Positions 1 to 64,000 of a stretch of 64,000 bases of DNA are shown here, piece after piece (position 1 is the first letter of the stretch; each line of letters starts with the position of its first letter). The translations under genes and the position numbers were made by a program. The notes beneath the pieces are model-generated. The model searched no databases and had not been told where the DNA came from. It saw only the letters and a program-made list of their open reading frames with translations. The stretch is from an uncultured delta proteobacterium (lineage in GTDB: Bacteria > Desulfobacterota > Binatia > UBA9968): positions 256,001 through 320,000 of the forward strand of contig CAVUZH010000019.1 of assembly GCA_963745835.1 (NCBI GenBank), given 5' to 3'.

Positions 1-82
1 GAAAACGTGCATATCGCTGTCCAGTATCGCAAAACCGTTTCTTGCCATTATTCTGCTCCTTTGGGAACCGCCGAAAACTCTT

Positions 83-1084
83 TCACTTATACAGATTATC
101 GATAAACCCGCTCTCATCGAGTTCCTTGATGAAACGCATATCTACAAAATTCTCCGGCTTGGCATTTTTAGCCTTGGCGTCCTTCTGACCCAATGAATCC
201 AACACCGTTCTTATCCCCTCCAAACTCGGGTATTGCTTGCGCGGCATCACACCATCACGAAAAGCAAGTTCGTAGGTCTTCTCTAGGACTTCTCTGTCAT
301 CCAAGCCTTTGAAGTACTTGCTCAGTACAGTCATGCCAGTTTTTTTATCCGTCTTTATACGATGAACAGCTTCGACATACGATCGGATGAATTTCCGAAC
401 GGCATCTGGATTATTCTGAATTAACCGGCGGGTAGTGGATGGGCCGGTATGTGGAAACGGGACATTCAAAGCGGAGATATCCATGAGAAGATGCAAGCCC
501 TTCTTCTGAGCTAGAATACTTGCGGGTGGTTCCAGAGGAGTTGCTTGCATCCTGCCGGTCTCTATAGCCCCCATACGCGTAGGATTGTTGCCCGCCGGGA
601 CGATAGTCACATCTTTTCCCGGAACCAAACCAAACTTTTGAAGCGCAAAGCGCGCTGCGAAATCAGTTGTCGACCCAAAGCCGCCGATTGCAATGGTTCC
701 TCCTCTAAGCTGCTCCCGGGACTTTGTCTCGGGGCCGGACATCAGCCAATAATTGATGGATGTGGTACCGCCCGCAATCATGACCAGATCCGAGCCACCG
801 AGATTACTCGCGATAACGCCGTTGCCTGCGCCGTGATAGATCTGAGCCTCACCGGAAAGTATAACAGAGATAGTGATGGGCCCGCCGCCACCTAACCAGA
901 CAGCCTGCGCATCCAAACCATTCTTTCTGAATATACCTGTTTCATAGGCAACCCAGATCGGCAGTCCGGGAGCGCCGATAGACGTGTTACCAACCACGAA
1001 CTTTTGACCGAGGGCGTTAGAAGGGCCAATAGCTATCACGAAAAGGAAAATTGCCGCCGTCCTTGCAAAAGAAAGTCTTCTCAT
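83..1084 (-). CDS. ABC transporter substrate-binding protein, NMT1/THI5/TauA-like
   Basis: 333 aa, signal peptide, PIWVAYETGIFRKNGLD motif, typical C-terminus (FVDMRFIKELDESGFI). Confidence 0.88.
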   Translation of the reverse strand: MRRLSFARTAAIFLFVIAIGPSNALGQKFVVGNTSIGAPGLPIWVAYETGIFRKNGLDAQAVWLGGGGPITISVILSGEAQIYHGAGNGVIASNLGGSDLVMIAGGTTSINYWLMSGPETKSREQLRGGTIAIGGFGSTTDFAARFALQKFGLVPGKDVTIVPAGNNPTRMGAIETGRMQATPLEPPASILAQKKGLHLLMDISALNVPFPHTGPSTTRRLIQNNPDAVRKFIRSYVEAVHRIKTDKKTGMTVLSKYFKGLDDREVLEKTYELAFRDGVMPRKQYPSLEGIRTVLDSLGQKDAKAKNAKPENFVDMRFIKELDESGFIDNLYK

Positions 1085-1181
1085 TTGTGTTCCCGGATAG
1101 CTTCCTTCGTGGTCAGCGGAACCTCGCCTTCAATTCTTCGGTATCGTTGCTCTAAGATGACACTGTCGCGTGGGCTATCGG

Positions 1182-2333
1182 TTAATGGACGCCGTAAAGG
1201 CGAGCGCAGTTGTCCCAGAGAATTTTCCTTCGTGAATTGCTCGGCATCTCCATCGCCATAAAATGATTCATCGCATCCGGCCAATGGGAGTCGGCGTGCG
1301 GATAGTCCGTGGAGATCACCACGTTGTCGTCGCCGATCCGTCTGAGCACGTCGCCGAGCAAGTCCTCTTCAACATCCACCGAGATAAAGCATTGGCGCAT
1401 AAAATAATCACTCGGCTTCATGCTCATCGGTTCGTTGCAGTACCCCTTGCGCATCTCCCAACGTTCGTCCAAGCGATAGAGCGCCCACGGTAACCAGCCG
1501 CAATTGCCTTCGAGAAACGCTACCCGCAGCTTGGGGAATCGCTCCAAAACACCGCCGGCGCAAAAACTCCCAACCGCCAGCATCAGCTCCACGGGATTGC
1601 GAAAAGCGTTGATCAGCACCGCTTCATTGTTATGGCCTTTGAAACGATGCACCACCTGGTCGGTGTTGGGATTGGCGGCCGGATGAAAACACACCGGTAC
1701 ACCGAGCTTCTCCGCTTCGCGCCACACCGGATCGTAGTAGCGATCGTGTATGTGGCGCCCGTTGGCCGGCTCCGGCACCAGACATAAACCAATGGCGCCT
1801 AATTCCGTGATCGCGCGGCGCGTTTCGTCCACCGCCAGATCGACATCATGAAGCGTGATCAGCGCCGATGGTCGGAGCCGCTTGGGATCAACTTTGCAAA
1901 AATCCGCCATCCAGCTATTCCATGCGCGGCACAGATCGTTGGCATATTCCGGCTCTAGGCTGTCGTCGCAATGCAGAGGAAAAGTCCGAAACAACACCGC
2001 CACGTCTAAACCCTCCACGTCCATCGCTTCCAGCTGCGACACCGCATCGTAATCCCGCGCCAACGCTCTCTCGTAGCGGTGCGCTACTTCCGCTTCGCCG
2101 GGTGCAGCTTCATTGACGTTCTTCTTGGGCGAAGTCGCGCTCAGCGAGGCCGTCCCGGACGGCCGCAACGGCTTACCGTTAGCCAACGTAAACTTGATTT
2201 GACCATGCCGCTTGCGCGGCGCGCCTTGCGGAATCCGATCGCCCCACTTGGGATCCATATATCTCAGATACAGATCATGCGGTTCGTACACATGCATGTC
2301 GCTATCGAGAATTTTGTAACCGCTTCGTGCCAT
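1182..2333 (-). CDS. Amidohydrolase family protein (Amidohydro_2)
   Basis: DSDMH metal motif, VCFHP, FLEGNCGW, STDYPHAD. Confidence 0.92.
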   Translation of the reverse strand: MARSGYKILDSDMHVYEPHDLYLRYMDPKWGDRIPQGAPRKRHGQIKFTLANGKPLRPSGTASLSATSPKKNVNEAAPGEAEVAHRYERALARDYDAVSQLEAMDVEGLDVAVLFRTFPLHCDDSLEPEYANDLCRAWNSWMADFCKVDPKRLRPSALITLHDVDLAVDETRRAITELGAIGLCLVPEPANGRHIHDRYYDPVWREAEKLGVPVCFHPAANPNTDQVVHRFKGHNNEAVLINAFRNPVELMLAVGSFCAGGVLERFPKLRVAFLEGNCGWLPWALYRLDERWEMRKGYCNEPMSMKPSDYFMRQCFISVDVEEDLLGDVLRRIGDDNVVISTDYPHADSHWPDAMNHFMAMEMPSNSRRKILWDNCARLYGVH

Positions 2334-2345
2334 GATCTTTCCTTT

Positions 2346-2499
2346 CTAGCAGGCTGCTGAAAAAACCCATATGCTTCGTTGCCGCTCAATCGCCTCGCTG
2401 CAACGTACTGTAAGTACGCCTCCGCTCGTCGATTTTTCGCGCGTCTCGCCTCTGGATCTTTTTGAGCAGCCTGCAAGAGGCTTTTTCAGCGTCTGCTAG
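2346..2499. repeat. Palindromic MITE/REPIN-like element, copy 1
   Basis: Left end CTAGCAGGCTGCTGAAAAA; right ends TTTTTGAGCAGCCTGC (to 2474) and TTTTTCAGCGTCTGCTAG (to 2499); related copy at 25837-25964. Confidence 0.85.
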
Positions 2500-2554
2500 T
2501 GATTACGTCGGTATAAGAAATCGATGTAATCGCTATCCAGAATCCCGTCCACGC

Positions 2555-2652
2555 CGGCTTATCGTCCTTAAGAAATACCTCAATCTGTGTGTTGTCTCGA
2601 TTGATTACGTGAAAACAAATGTGACCTACCGAAGCTCGGCCAGCCACGGCAT
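2555..2652 (-). pseudogene. N-terminal remnant of a REP-associated tyrosine (Y1/HUH) transposase
   Basis: With one frameshift reads MPWLA(R)ASVGHICFHVINRDNTQIEVFLKDD, resembling the RAYT N-terminus MPRxxR...YHVINRGN...VF. Confidence 0.6.
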
Positions 2653-2907
2653 ACTGCCATCTACCGCGGATAATCCTCGTCACGCAAGAGAAAAAATGTC
2701 CTCTTTCATCGGCTTGATCAGCACACGCTATTGCTTTGCCGGCATTCGGGTTGCAGCTCCGGTCTTCGAGTTGTTATTGCGCTGGAACGGACAAGCCAGG
2801 TCTTCGGATCACGCAGGGGTTCAGGCCCGAGTAGCCGCAACACCGTTAGATGGCAAATATTCTGAGCAGAGATAACAGGAGTCTTTTTTGACGTTGGCAT
2901 TCGCGTG

Positions 2908-3216
2908 TCATGCCAGCACCCTCCGATTGTCTTCGATCCTTTTTCTCACCGTCGCCGGCAGCCCTTTCTCAGCGGTACGCAAGTCATAGGTCATTTGCAG
3001 GTTCATCCAGAATTCCGCCGAGGTTTTGAAAAACGTTCCTAGCCGGATTGCGGTGTCCCCCGTGATGCCTCTTTGATCCTTCAGAATCGCCGTAATCCGA
3101 TTGGCCGGCACCCCGATCGCCTTCGCGAGCGCGTTGGCCGTCAGACCCAAGGGTTTCAAAAATTCCTCTTTGAGAATTTCACCCGGGGGAATCGGTCGCA
3201 TTCCATTCTTTTTCAT
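2908..3216 (-). CDS. higA: HigA family antitoxin (XRE HTH)
   Basis: PIPPGEILKEEFLKPLG, ITGDTAIRL, AEFWMNLQ. Confidence 0.95.
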   Translation of the reverse strand: MKKNGMRPIPPGEILKEEFLKPLGLTANALAKAIGVPANRITAILKDQRGITGDTAIRLGTFFKTSAEFWMNLQMTYDLRTAEKGLPATVRKRIEDNRRVLA

Positions 3217-3226
3217 TGGTTACTCC

Positions 3227-3505
3227 TTAATGATAATCCACAATTTCAACCTCATGTGGCCCGTCATCTTTCCACGTAAAACAGATCCGCAACTGGTCAT
3301 TGATCCGGATACTGTATTGTCCGGCCCTGTCGCCCGATAACTTTTCCAATCTGTTTCCGGGACTCGCGGCAAGGTCGCCCAGCTTCACCGCGCTATCCAG
3401 CATAACCAGCTTGCGCTGCGCCACCTTCTTGAACCCTGAGAACTGCCTGACATTGTCTTCACCGAAGAAATCCTCCGTTTTGCGGTCGTTGAAGCTTCTG
3501 ATCAT
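3227..3505 (-). CDS. higB: HigB (RelE/ParE superfamily) toxin
   Basis: MIRSF, PGNRLEKLSGDRAGQYSIRINDQ, EIVDYH; toxin lies upstream of antitoxin; ATG at 3505 preferred. Confidence 0.95.
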   Translation of the reverse strand: MIRSFNDRKTEDFFGEDNVRQFSGFKKVAQRKLVMLDSAVKLGDLAASPGNRLEKLSGDRAGQYSIRINDQLRICFTWKDDGPHEVEIVDYH

Positions 3506-3728
3506 GTATTTGAACGCTACCACAGTTTACGACTTACGTAAAACATAGGCACCCTCGAAAAGGTTTCCCGGATGAACCGGATCCAAGCAGTCCGGTTTTA
3601 GCCGGCAATTTCCGTTTTCTTGACCACGCGCTTATTGCAGTCACCACGCCTGCTCGGGTATGTTCGAAAAAGTTTTCGGATTCATCGTATAGCTGAATTC
3701 CTCTTTAGAATCTTTGAAGGAGAATCAC

Positions 3729-5012
3729 ATGGCAGATTTATTTCGCTTATCGGCGAGCGAAGCGGCGGCGCGCATCGGCGAAGGCAAACTCACCTCCGAA
3801 GCTCTGGTGCGCTCCTGTCTCGAGCGAATCGATTCACGGGAGGCGCAAGTGAAAGCGTGGGTCCATCTGGACCGCGATTTTGCCCTTGCGCAGGCCCGGG
3901 AGTGCGACAAGAGCGGAAGCCGAGGTCCGCTTCACGGAATTCCTTTCGCCGCCAAGGACATCATGGATAGCGCCGATCTGCCCACGGAGTACGGGTCTCC
4001 TATTTATAAAGGCAATCGTCCGAAGGCGGACGCGGCTTGCGTGGCGCTGAGCCGCGCGGCCGGCGGAGTGCTGCTGGGCAAGACGGTGACGACCGAGTTC
4101 GCCAGTCGATCTCCACTGGGAAACACGACCAATCCGCACAACCCGGAGCATACGCCCGGCGGTTCCTCGAGCGGCTCGGCGGCCGCAGTCGGCGATTTCA
4201 TGGTGCCGCTGGGGTTCGGCACTCAGACTGTCGGATCGGTGATCCGTCCGGCGGCGTTCTGCGGCTGCATCGGATACAAGCCGAGCTTCGGCGAATTCAG
4301 CACGCAGGGCGTGAAGCAGAATACCGCGTCGTTCGACACCGTTGGATTGTTCGCTCGCGCTGTCGAGGATCTCGCGCTGTTCCGAGCCGCGCTGACAGGA
4401 TTCGCTGCGAAACCTCTGCACGCCATTCCGGTGAATAATCTCAAGATTGGTTTTTGCCGATTGTTCTGGGACCGCGCGGAGGAATACACGAAGAAATTTC
4501 TTGAAGAGGCCGCAAGCGCGCTGGCGAGGGCCGGAGCGAAGGTCTCCGACGTCGATCTCGGCAAGCCGTTCGAACAGTTCGAGACCATGGGCCGGCGCAT
4601 AAATGATTTCGAGTTCTCGCGTGGCCTTACCTGGGAACGGCAGCATCATTGGGACCTCTTGAGCCAGTTCCAGCGCGACAAGTTCGCCGGCTGGCTCAAT
4701 ATTTCGTACGAGCAATACCGCGAAGCCGAGGACGTGCTGGGGAAGTGCCGCAATCATCTCGCCGATGCTATGAAAGATTTAGACCTGCTGCTCACACCGA
4801 GCGCGCCCGGCGAGGCTCCGGCGGGACTAGCCAGCACGGGCGACACGTCTTTCAATATTCTATCGACGTGGACCTATACTCCCTGCCTCACGCTGCCAGT
4901 GTTTACGGGACCATCCGGCTTGCCAGTGGGCATTCAGCTCATCGGCCACCGCAACCAGGACCACCGTCTGTTGGAAGGAGCACAGGCCGTGTACCGGGTA
5001 TTTGCGAAATGA
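3729..5012 (+). CDS. Amidase signature family protein
   Basis: KD, GGSSSGSAAAV and GTQTVGS motifs; RBS GAAGGAG before ATG 3729. Confidence 0.93.
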   Translation: MADLFRLSASEAAARIGEGKLTSEALVRSCLERIDSREAQVKAWVHLDRDFALAQARECDKSGSRGPLHGIPFAAKDIMDSADLPTEYGSPIYKGNRPKADAACVALSRAAGGVLLGKTVTTEFASRSPLGNTTNPHNPEHTPGGSSSGSAAAVGDFMVPLGFGTQTVGSVIRPAAFCGCIGYKPSFGEFSTQGVKQNTASFDTVGLFARAVEDLALFRAALTGFAAKPLHAIPVNNLKIGFCRLFWDRAEEYTKKFLEEAASALARAGAKVSDVDLGKPFEQFETMGRRINDFEFSRGLTWERQHHWDLLSQFQRDKFAGWLNISYEQYREAEDVLGKCRNHLADAMKDLDLLLTPSAPGEAPAGLASTGDTSFNILSTWTYTPCLTLPVFTGPSGLPVGIQLIGHRNQDHRLLEGAQAVYRVFAK

Positions 5013-5038
5013 AAATGATTGCCACGTCGTCATTCCTG

Positions 5039-5103
5039 CCCTCACCTTAGCGTCTCTTTGAGGGTGAGGGGAGCTTCGCGATGACGGGCATGCCGCCATC
5101 GCG
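5039..5103. repeat. Two intergenic hairpins (REP-like)
   Basis: CCCTCACC...GGTGAGGG (5039-5070) and CGCGATG...CATCGCG. Confidence 0.45.
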
Positions 5104-5151
5104 TGCTCCCTGAATAGATGGCTTCATTCCAATCGGTTTCTCGGAGGCTCC

Positions 5152-6501
5152 ATGCAGAACGTAAATCCCGACATCATCGTCATCGGCGCCGGCGGATGCG
5201 GGCTCATGGCGGCGCTAGTGGCAGCCAAGAAGGGCGCGCGGGTGCTGTTGCTCGAGAAAACGGATAAGCCCGGCGGCGGGACAGCGTTTTCGTCCAAGGG
5301 CATTCGTGCCGCCGGAAGCCGCCGGCAACGTGAGTTGAACATCGAAGATAGCGCGGCCCTCTATGCCGAAGATATTTTGCGGCGCAACAACGGCGAGAGC
5401 GATGCTGTCCTCACCCGTCGACTGACGGAGAATTCCGGGCGAGTCGCCGACTTTCTCACGGACCAAGTCGGCATCGAGTTTGAAATCGGCGAGTTTGCCT
5501 TCGGCCACAGCGGCAAGCGCTCACACTCGTGGAAGGAGGACAAGACCATCACCGATTTTCTGTTCGCGGCAGTGGAGCGGGAAAAGAATATCGAGGTACG
5601 CTTCTCCACGCCGGTGGTCGCGCTCGAACAGGACGCCGGCGGCGCCGTTATCGGAGTAAAAACAGAAGACGGAATTCTCACCGCGCGAAAAATTATTCTG
5701 GCATCGGGCGGATTCGGCGCCAGCGCGGAGTTATTGTCCCAATACATTCCCAAAGCCGTCGGCATCCCATTCCCCGGCCATCACGGCAGCACCGGCGACG
5801 GCATCAAAATGGGCTTGGAGATTGGCGCGGCGCTGGAGAACATGGCCGCGTTCCAGCCCTATCCGGCCTACCTCGGTCCGGGAAAGCGCGCGGTGCCGCC
5901 GGAAGTCGCGCTCTCCGGCGGCATCATGGTCGATGCCTTGGGAAAGCGTTTTGTCGATGAGAGGCGATACCCCGGCGGCCTCGGGATTAGAATGCTCGAT
6001 CTGCCCGGCAAACAAGCCTACGAAGTTTTCGATGAGCGGATTTTTCAGTTGCATCGGGAGGCGCCGGGCGTGAGAAGCTTGGGACGTCTTTTCGACGCGG
6101 GGCTTTTGCTGAAGGCCGAAACGCCGGAGGAGCTCGCCGGCAAACTCGGAATTGACGCCGAGGGGCTGAAGCAAACCATCGACGAGTGCAACGCATTCTC
6201 GGCGGATGGTGAGCAAGATGCGTTCGGGCGAGTTCTGCCCCAGCGTTTCGAGGCGCCCTACTATGGAATCAAAGTAACCGTGGCGCTCTACCATACTCAG
6301 GGCGGCTTGAAGGTGAACACCGATGCCCAGGTTCTGCGCGCCGACGGATCGATCATTCCCAACCTTTACGCCGGCGGCGGTGTCGCCGTCGGTGTCTCGG
6401 GCAAAGGGCTGGAAGGTTATCTGCCGGGAAACGGATTGTTGGCTTCGCTCGGTCTCGGCATGATCGCAGCGGAGCAGGCGGTAGCTTCGTTGAGAAAATG
6501 A
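5152..6501 (+). CDS. FAD-dependent oxidoreductase, flavocytochrome c/FAD_binding_2 family
   Basis: IVIGAGGCG, LASGGF, TGDG, YHTQGGLKVN, NLYAGG. Confidence 0.9.
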   Translation: MQNVNPDIIVIGAGGCGLMAALVAAKKGARVLLLEKTDKPGGGTAFSSKGIRAAGSRRQRELNIEDSAALYAEDILRRNNGESDAVLTRRLTENSGRVADFLTDQVGIEFEIGEFAFGHSGKRSHSWKEDKTITDFLFAAVEREKNIEVRFSTPVVALEQDAGGAVIGVKTEDGILTARKIILASGGFGASAELLSQYIPKAVGIPFPGHHGSTGDGIKMGLEIGAALENMAAFQPYPAYLGPGKRAVPPEVALSGGIMVDALGKRFVDERRYPGGLGIRMLDLPGKQAYEVFDERIFQLHREAPGVRSLGRLFDAGLLLKAETPEELAGKLGIDAEGLKQTIDECNAFSADGEQDAFGRVLPQRFEAPYYGIKVTVALYHTQGGLKVNTDAQVLRADGSIIPNLYAGGGVAVGVSGKGLEGYLPGNGLLASLGLGMIAAEQAVASLRK

Positions 6502-6505
6502 ACGT

Positions 6506-6615
6506 GTTCCAGCTGTTGCTTCGTTCCAGAACTTCAGCGTATCTTCGTACCGGCATGCGATGGATTATCGGGTTCGAAACGATTGGAACTTTTGAAACGT
6601 CTGGAACTAGTTGGA
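6506..6615. repeat. Inverted array of ~9-nt GTTCCA/TGGAAC units
   Basis: GTTCCA at 6506 and 6523; TTGGAAC/TTGAAAC/CTGGAAC at 6583, 6592, 6601. Confidence 0.6.
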
Positions 6616-6635
6616 TTGCATGGAGGTAATTAAGT

Positions 6636-6980
6636 ATGGCTTTGGTACGGTGCGTTACAGAAATGGGCATGGGAGTGGATGTTCATGGATTGGATTACAC
6701 GAGTGCCGCCAAGCGAGCGGTGTTCGATGCCATCCATCACAGCAGCCTGGGATTTCCCAAGCTAGTGGGAAAGACCGCCGATGATATGCGGGTCGATGTC
6801 ACTATCGGCGTGCCGAAGCCCGAGGCGGTAGATAAGCAGGCCGTCCTGGAATCGTTGCCCCACGGCGGCGGCCACATCAACGTGGTTCAAGGCGGATTGC
6901 AGGTGCTCAATGAAACGGGCAAGGACGGATGGCTGATCGCGAACGCGATTATCGTCGTCAGCATCGACGACGGGAAATAG
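6636..6980 (+). CDS. Lin0512 family protein
   Basis: EMGMGVDVHGxDYTxAAKRAVxDAIHHSSL, IGVPKPEAVD; RBS GGAGG. Confidence 0.9.
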   Translation: MALVRCVTEMGMGVDVHGLDYTSAAKRAVFDAIHHSSLGFPKLVGKTADDMRVDVTIGVPKPEAVDKQAVLESLPHGGGHINVVQGGLQVLNETGKDGWLIANAIIVVSIDDGK

Positions 6981-7002
6981 CCAGCAGGAGCGTTGCTCCT
7001 TT

Positions 7003-7051
7003 GTTCAAAACGTTCAAGCTGTTCAATCGCTACGCTCCGTTCAAATCGTTC
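7003..7051 (+). repeat. 9-nt-period GTTCAA tandem repeat
   Basis: GTTCAA at 7003, 7012, 7021 and 7039, GTTC at 7048; similar GTTCAAAACGTTCAAT at 24528. Confidence 0.7.
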
Positions 7052-7055
7052 GCCC

Positions 7056-7232
7056 GTGCATCAGGAATTGAAAGGTGCAAAGAGAACTTTTCACCGGCTG
7101 GTGCAGGATCTCAAACCAGGATCCACTGTATGGGAACTAGCCGAGCTTACGAAACGCATCGCCGAGCGAGTAGCTCCACAATCCGGACCGGCTGCCGGCG
7201 TTACGGCCCAGCTTACCATTCACGGTCGCGGC
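7056..7232 (+). pseudogene. Internal fragment of an M24 (Xaa-Pro peptidase-like) gene
   Basis: FHRLVQDLKPGSTVWELAE...LTIHGRG resembles the M24 pita-bread segment up to the metal His; no start codon and truncated right after HGRG. Confidence 0.5.
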
Positions 7233-7236
7233 GAGT

Positions 7237-9497
7237 TCAGTCGAGTTGGTCCAGAATTTCCTCGTCTGCAAGGCTAAGTTGGACGGTCTGTTCGTTTAAA
7301 TCGAACTCAGCCAGAAGAACGTCATTTTCATCTACACCGTACCTTCTCATGAACTGTCCATATCCGTACGAAGTGCCCCGATCATTTATGGCGATGTTCC
7401 GCAATTTTACCATATTCCTTCTTTTGATTTACACGCAAACTGTTGCCCGTCCAAGAAAGCCCCGGACGGGGCCAGGACATCGATAATCATTGAACTTGCG
7501 AGCTTAGGCACCCGAACCGCTAACCAAAAATGCCATCCATTCCCCATCCAAATTGTAAGACGCCGTTGCTTGGGCCTAAGGTGGTTGGCAATCCGCATCG
7601 CCTCAACAGCCGCTGGGTCTACTTTGACGCCTCGGAGCCTCCAAATATTGACATCAACATGTTCCAGAATGGGAATTAACTTGTGTACACGTTGAATGTG
7701 TCCTCGTTCATGCCCCGCTGCAGGCACGCAGCCGCAAGGCTATCTCGGTCTAGTATTCCCGAAGGAGATGATCGGAGGGCTTCAACGAATACATAATCGG
7801 CGTCAGAGAGTTCTTTTTTCAGATCAAATGGTACAGAAGCGTGGATCAATTCGTTCTCGACACGAAAACCTGGACATCTCCTATAAAACTCCAGAAGAAT
7901 CCGGGCGGGTGGCACCATCAGATCTTTCCATATCGGTTCCAGAAAAGCTCCGCCATTTATAAGCTCGTCGTAAACCATCCCTCAGCGTCAGAACATCCTG
8001 AGGAGAAGCGACTGACAATAGTTTCCGCGTAAGATTGTGCAATCGGTTGCGAGTGTATTTTACATCCGGAGCCCAAAACCAATCGTCATCCAAAAACTCA
8101 AATTCCCTCCGCGGATATTCTCACGAACCTGGGCCTCTGTAGTTCTAGAGCGGTGCTCCTGCGCTGCTTCTTGCACCTGAAAAACACTCGCCACTCCGGA
8201 TTTAGTTGCCATTCGTCTCGCTAGCATCGGAATCAATCGTAACATTCGTGCTTCAGAGCGGCGCGTTAGCATTTTATTGCCTGAACGCGTTTCAGTTATA
8301 CTCAAAACACTTTCCCTACCCAGGAGGGCAGCTGCTTCTAGGATTCCAGCCGGATGAAAGTCTCCTCGAGAGATCCCCAAATCTCGTAGTAAACGACTCG
8401 CCTCGAGAAGGTTGAGCGGCGCACGTTGTTCTAAAGTGGCAAGCGCTTCATCAAGCTGCGGCATGAATACGGGGTGCTTAGGTATCCTAGCTATCACTGA
8501 GGCTTGGATTTGGCGTAATTTTCTCTTGTAATGCCAAGCCGCTGCCCACACATTTCTAGTGTTTCAGGTTCTTCACCATTCCAGCCAAATCGAGCAGCTA
8601 GGACGTTTAGACGTTCTCCTCGGTATCGCGAAAGGAAGCTTCAATAGTCCTTGTAAAAGCATCCTCAAGCGAACAACGCTTCGCCTGATCCAATATATTC
8701 CTCAATTTTTTCAATCGAGTCGGCTAAAGCACGCAAGGGGCAAACACTACCCAGGATAAGGCTGCAAAAAAGTAGGCTTTCTATTCGCTCTAGAAGTGTA
8801 CCGTGGCCGCCGTGGGGCAAGAACCGCTTAAAAACGTCGAATATGCTCACTTACCTGTTCTGGCCAATCAGTCGCAGCCACTCGCTCTAATGTATGAATA
8901 TCTTCGAGTCGATTTTCTACCAAAGGAAGGATTACCGCCTGATCACCGACGTAATCGCGATGCTCCATTTCGCCTATCCTACCGCCACGTAACTAGAAAC
9001 GAACTGATCGTAATAATCCATGGCGCCTTCTAGAGTCGCCAAGAAATCAAGGATCGATTTCGCACCCATGCCCTTCATTTCAAAGAGATCATGAAACGTA
9101 AGCTTTACCAGGCTGGCAACGGCCTCTTCGGTCAGGTAACCCTTCTTTCGTTAACGCATTACGTGTCCAACACATCCATGAAATGTCGGCCATTTAAGCC
9201 CGAGTGGCCAGCTCCTATCGAAACACTTCAAAGCTTAACAGTGGCAAACCGGAGAATCAAGAAATTGAAATATAAGGAAATGCTCCAACCGCGGAAGTAA
9301 TTGATTCATGGTGCCCAAAACATTTGGGCCAAGCATCTCCATTGTTGATCCGAGTGGCAGCCCCGTGGCCGTACAGACCCAGTCTGGAAGAAGATGATCG
9401 CGCCACACCTGGCGAAGAACCTCGGTAAAAGTGGAGCCGGGGTATGTCCCCAGCGGATTGCAACTATGTCAAGGATTTTGGAAGTTGAAAAACTCAT
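7237..9497 (-). pseudogene. Multiply frameshifted ~750-aa protein with RNAP alphaCTD-like HhH and sigma70 region-4 HTH
   Basis: Stitched frames give LTFHDLFEMKGMGAKSILDFL (alphaCTD-like), ARFGWNGEEPETLEMCGQRLGITRE..RQIQ (sigma4), and end ...LLAEFDL...DQLD* at 7237; frameshifts may be artefacts. Confidence 0.72.
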
Positions 9498-9522
9498 TGG
9501 CTTGAGGTACATTATAACAAGA

Positions 9523-10134
9523 ATGATAAATGGAAGTCAAAAGCCCTTGACAAAGTCTCCGCGTCAGCTGGACATAGTCAATTATCGCCGTGCATCTGCT
9601 CGGCGGCGGCCGGAAATCGGTGGATACCGAAGATGTTGCCGTTAAGTGCCACGAATTGGCACCCGGACTGTTCTCATGGCGAAAGTACCGCGAACAAATC
9701 AACCTCGAGCTCGTAAGAGTGGCGCTTTCAGACGCTAAACGCTCATACGGTCAGTTACTCTCGGGTTCCGGTAGGGAAGGTTGGCGGCTAAGCACGCGGT
9801 ATTGATTGGATGGCATCTAAGGGCGACGGCTTCTTAGTGAAGGATTCGCTCGAATCGATCGTGAGCGACTCAGTGCCGGCTCTGTAGACGCAGTACGCAA
9901 GAGGCGAGAAAGATCAAGAATTTTCTCGTCTGCAGCATGGAAAACCTGGAGTGAACATAAGACGATCTCTTTGCGTGACGCACGTAACTTGTTCCGAATT
10001 GATGAATATGCCACCAACAAAATTCAGGATAACAAAGTTGTTCGTCTGCGTTCGCAATTCGAGGACGACAACGGCTTAGTCCTTTTATACGTGAAGCCGC
10101 GGAACTGATCTTGGGCAGCAAGGAGGAGACATGA
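9523..10134 (+). pseudogene. Frameshifted hypothetical protein (wHTH-like), coupled to the GHKL gene
   Basis: VHLLGGGRKSVDTEDVAVKCHELAPGLFSWRKY...LELVRVALSDAK...GWRL; stop overlaps the next start (ATGA 10131-10134). Confidence 0.62.
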
Positions 10135-11789
10135 GTGCGAAATCGTTGAAGGTAACGTCTCACGTCGGCAGGGATCTTTTAGCGTCAGCCGCGAGCTTCA
10201 AACAGAAGCCGCCGTCGTATGGGAATACGTTGTGAATAGCTTGCAGTATGTAGACGCTGGAGTTTCTCCTAAGGTGCAGGTTCTTGTTAATCCGAGACTC
10301 AAAGTTGTTGAGGTCCGGGATAATGGGCGCGGCATGAATAGCGACGGACTACGTCAATACTTTACGATGCATGGAGAGAACATTGATCGATTGCGCGGTC
10401 GACCTGGTCGCGGCAAATTTGGTACGGGAAAATCGGCGGGTTTCGGGATAGGAAAATTGTTGCGGATCGATACGCGGCGGAACGGGCTGCGAAACGTCGT
10501 CGAGCTTCATCGTGATGCGATTGAAGCTTCGAAAGGTGCCGACATTGATCTAAGCTGGGTAATACGCGACGAGCCAACCGAGTTTGCAAATGGAACAACC
10601 GTCACGATACAGGAAATTTTCTTACCAAAGCTAAGCATCACACCGATCAATTGAATATATTGAGCGCCATTTGCAAGTGTTTAGGGCATCTATGCCGCAA
10701 GTGGCCTAACGACCACGTGTGTGAATATCGTGAACCAACGGTCGCGGAAAAATTTACATTTGTCCCATCCCCGAAGCAAGCCGAGGTGCTTAGCGAAGTT
10801 GAACTAGTTGTGAAAGTTTCCACTATTCCCCTTCCGGCAGCCGAACAGGGCATCGCTGTCAGTGCTGGATCTGGAAATCTGATAGCAATCGAAACTGGGG
10901 GCATTGAGAACAAGGAATTGGGAAATTATCTCTTTGGAGAAATCGATGTGCCTGCACTCGAAAAACATAGATCGCCCATTGAGCCGTACGACACAACGCG
11001 GTCTCTCCAATTGAATCCTCAACATCCACTCGTTCGTGTCCTAATCCCGTTCATTGGTTCAAAGCTAGAAGAGGTACGTCGTATCCTGCTCGAAAGGCTC
11101 AATGCGTCACGGAAGACAGAAGAAGCGCGGCGCTTGGCTCTGACGGCGGACAAAATCGCGAATATACTAAACCAAGATTTCAAAAACGTAATTGGCCGGT
11201 TGCAGGACATTCGCGCGGCGTCTGCTCGGCCGGGAGATGTCAGGCCGAACCAAATAAATTCTGGAAGAGCAGACAACGCAGAGTTAGGGTGGATTGAAGG
11301 AACGACGGTCCCTGGAGGCTTGCATCAAAGCAAGGGGGTACGTGGCAAAATAAAACCGCCCCTTCCACCACGACCCGACATTCCAAAGCCTCGGCCTGCG
11401 ATTCTCAAGCACGGTACTCCGAGTGACGACGGCACTTCGTCTTTAGATAAAACGGATCAGAGTAGAAAAGCTCGCAAATCGCGCGGCGGTTTCAACGTTG
11501 ACTATCGGCATTTGGGACCGGAAAGCGACCATCCAAATACGATCGTATAAACTTGTCGATTCTTATTAATCTGGATCACTCCGTGATTCGTAACGCTCTG
11601 CGCACGGGAGGGGTTGAGGACTTAAATTTCAGACGTCTTTCCTACGAAATTGCGTTCACCGAATACTCAATTGCGCTAGGCTACGAGATGATGGAGCAGG
11701 ATCCTGACGTTCCAGCAGACGACTTGCTGTTCGAGGTCCGAACTACTCTCAACAGAGTTTCTGCTAGTGCCGCAGCCCTTTATGCCTAA
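10131..11789 (+). pseudogene. Frameshifted GHKL ATPase (MORC/HATPase_c_3-like)
   Basis: WEYVVNS (N-box), VRDNGRGM (G1), GKFGTGKSA (G2), NGTTV (G3); RBS AGGAGG; joins ORFs 10232-10654, 10651-11550 and 11553-11789. Confidence 0.8.
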
Positions 11790-11960
11790 ATGAGAAATAG
11801 AGGACCTGCGACGGCGCAACGGTCTCCGATTGCGGTCACCTTGAGCATCAAAATCTTGGTTTTGGACGTAGTAGGCACACCTCAAGCGCGGTAGATACTC
11901 GAAACCTCACAGTAACACCCATCGTCTATAGGTTTCACGAACTGCCTGTGATGACACCAG

Positions 11961-12589
11961 TTACAGCGGTCTGATCTGCACTCTGCGCCATTTGATCGCG
12001 CCGCCGGGGCTCCTTTTTCGCGGTTGCCAAATTGAAGCGAAATCGGACCTTCCGCGAATTGGGCATGCTGAACGTCGACAGTTTTCGTTCCATTGAGCAC
12101 GATCGTCAGATGCGAGCCTTTGGCAGTGATCTCCAGAGTATTCCATTTGCCGCCCGCCTTTGGCATAGGCGATACCTTGGCGACATTGACGATGGCGCCG
12201 GTGCCGTACTCCGGCTCCGGGCGCTGATCGTAGATATTCGCCTCGTACGCTGTCTTGGAGCCGATTTGCTTTGGATCGGAAATTCGAAAAAAGATGCCGC
12301 TGTTGGTAGTGTGATCGGCCCAGACCTCAGCGCGAATTTGGAAGTCTTTGTAGGAGTTTTTCGAAACCAGATTACCACCTTTTCCTTTGTCGGCCACGAT
12401 CGCGCCGTCTTCAGCACGCCAATTGGCGTCGCCAATCCGGTTCCAGTTGTCCAGGGTCTTTGGGTTCGAGCCGTCAAGAAGCGTAATCCAACCTGTGTCT
12501 CCCCAATTGAACATCTCCCATGAGCACCCCATAACCGTGAGTCCCGTCACGAGCAGTAGCTCCAGAGTAATCGCGCGCATACTTTTCAT
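11961..12589 (-). CDS. DUF1080 / 3-keto-disaccharide hydrolase-like lipoprotein (frameshift near C-terminus)
   Basis: GWITLLDG, NSGIFFR, GKWNTLEI, GPISLQ, IKWRRVQIRPL in shifted frame; frameshift at G-run 12006-12009. Confidence 0.85.
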
Positions 12590-12660
12590 TGCTATCGGCT
12601 CCTTTCGTATTGATTGAAGATTGTTATCCGACTCAGTGGCAAGTCCTTCGCAAAAGATTT

Positions 12661-13647
12661 TCACCGCTCCAGCTTGAATAGTGTTCTCACGAAATCTTTG
12701 ACGGCAATCCGCGCTGCGCCCGCCGCTGCCTCGTTGTAGCCGGTGTGCGGGTCGGTTTGAATGCACGGGTCCTTCCAGGAGAAGCGCTCGCCGGATTCGG
12801 CGTGGACTATCGTGCCGAGCGGTTCTTCCTTGAGCTTGCACGCGCGGAAGCTTTGCGAGCCCTTCGAGATCGTCGGAACCTTATTGCCAAGCGGATTATC
12901 AAAGCTGTGATGCGCGTCCGGATACTCGGTCAGCACGGCATCGCGCCCGGCAGCACGCAATCGTTCAAAATAAGCCCGGCACGGCGCCACGGGCGTGTAG
13001 TCGTCGGCCGCGCCGTGAAACTGTCGTATGGGCGCGGCGCCCAGGTCGGTGTCGCCAATATACGTAGCAGAGCAGCCGGCATAAAAGGGAATGTGGGCGA
13101 TGAAAGCAACCCGCGGGTTCCACATCTGCTGAAATCTTTTCATGCTCGAATAGAGTGCCGAGATGCCGCCCAATGAGAACCCCATGATTGCAATCCGCGT
13201 TGGATCGATTCGCGAATGATTCGCCAGCACGTTGAAGGCGCGATAGGCGTCGAGAATGACGCTATACGAGTTGAACTGCCCAAGATTCGTCGAGGTACGA
13301 ACCAGGCCGCGCCCGGAGAAGCTGTCCACCAAAAATGTCGCGATCCCCATCTCGTTGAAAGTCTTTGCCCAGAGTTCGTCGTGTGCATTGGAGCCGGACG
13401 AGTCATGTTGCAGGATGACTGCCGGCAACCGGCCGCTCGCCGCTTGTGGAAAGCGCAGATGGCCCGCGATGGTCACCGGTTTGCCATCTTGGTCGCCGGT
13501 CAAGAACTGCCGCACTGAAACGATGAGCGTCTGAATGGGGTGTACTTCAGTCCGTGCCGCCAGATCTCTCACGCTCGGGTCGGCAACAGCCGCTTGAACC
13601 CACAGAAGGCTAAGAACCAGACAAGCTGCTCGCACTGCGTGTCTCAT
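12661..13647 (-). CDS. Dienelactone hydrolase family alpha/beta hydrolase, secreted
   Basis: GFSLGG nucleophile elbow, HGAADDYTP, YPDAHHSFD; signal peptide; RBS GGAGG. Confidence 0.88.
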   Translation of the reverse strand: MRHAVRAACLVLSLLWVQAAVADPSVRDLAARTEVHPIQTLIVSVRQFLTGDQDGKPVTIAGHLRFPQAASGRLPAVILQHDSSGSNAHDELWAKTFNEMGIATFLVDSFSGRGLVRTSTNLGQFNSYSVILDAYRAFNVLANHSRIDPTRIAIMGFSLGGISALYSSMKRFQQMWNPRVAFIAHIPFYAGCSATYIGDTDLGAAPIRQFHGAADDYTPVAPCRAYFERLRAAGRDAVLTEYPDAHHSFDNPLGNKVPTISKGSQSFRACKLKEEPLGTIVHAESGERFSWKDPCIQTDPHTGYNEAAAGAARIAVKDFVRTLFKLER

Positions 13648-13798
13648 GGGCCTCCGATCACGCCAGCAAATGATCTGACGCATGGCGGAGAGTAGCCATT
13701 AAGGAAATCTCATGTCAACTGACTTTTCAAACGCGCCGATCGCGCGCGAGCGGTCCGGCGATCAAGCGGATGAGCATTCGGGAGAGCGACCAGAACCC

Positions 13799-13925
13799 AA
13801 ATTGATTCGAGCGTGGACAGTTTAATAATGAAAGCAGCGCTACCCTCGTGTTGGATGCACTTTGAGGCCGCCGCCGAGCGGCGGAGGTTCGGTTGTAGAG
13901 ATCGCGCCGGTCCTTGCCGAAGGCT
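13799..13925 (-). pseudogene. Degraded duplicate of the 3' end of the MBL gene (17503-19230)
   Basis: Aligns with ~17504-17628; shares TGCATCCAACACGAGGGTAG; CIQHEGSAAFIIKL vs CIQHEGSPDFIIRL. Confidence 0.8.
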
Positions 13926-13984
13926 CTTCAAATCCCCGATTAGATTGCGGCGCAAGTTGCTTGGAGTCGGCGTACCCGGACGTC

Positions 13985-15694
13985 TCAATGTTCGAGATGA
14001 AACTGAACACGACAGCGGCTGTCGATGCGGTCGGACTTGACCCGATCAACGTAGTTCTTTATCAGAAAACCCGCCAGCTTCGCGACCGCACGCTCGTCCT
14101 CCAATAGGTCCTCGGCCGTAGGCCGCTGTCTGGGAAATTCCATAGGCTCGCCATCGTAGCGCATATCGATGTCGAGATTGAACTCATCAAAGCTGACTTC
14201 AGCGTCGATCTTGCCGGTGCTTAGCTCCAACGCCCTTGCGGCTTCGATAAATTCGTTCATCGCGGACTTGGCGCGATCGATGACTTCCCTTCTCGCACCC
14301 CAGACTCCTCCCTGCTTCTCCATGAATAAAAATATTTGCTCTGAAGAGTCCGCATGTGGATCGATTTTCAGCTGCGCGCGCTGCCCGATGCCGATACGAA
14401 ACAAGAGATTCAAGAGCAATGCCGACAAGGTGGCCACCGAAAGCGAGGAGCCAAAAACAGGTAAAAACATGGTGTGAACGGTTTGGTAGACCCCAGGCAA
14501 CATGTCGACGCTCAGGCCCAGAATAATCGAAACTCCCACCACGAATGTCTTGCGAGCATCCATCATACGCGAGGTAAGAATCTGAACTCCGGCAACAATC
14601 ATGAAGCTAGCCGCGAAAAACAGAAGAGCCCCGACCACCGGACTCGGCATGATCGCAAACAATACCGTCAGCTTAGGCACGAAGGCCAAGACAATAAGAA
14701 TTCCGCCGCAAGCAAAACCAATCAGGCGGCTCGTCGCACCGGTCGCGATGGACAGACCGACGTTGGCACTGGAGGTCGACTGTCCCATGGTGCCTACTCC
14801 TCCAGACAAGATCACACCACAAGCATCCGCAAGGAGGCCGCCACTGATAGACTGCATATCCGGCCTCTTCCACTCGGCGTCGTTCACTTTCTGACATGTC
14901 GTCAAATCACCCACGGCCTTAAGTGATGACGCCAACGCCGTTACCAGAAAGGGGATCAGCAACGCGCCGCTAAAGGACCAGCTCTCTCCGGGAAAAGACG
15001 GCAGAGCGAGAAGAGAGGCTTGCTCTAAACGACGTAGGTGTTCATCGGTCACTAGACCACTCGCATAAGCGCAGATCGAGCCAGCAGCGATCCCGATCAA
15101 AACACCATACAACCGAAGCCTCGAGGAGCCCCAGACGGTCACGCCAACCATGACGGCGAAAGTAATGGAAGCGATACTCACCGAGAGCGGATCAATGACC
15201 GCGCGTGAATCCTCGATTCCTAAAAACCTAGAGACCGCTACCGGAATAAGCGCGAGACCAACCATCATCACGATTGTGCCGGTGACTTCGGCCGGGAAAA
15301 AGGGACGGAGACGGCCCATGAGACGAGAGAGCACTACACCGAAAAGACCGCTCACCAGAGTCATTCCCGCCAGCAGCGGCAGGCCGCCCGTCTTGACCGC
15401 CAGAATAGAGGCCGGGATATACAGGGGGTGCACCTGCTGAAGACAGAAAAATCCAGATCCTATAGGGCCATGACGTAGCGTTTGCAGGATGGTCGCAATC
15501 CCCATGACGATCATCGAGGCGTGGATCATCCGTTCCGCCTGCGCGGCAAGGATGCCGGTCTCCTGCAGGAGGATCACCGGGTAAACGAAGGCACTGGACA
15601 AGGCGAGGATATGCTGCAGCCCGAGCAAAAGTGAGGTTGTTAGGGGGGGAATTTCCTCAAGTCCATAAATCAAATTGGCGGGCTTCTTTGCCAC
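13985..15694 (-). CDS. NCS2 (xanthine/uracil permease family) transporter with C-terminal degenerate RsbW-like HATPase domain
   Basis: GLQH in TM1, NCS2 signature variant ANVGLSIATG, many TM helices; soluble tail AMNEFIE...YDGEP...LAGFLIKNYVDRV. Confidence 0.88.
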   Translation of the reverse strand: MAKKPANLIYGLEEIPPLTTSLLLGLQHILALSSAFVYPVILLQETGILAAQAERMIHASMIVMGIATILQTLRHGPIGSGFFCLQQVHPLYIPASILAVKTGGLPLLAGMTLVSGLFGVVLSRLMGRLRPFFPAEVTGTIVMMVGLALIPVAVSRFLGIEDSRAVIDPLSVSIASITFAVMVGVTVWGSSRLRLYGVLIGIAAGSICAYASGLVTDEHLRRLEQASLLALPSFPGESWSFSGALLIPFLVTALASSLKAVGDLTTCQKVNDAEWKRPDMQSISGGLLADACGVILSGGVGTMGQSTSSANVGLSIATGATSRLIGFACGGILIVLAFVPKLTVLFAIMPSPVVGALLFFAASFMIVAGVQILTSRMMDARKTFVVGVSIILGLSVDMLPGVYQTVHTMFLPVFGSSLSVATLSALLLNLLFRIGIGQRAQLKIDPHADSSEQIFLFMEKQGGVWGARREVIDRAKSAMNEFIEAARALELSTGKIDAEVSFDEFNLDIDMRYDGEPMEFPRQRPTAEDLLEDERAVAKLAGFLIKNYVDRVKSDRIDSRCRVQFHLEH

Positions 15695-15893
15695 TATCCA
15701 AGCTCTTGGATTGCGCAGCGGCTATAGCGTGACGCGATGAAATATCCACCGTTAAGGATTTTCAGGTACGGGGTCCCTTTGCGCGTGCTCATGCCTTTTT
15801 GTTTCGAGTACAAACGCGCCCTATATTTCAGCGCGTAATCAGAGACAAAAAGAGGCACAAGAACGAAACGGCGCACGATTGCAGATGATGCGA

Positions 15894-16250
15894 TCACTGC
15901 GATGGTGCCAGAGTAGATAGGCCTTCGATTGCCTCGTCGCGCGAGCCGTAAATGAAAATGATGGACGAGAAGCCGGATAAGTCGAACACCTGCCGAATCT
16001 GATCTTGCAGCCCGCACAAGGTAATCTTTCCGTTTGTCGCCTGCAGTCGCTTGGCGGCAAGCAGAAAGACCCGCAGGCCCGAGCTGCTGACGTAATCCAG
16101 CTGAGCAAGGTCGACAACGAGTCTCTGGGCGGCGCCCGAGTCGATCACAGTGAAAATTCTATTCTCGAAGGCTTTTGCTGTCGTGGCATCGAGTTTCCCT
16201 GACAATGCCAATATGACCGCGTCGGCTTTTCTATCTTCACTAATGTCCAT
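15894..16250 (-). CDS. STAS anti-sigma factor antagonist (RsbV/SpoIIAA-like)
   Basis: GKLDATTA, VDLAQLDYVSSSGLRV, VFDLSGF. Confidence 0.93.
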   Translation of the reverse strand: MDISEDRKADAVILALSGKLDATTAKAFENRIFTVIDSGAAQRLVVDLAQLDYVSSSGLRVFLLAAKRLQATNGKITLCGLQDQIRQVFDLSGFSSIIFIYGSRDEAIEGLSTLAPSQ

Positions 16251-16319
16251 GATCTAAGATTGCTGCGTCTTCTGCTTAATGTCCTACACGACCATGTCTC
16301 CAACCTGAGTGCAAGAGTG

Positions 16320-16459
16320 CGCGGTGTCGTCAACGAGCCGTGCTGGAAACGCTTTTCCACCCCGGCCGTCGACGGCGTATTGCAGGGGCTTAACGAAAAT
16401 GGGCGATGACGGCTGGACTGATCGGCAGCATCGTCGTCAGCTTAGACGGCGGGAAATAG
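16320..16459 (+). pseudogene. Degraded copy of the 3' end of the Lin0512 gene
   Basis: 16430-16459 matches 6951-6980 at 27/30 nt, with further similarity upstream. Confidence 0.75.
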
Positions 16460-16488
16460 GGAAACTTCGTATCACCGCATCGAGTCGC

Positions 16489-17280
16489 TTACTGGGCTGG
16501 AGCACTCTGTCTAGGATTATATGCCGGGCTCGTTTGGCTTGGATCTCGTTGCACGAGAGACTGGCGTGGATCTTGACGTGGTGAGTTCTCGGCCGACTTT
16601 GGAGTTGTCGGAGACTGGATATAAGGTTCTGCCTGAAAACTTGCTTCGCGCTCGCCTCCGGTCGTGAACCACCAAATTCCCGCAACGATCAGTGCCACCG
16701 CCACAACCGCCGCGGCAATGAAGCTCATGTTAGGACGCGAGCTCGCGCCAATAACTGACGTCGAACTTTGGTTTCGCTGCTCGGGTCTGATCGGTGGCAC
16801 CGCCGCTCTTTGTGGATTGAATATTTTTTCGATGGCCTCGATCAATCGATCTACGTCTGAATGAAATCTCGAGTCGCTTATCTCGATCGCGTTCCTGCGC
16901 GCGAAAGGCTGCAGAGGCTCCGGCAACGACTTCGCCGAGGGCATCTCGGCGTCCGCGAGAAGAACCGGGATGATAACGGTCTTTAGCTCGAGCCCGGCAA
17001 GAATCTCCAAGCGTACAAAATCTTCCGGATTGTCGAGTCGAGGGACGCCGCTTTTGTCGGTCATCTTGATCCACTCTCGTCCGATGAGGACGAGGAGAAC
17101 GCCCGCTTCCGCCACGCTATGATTGATGGCATCGACGAAATCTTGTCCCGGCTCGATTCTGTCGATGTCCATAAAAACATTATGCTCGCCGTATTTCGCC
17201 GCCAGGCGATCATAGATGCGCCCCGCGTAGGCTGCCGTATCTTGGCGTCGGTAGCTTATAAAGATTGATTGCTTAGACAT
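16489..17280 (-). CDS. TIR-domain protein (TIR_2) with transmembrane helix
   Basis: IFISYRRQD, VFMDIDRIEPGQDF, DFVRLEI (putative catalytic Glu), IIPVL; TM FIAAAVVAVALIVAGIWWF. Confidence 0.9.
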   Translation of the reverse strand: MSKQSIFISYRRQDTAAYAGRIYDRLAAKYGEHNVFMDIDRIEPGQDFVDAINHSVAEAGVLLVLIGREWIKMTDKSGVPRLDNPEDFVRLEILAGLELKTVIIPVLLADAEMPSAKSLPEPLQPFARRNAIEISDSRFHSDVDRLIEAIEKIFNPQRAAVPPIRPEQRNQSSTSVIGASSRPNMSFIAAAVVAVALIVAGIWWFTTGGEREASFQAEPYIQSPTTPKSAENSPRQDPRQSLVQRDPSQTSPAYNPRQSAPAQ

Positions 17281-17502
17281 GATCAGCCGTATTCCGATTA
17301 TCTTTGGCGAAGGATGTCAACCAAATTTTGCTCATTCGGGTGCGCAGGCCAGCTCTTTCTGACGCGCAAAGAGCAGGAGGAATCGAGCGGTGAGTCGTGC
17401 ACGCACAATTCTCTTTGCGAAGCGAGCGTGCGATCACGCAATCCTGTTAGCGCTAACTCATTTGCCGCGGAGTTCTGGCGTTTTTCTTAGAACCGCTCCG
17501 CT

Positions 17503-19230
17503 TCACATTGTTTTGAGCGCCGGCAGTCTGATGATGAAATCAGGACTACCCTCGTGTTGGATGCATTCGAAGCTGCCGCCGAGCCATCCGAGGGTTCTGT
17601 TGTAAAGATCGAGCCGGCGCTTGCCGAACACAGCCGAATCCATCCGTTCGTGGCTTGATAGTCGAATCTCCACCTGGCCCAATGCCACCTGAGTGGCAAT
17701 GCTGATGTGCTTGACGCCCATTCCGGCCATTCCTTCCATCACGTTGGTCAATATATCGCCGAGCCGCTCCGCCCCGATGTTTGCTTTGGTCTCCTGCGCC
17801 GCCGGCGCAAATTCAAACTGGACATCCCGCAGAGGCGAGTACGCCGCCAGCCGGCGCGTGAGAGCCTGCAGAAAAGATTCATCGTCCACCGCTTCCATCA
17901 GATCAGCGGATTCCATCAACGTGGTTTCCTTGGTCTGCTTCAGTAGCTCCGTTATGATCTCGTTTACGGCTCCCGGTTGCTCCGTCTGGAAAAATTGCAA
18001 GCCGCGCACGAGATTCAAGAAATCTTCTAGCCGCCGCTGGGCCCGATCAACCAGAGAGAGATCGAGGATTTGGCGAACGTTTTCCGCGGCCAGAACTTTT
18101 TGCAATGATCTGGCGACTTGAACGCCTTTGAGCACTACGGTCCATTCGGGCACCGGGCTGCCGTTGAACGCTTCCGCGACACGGCGAAAGTCCGAGAGGA
18201 TGCGGTCGATCTGATCGATATCCAAGCTCTCCAGAATCCGGCTGGCCGCGCCGTCCTCCTCCTCGAGCATGGATAGGCAGTAAGACACCGTGTACAGGCG
18301 CCCGGAGAAGATCGTAAGCAGCGCCGCAGTTTCTTCCAGCAGTTCATCCGCGTAAATTTTAAGAGCGCTAATGCGTCCGGCATCCATGAGCGGTACGTCG
18401 GTCAGATTGGAAGCTTCGGTCTCCATCAACCGGAGCTTCTCGCGCATGCTTTGCGCCGAAACGCAGTAACCGTGCCCGGGGCAACACGCGGTGATCTCGG
18501 GTATTTCCAGGAGCCGATCGACGTTGCGCAGTGTTTGCAGAAGATCTGCGTGGTTCCAGCCGTCGAGGCCGCACACTCCAGGGTTGGCGGCGAACGGCAA
18601 ATCGCCAATCATCAACAACGATCCGATTCTTAACGATATGCTGCACGCCGAATGTCCGGGCGTGTGATAAATCTCAAGCCGATTTCCAGCGCCGACAGAA
18701 AGCCATTGGCGTTGCAGCGTTGCGCCATCGGGCAGCGCCATCGGCTCGGTGTAAAGCTCCAATCGTCGGCCGCCGGACAATTCCAGCGCGGCCGGTTCAG
18801 ACGCCGGGCTGGAAGCGAATAGGATTCCGTCGAATCGCGCCGTGCATATTTCAGGGTTCCATGGATAGAGATAAGCGGTAGTCAGGTTGCGGTCGCGGTG
18901 TTTGAGAGCCTCAACTCCCGACTTGTGCGCGAACCGCTTGACTTCCGTACCGGTGGGAAGTTCAAGACCCGCCTCCTGTGAGTGGTCTTGATGGCAATGG
19001 GTAAGAAATAGGAGGACCGGGCGCTGTGACACTGTCAGTGCGTCGGTTAGAATTCGGCTTATCTGCCGCGTCTGCTCGGCGCTGGCGCCGGGATCGACGA
19101 CCACCAGCGCCTCGGGAGCGGAAAAAATGTAGCAATTCGATGAAACGCAGTTGGCCTTAGGTATGATCGGAAAGATGTCGACGGACGAAGTGCCAGAAAC
19201 TTTCTGCCAAACGTTGGCTTCTATCTTCAT
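17503..19230 (-). CDS. MBL-fold metallo-hydrolase with C-terminal degenerate HATPase-like domain
   Basis: THCHQDH, HTPGHS, GD, PGHG; tail RLGDILTNVME...LGGSFE...FIIRLP. Confidence 0.85.
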   Translation of the reverse strand: MKIEANVWQKVSGTSSVDIFPIIPKANCVSSNCYIFSAPEALVVVDPGASAEQTRQISRILTDALTVSQRPVLLFLTHCHQDHSQEAGLELPTGTEVKRFAHKSGVEALKHRDRNLTTAYLYPWNPEICTARFDGILFASSPASEPAALELSGGRRLELYTEPMALPDGATLQRQWLSVGAGNRLEIYHTPGHSACSISLRIGSLLMIGDLPFAANPGVCGLDGWNHADLLQTLRNVDRLLEIPEITACCPGHGYCVSAQSMREKLRLMETEASNLTDVPLMDAGRISALKIYADELLEETAALLTIFSGRLYTVSYCLSMLEEEDGAASRILESLDIDQIDRILSDFRRVAEAFNGSPVPEWTVVLKGVQVARSLQKVLAAENVRQILDLSLVDRAQRRLEDFLNLVRGLQFFQTEQPGAVNEIITELLKQTKETTLMESADLMEAVDDESFLQALTRRLAAYSPLRDVQFEFAPAAQETKANIGAERLGDILTNVMEGMAGMGVKHISIATQVALGQVEIRLSSHERMDSAVFGKRRLDLYNRTLGWLGGSFECIQHEGSPDFIIRLPALKTM

Positions 19231-19272
19231 ACTGTCTCGCGCGCGCCGCAGTCCATGGCCGCGCCTATGGCA

Positions 19273-19587
19273 TCAAGGGCTGACGTCAATGAATGTCGCA
19301 AAGCCGGTGAGATTCAATACGTTCTTAATGGGCAGCGGGACGTTGATAAGTTTCAGGCGTTCGCTGCGTTTTTGCAGCGCCTTTGCCGCCATCAGCAAAG
19401 CGCGCAAGCCGGCGCTGCTCAAATACGAAACCTTCGCCAGATCGAGCTCCACGCCTCCGGCGGAAGTCTCAGTCGCGCGCAACAAGGCCTGTTGCAGCTC
19501 CGGAGCCGTATTACTATCCACGGCGCCGACGACGGAAAGAACAGTCGTCGATTGCGACTGCTGCTCAGTGATTTCCAGTTCCTTCAT
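19273..19587 (-). CDS. STAS anti-sigma factor antagonist
   Basis: GAVDSNTAPEL, DLAKVSYLSSAGLR, VLNLTGF. Confidence 0.93.
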   Translation of the reverse strand: MKELEITEQQSQSTTVLSVVGAVDSNTAPELQQALLRATETSAGGVELDLAKVSYLSSAGLRALLMAAKALQKRSERLKLINVPLPIKNVLNLTGFATFIDVSP

Positions 19588-19650
19588 TTCGCGACCCCTT
19601 TTGATTATGGAACTTGGCTTCTTGAAAAATAGATTTGCGAAATTTAACTG

Positions 19651-20961
19651 CTATGGCGCTTGATCTTCAGTTCTTCTCTTCTCTTTTCGTGTTCCAAAGT
19701 ATACTAGGGCAAGAAGGGCGATATCGTCCCATTGTGGCGCTCCAGCGGCATACTGCCTCACGTCGTCGACCAAATCGCCGATGATTTGTCGCGGATAAGA
19801 ACGACGATTGCTCGTCAGGAATCGCGCGAGCCGCCGATCCGAGTACGGTATCTCGTTTGGGTCCATTGCCTCGGTCACCCCATCCGTGTAAAGCAGCAAG
19901 GCCTCGCCAGGCCCGAGAACCATCCGCCCCGACGCATAGGGACTTTGCTTTACCAGTCCCAGAGCCCTACCGCCGAAATTTAACAACGGACTCACGCCGC
20001 TGTGTTGGAGGTGATAAGGCAGGTTGTGCCCACCGTTACTAAAATCGACCTGACCGGTGCTGATATTCAAGATAGCGCAAAAAAGAGTGACGAACATGCA
20101 GGACTCGTTATCGCCACAGATCTCGGCATTCAAGCGCGCGAGGATTTCACCGGGAGTGCCACCGCTGCCGGCGGTCGCTCTGAACAGCGTCTTGGTCACG
20201 GCCATAAAGAGAGACGCGGGCACTCCTTTGCCGGAGACATCGCCGATAGCAAAGCATAGATGATCGTCATCGATAAAGAAAAAATCGTAGAAGTCTCCTC
20301 CCACTTCTTTCGCCGGTGCAATCGAGGCGAAAATGTCGAATTCGTGGCGCTCTGGGAAGGGAGGAAAAATCTTGGGCAGCATACTCATTTGAATGTCGTG
20401 CGCGAGCTTTAGCGCCTCCTCCATCCGCTCCTTCTCGACATAGGCTTCGATCAAGCGGGCCCGCTCCAGCGCTACTGTTATATGAGCACTTAACCCGCCC
20501 AGAAGCGACTCATCGCTTTCATTAAACACTTCTTGGTCTTTCTTGTTCAGCACCTGAATGACGCCGATCAGCTTATCCCCGTTGCCGATCAGAGGCATAC
20601 AGAGAATGCAACGCGTGCGGTAGCCGGTCTCCTTGTCGAACTTTGGATAAAACCTGGCGTCGGCGTAGGTGTCAGGACAGTTAATCGGCGTACGGGTTTT
20701 GGCCACGGTTCCGGCAATGCCGACCCCGAGCGGAACCCGAATTTCCTTTATTTCAAGCCTTTGCGTAGTCTTGCTCCAAAGCTCGTTACGAGATTCGTCA
20801 TAGAGGAAGAGTGAGGCGCGATCCGCGTCCAAGACTTCGGCGGCTTCCTGCACAATCACTTGCAACAGGTCATCCAATCTAATTTCAGTGGCCAAAGCCT
20901 TCGAAACCCTCAAAAAAGCGTTGAGGTTTCGCGTCTGACGTTGGCTATCGCTGAATGTCAT
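19651..20961 (-). CDS. GAF + SpoIIE (PP2C, RsbU/RsbP-like) phosphatase
   Basis: GAF motifs DARF..DKETGYRTR..LNKK..F...DE; VGGDFYD, GDVSGKG, YTDGVTEA, DDI. Confidence 0.93.
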   Translation of the reverse strand: MTFSDSQRQTRNLNAFLRVSKALATEIRLDDLLQVIVQEAAEVLDADRASLFLYDESRNELWSKTTQRLEIKEIRVPLGVGIAGTVAKTRTPINCPDTYADARFYPKFDKETGYRTRCILCMPLIGNGDKLIGVIQVLNKKDQEVFNESDESLLGGLSAHITVALERARLIEAYVEKERMEEALKLAHDIQMSMLPKIFPPFPERHEFDIFASIAPAKEVGGDFYDFFFIDDDHLCFAIGDVSGKGVPASLFMAVTKTLFRATAGSGGTPGEILARLNAEICGDNESCMFVTLFCAILNISTGQVDFSNGGHNLPYHLQHSGVSPLLNFGGRALGLVKQSPYASGRMVLGPGEALLLYTDGVTEAMDPNEIPYSDRRLARFLTSNRRSYPRQIIGDLVDDVRQYAAGAPQWDDIALLALVYFGTRKEKRRTEDQAP

Positions 20962-21021
20962 TGTGCTTCAGTTTCCCGAAGTAATACCGCGGCGACTTTT
21001 CTGTCTGCGCCAATTTCCATG
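20959..21021 (-). pseudogene. Stub of a STAS gene N-terminus
   Basis: MEIGADRKVAAVLL..* resembles MDISEDRKADAVIL; the start context CCATGATCTAAG is shared with the STAS at 16250. Confidence 0.55.
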
Positions 21022-21105
21022 ATCTAAGGCTCCTCTGTCTTCTTTTTATCGGAAATCAGCAGCATAGCCTGAAGCGAGGAGGATTAAACTAAACCCGAAT
21101 AATAG

Positions 21106-21147
21106 CCGCACAAACATAGCGATGTAGAACATCGGATAAGTTCGAGC
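21106..21147. repeat. 42-bp direct repeat, copy 1 (copy 2 at 22020-22061)
   Basis: CCGCACAAAC..GCGATGTAGAACATCGGATAAGTT.GAGC occurs twice. Confidence 0.85.
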
Positions 21148-21199
21148 ACTGCATAGCCTTCCAGAGGCGCGATCTCAGCCGCGACCTGCGCAGCGGTGA

Positions 21200-21564
21200 T
21201 TCTACCCGGCTGCCCGTTAGCCACAGTGTATAGTCTATATACGATTCCGCTTCCAAATAACTCTCGCGAATTTCCGAGTCATAGACCGCCTCCTGCTCGT
21301 CGCGGACCACGTAGAAGAGCCATATTCGCCGGAAATCTCGATTGGTAAGCTCAAAATTAGAGTAACCGACCATATTATGGTGAGCTGTGAAACCGCGCGC
21401 CAAGGCCAGAAGTCGGTTGGAATCTCATCCGGAAATCGGGCTACGATCCAAAGAACGGTCGTGATGATCAGGGAGCCGGTGGTGAGAATCCAACCTGGTC
21501 GCAAGGACTCAAAACTGGGCAAATGCCTGCTAAGAGCATTTCTGAGGATCACGCCTTTATGCAC
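21200..21564 (-). pseudogene. Internally deleted remnant of a membrane oxidoreductase (ferric reductase-like)
   Basis: N-terminal TM segments (..WPWRAVSQLTIIWSVTL) abut, in another frame, an NAD-binding-like segment RIWLFYVVRDEQEAVYDSEI. Confidence 0.45.
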
Positions 21565-21630
21565 CCCTCCAGGCGCGGGCCCTTTTTTGACGAGCCGGTC
21601 TATCTGGGATTTAGACTGTATAATTTACGG

Positions 21631-21963
21631 CTAGAGATTCTTGATCGCATCGTCGTCAGAGCCGTAAATGGAAAAAACAGACGAAAACCCGGTTATGTCG
21701 AACACTTCTCTGACTGGACTCTGAAGCGAACAGAACAAGATCTTGCCGTTCGCGCTATTGAGTCGCTTGGCCGCAAGGAGAAACACGCGTAATCCTGAAC
21801 TGCTGATGTAGTCGAGCTGCGCAAGATTGATTACAAAGCGCCGCTCGCCCGATTCTATTTGGCTGAGAAGTTTTTCCTCAAACGTCTTCGCTGTCGTAGC
21901 GTCCAGTTTTCCAGAGAGGCCTAGGGTGACAACGTCCGCAGTTTTGCGTTCGGTAATTTCCAT
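21631..21963 (-). CDS. STAS anti-sigma factor antagonist
   Basis: GKLDATTAKTFEEKL, LDYISSSGLRV; close paralogue of 15894-16250. Confidence 0.93.
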   Translation of the reverse strand: MEITERKTADVVTLGLSGKLDATTAKTFEEKLLSQIESGERRFVINLAQLDYISSSGLRVFLLAAKRLNSANGKILFCSLQSPVREVFDITGFSSVFSIYGSDDDAIKNL

Positions 21964-22019
21964 AACCTAAGTCTCCTATCTCCTCATATCATCAGCACAG
22001 GATTTTCCAGCTCTGGTCA

Positions 22020-22061
22020 CCGCACAAACGTTGCGATGTAGAACATCGGATAAGTTGGAGC
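22020..22061. repeat. 42-bp direct repeat, copy 2
   Basis: See 21106-21147. Confidence 0.85.
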
Positions 22062-22097
22062 GCGTGTACCGAAACCTTCTTCGCTAATCTCCATGAC

Positions 22098-24431
22098 CTA
22101 AGCTTTCTGCGTCTTTTTTTTAATCGTCAGCAGATTTCTCTCTCCTTGTCGCTTGTACTCAAGGGCATCCACGATCTTGCGCACAAGATGGATTCCGAGT
22201 CCACCGATCGTCCTTTCGTCCAACAATTTCGCTGTGTCAGGCTCAGGCACATCAAGGGGATTGAAGGGTTGCCCATCATCTTCCACTTCGGCTTTAACCT
22301 CTCCTGCCTGCAAGCTCAGGCGCACTCTGATCTCGTGTTCCCCGCTGTCGGTGTAACCGTAGGAGATAATGTTGGTGAGAATTTCTTCCAGGGCGAGGTT
22401 GAGATCATGCAGGACCTTATCGGATAGTCCAAGTCGGCGGCCGAATTTCGTCAGCGTCTGATTAAAGCGGTCGAGCTCTGAAAGCTTGTTAAAGAGCTTG
22501 ACCTCCACGCGTTCCGTCATTTTCTCCGTGGCCCCGAAATAGCGCAGCGCCAGAACCGTGATATCATCCGATTGCGGCGCTTGGCCAGCGAAATGCCTTA
22601 CATCGCTGACCAAATCGCCAATGATCTGGCGCGGAGCCGAGCTGCGATTCGTTCCTAAGAACTGCTCGAGCCGCTCATCGGAGTAAAGCGTCTTGGCGAG
22701 ATCCATCGCCTCGGTCACGCCATCGGTATAAAGCAGCAAGTCGTCGCCCGGACGAAGAACCATGCGCCCTGTTGCATAGGGGCTTCCCTCCACAAGCCCC
22801 AGGGATATTCCGCCGAAGTTTTCCAAGGGACTAACGCCGTCGCGGCTCAGATAAAACGGCAGATTGTGCCCGGCGTTACTATAATGGACCTCGCCGGTGT
22901 GGATATTCAAGATCCCACAGAAAAAGGTCACGAACATACAGGACTCGTTATCGCGACAAATTTCGGTATTCAACCGCGCGAGGATTTCACCCGGACTGCC
23001 GCCATTGCCGGCGGTCGCGCGAAAGAGAGTTTTGGTGACGGCCATAAACAGCGACGCCGGTACTCCCTTACCGGAGACGTCGCCGACGGCGAAACATAGA
23101 TGATCGTCATCGATGAAGAAGAAATCGTAGAGATCCCCTCCTACCTCTTTGGCCGGTACCAGAGTGGCGAAAATATCGAACTCGCTGCGCTCGGGAAACG
23201 GAGGAAAAATTTTCGGCACCATGCTCATCTGAATATCGTGGGCGATTTGTAGCTCGCTTTCGATGCGTTCCTTCGCCGCGGTGGTTTCCTTGAGGTGCTC
23301 GATGGATTCGTTCAAGCGCCGCGTCATCTCGTTGAACGAGGTCGCAAGAGCGCCAATTTCGTTTTTTGCCGAGATGGCGATTCTTTGAGTGAAGTCACCG
23401 CCTGCGATCCGTCGGGTCATCTCCGTCAAGTCGGCAATGGGCCGGGAAATCGTCTTGGCGCCAAAGATGGCGATCATCGATCCGAGCAACAATACCAACC
23501 CGCTCACCACCATGGCCAACCGAATCCTGTTCTGAATCGCAGCCTGCACGTGATCCGTCGGCAGAGTGACCAGAATTGTTCCACCTTTTAGCTCTCCCCC
23601 CTCTTCGCCGATCGGAACGACGACCTTGAGCAGAGATGCTTCCGAAGAGCTTTCGGTTCGCCCTTCGCGCACCAAGTTGCGCCAATCCGCGAAGTCGGCC
23701 TCGGTCGGCTCCGGAAGCTTGTTGTCTCGGAGCCTCTCCGCATAGTCCACGGTGACCATGTTCTTGTCGAGGACACGGATCGCAATGACGCTTCCGTCGG
23801 ACACCAGCTGGTTGACCAGACGAGTCAGCCCCATGCTCTGCTGCAAGTGTCGGAGCATGGTGGCGTGATAACCGACCTGGACGATGCGCGGCTTATCCAC
23901 CCCCGCGACCCCCACGTACTTGAAAACCTGCGTGTCGATTTCGCGCTGGCGCGCCTCCTGGACGACAGCTTTGCTCTTGCCGGTGAGCAGAGGCCAGAAG
24001 GCGTGAGCCTGGGGTTGCCGCTCCCGATCCGGACTGAACGTGAAGTCTACTTCCGTATTATTTCTTAAGTAAGCATGACCCTTCTCGTCGGTAATCCAGA
24101 TTTCGTCCAGCACCGTGTCGTCGGCAATTTGTTTTAATCGCCGGTTGATTTCCTTCGCGCCGACTCCTGCCGCCTCACCCAGAGCTACCAAATGCGCAGC
24201 GATCGTGGCCTCGACGATCATCTGCTCACCAATCGCTTTCTCGAGATCGCTGGTCACTTGCGCGCCGAAGGCCGCGCTACGAGCCAAGAGCCTGGCGATG
24301 ACCACACCCTGAGCTTCGCTTTCAGCGAGCAATGCCCGGCGCGAGCCCCAAACCACGACTCCCGCGGTGGCGAAGACCGCGACGACGAGCAACAGGGTGA
24401 CCATTAAAAGCGTTTGAGTCTTGATCGTCAC
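22098..24431 (-). CDS. Membrane sensor (Cache-like)-HAMP-SpoIIE phosphatase-RsbW-type kinase fusion
   Basis: Two TM helices, HAMP (NEIGALATSFNEM), PP2C motifs, intact HATPase_c_2 (EEILTNII, DDGQPFNP, GGLGIHLV); GTG 24431 with RBS AAGGAG. Confidence 0.92.
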   Translation of the reverse strand: MTIKTQTLLMVTLLLVVAVFATAGVVVWGSRRALLAESEAQGVVIARLLARSAAFGAQVTSDLEKAIGEQMIVEATIAAHLVALGEAAGVGAKEINRRLKQIADDTVLDEIWITDEKGHAYLRNNTEVDFTFSPDRERQPQAHAFWPLLTGKSKAVVQEARQREIDTQVFKYVGVAGVDKPRIVQVGYHATMLRHLQQSMGLTRLVNQLVSDGSVIAIRVLDKNMVTVDYAERLRDNKLPEPTEADFADWRNLVREGRTESSSEASLLKVVVPIGEEGGELKGGTILVTLPTDHVQAAIQNRIRLAMVVSGLVLLLGSMIAIFGAKTISRPIADLTEMTRRIAGGDFTQRIAISAKNEIGALATSFNEMTRRLNESIEHLKETTAAKERIESELQIAHDIQMSMVPKIFPPFPERSEFDIFATLVPAKEVGGDLYDFFFIDDDHLCFAVGDVSGKGVPASLFMAVTKTLFRATAGNGGSPGEILARLNTEICRDNESCMFVTFFCGILNIHTGEVHYSNAGHNLPFYLSRDGVSPLENFGGISLGLVEGSPYATGRMVLRPGDDLLLYTDGVTEAMDLAKTLYSDERLEQFLGTNRSSAPRQIIGDLVSDVRHFAGQAPQSDDITVLALRYFGATEKMTERVEVKLFNKLSELDRFNQTLTKFGRRLGLSDKVLHDLNLALEEILTNIISYGYTDSGEHEIRVRLSLQAGEVKAEVEDDGQPFNPLDVPEPDTAKLLDERTIGGLGIHLVRKIVDALEYKRQGERNLLTIKKKTQKA

Positions 24432-24886
24432 AAGATTTCTCCTTCGCCTTTCATTCGTTCCGGGCCCAGTCAAGCCACATCGCGAATCAAAAAAAAATAG
24501 CCCGATTTTTAAGTGCGACGGCACCAGGTTCAAAACGTTCAATCCGGTCTATCGTCGCTGCGCTATTCAGGACAAGCGCTAGCAAATAATCCTCATTGCG
24601 GGCAAGCGCGAAAACTGGCGCGACTCGGAATCGAGAAAATTGAAAGAGATCTGGAGCCGCTTTCGCGGGTAATGACGGCTGTGAGCGCCGGGATATTCCA
24701 CGGGATTTCTCGAACAGACCAGTACCATCTCGTTTACTCATTCCACTAAGCTCGCGCGTGATTGACACCTCGTCGCTTGAGCGTTATAGGTCGGCTCAGA
24801 AAAGGTTCGTCATGCTTTCTCAGATACAGAGTATGTAAAAACTCAGATCCAAGCTGTTCAAAGAGCTCTTGATGCGCGCCGCGCGA

Positions 24887-24957
24887 CAGGGTCCAGGGTC
24901 AGTACGTCAGCGCGAGGCGGTTGTTGCACGGGGCCTTTTTTGCGGCCTGAATCCCTG
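24887..24957 (+). promoter_or_regulatory. Candidate structured 5' leader RNA
   Basis: CAGGG..CAGG pairs with CCTG..CCCTG and encloses a CAGC/GTTG hairpin; ends 7 nt before the RBS GGAGG. Confidence 0.3.
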
Positions 24958-24976
24958 CTTAATAGGAGGCAATGTC

Positions 24977-25840
24977 ATGGATAACGTGGAAAGAACCAAA
25001 CCGAAAGACAAGTTCGTTAACGTCGATGGGCTGCAGCTCCGTTATATCGAAGAAGGTTCAGGCCCATCGGTGCTGTTTCTACACGGCGCTTCGCTGGGAA
25101 GCTCGGCGGACGTGTTTCTGCGCAATCTCGGTCCTCTTGCGAAAGCCGGATTTCGTGCGGTCGCCTTTGACCTTCCTGGGTTTGGCCTCTCCGACGTACC
25201 CGCCAAGCAAAGCACGGCGCAGCAACGCAATTCCATTCCTAAATTCATCGATGCCGCGGGATTGGGCAAGACCGCATTGATTGCGCATTCACGCTCCGGC
25301 GGCTTCGCGGTTCAGCTAGCCTTGGAAGATCCCAGCCGCTACTCGCATGTGATCATTCTTGGCACCGGCTCGCTGCTGCCGCCGCAGACCCAGGAGCAGG
25401 TCGGCAAGTACGAAGCGGTCCAGGCGCGCGTCGACAAGGAAATGGCGCAAAAGGAACCGACCCTGGAGGATGCCCGCAAACTCTTGCAGGCCGACACCTT
25501 CAATCATTCGTTGATCTCGGATGAAGACGTGGCGATCCGCCACAGCCGCATGACCGGCCGCAATTTCAAAGCGCATCAGGAACGGCAGAACCAGGATGCC
25601 CCCGCCGGCGGCGGCGCGTCGCAGGCCAAGCCCATATGGCAAAGGCTGACCGAGCTGAAGATGCCGCTTTTGATGTTCTTTGGCCGCGAAGACCGCGCGC
25701 ACGCCGGTGAACGCGCCGAATTGCTTGAAAAAATGCAGCCAGAGATCAATCTCCACATCATCAATGGCTGCAAGCACATGGTGCATTGGGATGCCTTCGA
25801 CGACCTGATGCGCCTGGGCGTGCCTTTTCTGAAGAGCTAG
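24977..25840 (+). CDS. Alpha/beta fold hydrolase
   Basis: FLHGA, DLPGFGLS, AHSRSG elbow, KHMVHWD. Confidence 0.9.
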   Translation: MDNVERTKPKDKFVNVDGLQLRYIEEGSGPSVLFLHGASLGSSADVFLRNLGPLAKAGFRAVAFDLPGFGLSDVPAKQSTAQQRNSIPKFIDAAGLGKTALIAHSRSGGFAVQLALEDPSRYSHVIILGTGSLLPPQTQEQVGKYEAVQARVDKEMAQKEPTLEDARKLLQADTFNHSLISDEDVAIRHSRMTGRNFKAHQERQNQDAPAGGGASQAKPIWQRLTELKMPLLMFFGREDRAHAGERAELLEKMQPEINLHIINGCKHMVHWDAFDDLMRLGVPFLKS

Positions 25841-25964
25841 CAGGCTACTGAAAAAGCCTCATATGCTTCGTTGCGCTTGCCCGACTCGCTTCAACGTACT
25901 GAAGCATACGCCTCAGCTCATCGAACTTCGCGCGCCTTGCCTCTGAGGTTTTTGAGCAGCCTGC
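25837..25964. repeat. Palindromic MITE/REPIN-like element, copy 2
   Basis: CTAGCAGGCTACTGAAAAA...TTTTTGAGCAGCCTGC; internal ATATGCTTCGTTGC and CAACGTACTG shared with copy 1; the CTAG contains the hydrolase stop codon. Confidence 0.85.
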
Positions 25965-26453
25965 ATATGAATAAGGCCGTCCATAAGTAATCCGGCAGTA
26001 GATTAACAATTAGAGCCGCGTTGGCAATGGCATCGAAGCAACGCGAACAGCTGAATGAATTAGCGAACCTCGAAAGACTTAAGCTCGTGCGGAATAGGTG
26101 TTTAGGTCTAGGAGTCGTCGCCTGCTTGATCGCTATTGAGACTATCGCCGGTTGGGGAATCGGCAATCCCAACAACTGGGCAAGCTCATACGAAGCATTT
26201 GCTGCGGCCGGTGAGCTTCGGTAGGTCTTTGTCCCGCTCATCGGAATTGCCATTGCCCTTTCGCAGTCGGCATTTTCCTGTGCATCGTCGTCGCCCCACG
26301 AGAAGATTGATCCATCACTCTCAGATCCGAAAGATTGTGAGCGAGATCCCTGCACGGCGGGGTCTAACTTTATGGTCGACAATGACGCTCCGCGAGCGTC
26401 GCTCGCACGCGCATCTATCGCGGACGTCATGCGTCACACGATGAGGCGACCTC

Positions 26454-26885
26454 ATGATTTTACCGGTTTGGATGCTGGTCGGATTCGCCGCTTGGACCGT
26501 GTTGTTGTTGCTCGCGACAGTGGGGGTATACCGATGGAGTCGGATTCTGACGGGACGTGTGGCGATACGCGAGTTCCGCGCCGATCAGATTGAGGGAGCC
26601 GATTGGTACAAACGGGCCACGCGGGCACACGCAAACTGCATTGAGAATCTGCCGGTTTTTGGCGCAATCGTTTTCGGGCTGTACGTGGGCAATGTGGGCA
26701 GCGCCTTGGTGAATGCGCTGGCAGTCGCGGTTCTGGTCGCCCGCATCATGCAATCGCTGGTGCATGTATGCTTCATCCAGACCGACATCGTGACATCCGT
26801 GCGCTTCGGCTTCTTCTTCGTGCAGATCGTCAGCTTTCTCTGGTTAACTGTAATCCTACTGACTGAGCTGAGCGGAATCGTATAA
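26454..26885 (+). CDS. MAPEG family membrane protein
   Basis: RATRAHANCIENLPVF; four TM helices. Confidence 0.88.
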   Translation: MILPVWMLVGFAAWTVLLLLATVGVYRWSRILTGRVAIREFRADQIEGADWYKRATRAHANCIENLPVFGAIVFGLYVGNVGSALVNALAVAVLVARIMQSLVHVCFIQTDIVTSVRFGFFFVQIVSFLWLTVILLTELSGIV

Positions 26886-27053
26886 CAAGCTCGAACGATT
26901 GAGAGCTCCATCTTTGGAGAGAGCAAAGTCTGTATAACGTAGTCGTATTGACTTCGCCGCAATTCTGGACCCGTCGCATTTTTTTATTTCTCGCTTTCCT
27001 TCTTCAAGAACTCGACACGGGTCTTCGTTGACACTTTGCGAACCAGCTAACCG

Positions 27054-27680
27054 TCATTTCTTTTGAGCTCCCCAAAGCTCTTGGAGGCGGCTGTCGCGGC
27101 CGCAGCCATACCGATAGATTTTGTAGCGAATCGGGTTCTTCTTATAATAATCCTGGTGATAATCTTCGGCCGGATAAAATTCGGAGGCGCGAACGATTTC
27201 AGTCACGATCGATTGTTTGAAACGATCTTGGAGTCGCTTTTTCGAGGCTTCCGCAAGAGTCTTCTGGTTTTGATCGTGATAAAAAACGGCGGAGCGATAT
27301 TGGCTGCCGGAGTCACAGAACTGCGCATTGGCGGTTAACGGATCGATGTTGCGCCAGAACACATCGAGCAGTTTCTCATAGCTGATTTTCTTTGGATCAT
27401 AAGTGATCTCTACCGCTTCCGTGTGGCCGGTGGTACCGGCGCTGACCTGCTCGTAGGTCGGATTCTTCTTAGTGCCGCCCGTATAACCGGAGATTGTCGA
27501 AGTCACGCCTTCGAGCTCATCGTAGGGCGGTTCCATACACCAGAAACAGCCGCCGGCAAACGTTGCTTTGGCCAGCGGCATGCTATCGCGGTTTGACTCA
27601 GCGCCATGCGCAAGGCCTGTCAAAATTAGAAGCATCGCCGCAACTCTTGCCAGCGGCTGTAGAAGAGTTTTGCTTCGCAT
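27054..27680 (-). CDS. msrA: Peptide-methionine (S)-S-oxide reductase, exported
   Basis: FAGGCFWCME, GHTEAV, FYPAEDYHQDYY; signal peptide. Confidence 0.96.
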   Translation of the reverse strand: MRSKTLLQPLARVAAMLLILTGLAHGAESNRDSMPLAKATFAGGCFWCMEPPYDELEGVTSTISGYTGGTKKNPTYEQVSAGTTGHTEAVEITYDPKKISYEKLLDVFWRNIDPLTANAQFCDSGSQYRSAVFYHDQNQKTLAEASKKRLQDRFKQSIVTEIVRASEFYPAEDYHQDYYKKNPIRYKIYRYGCGRDSRLQELWGAQKK

Positions 27681-28075
27681 GTATTCCTCCGAATACGCTA
27701 ATTCCCGTCTCCGGCTGATCTTATTCGCTGGTAGCCCGCTCTGCAATCAGAGAGCGCAGTAGAACTCGGTCCGATGTTCCTTTTTAAGTTTTTCAGGAAG
27801 TGCGAATTCGGATGACACCACATTTCATTCCGTTTAATTCGGAATTATTCGTTTATGCGTATCGACAGGCCGAACGGCCTGCCACTGAATGCATGCTAGA
27901 TTGGTCGCCGTGGGGAGCCGCATAGGACCTGAAAACGACCGCGATGTGAGGAAGTCGGAACTGATCAGCGCTCACATTCGACTCTCGCTAGACCACTAAC
28001 GATTGACACATTCTTATCTCGACAGTAGAACCGTTTTAAGAAGCTCATTAGCAAGTGAACCGCTACGGAGGGTTT

Positions 28076-28486
28076 ATGAAAATTGACGGTAGTTGCCATT
28101 GTGGTTTTATCACCTACGAGGCTGAAATCGATGCGGAAAAGGTCGGCGTATGTCATTGCACGGATTGCCAAAGCCTCACGGGTTCAGCTTTTACGACGTC
28201 AGTTTCGGCTGACAAGGAGGCTTTCAGGTTGCTCAGCGGCCAACCAAAAATTTATGTCAAGACCGCGGAAAGCGGCGCTAAGCGAGCTCAGGCTTTCTGT
28301 CCTGAATGCGGATCACGGATTTACGCAGCCGCCGAAATCGATCCACAGACATTCAACCTCCGAGTCGGAACGATTCGCCAGCGACGGGAATTGCGGCCGA
28401 AAACACAATCCTGGTGCCGCTCGTCGCTGGATTGGGTTATGGATTTGGGTTCGGTGCCCCAGAACGCACAGGGCAGACCCAGGTGA
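28076..28486 (+). CDS. GFA family (CENP-V-like) zinc protein
   Basis: GSCHCG, CHCTDCQ, FCPECGS. Confidence 0.92.
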   Translation: MKIDGSCHCGFITYEAEIDAEKVGVCHCTDCQSLTGSAFTTSVSADKEAFRLLSGQPKIYVKTAESGAKRAQAFCPECGSRIYAAAEIDPQTFNLRVGTIRQRRELRPKTQSWCRSSLDWVMDLGSVPQNAQGRPR

Positions 28487-28743
28487 CAGTAGCTGTTGAT
28501 CCTCCTCATCATTCACATTCAAAGCCAACAGCGGAAAACGGATTGGCGTGGCAAAGAATGGTGGCTTCTGGGAACATTTGTCAGAATTGAATGATGGATT
28601 AGCTAGAGGTTGATCGGTGCGACCCAACATGCTTGTAGCAAGTGATCCTATTCTAGAAGAACAAATCACGGGAGTGCTAGAGATTTTCGCACTGAGGTCG
28701 CCAGGTTGCATGGACGTCGGCCGTTATACGTAAGCAGGTAAAT

Positions 28744-29820
28744 ATGTCTGAATCATTGCGCTACTACATCGCTCATAATGGCGGATTGAAGATAATGGAA
28801 CCGCAGAATTCGTCAATGAAGACCCTCGGCGAATTCTTCCAAGGAAAAACACTCGAGCATTTGACCGGCTGCACGACCAAGCCCGAGATCGTTTTTGCCG
28901 CAGTCGCATTCGATGGCGGCTATCGCACCGATGACGCAGGAAAGACTTGGACCAAGATTATGGATGGCGATGTGCGCACGTTCACGGTCGATCCGCATGA
29001 CGAGCGCATTGTCTACATGGGCATCGGCCCGATCCGCCTTTTCCGCAGCGAAGACAGTGGTAAAAGTTGGCAGCCGCTCGACAGCATGCTCAACTTTGGT
29101 GACGAAGTAAAAACGAAATGGGACGTGCCGCCGCGCTTGCGCGGAGTCGAGTTTCCCCATGTGCGCCAGATCTTCATCCATCCCGATGAGCAGAATCTGA
29201 TTTGGGTTCTGCTCGAACATGGCGGGAACCTGCTGAGTCGAGATCGCGGTAAGACGTGGGAAGACCGGAGCACCGGGATCGATTATGTCGATATGCATCA
29301 CATTGAAAATTACCCTGGCAGCAAAGAACGTTATTATGTTTCATCGGCCCGGGGATACTATCGCACTGATGACGCAGGCCAACAATGGCGCCGAGTCGAG
29401 AACGGCATGCCGTGGGCCTATACCGAGCTGCACAGCTATTCGCACGAGTGGCATTTTTTGCCGGGAGTGAACCCGCGCATGGTCGTCTGCGGCGGCAAGG
29501 GTTCTCCAGGCGTGTGGATGCGTGAGAGAATTACACCCAAGGGACATATTATGCTAAGCGACGACGGCGGCGAGAACTGGCGTATCGTCGCTCAGGGCCT
29601 GGAAAAAGAGAATCCCTGGATGCCATGGGTTTTACTGCGCCACCCGAGCGATCCCAATGGGCTCTTCTGTGGCATGGGCGATGGCGCGCGCGGCTACGGT
29701 TTCGATGCGCGTATCCAAGGTAAAGGCGCGCTCTACAGGAGTCTTGATCGTGGCGAGTCATGGCAGGCGCTGATGCAGGACACGCCATCGATTCTGACGG
29801 CCTGGGTGGCGCCGAACTAG
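28744..29820 (+). CDS. BNR/Asp-box repeat beta-propeller protein
   Basis: Repeated S/TxDxGxxW boxes (TDDAGKTW, SEDSGKSW, SRDRGKTW, SDDGGENW, SLDRGESW). Confidence 0.85.
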   Translation: MSESLRYYIAHNGGLKIMEPQNSSMKTLGEFFQGKTLEHLTGCTTKPEIVFAAVAFDGGYRTDDAGKTWTKIMDGDVRTFTVDPHDERIVYMGIGPIRLFRSEDSGKSWQPLDSMLNFGDEVKTKWDVPPRLRGVEFPHVRQIFIHPDEQNLIWVLLEHGGNLLSRDRGKTWEDRSTGIDYVDMHHIENYPGSKERYYVSSARGYYRTDDAGQQWRRVENGMPWAYTELHSYSHEWHFLPGVNPRMVVCGGKGSPGVWMRERITPKGHIMLSDDGGENWRIVAQGLEKENPWMPWVLLRHPSDPNGLFCGMGDGARGYGFDARIQGKGALYRSLDRGESWQALMQDTPSILTAWVAPN

Positions 29821-30087
29821 ATAACGAATACCAGTCTCTCGCAATCCGCTTAGAGCCTACGAGTAGCAAACAAGCAGAGGCACTCATACCGCGAGCAGAC
29901 ACCAGCGGCGGGATGCACGCCACACGGATGTAACATTCGAGGAAATCCATCTCTTTCCCGACGAGCGGCCAGGTATCGGAAAAGCGTTCGACGGCTGCGC
30001 GACTACTTTTGATTAGAAAACCTGCAGCATTCGCGTACGGTTTTATGCGTGGCCGTTAGTCAAAAATAGAATTCGGCGGAGGAGGTC

Positions 30088-30804
30088 ATGCGCTACGAGC
30101 TCTACTACTGGCCCGAGATACAGGGACGCGGCGAATTTGTTCGGCTCGCCTTCGAAGACGCCGGCGCGGCTTATGTCGATGTCGCGCGGCGGCCACGCGG
30201 GATGGGGGCAATGTCGAAGTTTCTGGAAAGCCGGTCGGTCAAGCGACCACCGTTCGCGCCGCCGTTTTTAAAAGCCGGCAAGCTGGTCATCGCCCAAACC
30301 GCCAACATTCTATTCTTCCTCGGCCCGCGTCTTCATCTCGCGCCAAAAGAAGAGGCGGCGCGCTTTTGGGCGCATCAACTACAGCTCACCATCGCCGATT
30401 GGGTCGCCGAAGTTCACGACACGCATCATCCGGTCGCAAGCAGCTTGTACTACGAAGAGCAGAAACGTGAGGCGAAGCGGCGCGCGGAGATTTTCAAGGT
30501 CGAACGCCAGCCCAAGTTTCTGCGTTACTTCGAGCAGATCCTGGAGCGCAACGGCGGCCGCGTTCTAGTCGGCAATGCGGTTTCATACCTGGACCTGTCG
30601 CTCTTCCAGATGATTGAAGGTTCGCGCTATGCATTTCCACGGGCGATGGCAAAACAGGAACACAAATATCGACGAGTGATCGCGCTGCACGAGCGGATGG
30701 CCGCGCGTCCGCGGTTGGCGGCGTATCTCGCGTCCGAGCGGCGTCTGCCGTTCAATCAGGAAGGCATCTTCCGCCACTACACTGAGCTCGATGATCGGTC
30801 CTGA
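30088..30804 (+). CDS. Glutathione S-transferase
   Basis: YELYYWPEIQGRGEFVRL, AQTANIL, SYLDLSLFQ. Confidence 0.92.
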   Translation: MRYELYYWPEIQGRGEFVRLAFEDAGAAYVDVARRPRGMGAMSKFLESRSVKRPPFAPPFLKAGKLVIAQTANILFFLGPRLHLAPKEEAARFWAHQLQLTIADWVAEVHDTHHPVASSLYYEEQKREAKRRAEIFKVERQPKFLRYFEQILERNGGRVLVGNAVSYLDLSLFQMIEGSRYAFPRAMAKQEHKYRRVIALHERMAARPRLAAYLASERRLPFNQEGIFRHYTELDDRS

Positions 30805-30829
30805 TAAAGACGCGCGCAACAAACTGCAA

Positions 30830-31210
30830 TTACGGCACCCAGCCACCGCCGAGAGCTTTGTAGAGATTGACTATGGCCGTCAATCTTGCGCGTTGGAGCT
30901 GTACCTGCTGCAGCTCGGCGCTAAAAAGACTTCGCTCGGCGTCGAGGACTTCCAAAAAACTCGAATAGCCATTCTCATAGCGCAGGTTCGCAAGCCGCAA
31001 GGTTCGTTGCAGTGCCTGCACCTGCCGGTCTTGCGCCGCCTGTTGTTCGCGGATCTTTCGCGTTGCAATCAAAGCATCTTCCACTTCTCTGAAACTTGTC
31101 TGTATGTGCCGGCCTCGGAATTTACATTCTGGCCGTCTCGATCACAGCCGCTCACGGCTAAAAAAATAAGTGAAATGAGAATCGCTAAAGTTAATCGCAG
31201 TAGCCGGGGA
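30830..31210 (-). pseudogene. Collapsed RND efflux operon remnant (lipoprotein N-terminus joined to OMF/TolC C-terminus)
   Basis: RYENGYSSFLEVLDAERSLF...LYKALGGGW (OMF end) directly follows a signal peptide with lipobox LAVSGC. Confidence 0.7.
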
Positions 31211-31484
31211 GATGAGTTGGGGCGGCGTTCGCGCAGTTGGCCTGCATATCCAGGCTCTCCCCGTCGAACTCCAATTGTTGTCTTTTCGGCGCAGCATCGA
31301 AGCTCGCGGCGCATTGCTTGATCGGAGAGATGAATCCCAATCAGCCGATCAGTAGGCAATGCGCCGCGGTCTTACGAATATGGAGACGCAAATAGTACGA
31401 GCCCTATCATGCGAAAATTCTTGCGACACCAGCCGGTCGCAGCCAGGGGCCATCGATCACTTCGAAGGATATTCTCCGTTCGAT

Positions 31485-32105
31485 TTATGCCTTCTTGAAA
31501 TCGCCAAGGCGGCCTTCGACTGCCTGCCAGTCAATGTTGGCGAAAAACGCTTCGATGTATTTGGGCCGTTCCGCGGGCTTGTAGTCGAGCAGGAACGCGT
31601 GTTCCCATACGTCCATCACCAGCACCGGCTCGAATCCCGCAACATTGCCGATCTCATGCAAGCTTACCCAGTGATTGCTCAGCCGCCGGCGTTTGGGATC
31701 CTGAAAGCAGATGGCCCAGCCGACACCGCGCATTTTACCGATGCTGACAAAGTCGGCTTTCCAGATATCATAGCTGCCGAAGCCGCTTTCTGCCGCTTTA
31801 TAAAAAGCCGACTGCTTGCCCGGATCACCCGATCCACCTTTGGTCATGTTGCCGAAATAGTACTCATGCAGCACCATGCCGTTGTATTCGAAACCCATAC
31901 GCCGGGTGAGCTCTGAATAAGCCGGCATCTCCTCCTGATCGACCTGGCCATCTTTTAAAAACTCCGAAATCTTTTCTGTCAGCCGGTTGGTTTCTTTGAC
32001 GTAGCCCTCATAGAGCTTGAAGTGCATCTCGAGGGTTTGATCGGAAATCCCTTGAAGCCCGCTTAGTTTGAACTGCTTGGCTTGATACGCCTCATTTGTC
32101 GCCAT
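31485..32105 (-). CDS. Fe/Mn superoxide dismutase family protein
   Basis: EMHFKLYEGYV, NGMVLHEYYF, DVWEHAF. Confidence 0.93.
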   Translation of the reverse strand: MATNEAYQAKQFKLSGLQGISDQTLEMHFKLYEGYVKETNRLTEKISEFLKDGQVDQEEMPAYSELTRRMGFEYNGMVLHEYYFGNMTKGGSGDPGKQSAFYKAAESGFGSYDIWKADFVSIGKMRGVGWAICFQDPKRRRLSNHWVSLHEIGNVAGFEPVLVMDVWEHAFLLDYKPAERPKYIEAFFANIDWQAVEGRLGDFKKA

Positions 32106-32198
32106 CTATAATCCTCCTTTGTCTTAAAATTCTTGACCGTATAGCGTGAAGTTGACCCGGCAGTCAGTGAAAGCTGATGCAAATGCTAAGAACCTGGG

Positions 32199-32684
32199 CT
32201 AGACTGACTCAGCTTGCAGAAATGCTCTTAACATCCAGGCCATTTTTTCGTGCTGTTCCATCAAGCCTGTAAGAAAATCGTTGGTGCCCATGTCATGATA
32301 TTTGTTGGCGCAGGTCTCCAGATCGCTGCGCAATTGCCGGATGACTGCCTCATGGTCGTCTACAAGGTTGGCGATCATCTCGCGCGCCCTGGGATAGTGG
32401 CCCGGGTGTTCCTTGAGCCTGGCGTGCTGGGAGAATTCGCTCATGGTGCCGAATGCCCATCCGTCAAGAGTGCGCCCGCGTTCCGCAACCTGATCGACGA
32501 TTTCACTGAGCTGGGTATATTGCTCCTCGAAAAACTTGTGCAGATCGTTGAACTGCGGTCCGGTGACGTTCCAATGGTAGTTTCGTGTTTTAGTGTAGAG
32601 AAGATACTCATCAGACAACACGGTGTTCAGGATCTTCACAACACCGGCACGTTGTTCCTCCGAAAGGTCGATATTTGTTTTCAT
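32199..32684 (-). CDS. dps: Dps DNA starvation/stationary phase protection protein
   Basis: HWNVTGPQFNDLHKFFEEQY, DQVAER, HEKMAWML; RBS AAGGAGG before ATG 32684; in-frame extension to 32867. Confidence 0.93.
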   Translation of the reverse strand: MKTNIDLSEEQRAGVVKILNTVLSDEYLLYTKTRNYHWNVTGPQFNDLHKFFEEQYTQLSEIVDQVAERGRTLDGWAFGTMSEFSQHARLKEHPGHYPRAREMIANLVDDHEAVIRQLRSDLETCANKYHDMGTNDFLTGLMEQHEKMAWMLRAFLQAESV

Positions 32685-32900
32685 AATAAACTCCTCCTTG
32701 TCGTGTATTTTTGACGTTTGCGTGACTGCGGCGCCGGCAGTTTCTTCTTGCTGGTTACGATCGCGGCCAAGTGTCCATGACGGCGGATCGCTTGCGGGAA
32801 AGCTGTCCGCCAAAGTCGCGTCGATCATCTCTTCAGAGAGCTGATCTGGTCTACTTGTGGGTGGCATGGTTTTCTCCTTTTAGTCTAACCGACAGCTTAG

Positions 32901-33245
32901 CTATTCATAGATGGGTCCAAAGGTTTGAGCTCGCCGAGAAGCGTCGGAATTAATTCTGTGATCGTAGGATGGATGTGCATGGGGCGCTGGATGACCGTAT
33001 AGGGGCGCTTTGGGATACATCACGTCGAGAATCGAATGAATCACCTCATCGCATTCGATGCCCATTAACGATGCGCCGAGAATTTCTTTGGTGTCTGCGT
33101 CCACCAGGATTTTCAAGAATCCTTGGGTCTCGCCTTTCTCCACCGCGCGGCCAACCCGAGTCATCGGCCGTGTCGCCATCAACGCTTTTCGCCCCGCTTT
33201 GCGCACTGCCGATTCCGTCATCCCGCCCCGCCCTAGCGAATGCAA
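32901..33245 (-). pseudogene. C-terminal fragment of a pyridine nucleotide-disulfide oxidoreductase
   Basis: GMTE...RVGRAVEKGETQGFLKILVDADTKEILGA; dimerisation domain only, frameshifted before IHPT. Confidence 0.78.
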
Positions 33246-33470
33246 AGACGCTAAGGGTAAAACAAATATCCCAACTTCGCGTCTTGGTCACTTGGCGCGA
33301 GTAAATCCTCTTTCACATTAGCGATGGTCGTCGGAAAATTTGCGCGAAGCTGCAATACTTTCAACAAACTAGTAGGAAGCTCGCGAATATTCTGTAAGTA
33401 ATTTGCTTTAACTTATAAACTTCGTGTCCTTCGCGTGAAGTTTCGAAACTGCCGTCGTCGCAACATTCGG

Positions 33471-33865
33471 CTATTCAGTCGTCTTGCCGTCAAAATGTTC
33501 CTCGTGCGCCAGCGCATCAGCTTTGGTTTTATGGATGGTTCCGTCGCGATGCTCAGGCGGAGAATAAACCGTATAGAGCTTTAGTTCGTCTCGATCTGAA
33601 ACATTGATGACGTTGTGTTTTGTGCCCGCCGGGATAACCACAGCCGTCCCATCAGAAATCTGATGCCCCACTCCGTCCAACACCGCAACACCGCTGCCGG
33701 CTTCGACCCGGATGAACTGATCCAGCGTATGAGTTTCCTCGCCAATCTCCTCCTTTGGCCGAAGGCTCATTAATACCAGCTGTGAATTTTTCCCGTATAT
33801 AAGACTCGCCTAAAATCTTTGCTTTCCAGCGTATCGTCTTCAATGTTTGTCACGTAACCTTTCAT
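33471..33865 (-). CDS. Cupin domain protein (single frameshift)
   Basis: MKGYVTNIE..FRRVLYTGK|SQLVLMSL..EIGEETH..DQFIRVE..HNVIN..YSPPEH; frameshift at T-run 33787-33791. Confidence 0.85.
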
Positions 33866-34083
33866 AATTTCGCCCTCCTTCCTGAGCCTATACCTATAAA
33901 AGGATCGATCAAGGCAGGTTGCGAACGTTTCCGTGTTAGAAGCACCGTCTCAACACTGCCTTTGATCCGAGGCTGGTGGTTGTTGCACCGGTAAGGAGAT
34001 GTCTCAACCAGACTAACCGGCGTACGTGATCGGAATCGGCTAAGTCCCAGGGCGCTCGGATTGGCGTGCCGCGATTCCCGTAC

Positions 34084-35043
34084 CTAGGCCGTGGTGAAGT
34101 TCAATTCCGGCCCGATCGGAACAATGCCGGTGGGGTTAATCGACTTGTGACTGGTGTAATAGTGCCTGCGAATGTGATCGAAGTTCACCGTCCCGGCGAT
34201 CTTGGGCAGTTGGAACAGATCCCCGGCGTAACGCGATAGATGCTGATAATCCACGAGGCGGCGCAGATTGCATTTGAAGTGACCGACATAAACGGCATCG
34301 AAACGGATTAACGTCGTGAAGAGACGCCAGTCGGTTTCGACGGGCCGATCGCCAAACAGGTAGCGGCAGCCTGCCAGGCGCTCCTCGAGCTCGTCGAGCA
34401 TGGCAAAGACGTTGAACGCCGCTTCCTCGTAGGCTTCCTGAGTCGTCGCAAACCCGGCCTGATAAACGCCATTGTTAACTGCGCGATAAATGCGCTCGTT
34501 GAGCGCATCGATGTCGCTCCGTAATTGAACCGGATAATAATCTCCGGGCTGCGCGCCGACGCTGTCGAAAGCGTCATTTAACATGCGCATGATATCGGCG
34601 GATTCGTTGCTGACGATGCCGCCCTGCGCCTTGTCCCAGAGCACCGGTGTGGTGGCACGACCGGATGCTTTCGGATCGTCGGCGAGATAGATCTCGTATA
34701 GATACTTCGCATTGTGAATCGGATCGGGAATCACGCCCGGAGCGGGATCGAACGTCCAGCCATTCTCGCCCATATGCCAGTGCGTCACCGACAGCGAGAT
34801 CGCGTCCTCCAATCCTTTCAGCGCGCGCATGATCAAGGTGCGATGCGCCCACGGACAAGCGAACGAGACATAGAGATGATAGCGGCCGGGCTCGGCCCTG
34901 AAGCCGCCTTCCCCTGTTGGCCCCGGAGCGCCGTCGGGCGTGATCCAGTTGCGGTAGCGCGATTCCCAACGAACAAATCGTCCACCGGTGCTCTGGGTGT
35001 CATACCACTGGTCTTTCCACACTCCCTCGACCAGCACGCCCAT
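34084..35043 (-). CDS. yqjG: Glutathionyl-hydroquinone reductase (Xi-class GST)
   Basis: YHLYVSFACPWAHR, SNESADI, NNGVY, RFDAVY. Confidence 0.93.
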   Translation of the reverse strand: MGVLVEGVWKDQWYDTQSTGGRFVRWESRYRNWITPDGAPGPTGEGGFRAEPGRYHLYVSFACPWAHRTLIMRALKGLEDAISLSVTHWHMGENGWTFDPAPGVIPDPIHNAKYLYEIYLADDPKASGRATTPVLWDKAQGGIVSNESADIMRMLNDAFDSVGAQPGDYYPVQLRSDIDALNERIYRAVNNGVYQAGFATTQEAYEEAAFNVFAMLDELEERLAGCRYLFGDRPVETDWRLFTTLIRFDAVYVGHFKCNLRRLVDYQHLSRYAGDLFQLPKIAGTVNFDHIRRHYYTSHKSINPTGIVPIGPELNFTTA

Positions 35044-35674
35044 AAAGCTATCTCCTTGTTGAGTGCGAACGCGACCGCCTTACTCAGCCGCGCTTCTCGC
35101 CGTAAAGGTCAGCCGCGAATGGCCGGCTTCGGACTGACCGCTCGTATAAGTACTTGCCGGCGCTTTCCGCCCGATGTCGTTGCCCGGCAGGGGCGTCAGC
35201 GATTTGGCTTGCCCAAGGTCGATGCCGGCTCCTTCGGCGACACGCCGGCGATTATCTTTGTCACCATGCGGCTGCAAACAATAGCCCCGCGACAGAAAAC
35301 GGCAGATCAATGCCGTGGCAACATCAAAAGACCGGTGTTGGAAACGATCCTCAGGATCTCAGGACCGCGTCCTATGGTCACCTAAGCAATACTCCGGCGG
35401 TGAATCAATAAGTTCTGGAAGTAATAAGACGCAGCATCCGGCGCGCGATCCATGCGAAAAGTTTACGGCCTTAATGCATACGCATCTACGACGGGCGCGG
35501 TTACAGTTATCATCTTAAATCCCATTGTTGTTTGCCGATCAGGCGATTCATAGCGCCAGCACAACCGCTCCTTAGCCAGGGGGAAAATACCAAAACCGGC
35601 GGTCTGCACCACCGAAACACAGCTTGAGAAGCTGGCTAGATTATATTTTTCCGCGGTGGTAAAGATGGAGCAAC

Positions 35675-36568
35675 GTGATCGCCAATGGGCAGAAAAAATA
35701 CTTTGATCCGAAGGTTCTGGCCGGGATTTCCAATCTCTCACTGCGGGCGCGATGGGTGGTGGAAGGTATTATGTCCGGCATTCACCGCAGCCGCTCCAAA
35801 GGGTTCAGCGTAGAGTTCGAAGAGCATCGCGAATATTCTCCGGGCGACGAGATTCGGCGCATCGATTGGAAGGCGCTGGGAAAATTCGACCGCTATTTCA
35901 TCAAGGAATACGAAGACGAAACCAACCTGCGGGCCTATCTTCTACTCGATACCAGCGCCTCGATGGATTATTCGTCCGATGGCATCACCAAATTCGATTA
36001 CGGTTGCACCCTCACCGCTTCGCTCGCTTATCTTATCCTGCGCCAGCAAGATGCCGCCGGTCTGGTGACCTTTTCAAACCGCATCGAAAACGTCATACCG
36101 CCGCGGGCCAAGCGCGATTACCTGACCCAAATCGTTCACGCGCTTGAAAACCAACGGCCCGGCGGCGAAACCAACGTCGGCAGAATTCTCGAGGAGATCG
36201 CCGGCCAAATCAAACGGCGCGGCATCGTAGTTCTTGTCTCTGATCTGCTGGACGAACCGGCGCAGATCCTCAAAGGCTTGCGCTTGTTCCGCTTCAAAGG
36301 CAACGACGTCATCGTCTTTCATATTCTCGACCAAGCCGAGCTCGATCTGCCGTTTGAAGGCAACATTTTGTTCGAGGACCTGGAAGCCGCTAATCTCAAC
36401 GTGATCGCCGATCCGCGGGCGATTCGCCAAACCTACCGGCAAGTCGTCGAAGAGTTCACCGAACAGATGCGCAAGGAGTGCCACGATAGCTCCATCGACT
36501 ATCAACTCATCTCTACATCGACCCCATTAGACCGAGCGCTGGCCAGTTACTTGAGCTGGAGGGAATGA
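35675..36568 (+). CDS. DUF58 (vWA-like) protein
   Basis: GFSVEFEEHREYSPGDEIRRIDWK, LDTSASM, VSDL. Confidence 0.93.
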   Translation: MIANGQKKYFDPKVLAGISNLSLRARWVVEGIMSGIHRSRSKGFSVEFEEHREYSPGDEIRRIDWKALGKFDRYFIKEYEDETNLRAYLLLDTSASMDYSSDGITKFDYGCTLTASLAYLILRQQDAAGLVTFSNRIENVIPPRAKRDYLTQIVHALENQRPGGETNVGRILEEIAGQIKRRGIVVLVSDLLDEPAQILKGLRLFRFKGNDVIVFHILDQAELDLPFEGNILFEDLEAANLNVIADPRAIRQTYRQVVEEFTEQMRKECHDSSIDYQLISTSTPLDRALASYLSWRE

Positions 36569-36575
36569 GCTGCCG

Positions 36576-38669
36576 ATGTCGGTCTTTTTTCTCTACCCCA
36601 TCTTCCTTTTTGGTCTGATCGCAGCCTCCTTACCGCTGCTGATTCATTTGCTGAACCGCCGCAAGCTAAACCGCATCCGCTTTCCCGCGGTGCGTTTTAT
36701 CCTGATGTCGCAAAAGCGTATCTCGCGCAGTTACCGGCTGCGTCATTGGATCCTGCTGGCGCTAAGAACCATGGCCGTGGTGCTCTTGGCTTTGCTGCTT
36801 GCCAATCCGATTTTCCAGACAGGCGCCGGCTTGTTCGCCGGCGGCGGCCCGGTTTCGTTGGTGATCTTGTTGGATAATTCGTTGAGCATGACGTGGAGCG
36901 GCGACGGCATAGGATTCAAGCAAGCCAAGGAAGCGGCGCGGCTATTGATCACCTCCCTTGGCGACAGCGACCGCGCCGCAATCATTCCCACCAGCATTTC
37001 CGGTAAAGAACCGATCCGTCTCAAGCTCGAAAAAGATGTTCTGCTAAAGGAGCTCGATCAAATAGAAATTGCCGAGGGCACCGCCGATTATTCGACCGCT
37101 CTCGGCAAGGCTTATGAGATCTTGGGCGAACCCGCCGGGCAAAAGGAAATTCGCCTGATCAGCGATCTCGGCCTCACCGGCTGGGACAATTTTTCGATGT
37201 CTTCACTGAAGCAGGTTGATCCGGCGATCCCAGTCAAGGCGATCCGCGTCGGCAGGAAACAGAAACCGCTGAACGTAGCCGTGAAAGAGATCCGTGCCAC
37301 CGGACAGGGCATCGGTGTCGATTTGCCGCTGCACCTCGAAGCCATCGTGGCAAACTTCAGTGATCAGGAAATCAAGGATCTGCTCGTGCAACTGAGCATA
37401 GACGGACAAAACAAAGACCAAAAACTCACGTCGGTTCCCCCCAGAGGGGATGCCACGGTTACCTTGCAAACTCGATTGTCCCAAGCGGGATCGCATGCAG
37501 GACAATTAACCATCAAAAGAGACGGGCTGGCCGGCAATGCTTCGCTGCATTTTGGCGTGCACGCTCAGGATCAACTAAGGATCCTGGTCGTCGACGGCGA
37601 TCCGCAGACATCATTGGTCCAGAGCGAAACGTTTTTTCTGACCCGCGCGCTCAACCCCGCCGGCGAGAGCGATTCGTCACAGTACTTGCCCACCGTGATC
37701 ATTCCTGAAGGCTTGAGCGGGGCCGCCTTGGACGCCTATCAGGTAATTGTCTTGTGCAACGTCGCCGCCTTACCCGATGCCTTTATCGCCAAACTGCAGA
37801 ATTATCTGCGCGGCGGGGGCGGTCTGTTGATTTTCGGCGGCGACAGGCTGCAAGCCGATAACTATAATGCCAAGCTGGCGCAGATCGTCGGGACTCCCAT
37901 CCGCGACAAGAAGCAGGGTCTGGAAGCTAGCGGTGAAAAAATCGGCAAGCTGGAATTAACCCATCCGGCGCTGCAAAGTCTTTCAGACAACCTTTTGCAG
38001 GAGTCAATCAAGTCGGCGCGGGTCTGGGGATATTCTCGAGTCTCAGCGTCCGGCAAAACCGTGTTGATGTCGCTGGCAAACGGCGATCCGCTCCTGATCG
38101 AACACAAAGTCGGCTCCGGCCGGGTTATGTTCATCACCACCACGGCGGACCGGGACTGGAGCGACCTGCCGGTCAAAACCGCCTATCTGCCGATGATCCA
38201 TTCGCTGACAAACTACCTCGCCGGCGGCAAACGCGGCCTCCTCGATGGTGGAATCAGCGTCGGTGATGTCAAAGAGATCTCCTTGCCTCCCGGTTATGTC
38301 GGCAAAACGATTCGCATCACCAAGCCCAACAAGCAACCGGCCGAAGTTGTAATGAGCGCGGCGCAAGATCGCGCCTCCGGTTCTTTTGAAGACAACGATG
38401 TTTCGGGCATCTACCAGCTAGCTCTAACGGGCGGCAATCAGGAAAGCGGCACGCCGCGGTTGTACGCGGTCAACCCGCCGTTTCTCGAGTCCCGCCTGGA
38501 GGAGATCACCGAGCGTGAACTGCAAGCCAAGCTCAGCCCGGTTCGGGCCGACGTGGTTCCCATCGAAACCCTGCGACAGGGCGGAACCCGGAGAGACCTT
38601 GCATTGCCATTACTCGGGCTCTTGCTCGCGACCCTTTTATTGGAAGGCTGGTTCGCTCAACGCATTTAG
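36576..38669 (+). CDS. BatA-domain, vWA-containing membrane protein
   Basis: LPLLIHLLNRR..FPAVRF, LDNSLSM MIDAS, ISD, C-terminal TM. Confidence 0.9.
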   Translation: MSVFFLYPIFLFGLIAASLPLLIHLLNRRKLNRIRFPAVRFILMSQKRISRSYRLRHWILLALRTMAVVLLALLLANPIFQTGAGLFAGGGPVSLVILLDNSLSMTWSGDGIGFKQAKEAARLLITSLGDSDRAAIIPTSISGKEPIRLKLEKDVLLKELDQIEIAEGTADYSTALGKAYEILGEPAGQKEIRLISDLGLTGWDNFSMSSLKQVDPAIPVKAIRVGRKQKPLNVAVKEIRATGQGIGVDLPLHLEAIVANFSDQEIKDLLVQLSIDGQNKDQKLTSVPPRGDATVTLQTRLSQAGSHAGQLTIKRDGLAGNASLHFGVHAQDQLRILVVDGDPQTSLVQSETFFLTRALNPAGESDSSQYLPTVIIPEGLSGAALDAYQVIVLCNVAALPDAFIAKLQNYLRGGGGLLIFGGDRLQADNYNAKLAQIVGTPIRDKKQGLEASGEKIGKLELTHPALQSLSDNLLQESIKSARVWGYSRVSASGKTVLMSLANGDPLLIEHKVGSGRVMFITTTADRDWSDLPVKTAYLPMIHSLTNYLAGGKRGLLDGGISVGDVKEISLPPGYVGKTIRITKPNKQPAEVVMSAAQDRASGSFEDNDVSGIYQLALTGGNQESGTPRLYAVNPPFLESRLEEITERELQAKLSPVRADVVPIETLRQGGTRRDLALPLLGLLLATLLLEGWFAQRI

Positions 38670-38700
38670 TTTTCTTCTTGCTGCGGAGAATCGATTGCAT

Positions 38701-39471
38701 ATGCACCGGCGAGATTTTCTTTTCATCCTTTCTAAAACCCTGGTAACTGCCGGGCTGTTGCCGGCGGTCGCCAGCGCCAGCCATCCGAAAGGGAAAACCC
38801 CGACGCAATTCGTTTTTGCCCAGATCAAATACCGCGGCGGCGACTGGAACCCGCATCCGCTATCGGTTACTCCGTTGATGGAAGAGCTGATGCAGCGCAC
38901 CAGCGTAGAAGCAGCCGGCGCCAGGCACGAAGTCAATCTTACCGACCAGGATCTTTTTAATTATCCGTTTCTCTACATCACCGGCAGATACGAATTCGAG
39001 CCGTTTACTGCTGAGGAGATCGAGACCCTGCGGTTATTTCTTTCATTCGGCGGTTTTCTCTTGATCGATGACGGCTTGGGTCAACAGGGTTACGGCTTTG
39101 ACAAATCCATAAGGCGGGAGATGCAGCGAGTTTTTCCAGGCAACGAGTTCAAACGGCTCCCCAATGGGCACGCGGCGCTGAGGAGCTACTATCTGCTGCG
39201 CCGCATCGGCGGGGTTAGAATCGTCAGCCCCACTCTCGACGGATTGACAGTCGGCAGTTCCACTCCCGTGGTCTATTGTCAGAACAACCTGGCCGGCGCC
39301 TGGGAACGCGATCAGTTGGGTAAATGGACCAACGCGTGCACCCCGGGCGGAGAGGAACAGCGTCGTGACGCGTTTCACCTCGGCATCAATCTGATCCTCT
39401 ACGCCATGACTGAGAATTACAAAGAAGATTTGATTCACGTCCCGTTTATCCGAAAGCGGCTGACGCGCTGA
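38701..39471 (+). CDS. DUF4159 domain protein, probable Tat substrate
   Basis: MHRRDFL signal, YPFLYITG, GGFLLIDD, GINLILYAMT. Confidence 0.88.
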   Translation: MHRRDFLFILSKTLVTAGLLPAVASASHPKGKTPTQFVFAQIKYRGGDWNPHPLSVTPLMEELMQRTSVEAAGARHEVNLTDQDLFNYPFLYITGRYEFEPFTAEEIETLRLFLSFGGFLLIDDGLGQQGYGFDKSIRREMQRVFPGNEFKRLPNGHAALRSYYLLRRIGGVRIVSPTLDGLTVGSSTPVVYCQNNLAGAWERDQLGKWTNACTPGGEEQRRDAFHLGINLILYAMTENYKEDLIHVPFIRKRLTR

Positions 39472-39473
39472 CG

Positions 39474-41729
39474 ATGAAGGATCTCTATCTCATAAGCAGT
39501 GTACCGTGGTGGCTGGTTGCGCTGGTTGTTGCCGCCAGCATCGCTTTACTGGTCCAGCAGTTTCTCAGCTTGCGACGGCGCCTGAGCATCGGACAGAGCA
39601 TTTTTTTGGTCTCTCTGCGCGCCTGTGTTTATGGTCTGCTGATTTTCTTTCTTTTGAGCCCGGCGTTGGTGGAGAAGCAGGTCAGGCAACTGCGGCGACC
39701 GCTCACATTACTGATTGACGATTCTCAGAGCATGACATTTCCCGCCAACCCACGAGGCGCTCCGGAAAAGGCGCCGACCCGTCTCGATCTGGTCAAACAA
39801 AAATTGACCGAGGGAGAAGAACCTCTCATTCAGAAACTTAGCCGCGATTATGATTTAAAAATTTACCGGTTCGGCACGAGCCTGGAACCGATTGCACCGG
39901 AATCGGTGCCGCAGCTCAAAGCGCAAGACCAGGGGACCCAGTTGTTGGAACTGCTGCAAACCGCCGCCAAGGAAGCCGGTCCGCAGTCGGGAATTGTCAT
40001 CTTCAGCGACGGTATCGCCAATGGCGATAGGCAAAGCTTGGAAGGAAGCAGCGCGTTGCCGGTGCCGGTGTTTACCGTCGGTGCCGGCGACACCGACGGC
40101 TTCACCGACGTGCGCGTGACCGACCTCCGAACTCCTGAGTTCGCGTTTCGCGGGCGTGAATTCAAGTTCGACCTCACCGTGCGCGCATCCGGGATGAAAG
40201 GTAAGACCGTACCGCTTTATTTCAATCGCGGCAGCGGACTGATCACCAGCCGCACAGTCAGCATCGATGACGACGATTTCACGCGGAAGATCACATTGAA
40301 CTTCACTCCCAAGGATATCGGCCCGCATCATTTTTCATTGAACATCCCGGCCCAGCCCGGCGAGCAAATCAGCCAGAACAATCATAAGGACTTCAAGGTC
40401 GATGTTCAGCGCGACAAGATTCGCGTCCTCACTTTATCCGGCTCGCCGGCCTGGAACTATCGTTTTCTGCGTATGGCGATGAAGCAGGACCCGCTGATTG
40501 AACTGGTGTCCTTTGTCTTTTTGCGCACACCGACGGATAGCGTCGATGTGCCTGACTCGCGGCTGAGCTTGATCCCTTTTCCCATCGACGACATATTTCT
40601 CGAAGAACTGAAGAACTTCGACGTGGTTTTTTTCGACGACTTCTCTCATCGCGCTTATTTCAATCCTGTCTACCTGGATAAAGTAAAAGACTTCGTGCGC
40701 GACGGCGGCGGCCTGGCGATGCTCGGCGGCGTGCGCTCGTTCGATAGCGGCGGTTACGGCGAAAGCGCGCTCAAGGAAGTGCTCCCCGTCGAAATGGACG
40801 GCAAGGGACCCTATCGCAATGATAGCAGCGTGCCGCCGGCGTTAACCGCTTCGGGAAAAGCCCATCCGATTACGCGCCTGTTCCCCGATCCACGCGCTAA
40901 TGAAAGCGCATGGGCCAAGATACCGCCGCTTACCTCGATCAACCAGGTGCGCGCCGCGCGCGGTCAAGCCCTGCTGGTTGCCGGTGGCGAAAGCGCGGCT
41001 AAAGGAGCGCCCTTGCTGACGGTCGGCCGCTTCGGCAAAGGGCGCACCTTAGCGCTGATGAGCGATGACGTGTGGCGCTGGAACTTCATCGCGGTCGGCA
41101 ATCGAGAGTCGCCGCAGAATCATCTCAAGCTGATTCGCCAGTCTGTCCGTTGGCTGGCTCAAGAACCTTCCTTCGAGCAGGTAAAGATACAACCTATTCC
41201 GTTGGCTCGGCCGGGAGAAAAACTAGCTATCAAGCTGCGCGTCTTGAAGGATGATTTCACCCCGACCCGCCAGGCAGCGGTGCAGGTGCGCGTGTTCGGA
41301 CCTGATGGCGAGCCCAGCTTGATCACAGCCAAAGCTGACAGCGCCGAAGGCGAATATACCGGCGAATACACCCCTACAAGAGAAGGCTCTTACCGGGTTG
41401 AAGCAGAGGCTAACCTCGGCGGCAACCCTCTCGGAAAAGACCGCTCGAGCTTCTCCGCAGCGTTTCCCTACGGTGAAACCGACGATGGCAGGCCACGGAC
41501 CGAGCTCCTCCAGGCGATCGCCGAATCTAGTCAGGGATTTTACTTTCCGATTGCTGATTGGAATGAAAAGGCTCTCGAGCAAATAGCGGCAAAGCTCGAG
41601 CAGCACGCGCCATCGCAAATTGTTGAGCGCCGCCAGACGCAGCTTTGGAGTACGCTGTGGACTTTTTTACCGATCCTGCTGCTGCTTTGCGTCGAATGGT
41701 GGATGCGACGAAAATGGGGTCTGCTATAG
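39474..41729 (+). CDS. vWA + glutamine amidotransferase-like membrane protein
   Basis: DDSQSM, FSDG, FVRDGGGLAMLGG, EWWMRRKWGL end. Confidence 0.88.
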   Translation: MKDLYLISSVPWWLVALVVAASIALLVQQFLSLRRRLSIGQSIFLVSLRACVYGLLIFFLLSPALVEKQVRQLRRPLTLLIDDSQSMTFPANPRGAPEKAPTRLDLVKQKLTEGEEPLIQKLSRDYDLKIYRFGTSLEPIAPESVPQLKAQDQGTQLLELLQTAAKEAGPQSGIVIFSDGIANGDRQSLEGSSALPVPVFTVGAGDTDGFTDVRVTDLRTPEFAFRGREFKFDLTVRASGMKGKTVPLYFNRGSGLITSRTVSIDDDDFTRKITLNFTPKDIGPHHFSLNIPAQPGEQISQNNHKDFKVDVQRDKIRVLTLSGSPAWNYRFLRMAMKQDPLIELVSFVFLRTPTDSVDVPDSRLSLIPFPIDDIFLEELKNFDVVFFDDFSHRAYFNPVYLDKVKDFVRDGGGLAMLGGVRSFDSGGYGESALKEVLPVEMDGKGPYRNDSSVPPALTASGKAHPITRLFPDPRANESAWAKIPPLTSINQVRAARGQALLVAGGESAAKGAPLLTVGRFGKGRTLALMSDDVWRWNFIAVGNRESPQNHLKLIRQSVRWLAQEPSFEQVKIQPIPLARPGEKLAIKLRVLKDDFTPTRQAAVQVRVFGPDGEPSLITAKADSAEGEYTGEYTPTREGSYRVEAEANLGGNPLGKDRSSFSAAFPYGETDDGRPRTELLQAIAESSQGFYFPIADWNEKALEQIAAKLEQHAPSQIVERRQTQLWSTLWTFLPILLLLCVEWWMRRKWGLL

Positions 41730-41744
41730 GCTCATAGCTGCGCA

Positions 41745-42593
41745 ATGTCTAAGCATACCGCGGATAAGCGTTACCCGAAGAACACCAGGCGAGCGATGTC
41801 TACAGCGCAGTTGATGGAGTTCATTTTGCTCTTCATCGCGGCGACGGTAGCGTTACCCCAAGCTGTCCTGGCTTTCTGCCATGAAATGGAGGTGGTCTGG
41901 AGGCCCATCGTCAGAGTGGCGGCCACCAACTCCCGGCCGGTGGAAATCGAATGGTTCGGACATTCGACATTTCAGATTACCTCGAGCAAAGGCACCCGCA
42001 TTCTTGCCGATCCGCATTCGCGCAGTGATTTGCGCTGGCCAACCCTCGATCAACATGTTGTCACCACCAGTCATCAACATGGCGCGCACAACAATATCTA
42101 TATGGCCAAAGGCAACCCTATAATCTTCCAGGGCCTCACCCCCACCGGAGAAAACTGGAATCCGGTGCATGAGACTATCCGTGACGTTTCGGTTTACTCG
42201 GTTCCCGCCTATCACGACAAGAGCCAGGGCCTGCAACGCGGCAAAAACGCCATCTTCGTTTTTCGCGTCGATGACATTTGCATCGCTCATCTAGGCGATC
42301 TCGGTCACCTGCTGACGCCGCCGCAGCTTAAGCTATTGGGAAAAATAGATGTGCTGCTCGTCCCGGTGGCGGGTGGCATGTTTACCGTGACGCCCAGCGA
42401 AGCGATTGAAGTGACCAAACAGGTCAATCCGCGAATCGCAATTCCGGAGCATTACTGGTGGCAGGGAGCCGCCGACCGCTTCATTAGCGGCTTTCCGCGG
42501 GTTAAACATTCGCCCGGCCCGATTCTCAAAGTTTCCAAACCGGAGTTGCCCCAGCCGGTTGAGATAGTAGTGCTCTCGGAGAATGGACGGTGA
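41745..42593 (+). CDS. MBL-fold metallo-hydrolase
   Basis: WFGHSTF, SHQHGAH, AYHD, HLGDLG, IPEHY; true start may be downstream. Confidence 0.85.
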   Translation: MSKHTADKRYPKNTRRAMSTAQLMEFILLFIAATVALPQAVLAFCHEMEVVWRPIVRVAATNSRPVEIEWFGHSTFQITSSKGTRILADPHSRSDLRWPTLDQHVVTTSHQHGAHNNIYMAKGNPIIFQGLTPTGENWNPVHETIRDVSVYSVPAYHDKSQGLQRGKNAIFVFRVDDICIAHLGDLGHLLTPPQLKLLGKIDVLLVPVAGGMFTVTPSEAIEVTKQVNPRIAIPEHYWWQGAADRFISGFPRVKHSPGPILKVSKPELPQPVEIVVLSENGR

Positions 42594-42696
42594 GTTCGCG
42601 AGATCAAGAAAATTGAAAGGCTAACGCGCATCCTCGACGCAACGGCAAGCCTAAAACACACCCAAGCTGGCCCGAATTGTCTCTAGCATTGTTAGT

Positions 42697-43749
42697 CTAC
42701 CATTTCCGTGTTTCGCCGATGTTAAAGATCCAGGCTTGGTCCTCGTCCATGCCGCGGCGACGGACTTCGGCGAGCATTCGCCCAGGCGGCTCCTCAAGCG
42801 GCTCTTCGGCTAAATCGAATGTCCCCCAGTGAATTCCCAGCAGAATACGCGCGTTCAGATCGATGGACGTTCGTACCGCTTCCTCCGGCGTGGTGTGGAC
42901 GCTTTTCATAATCTCCGGCGGAACATACGCGCCGATAGCGACCGCTGCCAGATCGAATGGACCAAGCTTTCGGCCGATCTCATTGAAGCCGTCGAAATAG
43001 CCGGTGTCACCGCTGAAATACAGTCGCCGCTCAGGGCTCAACATCGCCCATGATGCCCACAGTCGCTCATTACCATCCCATAAGGTTCGTTGTGAGAAAT
43101 GCTGCGCCGGTAAGCAAACGAACTTGACGCCTTTATACTCGCGCTCCTGCCACCAATCGAGTTCCTCGACGTGGTTCATGCCGTTTTTCGCAAACCAAGC
43201 TTTCATACCCAACGGGACTAGAAAAAGCGGATTGTGGGTATCGGCAAGTCGTTTCACCGTGGTGAAGTCCAGATGATCGTAATGATCGTGCGATATGATC
43301 ACGACATGAATCGGCGGCAGGTCCTCGAAAGCTAAGCCGGGCGCGCTCAAGCGCCGCGGCCCGCCCCATGAGACCGGGCTAGCGCGTTCGCTCCACTGCG
43401 GGTCGGTGAGCGCATTGACGCCGTTCATCTGGACTAGCAGAGTCGCATGGCCGACCCAGGTGATGCTCGGGTTGATCAAGCCGGCTTGAAGGGCCTTGCC
43501 GTCGTTAGCCACCCGGGGAGCCTCGAAAGCCCGTGGTGACGTGTAACTCGCCCATAAACGACGCGCCATAAAACGCCAGCGGGTCAAGCGTGATGGCCGT
43601 TGGAAATCATCACCAGTATTCCGGAAGCCGCCGTTGACATGATGCGCAGGCTGGCCGGAGACTGACTGTTCCGTACTCACCCGGCCGCAAGCAGCTAGAC
43701 CCAGGAGCAAACTCAAAAGAAAAGCGGCGTGATGTCGATTACGACGCAT
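42697..43749 (-). CDS. MBL-fold hydrolase, NAPE-PLD/RomA-like lipoprotein
   Basis: SHDHYDHLD, PAQHFS, FSGDTGY, IHWGTF; lipobox LAAC. Confidence 0.9.
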   Translation of the reverse strand: MRRNRHHAAFLLSLLLGLAACGRVSTEQSVSGQPAHHVNGGFRNTGDDFQRPSRLTRWRFMARRLWASYTSPRAFEAPRVANDGKALQAGLINPSITWVGHATLLVQMNGVNALTDPQWSERASPVSWGGPRRLSAPGLAFEDLPPIHVVIISHDHYDHLDFTTVKRLADTHNPLFLVPLGMKAWFAKNGMNHVEELDWWQEREYKGVKFVCLPAQHFSQRTLWDGNERLWASWAMLSPERRLYFSGDTGYFDGFNEIGRKLGPFDLAAVAIGAYVPPEIMKSVHTTPEEAVRTSIDLNARILLGIHWGTFDLAEEPLEEPPGRMLAEVRRRGMDEDQAWIFNIGETRKW

Positions 43750-43917
43750 TTCTCTTTTGTCCAACAAATCGACTGCCGTGACAACCGTGATCCATGGATT
43801 CAGTCGTTCACAGGCGCCTCCCAACCAGATATGCGAGTCTATAAGGAACCCGACTGATCTGGAGCCGGGCAACGGCTGGCTTTGCGAGATTGGACGATTT
43901 TGTGATTGAACAGAGAC

Positions 43918-44268
43918 ATGGCGCAATTAAACGTTGACAAACTACCGGCAGGCCACGAGCTCGATGCTTTGACGGCCGAGCGGGTCTTTGGTTGGAAAGA
44001 TATCGAGCGGCGGGAACACCAACCTTGGGGCAAAAGAAAGGACAAAGGCGGCCGGTGGCGCCCGGCCCGAGTTCCGGATTACTCAACCGATCCTACCTAT
44101 GCCGACGATCTCGAACAGCGGATGAACGAGTTGGGTTTGTTGAAGCAGTATCTTAAAGAGCTTGCAAAAGCTTCCCGCGCCAAAGGCTTGCCCACCGACT
44201 GGGCGCCACCGGATCAACGTTGTCGCGCCGCGATCAGCGCGATTAAGCGCAAAAAAAAGTTGCGCTAA
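43918..44268 (+). CDS. Small protein resembling the phage ABA-sandwich family
   Basis: AGHELDALTAERVFGW, VPDYSTD, C-terminal CRAA. Confidence 0.6.
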   Translation: MAQLNVDKLPAGHELDALTAERVFGWKDIERREHQPWGKRKDKGGRWRPARVPDYSTDPTYADDLEQRMNELGLLKQYLKELAKASRAKGLPTDWAPPDQRCRAAISAIKRKKKLR

Positions 44269-44549
44269 TTACGCAACGGAGAGGTCACGGTAGTGACTTT
44301 GGCTGTGTGCGAACCCCGAACCAACACGTCCAGTAAAATCAACATGTACGACAGATGAGTCCTGCAACCTTCTCATGCTGCGACGGTGCGGCGTATGAAC
44401 GCGAGCGCCGAGTTCCTCTATTTAGGTTTTTATTTAGGTGTCTTAACCATGAGTCGGGCCGGTGCTTGCTCGCTTCAATCCTAACGAAATATTTCGATCA
44501 ACACATTCTTGCTGTAGAAGAGCTTGCAAGGTAATGTACCGACTATTTT

Positions 44550-45902
44550 ATGGCAGCTCTAAACGTGGCTTCGGCGACTCTGGCGGTTTTTCTGTCATCA
44601 GCTGCTTTTGTGGCACTCAAACCTTCTGGCTATCAAGGGCGGCAGGCTCCTCGTGCGCCCCACGCTTCAGTCCACGTGCAGCGCGGCGACAGAGTTCAGA
44701 AGGATTACGATAATTATACTAAACGTCTCCACGCTTATTACGAATCGCTTGTGGATGCTTTACAGAGCGGCGCCCCTGCGCTGCTTCCAATTGTCGAGCC
44801 ACCCAATCCGTTGCAGCACGGCTATCAGATTTTACCGAACATCGTTGCCGACCCAGCGTCATCGACGCGACCCGCCCGCGCGCGATCAGCGCAGTACAGT
44901 TGGCCTTGGACGGATCATTTGATCGACAGGGCATCGAGTGAGGTAGGCCGATCCGCGCACGACTTGAAGCGCGCCTCATCGCTTGAGCCGAAAATGCGGC
45001 AGATCGCTTACCAACAGCTTGCAGCGCGATATCGGCAGATCCGCCAGCAGCAGCAAAATATCGATGCCCATATCCAGTATAATCGGCTATGGCAAGAAGC
45101 GATCGCTGCAAATCGATCAAAATACGATAGGGAGAGCGTGCTTCATGATCGGGTGCTGGAGCGTCAGGAGGTTGTCGAAGTTTTCAATGCTAGGTACGCT
45201 GCTGCCCTAACGAGCGCGCATGGAACAACCAAACAGGTGGTTGTGGCGAATTTAAACAAATTAAGCAGCGGTTTAACGGAGAAGGCAAATCTGCTGGGCC
45301 GCGAGATCGATGCAGCTAGAGATCTTTCTTTTGATACCCCGGGCTATGTTCGCGTCGAGCAGCAAATTAGTAATTGGATCATCCACGTACCGTTTTACAC
45401 CGATATTCAAGATAACGCGTTTGTACAATCCGCCAAGACAGCGATAGAAGACATTTGGCACCTGCGCAGCGGCAAAGACGACTTCAGTATCCAGCTTCAT
45501 TTTTCCTATGTATCTCCTGAACATCTTTACGGCACCGATAAATTACCACGTAGCGGGCAGCGCGTGAATATCCAGAAGCATGTTGAACAATTTCCCGCAG
45601 ACGGCGCGGTCCTTACAACCGGCGCGAGAACGACTCATGTAGATGGGCGAGCGATTATTCTAGGCCCGCATGATATTACCAAACGTGTTTTGGCGCACGA
45701 GTTTGGTCATATCCTCGGGTTTAGAGACGCTTACTTTCGCGGCTATAAAGATCTTGGTGAAGATGGATTGCAGGTGATGGAAATCGTCGCCAATTCTAAT
45801 GACATAATGGGCGACCCCGCCACAGGAGAGGTCTTGCGTCGGCATTATGAAAGGCTCACTTCAGACGCGACCAGGAACCGTCCAGATCCTGGCTGTTTTT
45901 GA
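44550..45902 (+). CDS. Secreted/membrane protein with C-terminal metzincin-like Zn peptidase motif
   Basis: LAHEFGHILGFRD, Met-turn DIMG; N-terminal hydrophobic segment and coiled coil. Confidence 0.72.
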   Translation: MAALNVASATLAVFLSSAAFVALKPSGYQGRQAPRAPHASVHVQRGDRVQKDYDNYTKRLHAYYESLVDALQSGAPALLPIVEPPNPLQHGYQILPNIVADPASSTRPARARSAQYSWPWTDHLIDRASSEVGRSAHDLKRASSLEPKMRQIAYQQLAARYRQIRQQQQNIDAHIQYNRLWQEAIAANRSKYDRESVLHDRVLERQEVVEVFNARYAAALTSAHGTTKQVVVANLNKLSSGLTEKANLLGREIDAARDLSFDTPGYVRVEQQISNWIIHVPFYTDIQDNAFVQSAKTAIEDIWHLRSGKDDFSIQLHFSYVSPEHLYGTDKLPRSGQRVNIQKHVEQFPADGAVLTTGARTTHVDGRAIILGPHDITKRVLAHEFGHILGFRDAYFRGYKDLGEDGLQVMEIVANSNDIMGDPATGEVLRRHYERLTSDATRNRPDPGCF

Positions 45903-46004
45903 TTCGAAAATGGACGTCGAAGATAAGCGAATAACAACATGACCAACTCAAAGTTTGACGGATCTCGATCCAACGAGATCCGTCAAACTGAAAGCTCCGC
46001 AAAA

Positions 46005-46394
46005 TCACACCTCACGACTTCCGCTACGAGACGCAGCTACAATAGCAACAACCACAATTGCAAACACACCTAAGCCAACGAAGAGCGCAACGGTCGAGTC
46101 CATTCCCAAGAATCCGCCGCTAGATGAACCCGCAGGCCCGGATGGTCCTTGAGGACCAGGCGCGCCAGCAGGACCCTGGGGACCCGGTGCTCCTCTTTCA
46201 CCTTCGCTAGGCTGTGGAACCCGGCTTCGATTTTCTTTGTCTCCTTGAATTCGCACATCAAAGTTCGTATCGCCGGCGCGACCTTCTACTTTCGCTCCCT
46301 CATTCTTACGCTGCGAATCCTGGGCTGACACATAGCTAGCCCCCGACACAGATAGAACGAATAGAGATAAAATCGCCATCAGATATTTTTTCAT
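46005..46394 (-). CDS. Small collagen-like membrane-anchored protein
   Basis: Signal peptide, nine G-X-Y triplets, C-terminal TM; RBS GGAGG. Confidence 0.82.
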   Translation of the reverse strand: MKKYLMAILSLFVLSVSGASYVSAQDSQRKNEGAKVEGRAGDTNFDVRIQGDKENRSRVPQPSEGERGAPGPQGPAGAPGPQGPSGPAGSSSGGFLGMDSTVALFVGLGVFAIVVVAIVAASRSGSREV

Positions 46395-46492
46395 TTCTCA
46401 CCTCCTCTTTGTATCTTATACCCATTGCTGAAAACAACAGTTACAACTGCCCGGAGTATAAGGCAGCTGCAAAGAGCATGTGGACAGGTGCA

Positions 46493-46507
46493 GCCAAACT
46501 CATGCCA
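46493..46507 (-). promoter_or_regulatory. Candidate sigma54 promoter
   Basis: TGGCATGAGTTTGGC (GG-N10-GC), about 100 nt upstream of 46394. Confidence 0.4.
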
Positions 46508-46834
46508 ACTGAAAATCATAGGGATGTGAGATCGCGAAGCCCGCAAACAAATCAACGTCCCAAACGTAAGACGACGACATCATGTAGCGGGAGTTAAGTG
46601 TCACTGATACTTGTAATCCAGCGAATAGCAGAATACTTATGCCGCCCCAATCAAGGCGAGCCGGGCAGTGTTTCATTGATGGTTCGACCCGTCTCACGTT
46701 TGGAACGGGATAGTGCCGTAGGCGGCTTCAAAATTAGGATTTCTTGGGCTTATACGCGTTATGTTTTTTGTGGCGAGAATATTGCTGAAGGCTCGATCCA
46801 CGAGGAACGGATTGACCACAGGATTGAGGCCGCA

Positions 46835-46981
46835 ATGATCACAACCGAATTAGGAGTTATTCTAGCAAGGCTATTCTATGGCGGGCTTCTCGCAATTTGT
46901 ATCTTTTTACTCGGGCAGTTGCTGCCACTCGTTTATGTGTTCGTATCGGGGAGCACTCTAGAGAAGCCTTTGCTCTTCTAG
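46835..46981 (+). CDS. Possible small membrane protein (48 aa)
   Basis: GAGG RBS; hydrophobic MITTELGVILARLFYGGLLAICIFLLGQLL. Confidence 0.3.
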   Translation: MITTELGVILARLFYGGLLAICIFLLGQLLPLVYVFVSGSTLEKPLLF

Positions 46982-47943
46982 CGAAGTTCTTTACCGAAAA
47001 ATTTTTCGAAGAATTTCTCTTCAGCAAGCTGATCAACAATGCTGTTGTCGATGACTCTCGACGCGAGAGCATCGGCAGTAACGCCTTTCACTTGGTCGAA
47101 TTCCAACAAGACTGGAATCGCCCGCGAATCGAAGCGCGGAATACGCTCGGTATAGGTTTTTACCAAGGAGTAAGTTTCATCGAGAAAGGCAGGATCCGAT
47201 CGTCGCAAGTACTTGGCCAGAATGTTCACCGCTCGTTCCTTGTCCTGAACCATCATAGCTACACCTTCAACGTATGCGCGTAGAAGCCGTTCCAGGGTTT
47301 CTCGATTGCTTTGAAGAAAGCTTTGCGTCACTCCGATGATACTCATCGGATATGGGATGTCCAAATCAGCGGCATTAACTAGGGGCCGAGCGGTTATCCG
47401 CGGTTTTATGGTAGTAAGCATGCCGGCGATCATCTTCTGCTCGAACGCCGCTTGTACCGCGGGCGTCTCGCCCAGGGGTCTCAACGTAACGCTTTTTTCC
47501 AATCCGAATTTCCGGAGCACCAGTGTGGATAAAGCGTGGGTCGAGGAACCGTAACGCGTAATGCCTAAGACCTGATTTCTCAATTGATCAGGTTTGGTGA
47601 TGTCGGGTTGCACGTAAAGTGTTACAGGCGGACGGTTCATTTGCGATGCGATAGCAACGAGTGGCGCGCCGCGCGCTGCGGCGCTCACGATGCCGCTGCT
47701 GCCTGCAACCATGACGTCGATGCTGCCGCCAAGCAGAGCCTGAACATTCGTACCGCTCGAAGGAATATAAACAAACTGAACGTCCAGACCGTATTTTTTA
47801 AACGCACCGCTTCCTTCCGCCATCCAGATGCCGGCAATGTTTGCCGCAATGGCCGCATAAGAAATCCGTAAAGGCGCCGCTGCCGCTCGCCCTGCACCAG
47901 TCAGGAACAAAATCGCTAATAAGGCTGCTGCCATTCTTCTCAT
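46978..47943 (-). CDS. ABC transporter substrate-binding protein, NMT1/TauA-like
   Basis: Signal peptide, GAFKKYGLDV, ITRYGSSTH. Confidence 0.88.
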   Translation of the reverse strand: MRRMAAALLAILFLTGAGRAAAAPLRISYAAIAANIAGIWMAEGSGAFKKYGLDVQFVYIPSSGTNVQALLGGSIDVMVAGSSGIVSAAARGAPLVAIASQMNRPPVTLYVQPDITKPDQLRNQVLGITRYGSSTHALSTLVLRKFGLEKSVTLRPLGETPAVQAAFEQKMIAGMLTTIKPRITARPLVNAADLDIPYPMSIIGVTQSFLQSNRETLERLLRAYVEGVAMMVQDKERAVNILAKYLRRSDPAFLDETYSLVKTYTERIPRFDSRAIPVLLEFDQVKGVTADALASRVIDNSIVDQLAEEKFFEKFFGKELR

Positions 47944-47977
47944 GTCAATTTGCTTTCATCCGTTCTTCCGAATGCGA

Positions 47978-48820
47978 CTATACATCCCAACCTTCTTCAG
48001 AAAGATCGATTTCGTTTCCGTCCGGATCCTTCAAATAGACAGCTTTGTACGGGCTGCTCGCCGGACGTTCACGGAGTTCTATAGAAGTCTCACCGGGATA
48101 AAGAAACTCGGCTGATTGCTGCAAGCGTTCGCCAATTTCTTTGATATTCTCAACTTTAATGCCGAGCAACTGCACGCCGCGTTTTGCGATCGGCGAGTTC
48201 TTAACCAGCGCCATATTCATCATTCCATCCGAAAGGTAAACTGCAGTCATGCCGGTGTCTTTGGTTTCGACCCTTCCTATGGGCTTCATGTCCAGCGCAA
48301 ATCGGTAAAACTCCGCCAGGTGATCGGGATCCGCAGCGCCAAAGGCGACGTGGCGTGCCGCTGCCGATTTCTTCTCCGGTCCTGGATCCCAAACTCGTTG
48401 GCTCAGCTCGATGTCATTGACCTCCGGATCCAAAAATCGTTGATCTTCATAACGCCCGTCTGACGGGCTCGCCACTGGCGTAATGGCCGGTTTGAGGCTG
48501 GCGAGCTTTCGGTTCGTTTCAGCAAGATCATCGACCTGGAAACCGATATGATTGATGCCTACTTCGGGAAGAATGACTTTTCCTTCCACAACCACGCCGG
48601 CGCCGCGACTATGGCCAAGATTTGAAGATTGTTTTTCCCGGGCGCCCCCCTGGCGAATCTGCAGACAATTTAAATTAAAATAGCCATCGCCAATGTAATA
48701 CGCGAAAGGACTGTTTTGCACTGGGTTCCAAACTTCATTCCAACCAAAAACGATTCTATAGAACCGGGCCAACCGCCGGTTATTCTTCGTGCACATAGCC
48801 ATGTGCGTTATTCTACCCAT
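47978..48820 (-). CDS. VOC (glyoxalase-like) protein, two domains
   Basis: ITHMAM, GINHIGFQVDD, DPEVNDIEL, KDPDGNEIDL. Confidence 0.88.
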   Translation of the reverse strand: MGRITHMAMCTKNNRRLARFYRIVFGWNEVWNPVQNSPFAYYIGDGYFNLNCLQIRQGGAREKQSSNLGHSRGAGVVVEGKVILPEVGINHIGFQVDDLAETNRKLASLKPAITPVASPSDGRYEDQRFLDPEVNDIELSQRVWDPGPEKKSAAARHVAFGAADPDHLAEFYRFALDMKPIGRVETKDTGMTAVYLSDGMMNMALVKNSPIAKRGVQLLGIKVENIKEIGERLQQSAEFLYPGETSIELRERPASSPYKAVYLKDPDGNEIDLSEEGWDV

Positions 48821-48915
48821 GATTAATCCTCCTGATTTGTAGCACTTCGATACTTACGGGCTTACGTGACTGTTAGACCCGAAGCTCACACATACGGCGG
48901 TAGCGTCGACAACAT

Positions 48916-49887
48916 CTAGAACTTGCCGTCGGTTTTCAATTCTCTCATGAGGCTCCAGTCGACTACCCGACTGAGAGGAATATCTTTTGTTATCTTAAGC
49001 CGTTCCTTGGTTAGCTCCAGATTAAGACCAAGCCCTTTATCGGAGATCATGCCGTCGTCGGTAAAAGACTGGATTGAGACATCATAGGCGCGGCCCGCTT
49101 GCTCCGGTGTAATACCGAGAAAGTCAGCCATCATCTTGACGGTTTCCTGACGGTTATCTTTCATGAACCGAGTTCCTCTGAGCACCGCCCGGAGCACCTT
49201 TTTCACCTGAGCTCGATCCGTGGCCAATTTCTTTTCTAATACCGCGACGCCGGAGATCGGAAGATCGACGATCTCGGCTAAGTTGACGAGGCGCTTCAAT
49301 CCTTCTTCTTCTGCCTTAACCGCAAATGCGATGTCGATCGGTGTAGCGTCAATGAGGTTTCCTTTCAGAGCGGCGACGCGATTGGGACTCGAGCCGGTTA
49401 CGAGCACCTTGATATCGCGATTAGGATCGAGCCCATAGTGCTTAGCCGCCACGCGGGCGAGGTATTCCATCGTTCCGGCAAATGAGTCGACGCCGATCCT
49501 TTTGTCCTTGAGATCTTTACCGGATTGGATTTCCGGCCGAGCCATAAGGACGTGGAGCGGTCGGGCGGCAATGCCGGCGACCACTCGCAACGGAACTCCG
49601 GTGATGGCGGCGCGAAGGGCCGATCCCCACGAGAGAGAATAATCGACGTCGCCGGCGACAAGCGCCATCACCGCGACCTGAGGCTGCATTTGCACTTTAA
49701 CAATCTCGAGCCCTTCATCTCTGAAAAATCCGCGCACGGTCGAGATCTGGATGGGAAACTCGAACAAGCCCGGGCTGAGGCTGGCCATCACCACACGCTC
49801 AGCGGCTGAGGCGGACGTAAATGACAGGAAGGAGAACAGAACGGCTCGAATGCAGATTCGAGATATTTGGATTTGCATAGCGATCAT
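48916..49887 (-). CDS. ABC transporter substrate-binding protein, NMT1/TauA-like
   Basis: Signal peptide, GFFRDEGLE, DLKDKRIGV. Confidence 0.88.
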   Translation of the reverse strand: MIAMQIQISRICIRAVLFSFLSFTSASAAERVVMASLSPGLFEFPIQISTVRGFFRDEGLEIVKVQMQPQVAVMALVAGDVDYSLSWGSALRAAITGVPLRVVAGIAARPLHVLMARPEIQSGKDLKDKRIGVDSFAGTMEYLARVAAKHYGLDPNRDIKVLVTGSSPNRVAALKGNLIDATPIDIAFAVKAEEEGLKRLVNLAEIVDLPISGVAVLEKKLATDRAQVKKVLRAVLRGTRFMKDNRQETVKMMADFLGITPEQAGRAYDVSIQSFTDDGMISDKGLGLNLELTKERLKITKDIPLSRVVDWSLMRELKTDGKF

Positions 49888-50011
49888 TGGGTGCGCCTTG
49901 CCGCGAGTATAAGTAAATCAAGCTCCGTACGTCGCCTATTGCCTATATCTTACTTTTTTCCCCGTGTCTCCCTTTGACACACGGCATCTGCGCGGTATAG
50001 AGATCCGGCCT

Positions 50012-50977
50012 ATGGTAAAATTCCTTTTCTTTGCCCTCGTCGGCAGCGCCGCTCTCTTCAATTCCGCTTATACCTTCGGGCAAGCGCTGGAAACTGTCAG
50101 GGTCGGTATACCCAGTCCCTCTCTCTCCGTCCTCGCGCTGCGAACAGCTCAGGTTAAAAATCTGTTTCGCGAAGAAGGACTAGATGTATCTCTCATACAA
50201 CTGGCGACAAACGTTACGATTACAGCCTTGACCACCAAAGAAGTCGACTACGCCACGGCGTCGGTCGCCGCCATGCGCAGCGCGATCTCGGGATTGCCGG
50301 TCAGGACGGTAATGTTCGTCGTGCGCCGGCCGTTGCATGTCCTGGTGGCTAGACCGGAGATCAATTCTGTCCAAGACTTGCGCGGCAAGATCGTCAGCAT
50401 CGGCGCTTATAACGACCTCACCGACTTCGTCCTGCGCGCCATTCTTGGGCGCCATAATTTAGATCGAGAAAAGGACATCAAAAATCTTGTCATTTCCGGA
50501 AGCGGCTCGCGTTTGACCGCGCTCCTCACCGGAACCATCGATGGAGCGATACTGCCGCCGCCTTTCAATGTCGAGGCAGAAAAGAAGGGATTCAAACGCT
50601 TGGCCTCGGGAGCCGATGTTTACGAAGGCGGGATTACCGGTTTGAGCACGCATACCGATAAGTTGAGGGACAATCCGCATCAGATCAGAAAAATGATCCG
50701 CGCATTACTGAAAGGCCACTCGTTTCTCAAAACAAACAAAGCGGAATCGGTCAAATTGATTTCCGATTGGCTAAAGATGGACTCGTCGGTAGCCGGCGCT
50801 TCTTATGACATGTACTTGAACGCTCTAAGTGATGACGGGCTGGTCAGTGACCGCGCACTCATGCTCGATATCGCGCGGACGCGCGAAGCGATGAAGATTA
50901 AAGACGAAGTGCCATTGTCTAGAGTTGTCGACTTCTCGCTGGTCAAAGAGATCTCGGGACGACCTTCCAACCGCTAA
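50012..50977 (+). CDS. ABC transporter substrate-binding protein, NMT1/TauA-like
   Basis: LFREEGLDV, DLRGKIVSI; paralogue of 48916-49887. Confidence 0.88.
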   Translation: MVKFLFFALVGSAALFNSAYTFGQALETVRVGIPSPSLSVLALRTAQVKNLFREEGLDVSLIQLATNVTITALTTKEVDYATASVAAMRSAISGLPVRTVMFVVRRPLHVLVARPEINSVQDLRGKIVSIGAYNDLTDFVLRAILGRHNLDREKDIKNLVISGSGSRLTALLTGTIDGAILPPPFNVEAEKKGFKRLASGADVYEGGITGLSTHTDKLRDNPHQIRKMIRALLKGHSFLKTNKAESVKLISDWLKMDSSVAGASYDMYLNALSDDGLVSDRALMLDIARTREAMKIKDEVPLSRVVDFSLVKEISGRPSNR

Positions 50978-50983
50978 GTCTCT

Positions 50984-51991
50984 TCATTCGCTAAGCTCCC
51001 AGGTGCTGGGCGCGAAAAGATCATACGGCGTAATCGATCTTGCGCTTATTCCCTGCGCGTCACAGTACGAAAGGAACTTAGTCAGCGCGGCGAAATTCGC
51101 TTTCAATCCATAAGCCCAGGGATCGCGCCCTTCGAAAAGCGCGCGCTCATCATCGACATACCGATTCATCCAGGCCAGATTCAAACTGGGAACCGACCGC
51201 ATCCAGTCCCGGCCGAGCTTCTTGGCCTGACTAAAAAGCTCAAAAAGTTTTGCCGGCAGCTCCGGATAACGTTCAAACACTGCTCGGCGTGCAACCACGA
51301 CATGCATGATCGGAATGATTCCGGTGTTTTTATAGTAACTTAATTCCGCTTCTCGGACGTTTGTAAACAATGGCCTTACGCGGGCATGTCCAGCAAGCCA
51401 ATCGTACTTTCGATTTTCGGTGATCATGAGCACATCGATCTTTCCATCGACGAGCGCGCGGCAACTCATCTCGTACTCATCGTTTCCTTCCCCTTCAAGG
51501 TGCCTTATGATCGAACCGTCACGCGGCATGATCTTTTCTTCCACACGGTTTTCATGCCAATGATGAAGAGCCGAGACATACCAATCGGTGTCTTTTGCTG
51601 AGAGGTTATGCTCGTCGACCAGCATCCCTCGCAGCCAGATAAAAGCGGTCTGGACCCAGCGAAGACCGCCGATCTTTTTGCCGGTTAAATCTTCCGGCCC
51701 CCGTATGCCCGCCGTTCCATTGCAGAACATGAAGCCGTGCCGAAATAATCGCGACGGAAAAACCGGGATGCCGATAAAATCGCACTGATCTCGCGTCAGA
51801 TAATAGATCATTTCGGCAAGCGACATCTCAGCAACGTCATACTCGCCCTTGAACATTCCTGAAAACATTTTGACGACGTCATTGACTTCGTTGACCTGCA
51901 GGTCGATGCCTTGAGGGCGAAGCGCGCCGCGAATAATAGCGTTGGTGCCGTCGTAGTTGCGGCAGGCGAGGGTTATGGAACGGTCAGCCAT
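50984..51991 (-). CDS. 4,5-dihydroxyphthalate decarboxylase-like protein
   Basis: ITLACRNYD, YDVAEMS, IPVFPSRLFRH, IPIMHVV, DPWAYG. Confidence 0.82.
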   Translation of the reverse strand: MADRSITLACRNYDGTNAIIRGALRPQGIDLQVNEVNDVVKMFSGMFKGEYDVAEMSLAEMIYYLTRDQCDFIGIPVFPSRLFRHGFMFCNGTAGIRGPEDLTGKKIGGLRWVQTAFIWLRGMLVDEHNLSAKDTDWYVSALHHWHENRVEEKIMPRDGSIIRHLEGEGNDEYEMSCRALVDGKIDVLMITENRKYDWLAGHARVRPLFTNVREAELSYYKNTGIIPIMHVVVARRAVFERYPELPAKLFELFSQAKKLGRDWMRSVPSLNLAWMNRYVDDERALFEGRDPWAYGLKANFAALTKFLSYCDAQGISARSITPYDLFAPSTWELSE

Positions 51992-51997
51992 TCGAAC

Positions 51998-52801
51998 TTA
52001 AGCAATCCAGCCTTCCTCCGAAAGCTCGACGATATTGCCATCGGGATCTTTCAAATAGAGAGATTTTCCGGGATCGCCCGAAGGAACGCTCATGACATTA
52101 ATCTCCGGCTCACCTGGATAAAGATATGGCGGCGCGTTATGCAGTCTCTTCTTAATTTCATCAATGCTACCCACCTGAAAACCCACTCTCTCGAAACCAT
52201 TTTTGCTGGCACTGGTTTTCTTAAGCAATCCTAAAGCGGTCTTGCCAGCCGAGAGAAAGATGGCCCTTGCCTCGCCGGTTGGGTCGGTCACTCTGTTAAC
52301 CTCTCTGATCGGCAGAGCAGACTTATAGAAACTCGCAAGCCTCTCCGGATCCTCGCTGCGGATGCCGACATACCTGATTGCCGGAAGTCTCTCCGGCCCT
52401 CCTGCTTCCCACCCTCCTTCGGCAATCTCGAAAATCGTTCCGTCCGGATCGGTGATGCGCCACTCCTCATAGCGCCCATCCTGCGGACTCGCGACAAGTT
52501 TCACAGGAGGGTTTAGCGATGACAGTCTCTGCTCAATATCTTTGACGCTCTTGACAGTAAAGCCGATGTGATTGATGCCCGCATCCGGCATGATCTCCTG
52601 ACCGTCAACCATACGGTTGTACGATGAGCCCGGTCGAATCTGCAGGCAGTTAAGATTTATATATCCATCGCTCATGTAAAAAGCGTAAGGACTGTTCTGG
52701 AAGCGATTCCAAGACTCTTCCAGTCCAAATATTAGCTGATAGAACCTCGCCAGCCGCCGGTTGTTCTTCGTACAAATTGCCAAATGCTGAATCTCAGCCA
52801 T
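51998..52801 (-). CDS. VOC (glyoxalase-like) protein, two domains
   Basis: IQHLAICT, GINHIGF, DPDGTIFE, KDPDGNIVEL; paralogue of 47978-48820. Confidence 0.88.
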   Translation of the reverse strand: MAEIQHLAICTKNNRRLARFYQLIFGLEESWNRFQNSPYAFYMSDGYINLNCLQIRPGSSYNRMVDGQEIMPDAGINHIGFTVKSVKDIEQRLSSLNPPVKLVASPQDGRYEEWRITDPDGTIFEIAEGGWEAGGPERLPAIRYVGIRSEDPERLASFYKSALPIREVNRVTDPTGEARAIFLSAGKTALGLLKKTSASKNGFERVGFQVGSIDEIKKRLHNAPPYLYPGEPEINVMSVPSGDPGKSLYLKDPDGNIVELSEEGWIA

Positions 52802-52965
52802 ATAATACTCCTTACGAAATTACCGGCTGCAGACGAACAAGCCGATAAGAGCTTGTACATAGGGCCACGCTCGCTGCTATGAACGAGCCTGCGGCTTCAT
52901 AGCGTCCCGTCAACGACCTCGCTCCGTTTTATGAATAAATATGCGATCTCCAGGGACGAGCCGAC

Positions 52966-53478
52966 TTATTTTTTTCGCGGTAAAACGGCCCAGGCTTCGA
53001 TCTCGATCCGCATATCCGGCAGATCGATCCCTACGTCTCTGAGCAATGTCGCCGGTCTGGGATGCTGCCTGAGATCAGGCTCGTGCTCTTCAAAAAACTT
53101 GTACATCTCGTCACGCATGTCGAAGACGTCTTCTCGCCTACGTAGGAAGTAACGGAACATGACGATATTTTTCAGGCTGGCACCCATCTGCTCTAAACTA
53201 GCCTTGATATCTTCGAGTGTCGCTCGGGTCTGTTCCTTGATGCCGCCCACCACCTTACCTTTGCCTGATCGTTCCTCCTCAGGGCTTCTACAGGGGCCAT
53301 CTTCGAACGGATCTCTACCCGTTGACCCTGAGAGAAAAAGAATGTCAACGTCGCCTTTGGTTCTAAAACCAGTGGCCCAGTTCATCTTTTCTTTATGATA
53401 CTTGGGCCAGAGCGTGCCCCAGTCGTATTCGACCTTTTCTTGTTCTTGCCTTTCGAAGGCTTTCGAATTGATAGACAT
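52966..53478 (-). CDS. RidA/YjgF family protein
   Basis: LFLSG, EQTRATLEDI, PATL, IEIEAWA. Confidence 0.88.
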   Translation of the reverse strand: MSINSKAFERQEQEKVEYDWGTLWPKYHKEKMNWATGFRTKGDVDILFLSGSTGRDPFEDGPCRSPEEERSGKGKVVGGIKEQTRATLEDIKASLEQMGASLKNIVMFRYFLRRREDVFDMRDEMYKFFEEHEPDLRQHPRPATLLRDVGIDLPDMRIEIEAWAVLPRKK

Positions 53479-53709
53479 ATTAAGAGTCCCCTTTTCTTGT
53501 TGAGATAATTATCGATCTAATAAATCCTTGTAATCGGCAGAATTGCAAATTGGCAGAATTGTTTTGGATCTCAGATCCAATTCAGCCGTTTTACGATTAC
53601 AGCTGCAACGCCGATTGCATTCGTCGCCGATGAATATAGAAAAGTTCCTACCGTCATGATCGGCTTCGACTTTCCGATCTAGAAGATAATGACTTCTCAC
53701 AATGCATTC

Positions 53710-54786
53710 TCAACCAAGACCGAAAAGCGCCTTCGGATTATGATAGGTGATCTTCTCGTACTGAGATGCGCTAATCGTGCCCGTCTTCTTCAAATTGCGC
53801 AGAGCTTCGACCTCGGTGGATTGGTCATTGTGACCGTAGTCGGTACCAATCGTAAGATTATCCTCTCCTGAGTACTTCATGACATAATCGACGTCGTCAT
53901 CGGTTTGACATGATACGAATTGACGATATTCCTTCAGCGGGTTTTCCGGCAGTTCCTTCCCCTGCGTCGCCCAGCGGCGCTGCAGATCCTTGACGACATA
54001 GGGTATCCATTGCGCGGCGGCTTCGGCCCAGTGAAAACGAAGCTGCGGAAATAAAGTCGGCACCTCGCTCATGATTATCGAATGGAATGCGCCGATCACC
54101 GGAATGCGAAATTTCCAGAAACTGCCGCCGCCATTATATTGCGCTACCAAATCCAGCATCTGCGGGTTGCCATTACCGACGTGCACTCCCACCGCCATGT
54201 TGAGACGACTCATTTCCTCATACAGGGGATAGAAATACGGATCGGTGATAAGCCGATGGCCTTCGATGCCGCGCATAAACACGCCGCAGGCGCCGTTCTG
54301 CTGACAAAATTTCAGTTCCGTTAGTGAAGCGTTGATATCGAGCAGGGGCAATACACAGATCCAGCGCAGCCGTCCCCAACCTTGCCGATAGATATCGGCT
54401 AGCCAGCGATTGTATCCCTTGCAAATAGCGATTTCCCACTCAGGCTTATCGGTGATTTGCTCGATGAAAATCGTCGGATAAAGCACCTGAACGTCGATGC
54501 CCAGTTCATTCATGTGATCGAGCCGGGCCTCAACGTTCTCCATCTCGCGCGTCTCACGCGGTGTCCGCATATCACGGCCGGTGCGAGACGAAACCTCCGC
54601 CATCTCCTGCGCGGTCATTACGATCCGCACCAGGCCGCGTATCTTGCCATCGATAAACCAATATTCCCCACCCTTTTCCCCGCGGGGCCGGACTACAACC
54701 GGTCGATATTTTTGGTCGGCCGGCTCCATGAAGTCCCAGGTATGTTCTGACTCAACAACATGAGCATCAGAATCGATGGTCGGCAT
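53710..54786 (-). CDS. Amidohydrolase family protein (Amidohydro_2)
   Basis: IDSDAHVVE, GVHVG, GTDYGHND. Confidence 0.92.
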   Translation of the reverse strand: MPTIDSDAHVVESEHTWDFMEPADQKYRPVVVRPRGEKGGEYWFIDGKIRGLVRIVMTAQEMAEVSSRTGRDMRTPRETREMENVEARLDHMNELGIDVQVLYPTIFIEQITDKPEWEIAICKGYNRWLADIYRQGWGRLRWICVLPLLDINASLTELKFCQQNGACGVFMRGIEGHRLITDPYFYPLYEEMSRLNMAVGVHVGNGNPQMLDLVAQYNGGGSFWKFRIPVIGAFHSIIMSEVPTLFPQLRFHWAEAAAQWIPYVVKDLQRRWATQGKELPENPLKEYRQFVSCQTDDDVDYVMKYSGEDNLTIGTDYGHNDQSTEVEALRNLKKTGTISASQYEKITYHNPKALFGLG

Positions 54787-55348
54787 GACAGATACCTCGC
54801 CTCATAAGAAATGTTTCAACCGCAAATGAAATCGGCAGAGTCTTACATGAACGCCTGTTCTCTTACGAGGCGTATTGCCCTACGGCTATTGCTTAGATGC
54901 ACCCTTATTCTTTGATTTACATGGAGTCAAGAAACAACCAGAGCTACACAGCAAGCCGGAGGCCTAATGAGGTGGGTTAGTCCAATGCCATCGATAACCT
55001 GTTGAGGACAGATGAAAACAAGCTTTCAGTTGGGCCTGCTTTGGATAGCAAATCTGCAGCGAATCATGCGCGACTTATCTCGGTCGGCGTGCTCTCTGTA
55101 ATCATCGAAAAAACAGAACGATAAACACCGTCGCTAACAAAGGAGGTAGCTAGTCTCTCGGACGCCAATTTCGAGCAGCCATTTTGACCGCCGAGTTCAG
55201 ACCTTTGATTGAGTGATGTGAAAGCTAGTCCTCACCAAGAACACTGCTAGAAACTTTCAAGCTTGTCGGTCCTAGAGGCTAGTGACAGTTCAATCGGCTT
55301 TCAAGTTTATGGCGCTCATGTTTCTATTGCAGTCATGGAACAACAAAC

Positions 55349-56440
55349 GTGAGCAATAAAAAATTAGTAATTGGAGAGTTTGCCAACTTTCGGGAGCGAC
55401 TACCTGGTATTCTTAAGGCACTCGCTGTCGGTATTCCGGCGGGATATCTGTTTGACCTGCTTGACACGCCGATTCCGTGGATGATTGGGCCGATGATCGC
55501 TGTTGCAACAGTGAACTTGATGGGCGTGCGGATGCACTCGCCCCCATATGCCCGTCATTTTGGTCAGGTAATTCTCGGTTCAGCAGTGTCGCTCTACTTT
55601 ACGCCACCCGTCGTCGCCGCGCTGGCGGGTAACTTGCCCGCGATCGTTGCCGCGACCATAGCGGTTTTCTTGATCGGCGCGCTCGGCGCATTGATGCTAA
55701 GCCAGGTTTCCGGTGTTGAACGAAAATCGACCTTCTTCGCTTCAATTCCGGGGGGCGCCATGGCCATGGCGGTGTTGGCCGAGCGTTATGGCGCTCAGAT
55801 CGCGCCCGTGGCGGTCGCTCACAGCCTGCGCGTTTCGCTGGTTGTTATCCTGATCCCGTTTGCACTCACTTATGGAGGAATCCCCTTGGAAGCGTCTGCT
55901 TACCGACCCGTTCTTCCGCTAGATTTCGCGATCCTCCTACCATGGTTATCATTTAGCTTTTTCTTGGGGGAAGTTTCCGAGCGCATGCGCTTTCATAACG
56001 GTTGCTTGCTGATGCCGATCTTTTTCGGTGCTGCGCTCACAGTGAGCGGCATCGAGCTTTCTGCGGTGCCGCACCGGCTGATGGATTTCGCCCAGCTCAT
56101 GTTTGGCCTCGTGCTCGGCGCCCGTTATGAGCGCGCGTTCTTCGCCCGCTATCGCATGTTTATACCTTTTGCTTTACTCAACTCCTTTTTCATTCTCATC
56201 GCCTCTGTCGTCGCTGCCGCGACGCTCGCCTGGGCGTTCAGCTTACCGATCGCAACGATGATCATTGCGACCTCGCCCGGCGGTCTGGCAGAGATGACGA
56301 TAACGGCGCAAGCCCTGCAGATCAGTGTCCCCTTGGTGGTTGCCTTTCACCTATTTCGCGTGGTGATGGTAAACATGGGAACACAATATTTCTACGCGTG
56401 CGCCGCATGGATGTTTGATCGTAATGATCGGAAAAACTAG
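55349..56440 (+). CDS. AbrB family membrane protein (AidB-regulator type)
   Basis: PIPWMIGPM, FFASIPGG, ATSPGGLAEM; ~10 TM helices. Confidence 0.88.
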   Translation: MSNKKLVIGEFANFRERLPGILKALAVGIPAGYLFDLLDTPIPWMIGPMIAVATVNLMGVRMHSPPYARHFGQVILGSAVSLYFTPPVVAALAGNLPAIVAATIAVFLIGALGALMLSQVSGVERKSTFFASIPGGAMAMAVLAERYGAQIAPVAVAHSLRVSLVVILIPFALTYGGIPLEASAYRPVLPLDFAILLPWLSFSFFLGEVSERMRFHNGCLLMPIFFGAALTVSGIELSAVPHRLMDFAQLMFGLVLGARYERAFFARYRMFIPFALLNSFFILIASVVAAATLAWAFSLPIATMIIATSPGGLAEMTITAQALQISVPLVVAFHLFRVVMVNMGTQYFYACAAWMFDRNDRKN

Positions 56441-56543
56441 GGTAATATCAGAAAGGGCAAAGGCCGAGATGATGAACGGACAGGAGGAATGTAACTGCTC
56501 AGTTACTCAGGGGCATTGTCCCTGAGCGCGGCCGCCGCGGACA

Positions 56544-56948
56544 TTACCTTCCATGAGATCTCGACACTGCGGCAACAGTTTTGGTTCTCCGCCGTAGCAT
56601 TGGCTGCTGACGGGACGTGATTTCACAATCTTGGATCTTAGCCTTCTTCCAAAGGAGCAAGCCTTGGCGCAGATAATCAGGTGAGAACCTCAAGGTTTCA
56701 CAGATGCTTTCGAAGGAAAAGAACCAGTCGCTGTCCTTATCCCATAACCACTCCTCCACCTCGTGGAGCAACGCTTTTCCTTTGGGATCTTCGGCCACGG
56801 CATACTCCTGAAACTGTTCAATCGCATTTTCCAGCACCGCGAGCATAAGCTTTTCTTCTGCACTTGCGGCTCTGGTGAACTGACTCTGCGCCAAGCCGGT
56901 ATCCACCGGATCGATCGCAACGAGGGACTTCCAATGCTGAAGAATCAT
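56544..56948 (-). CDS. Conserved hypothetical protein
   Basis: EEKLMLAVLENAI...EVEEWL...FSFESICETL..PDYLRQGL; RBS GAGG. Confidence 0.75.
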   Translation of the reverse strand: MILQHWKSLVAIDPVDTGLAQSQFTRAASAEEKLMLAVLENAIEQFQEYAVAEDPKGKALLHEVEEWLWDKDSDWFFSFESICETLRFSPDYLRQGLLLWKKAKIQDCEITSRQQPMLRRRTKTVAAVSRSHGR

Positions 56949-57141
56949 CTATTAGGTCCTCAAGCGGCAGTGCCGCGTATCGAAATTGCTGACGAGCCCG
57001 AGTGTGTCCGCAGGCGGGAGGAGAGACTCGATCGAAGGAGATCGCGCCGGATGTGATGTTACCGGTACTCTGCCTGCCCAGACCTGTGGGTGAAAACCTG
57101 GGCAGGAAATTTCCTGGACCAAGCCTTCGTTTGGAGCTAGC

Positions 57142-57156
57142 GCAACCGATGTGCCG
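57142..57156 (-). promoter_or_regulatory. Sigma54 (-24/-12) promoter candidate
   Basis: CGGCACATCGGTTGC matches YGGCAC-N5-TTGC; oriented toward 56948. Confidence 0.6.
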
Positions 57157-57536
57157 CGCAGCTTACTCTCCTACTCAGGAAAAAAGAGAACTCGGTATGA
57201 CAAAAGTCACCGGCATCACTGCCTCGTATGCCCGATGCAAGTTATCGGAGGATTCGGAGGGACTACGGCGCCCTCTTGTAAGCGAAGATAAAATGGCACG
57301 TATGCCGTCGTGATCCGCGCCCTCCTGCATGGTGGAGGTCATCGCTTCCACTGTTGCAGATGAATGCGATTGGTTTTTCGGGGTTATTATCGCGAGGAAT
57401 TACTTAGGGAATATGCTTACCTGCGCAGCCGAGAGGTAAGAACTAAGCAGCCGAACCAACAGATCGTTGACTCCGAAGTTCACCCAACCTATATATTTAG
57501 CTTTAACGTTGGATTGACCTGGAGGAATTGTAATTC

Positions 57537-58577
57537 ATGGATCGCTACTCAATGAAATTCGGGGCGCACTATTTACCTACCTATGTTCCTGATCTCGATG
57601 GCCCTCTACCCGAATACTATCGAACGATGTTCACGCAAATGGAGGAGATGGACCAGTTAGGCTACGATCATATCTGGGTTACCGAACATCATTTTGCGTA
57701 CTATGGAGGCACGTTGCCGCATCCACCCACGTTCATGGCGGCCGTTGCGCGCACAACCAAGCAGATTCGCCTGGGAGTGGCGATCAATGTGCTGCCGCTG
57801 CATAATCCGATCGATGTCGCAGAGTCCTACGCCATGGTCGATGTCATTTCAAACGGGCGGTTGGATTTTGGGGTGGGCAAGGGCAGCGAATCCCATGAAT
57901 ACCGAAAATTCGGCATCGACCAACAACAAGCAACCGGACGCATGTATGAAGGAACCGAGGTCATCCTTCAGGCGTGGTCCGAGAAACCAGTTAGTTTTCG
58001 CGGCGAATTCTTTAAATACGATAACGTGCCGGTTTTCCCAAAGCCGGTGCAGCGTCCGCATCCAAGATTTTGGGTAGGTTGCGCGCGCAGCGAAGATTCA
58101 TTTCGTTGGGCGGGTGAGAAAAACTTTCACTTGATGACGCTGCCTTATATCTATCGCGAGGCCGATGTGTTGCCTAAGTTCGTCAAGAGTTATCGAAGTG
58201 CACAGGCACAAGCCGGGCATGACTTCACCCAAACCGATGTACTGGGGAAGTTCCACATTTACGTGTCGGGCAGTCTGGATCAAGCTATTCGTGAGGCAGA
58301 GCCCTATCTCAATAACTATTTTGACGTTCATGCGGTGGCGGACCCAGATCGGAAAGAGCAAGGCCTCTTAACTCAGCGCGATGCCCGAACTCAACTGGCC
58401 GAAGGGTTTGTGCTGGCGGGGGATCCGCAGCGCGTAGTCGATACGATTCGCAAATGGCGCGACGAAGTTGGGCTGACGACTATCTCGGGCACGTTCCATT
58501 TCGGCGGCATGCCGCAAGAACTGGCGCTCAAGAACATCCGTCTGTTTGCTGACAAGGTAATGCCCGAGTTGAAGTAG
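57537..58577 (+). CDS. LLM-class flavin-dependent oxidoreductase
   Basis: WVTEHHF, ISNGRLDFGVGKG, PKPVQRPHP. Confidence 0.93.
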   Translation: MDRYSMKFGAHYLPTYVPDLDGPLPEYYRTMFTQMEEMDQLGYDHIWVTEHHFAYYGGTLPHPPTFMAAVARTTKQIRLGVAINVLPLHNPIDVAESYAMVDVISNGRLDFGVGKGSESHEYRKFGIDQQQATGRMYEGTEVILQAWSEKPVSFRGEFFKYDNVPVFPKPVQRPHPRFWVGCARSEDSFRWAGEKNFHLMTLPYIYREADVLPKFVKSYRSAQAQAGHDFTQTDVLGKFHIYVSGSLDQAIREAEPYLNNYFDVHAVADPDRKEQGLLTQRDARTQLAEGFVLAGDPQRVVDTIRKWRDEVGLTTISGTFHFGGMPQELALKNIRLFADKVMPELK

Positions 58578-58600
58578 TATTCAGCCGATCGGCGTTTTTC

Positions 58601-58634
58601 AAAGCTCGAGCTTCCGTCTCGAGCTTTTGTTTTT
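58601..58634 (+). terminator. Rho-independent terminator
   Basis: AAAGCTCGAG-7 nt loop-CTCGAGCTTT followed by TGTTTTT. Confidence 0.75.
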
Positions 58635-58802
58635 CAATGATTCGACCCAGCAGTCGACCTGAATCCTGCGATGAACTCCTGCGGCAGTTAACGGAAAGTC
58701 CTCAGTGAACGCCGCATCATTGGACTTTGCTAGGACCTTCAGGTATGAGACGTTGAAGCCTGCAACAGGATCTACCGCGTGTCGCGGATCGGAGGATCAC
58801 AC

Positions 58803-59690
58803 ATGAAAATCTGTCACTACGATAGCAATCAAGCCGGCGTCATTGTCGAAGACAAAGTCTACAATATTGGCAATGCCTTGATTAAGGCTGGGGTTGCCCG
58901 CAACGGTTACACGATGCTCGAGATTATCGATGCACTGGCCAACGACTCTAAAGCGATGCAACTTGCACGAGACGCTTCGCAGGACGCCGCAGGGATCCCG
59001 CTCAATTCAGTGAAGCTCTTGGCGCCCATTACCAACCCGGGATCATTGTGGGCTGCGGCGGCAAATTACCGGGCACACCAAAAAGAGATGATCGAGCGCA
59101 TGGGCAGCGCAGACCGAGTCACCAAAAGCAAAGACGAACTGATGGCCGAGTTCTTCCTCAAGACGACGTCGTCCATCATCGGGCCCGGTGACACGATAAT
59201 TTTGCCGAAAGTTTCCAAGCTCGTTGATTTCGAGTGCGAGCTCTGCGCCGTCATCGGCAAACGGGCCCGTAAAGTGACCGAAGAGCAGGCGCTCGATTAT
59301 GTTTTTGGTTACACCATCTGCTGGGACATCAGCCAGCGCGATCCTTGGGGAAAAGGCGTGCAGAACACGCGCAATATTCGCAAAGGATTCGATACCTTCA
59401 GCGCTTTGGGTCCATGGGTCGTGACCCGGGATGAGATCGATGAACCGCAAAATCTGACAATAAAAGTTTTACAAAACGGCAAAGAAGCGATGACGGCGCA
59501 TACCAGCGATATGATTTGTGGCTTGCGCGATCATATCCGTTTTCTCACCAGCTGTCTCACGCTGCGCCCGGGTGATCTGATCACCACCGGCACACCTGCC
59601 GGCGTCAGCAAGCTCAACGATGGGGACCATCTTCACGGCACGATTGAGAAAATTGGCTCAATGGAACTCCGCGTGAAGGCAGAAGAGTAG
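58803..59690 (+). CDS. Fumarylacetoacetate hydrolase family protein
   Basis: NYRAH, DFECEL, DISQRD, RKGFDTF, TGTPAGV. Confidence 0.93.
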   Translation: MKICHYDSNQAGVIVEDKVYNIGNALIKAGVARNGYTMLEIIDALANDSKAMQLARDASQDAAGIPLNSVKLLAPITNPGSLWAAAANYRAHQKEMIERMGSADRVTKSKDELMAEFFLKTTSSIIGPGDTIILPKVSKLVDFECELCAVIGKRARKVTEEQALDYVFGYTICWDISQRDPWGKGVQNTRNIRKGFDTFSALGPWVVTRDEIDEPQNLTIKVLQNGKEAMTAHTSDMICGLRDHIRFLTSCLTLRPGDLITTGTPAGVSKLNDGDHLHGTIEKIGSMELRVKAEE

Positions 59691-59710
59691 CCATTGGAAG
59701 GTAAAGCTCT

Positions 59711-60820
59711 ATGTCCTTACCACTCAAACTTGATCCTCCGACCCGAACATTGCTTGGACCTGGCCCCAGTCCGGTTTCTTCAAGGGTGCTGAAAGCGCTC
59801 TCACTGCCGGTCGTGGGTCACCTGGATCCGGAGTTCCTAAAGATCATGGATCAAAGCATGGCGATGCTACGCGAGGTTTTTCAAACCAAAAATCGCCTCG
59901 CACTGCCCATGTCCGGTACCGGCAGTGCGGGCATGGAAACGTGCTTCGTCAATGTCATCGAGCCCGGTGATTCAGTTTTAATCGGCGTGAACGGTATTTT
60001 CGGCATGCGCATGGTTGATGTTGCTGAACGTTGCGGCGCGCAGGTGGATGCAGTTCAGGCCGAGTGGGGCTCAGCCCTGGACCCACAACAATTCCGCGCC
60101 GCATTAGCGAAGAAGAAGTACAAATTGACCGCAGTAGTTCACGCCGAAACATCAACCGGAGTTCTGCAGCCGCTCGATGAAATCGCAAGACTGGTGCATG
60201 AGAACGGCAGCTTGCTGCTCGTTGATAGCGTAACGTCTCTGGGCGGCGCTCCCGTGCGCGTCGACGAATTAGGTATCGATATTTGCTACAGCGGCACGCA
60301 AAAATGCCTCGGTTGCCCGCCCGGGCTGTCACCGGTTACTTTCAACGAGCGAGCGATCGAAGTAATCCATAATCGCAAGCGTAAGATTCAAAGCTGGTAT
60401 CTCGATCTATCGATGATTGAGAAATACTGGGGCAGCGAACGCGTCTACCATCATACCGCGCCGATCTCGATGAATTATGCGTTGCATGAAGCGCTCCGTA
60501 TTGTCCTCGAAGAAGGTCTCGGAGCAAGCTGGCAGCGCCACAGGCACGTGCATGAGACCTTCGTTCGTGAAATGCACAAGCTCGAACTTGAACCCGCAGT
60601 GGCCGAATCGATTCGGGCGCCAATGATCAATACGGTTAAAATCCCAGAGCGCGTCGATGATGCTAAGGTGCGTCAGCGTTTATACGACGAGTTCAATATT
60701 GAGATTGGTGCCGGACTTGGACCGCTCAAAGGCAAAGTCTGGCGCGTCGGTTTGATGGGCCATGGCTCGCGAGTGGAAAATGTCGAGTTATTGGCAAAGG
60801 CGCTGAAACAGTTAATCTAA
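59711..60820 (+). CDS. Alanine-glyoxylate/serine-pyruvate aminotransferase (class V PLP)
   Basis: [30 protein letters not shown]. Confidence 0.93.
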
Positions 60821-60942
60821 TCGTCGCGCGGAAATCGATTGGAAGCTGGGCTGTTCGGGTGCGGCGCGACACCTTCTTGATTTGATATCAGTTAGATTGA
60901 CCACATCCAGGAGCGTCAAACGAGCGTAGCATTTTGCGACCG

Positions 60943-61911
60943 TTAACTGTAAAGAGCTGCTACCCACTCGGCGTAACCATTAAATGGTAGGGTGAGTCGC
61001 CGTTCCCCGCTATCGATTAGTTTCTCGGACTCTTGTGACCAGCGCGGGTGGGGTGTCGCGGGATCGACGTTTGCTCCAAAGCCATACTCGTGCGGCCGAT
61101 TGCTGTTCCAAAAGGTGCGCGGCTGCTCTGCAGTGAATTCAATTTTGACAATCGACTTGATGCTTTTGAAACCATACTTCCAAGGCACTACCAGCCGCAG
61201 TGGTGCGCCGTGCTGCTTTGGCAGCGAGTGTCCGTAGATCCCGCACGCGAGCATTGTCAGTTCGTTCGCAGCTTCCGACATCGTCAATGCTTCGGTATAC
61301 GGCCAAGGGCCGTAAGATGGACTTTGATTCGGCGCCTCGGCGGGTGCCCAGAAACTAACCAGTCGAATATACCGGGCTGATGACAAAGGCGCGACGAGTT
61401 TCAAGAAAGCGCGCATGGGAACCCCCGTCCACGGCACGGCCATCGCCCAGGATTCCACACAGCGGAAGCGGTAACGTCTTTCTTCCAGAGGCAGGGCTCG
61501 GAGTAATTCATCGATATCAAATGCCCGCGGCCTTTCGACTAATCCAGCGACTTCAAGCCGCCAAGGCGAAGTTTTTAATCGCGCGGCTTTCTTGTAGATG
61601 CTTCCTTTGAAAACACTAAACTCATAAAAGTTGTTATACGATGCGGCATAGACTTCGTCGGTGATGGGTCTGTCGAGAATGAAATTAGGATTCCTCCGAG
61701 CCGGATACAGATCCGCAACGGGCGGATTTTCTTGCGCTCCGATCTTTGCCGCGTCCTCATTAGGGCCGCAGCCGAATGGGAGCCCGGCGACGAGCCCTAA
61801 ACCCGATAAACCGAATGTCTTCATAAAGTTGCGGCGAGCGCAGAAGATCGACTCCGGAGTGATACTCCGCTCGGGCATTTCCCATTTAGGTGGAACGATT
61901 ATCGCCGCCAT
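60943..61911 (-). CDS. msrP: Protein-methionine-sulfoxide reductase catalytic subunit (molybdoenzyme)
   Basis: Tat RRNF, YNNFYEF, RCVESW, VPWKYGFKSIK, HPRWSQ. Confidence 0.95.
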   Translation of the reverse strand: MAAIIVPPKWEMPERSITPESIFCARRNFMKTFGLSGLGLVAGLPFGCGPNEDAAKIGAQENPPVADLYPARRNPNFILDRPITDEVYAASYNNFYEFSVFKGSIYKKAARLKTSPWRLEVAGLVERPRAFDIDELLRALPLEERRYRFRCVESWAMAVPWTGVPMRAFLKLVAPLSSARYIRLVSFWAPAEAPNQSPSYGPWPYTEALTMSEAANELTMLACGIYGHSLPKQHGAPLRLVVPWKYGFKSIKSIVKIEFTAEQPRTFWNSNRPHEYGFGANVDPATPHPRWSQESEKLIDSGERRLTLPFNGYAEWVAALYS

Positions 61912-62028
61912 AAAAGGTGAGTGATCCTCATCTTATGGGGGACGCGCGAAATCTACAATAGTTTGGCGCGAGACAGGATCTCGTAAAAAGGCAAGGCGAT
62001 CTTGGTTAGACTGGAATTGACAAGCTCA

Positions 62029-62973
62029 CTAGGACTTACTCTTTGCTGAATCGGCTGGGGCAATAAATTCCTTTCGCAGAAAACCTCTCGGCCCTCCATC
62101 ATAACGGACTTCATACCAGTCGCCGCTTTGTCCCAGCAAAATAACCTTCGTACCGGTAGTAAAGCGGGCAACTGCGGCAGCCGAATAGTTGGGCTCCTCA
62201 CGAATTACAGTCGTATACTTCATCTGATAAAGCGCGCCTTCGGCAGGGGATTGCGCTTTCGGCAGCTGTCCTGGCTGAGGTCCGACGGCAATTTCTTTGG
62301 ACGAAGTTTGCCGGACACTGGGGGTCCTTATCGCCGTGATCTGTGGGGCCTGCTCTATATCTAACTTCAGTTTGGCAAGCGCCGGTTTGTCGCCCGCTTG
62401 TGATAAATTTTTTTCCCACTGGATCAACGTTGTTATATCCATCCCTTCCCGCACGAATAGCAGCGGACAGGTAATGGTGGACTCTTGGGAAAGAACCTGA
62501 TCAAAACTCCAGGTGGAAGCGGCAGCGATGACGGCTTTGCGAAAGTCGTTATCGCTAATGCGCGACGCGATCTCGCGCACCTTCGTTACTTCGCCTGAAG
62601 AGTTGATGCTCAACTGCAGAACAACTCCGCCCATGAGCGCCGAATTTTTCGAGATCTCCTGTCGATAGAGATCACGCAGAGTTTGTAATTGGCTCTCGAT
62701 TCTACCCGCAATCTTGGCTTCATCGATGAGCGCGTCCTTGCCGGCTTGAACATCGAATCCCATATCGCGAGCGAGAATGACGAGATCTCCCAGCGCGATG
62801 TTCCAGGTTGGAAGTTTTCTCGAGCTCTCTTCTTTGACAGCACTCGTCACTCGCTCCTTTGAACTCGAACCGACTCCAAGGCCGACTATGATGAGCCCGA
62901 ACCCAAATGCACAACCCGCCAGGGCAATGACAGTCCGGGAATTTCTCAGACCATTGATCTGTTCGCGTTTCAT
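62029..62973 (-). CDS. Membrane protein with AgmX/PglI-C (TonB-C-like) and SH3 domains
   Basis: TM helix; LRDLY...GGVVLQLSINSSGEV...WSF; C-terminal GDWYEVRY..GFL. Confidence 0.75.
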   Translation of the reverse strand: MKREQINGLRNSRTVIALAGCAFGFGLIIVGLGVGSSSKERVTSAVKEESSRKLPTWNIALGDLVILARDMGFDVQAGKDALIDEAKIAGRIESQLQTLRDLYRQEISKNSALMGGVVLQLSINSSGEVTKVREIASRISDNDFRKAVIAAASTWSFDQVLSQESTITCPLLFVREGMDITTLIQWEKNLSQAGDKPALAKLKLDIEQAPQITAIRTPSVRQTSSKEIAVGPQPGQLPKAQSPAEGALYQMKYTTVIREEPNYSAAAVARFTTGTKVILLGQSGDWYEVRYDGGPRGFLRKEFIAPADSAKSKS

Positions 62974-63024
62974 AATCTCGATTGCATCCTTTTAGCAGCA
63001 GCTGTGAAGCGCATCCGCTCTGGA

Positions 63025-63039
63025 GCAAGTCTCATACCG
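63025..63039 (-). promoter_or_regulatory. Candidate sigma54 promoter
   Basis: CGGTATGAGACTTGC (GG-N8-TTGC), 52 nt upstream of 62973. Confidence 0.4.
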
Positions 63040-63364
63040 TGCGCATGCAAACCTAAATCTCAATCAGGCAAAATGAGAATTGGCGGCAGAGGCATGGGGA
63101 GCTTACAGGACAATCAGGACAATCTGCAGCGAAATTCTGTCACAGCAAACCGCCGGTGATATTCAGCGTGACGCTTTGAGGTCAGATCTAGCCAAAGCAG
63201 GAGGTTTGACGTTCGGACATTTTCTGCTGTCTTCACGGCAAGGTCGAACATTTGTGCTTCGTCGCCACCGAAATAGTCGCTTCCGATAGTGTGGTTGAAT
63301 TCTCAGGTTCCAGCACGTAGGCTCAAGTACCTCACACCTCTACAGTCTGGAGGACAGGAAGCTA

Positions 63365-63889
63365 ATGATGCAAGCACGCGCCCTTTTTTATTTGGCAACC
63401 ATGGCGGCACTTCTTTTGAGCACTCGCCTCATTGGCGAAACTGCAGAAACGGAAGCGCAAATTCGGGAAGGCTCGCAGGTCGCCCTGGAATACACATTGT
63501 CCGATGAAGCCGGCACGGTCATCGAATCAAACAAAGGTAAACAGCCGATGAGCTACATCCACGGTAAGAGCCAAATCATCCCAGGTTTGGAGAAGGAACT
63601 TTCAGGAATGAAGGTTGGCGAAGAGAAAAAGATTCAAGTCAAACCTGAGGATGGCTACGGACCGGTCAATCCCGATGCCTTTCAGGAAGTTCCAAAAGAC
63701 AAACTCCCACCCGAGGCGCTGAAGGTCGGCACGACGCTGATGGCTCAAGGTCCCCGAGGCCAAGGAATCCCGGTGCGTGTTCATGAAATCAAAGATACGA
63801 CGGTAATTATGGATTTTAATCATCCAATGGCTGGCAAGACTCTGTCCTTCGATGTCAAAATCTCCGAGATTAAGACGCCCGAGAAATAG
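63365..63889 (+). CDS. slyD: FKBP-type peptidyl-prolyl isomerase, SlyD-like
   Basis: VALEYTL, IIPGLEKEL, PEDGYG, DFNHPMAGKTL. Confidence 0.88.
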   Translation: MMQARALFYLATMAALLLSTRLIGETAETEAQIREGSQVALEYTLSDEAGTVIESNKGKQPMSYIHGKSQIIPGLEKELSGMKVGEEKKIQVKPEDGYGPVNPDAFQEVPKDKLPPEALKVGTTLMAQGPRGQGIPVRVHEIKDTTVIMDFNHPMAGKTLSFDVKISEIKTPEK

Positions 63890-64000
63890 CTCCAGCTGGT
63901 GAACCGAAGAGTGGCATGGCGCGCGCTATTGAGCTTTGACGGATAGATTGAGGAAATAGCTCCTCATTACTCGCGACAAATGGGCCTCGTGGTGCACTGA

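What the first reader, a model, noticed from the sequence alone, without database searches (positions are those of the whole stretch)
13985..24431. Sigma-less partner-switching cluster whose apparent outputs are a transporter and a hydrolase (top candidate for a new system)
Seen: eight co-oriented genes. They are sensor-HAMP-PP2C-RsbW, STAS, GAF-PP2C, STAS, MBL with an HATPase-like tail, TIR-TM, STAS, and NCS2 with an RsbW-like tail. All three STAS proteins keep the phosphoacceptor Ser motif (YxSSxGL). No sigma factor gene is present. Known: RsbU/RsbV/RsbW and SpoIIE/SpoIIAA/SpoIIAB modules work by a STAS protein binding an HATPase domain depending on its phosphorylation; variants with non-sigma outputs exist (SypE-SypA, BtrUVW, SiaABC). 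Inference: two non-regulatory proteins here carry degenerate HATPase-fold tails and each is encoded directly downstream of a STAS gene. STAS phosphorylation state may therefore switch solute uptake and hydrolysis post-translationally. I do not know of a characterised system with this architecture.
Basis: partly seen in the sequence, partly recalled or inferred. Interest (0 to 1): 0.88.

Follow-up and report, generated by a model that had tools for sequence, protein, structure and literature searches.

The report
Transporter with built-in dead anti-sigma kinase
A soil bacterium's phosphorylation-switch gene cluster has no sigma factor and instead ends in a nucleobase-type transporter carrying a dead copy of the switch's kinase, a widespread bacterial and archaeal arrangement that suggests the switch controls transport directly.

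Summary
The eight co-oriented genes are real: HAMP-PP2C-RsbW kinase, three STAS proteins, GAF-PP2C, an MBL hydrolase with a tail, TIR-TM, and an NCS2 permease with a tail.

**NCS2 tail.** It folds like the anti-sigma kinases UsfX, RsbW and SpoIIAB (Z 13.3-14.8). Its profile matches neighbouring RsbW kinases (hhalign 96.7%). It has lost the N-box Asn, the G1 Asp and the G2 glycines, so it is a pseudokinase.

**Distribution and linkage.** The tail family has 900 clusters at 50% identity, always C-terminal where listed. STAS, PP2C or RsbW genes lie beside it in 41 of 77 loci from many bacterial phyla and from Methanothrix, which has no sigma-70 hit. None lie beside 40 tail-less NCS2 loci.

**Binding.** A complex model puts the STAS phospho-serine on the tail: 0.83 against a best control of 0.43. 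This may be recalled from solved SpoIIAA-SpoIIAB complexes.

**MBL tail.** It resembles a histidine-kinase DHp-CA module, not RsbW. It is linked to STAS only in close relatives.

**TIR.** It is lineage-specific.

**Verdict.** This is a new variant of partner switching with a transporter as output. Binding and effect on transport are untested.

The parts
22098..24542 (-). Sensor protein of 814 aa: N-terminal membrane/extracytoplasmic region, HAMP (362-412), PP2C/SpoIIE phosphatase (478-668), and an RsbW-type Ser kinase domain (687-809) with intact ATP-binding motifs. An alternative GTG start lies at 24431.
   Evidence: Pfam hits. Translation. In alignment A6 the N-box E/N, the G1 D-x-G and the G2 GGxG are all present.
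21631..21963 (-). STAS1, a single-domain anti-sigma-antagonist-type protein of 110 aa. It is 63% identical to STAS3.
   Evidence: Pfam STAS 1.8e-21. TIGR00377 at 84.8 bits, over its cut-off. Alignment.
20962..21630 (-). Remnant of a ferric-reductase-like membrane oxidoreductase gene. It has an internal deletion of about 835 bp near position 21356.
   Evidence: blastn and tblastn to L052, L047 and L064. The intact 480-501-aa genes carry Ferric_reduct + FAD_binding_8 + NAD_binding_1. Contigs from two other studies bridge the junction (records 22 and 30).
19651..20961 (-). GAF-PP2C phosphatase, 436 aa.
   Evidence: Pfam GAF 1e-21 and SpoIIE 1.5e-46.
19273..19587 (-). STAS2, 104 aa and 30% identical to STAS1. 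It is the STAS type that precedes the MBL gene in close relatives.
   Evidence: Pfam STAS 4.7e-15. The STAS2-MBL pair is seen in L045, L050 and L052.
17503..19230 (-). MBL-fold hydrolase (residues 1-267, metal-binding motif intact) fused to a helical region and a C-terminal domain resembling a histidine-kinase CA domain (about 413-575).
   Evidence: Pfam Lactamase_B. H78, H80, D82, H83, H193, D210 and H253 are invariant in 8 sequences. AF2 model has pLDDT 74.5. Foldseek and VIA-align match histidine-kinase DHp-CA and CA domains at Z 14.0-14.8.
16489..17280 (-). TIR-domain protein of 263 aa with one predicted membrane segment. It is a lineage-specific insertion.
   Evidence: Pfam TIR_2 4.3e-14. 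Partial ThsB-like matches. Found only in L045 among the 77 related loci.
15894..16250 (-). STAS3, 118 aa, with putative phospho-acceptor S56.
   Evidence: Pfam STAS 2.8e-22. Alignment to SpoIIAA 1th8_B/1tid_B. S55 and S56 are invariant in 31 co-located STAS proteins.
14393..15694 (-). NCS2 (SLC23-type) permease domain of the 569-aa fusion protein.
   Evidence: Pfam Xan_ur_permease 7e-57. NF037981 at 68.6 bits, over its cut-off of 40.
13985..14392 (-). C-terminal RsbW-like pseudokinase domain of the NCS2 protein (residues 435-569), plus the stop codon.
   Evidence: AF2 pLDDT 89.8. Foldseek match to SpoIIAB at E 6.4e-7. VIA-align Z 13.3-14.8 to UsfX, Rv1364c, RsbW and SpoIIAB. hhalign to RsbW kinases at 96.7%. 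Modelled complex with STAS3 scores 0.83 against a best control of 0.43.

Best explanation
This is a branched partner-switching (RsbU/RsbV/RsbW-type) phospho-switch whose main output is a membrane transporter, not a sigma factor.

**Shown by sequence**
- There is one intact RsbW-type Ser kinase, the C-terminal domain of the 814-aa HAMP sensor.
- There are two PP2C phosphatases. One sits in the same sensor protein; the other is coupled to a GAF domain.
- There are three STAS proteins that keep the phospho-acceptor Ser.
- The NCS2 permease ends in a domain homologous to RsbW kinases. That domain has lost the ATP-binding Asn, Asp and Gly residues, so it is a pseudokinase.

**Inferred**
- The kinase and the phosphatases set the phosphorylation state of the STAS proteins.
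- Unphosphorylated STAS of the STAS1/STAS3 type docks on the permease's cytoplasmic pseudokinase domain, in the way SpoIIAA docks on SpoIIAB, with the phospho-acceptor Ser at the centre of the interface. Phosphorylation releases it.
- Docking changes transport activity. Whether it activates or inhibits is unknown.
- STAS2 may act in a like way on the neighbouring MBL hydrolase through its degenerate histidine-kinase-like tail. This branch is much less certain.

The TIR-TM gene is a recent passenger. A ferric-reductase-like gene that once followed STAS1 has decayed.
For: 1. **Domains.** Pfam and NCBIfam hits.

2. **Kinase.** The N, G1 and G2 boxes are intact in the 814-aa protein.

3. **NCS2 tail.**
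- The AF2 model has pLDDT 89.8.
- The best Foldseek hits are SpoIIAB, RsbW, UsfX and the Rv1364c RsbW domain, down to E 6.4e-7, with 21 hits at E <= 1e-3.
- An independent all-against-representatives search gives UsfX Z 14.8 (rmsd 2.2, 117 aligned), Rv1364c 13.6, RsbW 13.3, SpoIIAB 13.3 and SiaB 10.9. Histidine-kinase CA domains reach at most 8.7.
- hhalign of the tail profile against 11 RsbW kinases gives 96.7% probability and E 3.2e-10 over 128 columns. The N-box Glu is kept (E481). Asn is replaced by Ala, the G1 Asp by an invariant Tyr, and GGLG by AKLA.

4. **Family.** There are 900 clusters at E <= 1e-3. In all 150 listed the domain is at the C-terminal end, and full-length members are 543-614 aa.

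5. **Linkage.**
- Of 77 tail-bearing loci, 41 have a STAS of at most 170 aa, a PP2C or an RsbW kinase in the flanks held. STAS is in 37, PP2C in 36 and kinase in 24. A STAS on the same strand within 3 kb is in 29.
- Of the 45 loci with at least 3 kb on both sides, 25 have STAS or PP2C.
- There are at least four different gene orders.
- Of 40 tail-less NCS2 loci (776 kb), 0 have any such gene under the same search.

6. **Archaea.** By record title 15 loci are archaeal, and 10 of them are linked. The Methanothrix chromosome behind L106 has McrA and no Sigma70_r2 match.

7. **Own genome.** There is no sigma-70 gene on the contig. There is no SigB/F/G-type match over the cut-off; the best is 136 bits against 234.

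8. **Complex model of tail and STAS3.**
- It scores 0.83, against 0.43 for the best of 3 controls.
- The mark was reached by 116 of 157 solved complexes and by 2 of 215 mismatched pairs. These counts hold only roughly, because my own alignments were used.
- The runs agree in at least 96% of contacts, and the partner's pLDDT is at least 88.
- STAS3 residues 55-57 touch tail residues 46-47 (N480, E481), 50 and 103-110.

9. **Fused STAS next to the tail gene.** In three loci a 710-aa enzyme carrying an internal STAS domain sits directly upstream of the tail-bearing NCS2 gene.
Against: - Of the 77 tail-bearing loci, 36 show no partner-switching gene in the flanks held. In the window's own phylum sample only 2 of 12 loci do. 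One of the 41 linked loci (L082) rests on a weak 80-aa hit.
- The 77 loci are the best 80 matches to the window's tail and were found through one peptide pattern, so they are not an unbiased sample.
- The residues in the modelled interface are no more conserved than the rest: mean top-residue frequency 0.58/0.62 against 0.61. The most conserved tail residues (W465-R468, F502-D508, Y513, G515, H566, H569) lie outside that interface. The tail therefore has another conserved role, still unexplained.
- Complexes of this kind are solved (SpoIIAA-SpoIIAB, RsbV-RsbW, RsfB-UsfX), so the model's pass may come from memory.
- Pfam HATPase_c_2 does not hit the tail. The tail profile's best match to a solved-structure sequence is RsbW at E 0.28, which is not significant.
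- MBL branch: distant homologues show no linkage in 0 of 7 loci, the tail is of histidine-kinase type rather than RsbW type, and binding was not modelled.
- No experiment of any kind bears on this.
Confidence: 0.6

Rival explanations
1. The tail is a structural, dimerising or ligand-binding domain of one NCS2 subfamily and does not bind STAS. The partner-switching genes next to it regulate something else, or only share an operon with it.
For: - 36 of 77 tail-bearing loci, and 10 of 12 in the same phylum sample, have no STAS or PP2C neighbour.
- The most conserved tail residues lie outside the modelled STAS interface, and the interface residues are not specially conserved.
- RsbW and SpoIIAB are dimers and NCS2 transporters work as dimers (recalled knowledge), so a dimerising role is plausible.
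Against: - Linkage is 41 of 77 against 0 of 40 in the control.
- Linkage recurs in several gene orders and in archaea.
- The tail is homologous to the very kinase family that binds STAS.
- The modelled complex passes its controls.
- STAS-fused enzymes lie next to the gene in three loci.
Confidence: 0.2
2. The module is a conventional partner switch. The RsbW domain of the 814-aa protein holds a sigma factor or another transcription regulator encoded elsewhere. The permease and the hydrolase are merely regulated or co-transcribed genes.
For: - The kinase domain has all its motifs and matches RsbW/SpoIIAB models.
- The genome has 19 sigma-70-family matches.
- The fused PP2C-RsbW protein Rv1364c appears among the fold matches. 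Its link to a sigma factor is recalled, not checked here.
Against: - No sigma gene lies on the contig.
- No SigB/F/G-type sigma passes its cut-off in the genome.
- The same STAS-PP2C(-RsbW)-NCS2-tail clusters occur in Methanothrix, where no sigma-70 match is found.
- This reading does not explain why the permease carries an RsbW homologue.
Confidence: 0.1
3. The NCS2 tail is still an active, unorthodox Ser kinase that phosphorylates the neighbouring STAS. This would supply the kinase that is missing from clusters with only PP2C, STAS and NCS2.
For: - Many loci, including Syntrophales and some Methanothrix, have PP2C and STAS next to the tail-bearing NCS2 gene but no RsbW gene within the flanks held.
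- The N-box Glu is kept.
- Several charged residues in the tail are invariant and unexplained.
Against: - The Mg-ATP-binding Asn, the adenine-binding Asp and the G2 glycines are all replaced.
- Genomes G240 and G296, which have such kinase-less clusters, encode a separate STAS + RsbW pair elsewhere.
Confidence: 0.05
4. The cluster is an anti-phage defence island built around the TIR protein and the MBL-fold enzyme, which might act as a nuclease.
For: The TIR domain gives partial matches to ThsB-type models: PADLOC 3.8e-11 and NCBIfam ThcB4 1.3e-12, covering residues 3-65 only.
Against: - None of the other six proteins or ORFs scanned hits PADLOC: the MBL protein, the NCS2 protein, the 814-aa sensor, GAF-PP2C and two small ORFs. 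The three STAS proteins were not scanned.
- The TIR gene is in only 1 of 77 related loci.
- The MBL domain's nearest solved relatives by sequence are small glyoxalase-II-like hydrolases.
Confidence: 0.03

Closest known systems
RsbU-RsbV-RsbW and SpoIIE-SpoIIAA-SpoIIAB partner-switching modules
   Same: All three parts are present: a PP2C phosphatase, a STAS protein with a conserved phospho-acceptor Ser, and a GHKL Ser kinase of the HATPase_c_2 type. The NCS2 tail's nearest structures are these kinases.
   Different: No sigma factor is encoded nearby, and no SigB/F/G-type sigma was found in the genome. A second copy of the kinase fold is catalytically dead and fused to a 14-helix permease. The cluster holds three STAS proteins and two phosphatases but only one live kinase.
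SLC26/SulP anion transporters with a C-terminal STAS domain
   Same: Both join a 7+7 inverted-repeat transporter (SLC4/23/26 share this fold, per the abstracts of PMC6497670 and PMC5539350 in the search listings) to a cytoplasmic C-terminal domain taken from the partner-switching toolkit.
   Different: SLC26 carries the antagonist (STAS) fold within the same protein. Here an SLC23-type permease carries the opposite partner, the anti-sigma kinase fold, and the STAS protein is encoded separately and can be phosphorylated.
MlaB-MlaF (a STAS protein bound to the ATPase of the Mla ABC transporter)
   Same: A single-domain STAS protein acts on a transporter after translation (abstract of PMC7367683 in the search listing).
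   Different: MlaB binds an ABC ATPase, not a GHKL-fold domain. I know of no PP2C/kinase cycle for it (recalled). STAS3 matches the MlaB model only weakly, at 26.6 bits against a cut-off of 90.
Partner switches with non-sigma outputs (SypE-SypA, SiaABC(D), BtrU/V/W, HsbR-HsbA)
   Same: STAS phosphorylation controls something other than a sigma factor. SiaB appears among the tail's structural matches at Z 10.9.
   Different: In those systems the outputs are soluble regulators or enzymes (recalled; the review PMC8256260 was searched for passages only). None has the kinase fold fused to a transporter. The review has no occurrence of 'xanthine', 'permease' or 'pseudokinase'.
Rv1364c-type multidomain PP2C-RsbW(-STAS) fusion proteins
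   Same: The 814-aa sensor fuses PP2C and RsbW domains in one chain, as in entry 3ke6, which is among the fold matches.
   Different: Here the sensor input is a membrane/HAMP module, STAS is not fused, and the presumed target is a transporter tail.

Membership tests
RsbW/SpoIIAB-type GHKL Ser kinases (Pfam HATPase_c_2): NCS2 tail | Bergerat-type alpha/beta fold closest to anti-sigma kinases | tested here: met
   Foldseek: SpoIIAB at E 6.4e-7, TM 0.67-0.73. VIA-align: Z 13.3-14.8 to UsfX, Rv1364c, RsbW and SpoIIAB, against at most 8.7 for histidine-kinase CA domains.
RsbW/SpoIIAB-type GHKL Ser kinases (Pfam HATPase_c_2): NCS2 tail | Match to the family's sequence model | tested here: inconclusive
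   Pfam gives no hit at E <= 0.01. The tail profile's best solved-structure match is RsbW at E 0.28. hhalign against 11 co-located RsbW kinases gives 96.7% and E 3.2e-10.
RsbW/SpoIIAB-type GHKL Ser kinases (Pfam HATPase_c_2): NCS2 tail | ATP-binding residues: N-box Asn, G1 Asp-x-Gly, G2 Gly-x-Gly | tested here: not met
   In the hhalign columns, Asn is replaced by Ala (A485), Asp by Tyr (Y513, invariant) and GGLG by AKLA. Only the N-box Glu (E481) and the G1 Gly (G515) remain.
RsbW/SpoIIAB-type GHKL Ser kinases (Pfam HATPase_c_2): NCS2 tail | Binds a STAS antagonist | not testable with these tools
   Only a model is available: 0.83 against a best control of 0.43. The pass may be recalled from solved complexes.
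Partner-switching system (RsbU/V/W type): the cluster | STAS protein with a conserved phospho-acceptor Ser | tested here: met
   All three STAS proteins have the Y-x-S-S-x-G-L motif. S56 of STAS3 aligns with the Ser that is mutated in 1tid_B.
Partner-switching system (RsbU/V/W type): the cluster | PP2C phosphatase and an RsbW-type kinase with intact motifs | tested here: met
   SpoIIE hits at 1.4e-51 and 1.5e-46, and HATPase_c_2 at 1.3e-26. The kinase motifs are present.
Partner-switching system (RsbU/V/W type): the cluster | A sigma factor as the regulated partner | tested here: not met
   No Sigma70_r2 match on contig C19. No SigBFG match over the cut-off in the genome. A distant or atypical target cannot be excluded.
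NCS2/NAT (SLC23) permeases | Match to the family models | tested here: met
   Pfam Xan_ur_permease at 193 bits, cut-off 27. NF037981 at 68.6 bits, cut-off 40. The TIGR00801 and pbuX models score below their cut-offs, so the substrate is not assigned.
Histidine kinase transmitter (DHp + CA): MBL tail | CA-domain fold | tested here: met
   Model residues 146-308 match VanS, PrrB, WalK and other CA domains at Z 14.0-14.8, rmsd 2.4-3.1, 124-133 aligned. Foldseek gives E about 1e-6 to DHp-CA chains. The model's mean pLDDT is only 74.5.
Histidine kinase transmitter (DHp + CA): MBL tail | Conserved phospho-acceptor His and N/G1/G2 boxes; Pfam HisKA or HATPase_c hit | tested here: not met
   No Pfam hit beyond Lactamase_B. 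No invariant His and no invariant G-box glycines in the tail among 8 sequences; N423 is invariant.
Metallo-beta-lactamase-fold hydrolases | H-x-H-x-D-H motif plus the downstream His, Asp and His metal ligands | tested here: met
   H78, H80, D82, H83, H193, D210 and H253 are invariant in 8 homologues. Pfam Lactamase_B at 44.5 bits.
Thoeris-like TIR defence | Full-length ThsB-type TIR protein with a ThsA-type partner | tested here: inconclusive
   Only residues 3-65 match the ThsB/ThcB4 models, far below the NCBIfam cut-off (47 bits against 220). None of the six other cluster proteins or ORFs scanned hits PADLOC; the three STAS proteins were not scanned.

The most novel reading that the evidence does not exclude
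A cross-domain class of SLC23-type transporters, in bacteria and archaea, is gated after translation by partner-switching phospho-signalling. A fused dead RsbW domain acts as the receiver for a phosphorylatable STAS protein supplied as a separate protein. This is the mirror image of SLC26 transporters, which carry the STAS domain in the same chain. In the window's lineage the same logic has branched: one kinase and two phosphatases serve three STAS proteins, each paired with its own effector. Those effectors are a permease, an MBL hydrolase with a dead histidine-kinase module, and formerly a NOX-like reductase. In sigma-less archaea this would be the native role of STAS/PP2C/RsbW genes.
Probability: 0.45. 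Interest if true: 0.82.

Novelty: new variant of a known kind. Interest (0 to 1): 0.74.

Why it matters
Partner switching is a textbook way of controlling sigma factors, and a handful of non-sigma outputs are known. If this finding is right, it adds three things.

- **A direct transporter output.** The output would have a recognisable, searchable signature: NCS2 plus a C-terminal RsbW-like pseudokinase, in 900 sequence clusters.
- **A role in archaea.** It would explain STAS/PP2C/RsbW genes in archaea, which have no sigma factors.
- **A link to SLC26.** What the STAS domain does on SLC26 transporters is still unsettled. Here a transporter of the same fold carries STAS's binding partner instead, with STAS encoded separately.

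The family has members in cultured organisms, including two copies in Sporomusa silvacetica DSM 10669 and relatives in Methanothrix. The hypothesis can therefore be tested at the bench.

Tried and rejected
- **Pfam on the tails.** No HATPase model hits either tail at E <= 0.01.
- **Tail profile against solved-structure sequences.** The best match is RsbW at E 0.28, which is not significant.
- **Protein Atlas by features.** One lead only: a cluster in which 15% of members carry HATPase_c_2, score 0.93. I treat it as a lead, not as evidence.
- **The search for related loci with alignment A1.** It was re-run with the closer subset A5.
- **The same refusal for the MBL-tail alignment A3 on metagenome contigs.** The wider gene context of the MBL-tail family therefore rests on 7 distant and 3-4 close loci only.
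- **Riboswitch or other Rfam family in 13400-25000.** None at E <= 1.
- **Promoter and terminator scans.** Counts were at background: 9 against 5.8 +/- 2.4, and 15 against 12.5 +/- 3.5. They say nothing about operon structure.
- **Defence-island reading.** Only the TIR protein hits PADLOC, and only in part.
- **Earlier notes of this scan.** Nothing for this place.
- **Literature searches.** No paper in the held library joins NCS2, xanthine or uracil permease, or SLC23 with anti-sigma, STAS or partner-switching in the sense meant here. The two papers that hold both 'NCS2' and 'anti-sigma' are unrelated by title and abstract. The NAT/NCS2-hound paper has no occurrence of 'C-terminal', 'extension' or 'fused'.
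- **RNA-library contigs from soil runs X15 and X16.** They cover scattered pieces of most genes at 90-99% likeness. Contigs cannot show transcription, strand or co-transcription, so I draw nothing from them.
- **Is the modelled interface specially conserved?** It is not.

Full report
**What is there.**

| Coordinates | Product | Key evidence |
|---|---|---|
| 22098-24542 | 814-aa sensor: HAMP, PP2C (SpoIIE), RsbW-type HATPase_c_2 | SpoIIE 1.4e-51; HATPase_c_2 1.3e-26 |
| 21631-21963 | STAS1 | Pfam STAS |
| 19651-20961 | GAF-PP2C | Pfam GAF, SpoIIE |
| 19273-19587 | STAS2 | Pfam STAS |
| 17503-19230 | 575-aa MBL-fold protein | Pfam covers only residues 28-238 |
| 16489-17280 | TIR_2 protein with one hydrophobic segment | Pfam TIR_2 |
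| 15894-16250 | STAS3 | Pfam STAS |
| 13985-15694 | 569-aa NCS2 permease | Pfam covers only residues 21-399 |

All three STAS proteins carry Y-x-S-S-x-G-L. STAS3 aligns with SpoIIAA of entries 1th8/1tid at E 3.7e-15. Its S56 falls on the Ser that is Ala in the 1tid variant.

The window is G000:C19:256001-320000, in a 7.28-Mb assembly of 25 contigs. The nearest named records are 'Candidatus Binatia' MAGs.

None of the genome's 19 Sigma70_r2 matches lies on this contig. No match to the SigB/F/G model passes its cut-off; the best scores 136 bits against 234.

The genome has one other partner-switching cluster, on contig C25. It also has no sigma-70 match on its contig.

**The NCS2 tail is a dead RsbW.**

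An AlphaFold2 model of the last 145 residues, built on 13 homologues, has pLDDT 89.8 and pTM 0.82.

- Foldseek against the PDB ranks SpoIIAB first (1th8_A, E 6.4e-7, TM 0.67/0.73). RsbW, UsfX and the RsbW domain of Rv1364c follow.
- A search that does not depend on Foldseek gives the same families on top. UsfX scores Z 14.8 (rmsd 2.2, 117 aligned), Rv1364c 13.6, RsbW 13.3, SpoIIAB 13.3 and SiaB 10.9.
- Ordinary histidine-kinase CA domains reach 8.7 at most.

At sequence level Pfam sees nothing. The tail profile's best solved-structure hit, RsbW, is not significant at E 0.28.

A profile-profile comparison gives a clearer answer. The tail was compared with 11 RsbW-type kinases taken from this window and from loci beside NCS2-tail genes. 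The result is 96.7% probability and E 3.2e-10 over 128 columns.

In those columns the kinases' invariant residues map onto the tail as follows:

- E-x-x-x-N becomes E481-x-x-x-A485.
- D-x-G becomes Y513-x-G515, and the Tyr is invariant.
- GGLG becomes AKLA.

So the tail is a homologue that has lost its ATP-binding residues. By contrast, the kinase domain of the 814-aa protein keeps all of them.

**The fusion is a large family.**

- A word-indexed search with the tail found 491 proteins. All 120 listed carry PF00860, and most are 569 aa.
- A profile search of 1.84 billion representatives found 900 clusters at E <= 1e-3, of which 564 are at E <= 1e-10. In all 150 listed the domain is at the very C-terminus. 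Full-length members are 543-614 aa, and the shorter ones look like fragments from contig ends.
- In a sample of 401 genomes of the window's phylum, 13 have the tail, in 7 of 255 genera.
- Across one genome per species, 320 stretches encode a relative.
- The 77 loci kept carry titles from many groups:
  - Bacterial: Binatia, Syntrophales/Smithella, Vicinamibacteria, Verrucomicrobiota, Ignavibacteria, Armatimonadota, Dehalococcoidales, Nitrospirae, Bacillota (including two copies in cultured Sporomusa silvacetica) and Proteobacteria.
  - Archaeal: Methanothrix, Methanophagales and MAGs labelled Halobacteria.

**Linkage to partner-switching genes.**

I searched all ORFs of at least 60 aa in these 77 loci with the window's domains, using phmmer at E <= 1e-3. 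One search gives these counts:

| Feature in the flanks held | Loci (of 77) |
|---|---|
| Any of small STAS, PP2C or RsbW kinase | 41 |
| STAS of at most 170 aa | 37 |
| PP2C | 36 |
| RsbW kinase | 24 |
| STAS on the same strand within 3 kb | 29 |

Of the 45 loci with at least 3 kb on both sides, 25 have STAS or PP2C. One of the 41 (L082) rests on a weak 80-aa hit.

Gene order varies between lineages:

- Methanothrix has STAS-PP2C-RsbW-NCS2tail, or the same without RsbW.
- Syntrophales have PP2C-STAS-NCS2tail, with gaps of 0-48 bp.
- Ignavibacteria have NCS2tail-PP2C-STAS.
- Armatimonadota and Binatia have NCS2tail, then a PP2C-RsbW fusion, then STAS.

In three loci (L047, L056, L062) a 710-aa protein lies 177-224 bp upstream of the NCS2 gene. 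For L047 and L056, Pfam shows it has an internal STAS domain, a PLP-enzyme domain and an ACT domain.

As a control I took 40 NCS2 genes without the tail (open frames of 407-507 aa) from the same phylum sample, about 9.4 kb on each side where the contig allowed, 776 kb in total. The same search found no STAS, PP2C or RsbW hit in any of them.

Two cautions apply. The 77 loci are the best matches to the window's tail and were found through one peptide pattern. Related genomes are also not independent. In the window's own phylum sample only 2 of 12 tail loci, both in one genus, have the neighbours. I scanned 131 of 141 neighbour ORFs against Pfam there; the ten dropped were at locus edges.

**Archaea.** By record title 15 of the 77 loci are archaeal, and 10 of these are linked. 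The 3.0-Mb Methanothrix chromosome behind L106 has McrA and no Sigma70_r2 match. In that genome the STAS-PP2C pair next to the NCS2-tail gene cannot act through a sigma-70 factor.

**Model of the complex.**

I folded the tail (135 residues, alignment of 71 rows) with STAS3 (alignment of 31 co-located STAS proteins).

- The complex scored 0.83, 0.84 and 0.82 in three runs, against 0.43 for the best of three controls.
- That mark was reached by 116 of 157 solved complexes and by 2 of 215 mismatched pairs. These counts hold only roughly, because my own alignments were used.
- The runs agree in at least 96% of contacts, and the partner's pLDDT is at least 88.
- The lowest-error contacts join STAS3 S55/S56 to tail positions 46, 47 (E481), 50, 106, 107 and 110.
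- This is the SpoIIAA-on-SpoIIAB docking mode, with the phospho-acceptor Ser against the N-box helix.

Complexes of this kind are solved, so the pass shows likeness and may be memory. It does not show binding.

One result counts against the model. The interface residues are no better conserved than the rest of the tail: 0.58 and 0.62 against 0.61. The most conserved residues (W465-G-A-R468, F502-DEFNL-D508, Y513, G515, H566 and the C-terminal H569) lie outside the interface. The tail therefore has a further conserved role that I cannot explain.

**The MBL protein.**

- Eight homologues keep the MBL metal ligands H78, H80, D82, H83, H193, D210 and H253. By sequence the nearest solved relatives are small glyoxalase-II-like hydrolases.
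- A model of residues 268-575 has pLDDT 74.5. It shows long helices followed by an alpha/beta domain.
- That domain matches histidine-kinase CA domains at Z 14.0-14.8, rmsd 2.4-3.1, with 124-133 residues aligned.
- Whole DHp-CA chains align over about 200 residues.
- No RsbW or SpoIIAB chain is in the top 50.
- No His and no G-box glycine is invariant in the tail.

The tail is therefore a degenerate histidine-kinase-like module.

The family is in 8 of 401 genomes of the phylum. None of the 7 distant loci has a STAS or PP2C neighbour. The STAS2-MBL pair is kept in close relatives:

- It appears in L045, L050 and L052, and L054 has an MBL-tail fragment.
- Several contig lengths recur in the hit lists, which hints that both genes lie on the same contigs.

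STAS control of the hydrolase is therefore possible but weakly supported. I could not model that pair.

**Other parts.**

The TIR-TM gene is found only in the nearest relative, L045. It gives only partial ThsB-like matches. I read it as a recent insertion.

The 669-bp gap between STAS1 and GAF-PP2C matches two separated pieces of a gene in relatives. That gene encodes a 480-501-aa protein with Ferric_reduct, FAD_binding_8 and NAD_binding_1 domains and follows the STAS1-type gene there. About 835 bp are missing in the window near position 21356. Contigs from two other soil studies bridge the junction (records 22 and 30). The deletion is therefore real and not an artefact of this assembly.

**Mechanism proposed.**

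Shown:
- The parts list.
- The tail's homology to RsbW and its loss of catalytic residues.
- The gene linkage.

Inferred:
- The single live kinase and the two PP2C phosphatases set the phosphorylation of the STAS proteins. One phosphatase is under a membrane/HAMP sensor and the other under a GAF domain.
- Unphosphorylated STAS of the STAS1/STAS3 type docks on the permease's cytoplasmic pseudokinase domain and changes transport. The direction of the change is unknown.
- Phosphorylation releases the STAS protein.

Clusters without a local kinase could use one encoded elsewhere. Genomes G240 and G296 have a separate STAS-RsbW pair.

**Novelty.**

Five full-text searches found no paper linking NCS2, xanthine or uracil permeases or SLC23 with anti-sigma, STAS or partner switching. 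For these I saw listings with titles and abstract starts only. I also searched two papers for passages:

- A review of STAS-only proteins (PMC8256260) has no 'permease', 'xanthine' or 'pseudokinase'.
- The NAT/NCS2 classification paper (PMC6308229) has no 'C-terminal', 'extension' or 'fused'.

Subscription journals are not covered by the library.

I rate this a new variant of a known kind. The signalling logic is partner switching. What appears undescribed is the output module: a transporter-fused pseudokinase that is widespread in bacteria and archaea.

Noticed in passing
window 20962-21630 (minus strand): The 'gap' between STAS1 and GAF-PP2C is a decayed ferric-reductase/NOX-like gene (Ferric_reduct + FAD_binding_8 + NAD_binding_1 in relatives L052:6993-8435 and L047:242-1747). 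It has an internal deletion of about 835 bp near 21356. Contigs of two other soil studies bridge the junction.
   Followed up: yes
L047:2027-4159, L056:722-2857, and L062:235-2364 (L062 by phmmer only): A 710-aa protein with a nitrile-hydratase-alpha-like region, an internal STAS domain, a PLP-dependent enzyme domain and an ACT domain lies 177-224 bp upstream of the tail-bearing NCS2 gene. It may be an enzyme tethered to the transporter through STAS.
   Followed up: partly
window 13988-14392 (P0001 residues 465-468, 502-508, 513, 515, 566, 569): The most conserved residues of the tail (WGAR, FDEFNLD, Y, G and two His, one of them the last residue) lie outside the modelled STAS interface. Their role is unexplained; it could be contact with the membrane domain, or a ligand or metal site.
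   Followed up: partly
G000 contig C25:179949-182663 (outside the window): The genome has a second partner-switching cluster. It holds two STAS hits, a 146-aa RsbW, a 391-aa frame with both SpoIIE and HATPase_c_2, and a 781-aa frame with HATPase_c_2. No sigma-70 match lies on that contig either.
   Followed up: no
L046:8729-12264, L047:4383-7932, L054:7564-11152, L097:8729-14389: Tail-bearing NCS2 genes occur as pairs in several genomes: tandem in three of these loci, and 2.1 kb apart in L097. The cultured Sporomusa silvacetica has two unlinked copies (L060, L080).
   Followed up: no
window 14700-14760 region of P0001 (protein motif A-N-V-G-L-S-I-A-T-G): The NAT signature motif, recalled as [Q/E/P]-N-x-G-x-x-x-x-T-[R/K/G], has Ala at its first, specificity-linked position. 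The xanthine, uracil and RutG equivalog models all score below their cut-offs. The substrate is therefore open.
   Followed up: no
window 13400-24900: Near-identical DNA occurs in soil and rhizosphere metagenomes from at least five studies, holding 0.69-0.94 of the sampled words. Soil RNA-library contigs at 90-99% likeness cover scattered parts of most genes, which does not show transcription.
   Followed up: partly
window 12661-13683 and 24869-25840: The cluster is flanked by alpha/beta-hydrolase genes: a dienelactone-hydrolase-like gene downstream on the same strand, and an Abhydrolase_1 gene upstream on the opposite strand. No link to the cluster was examined.
   Followed up: no
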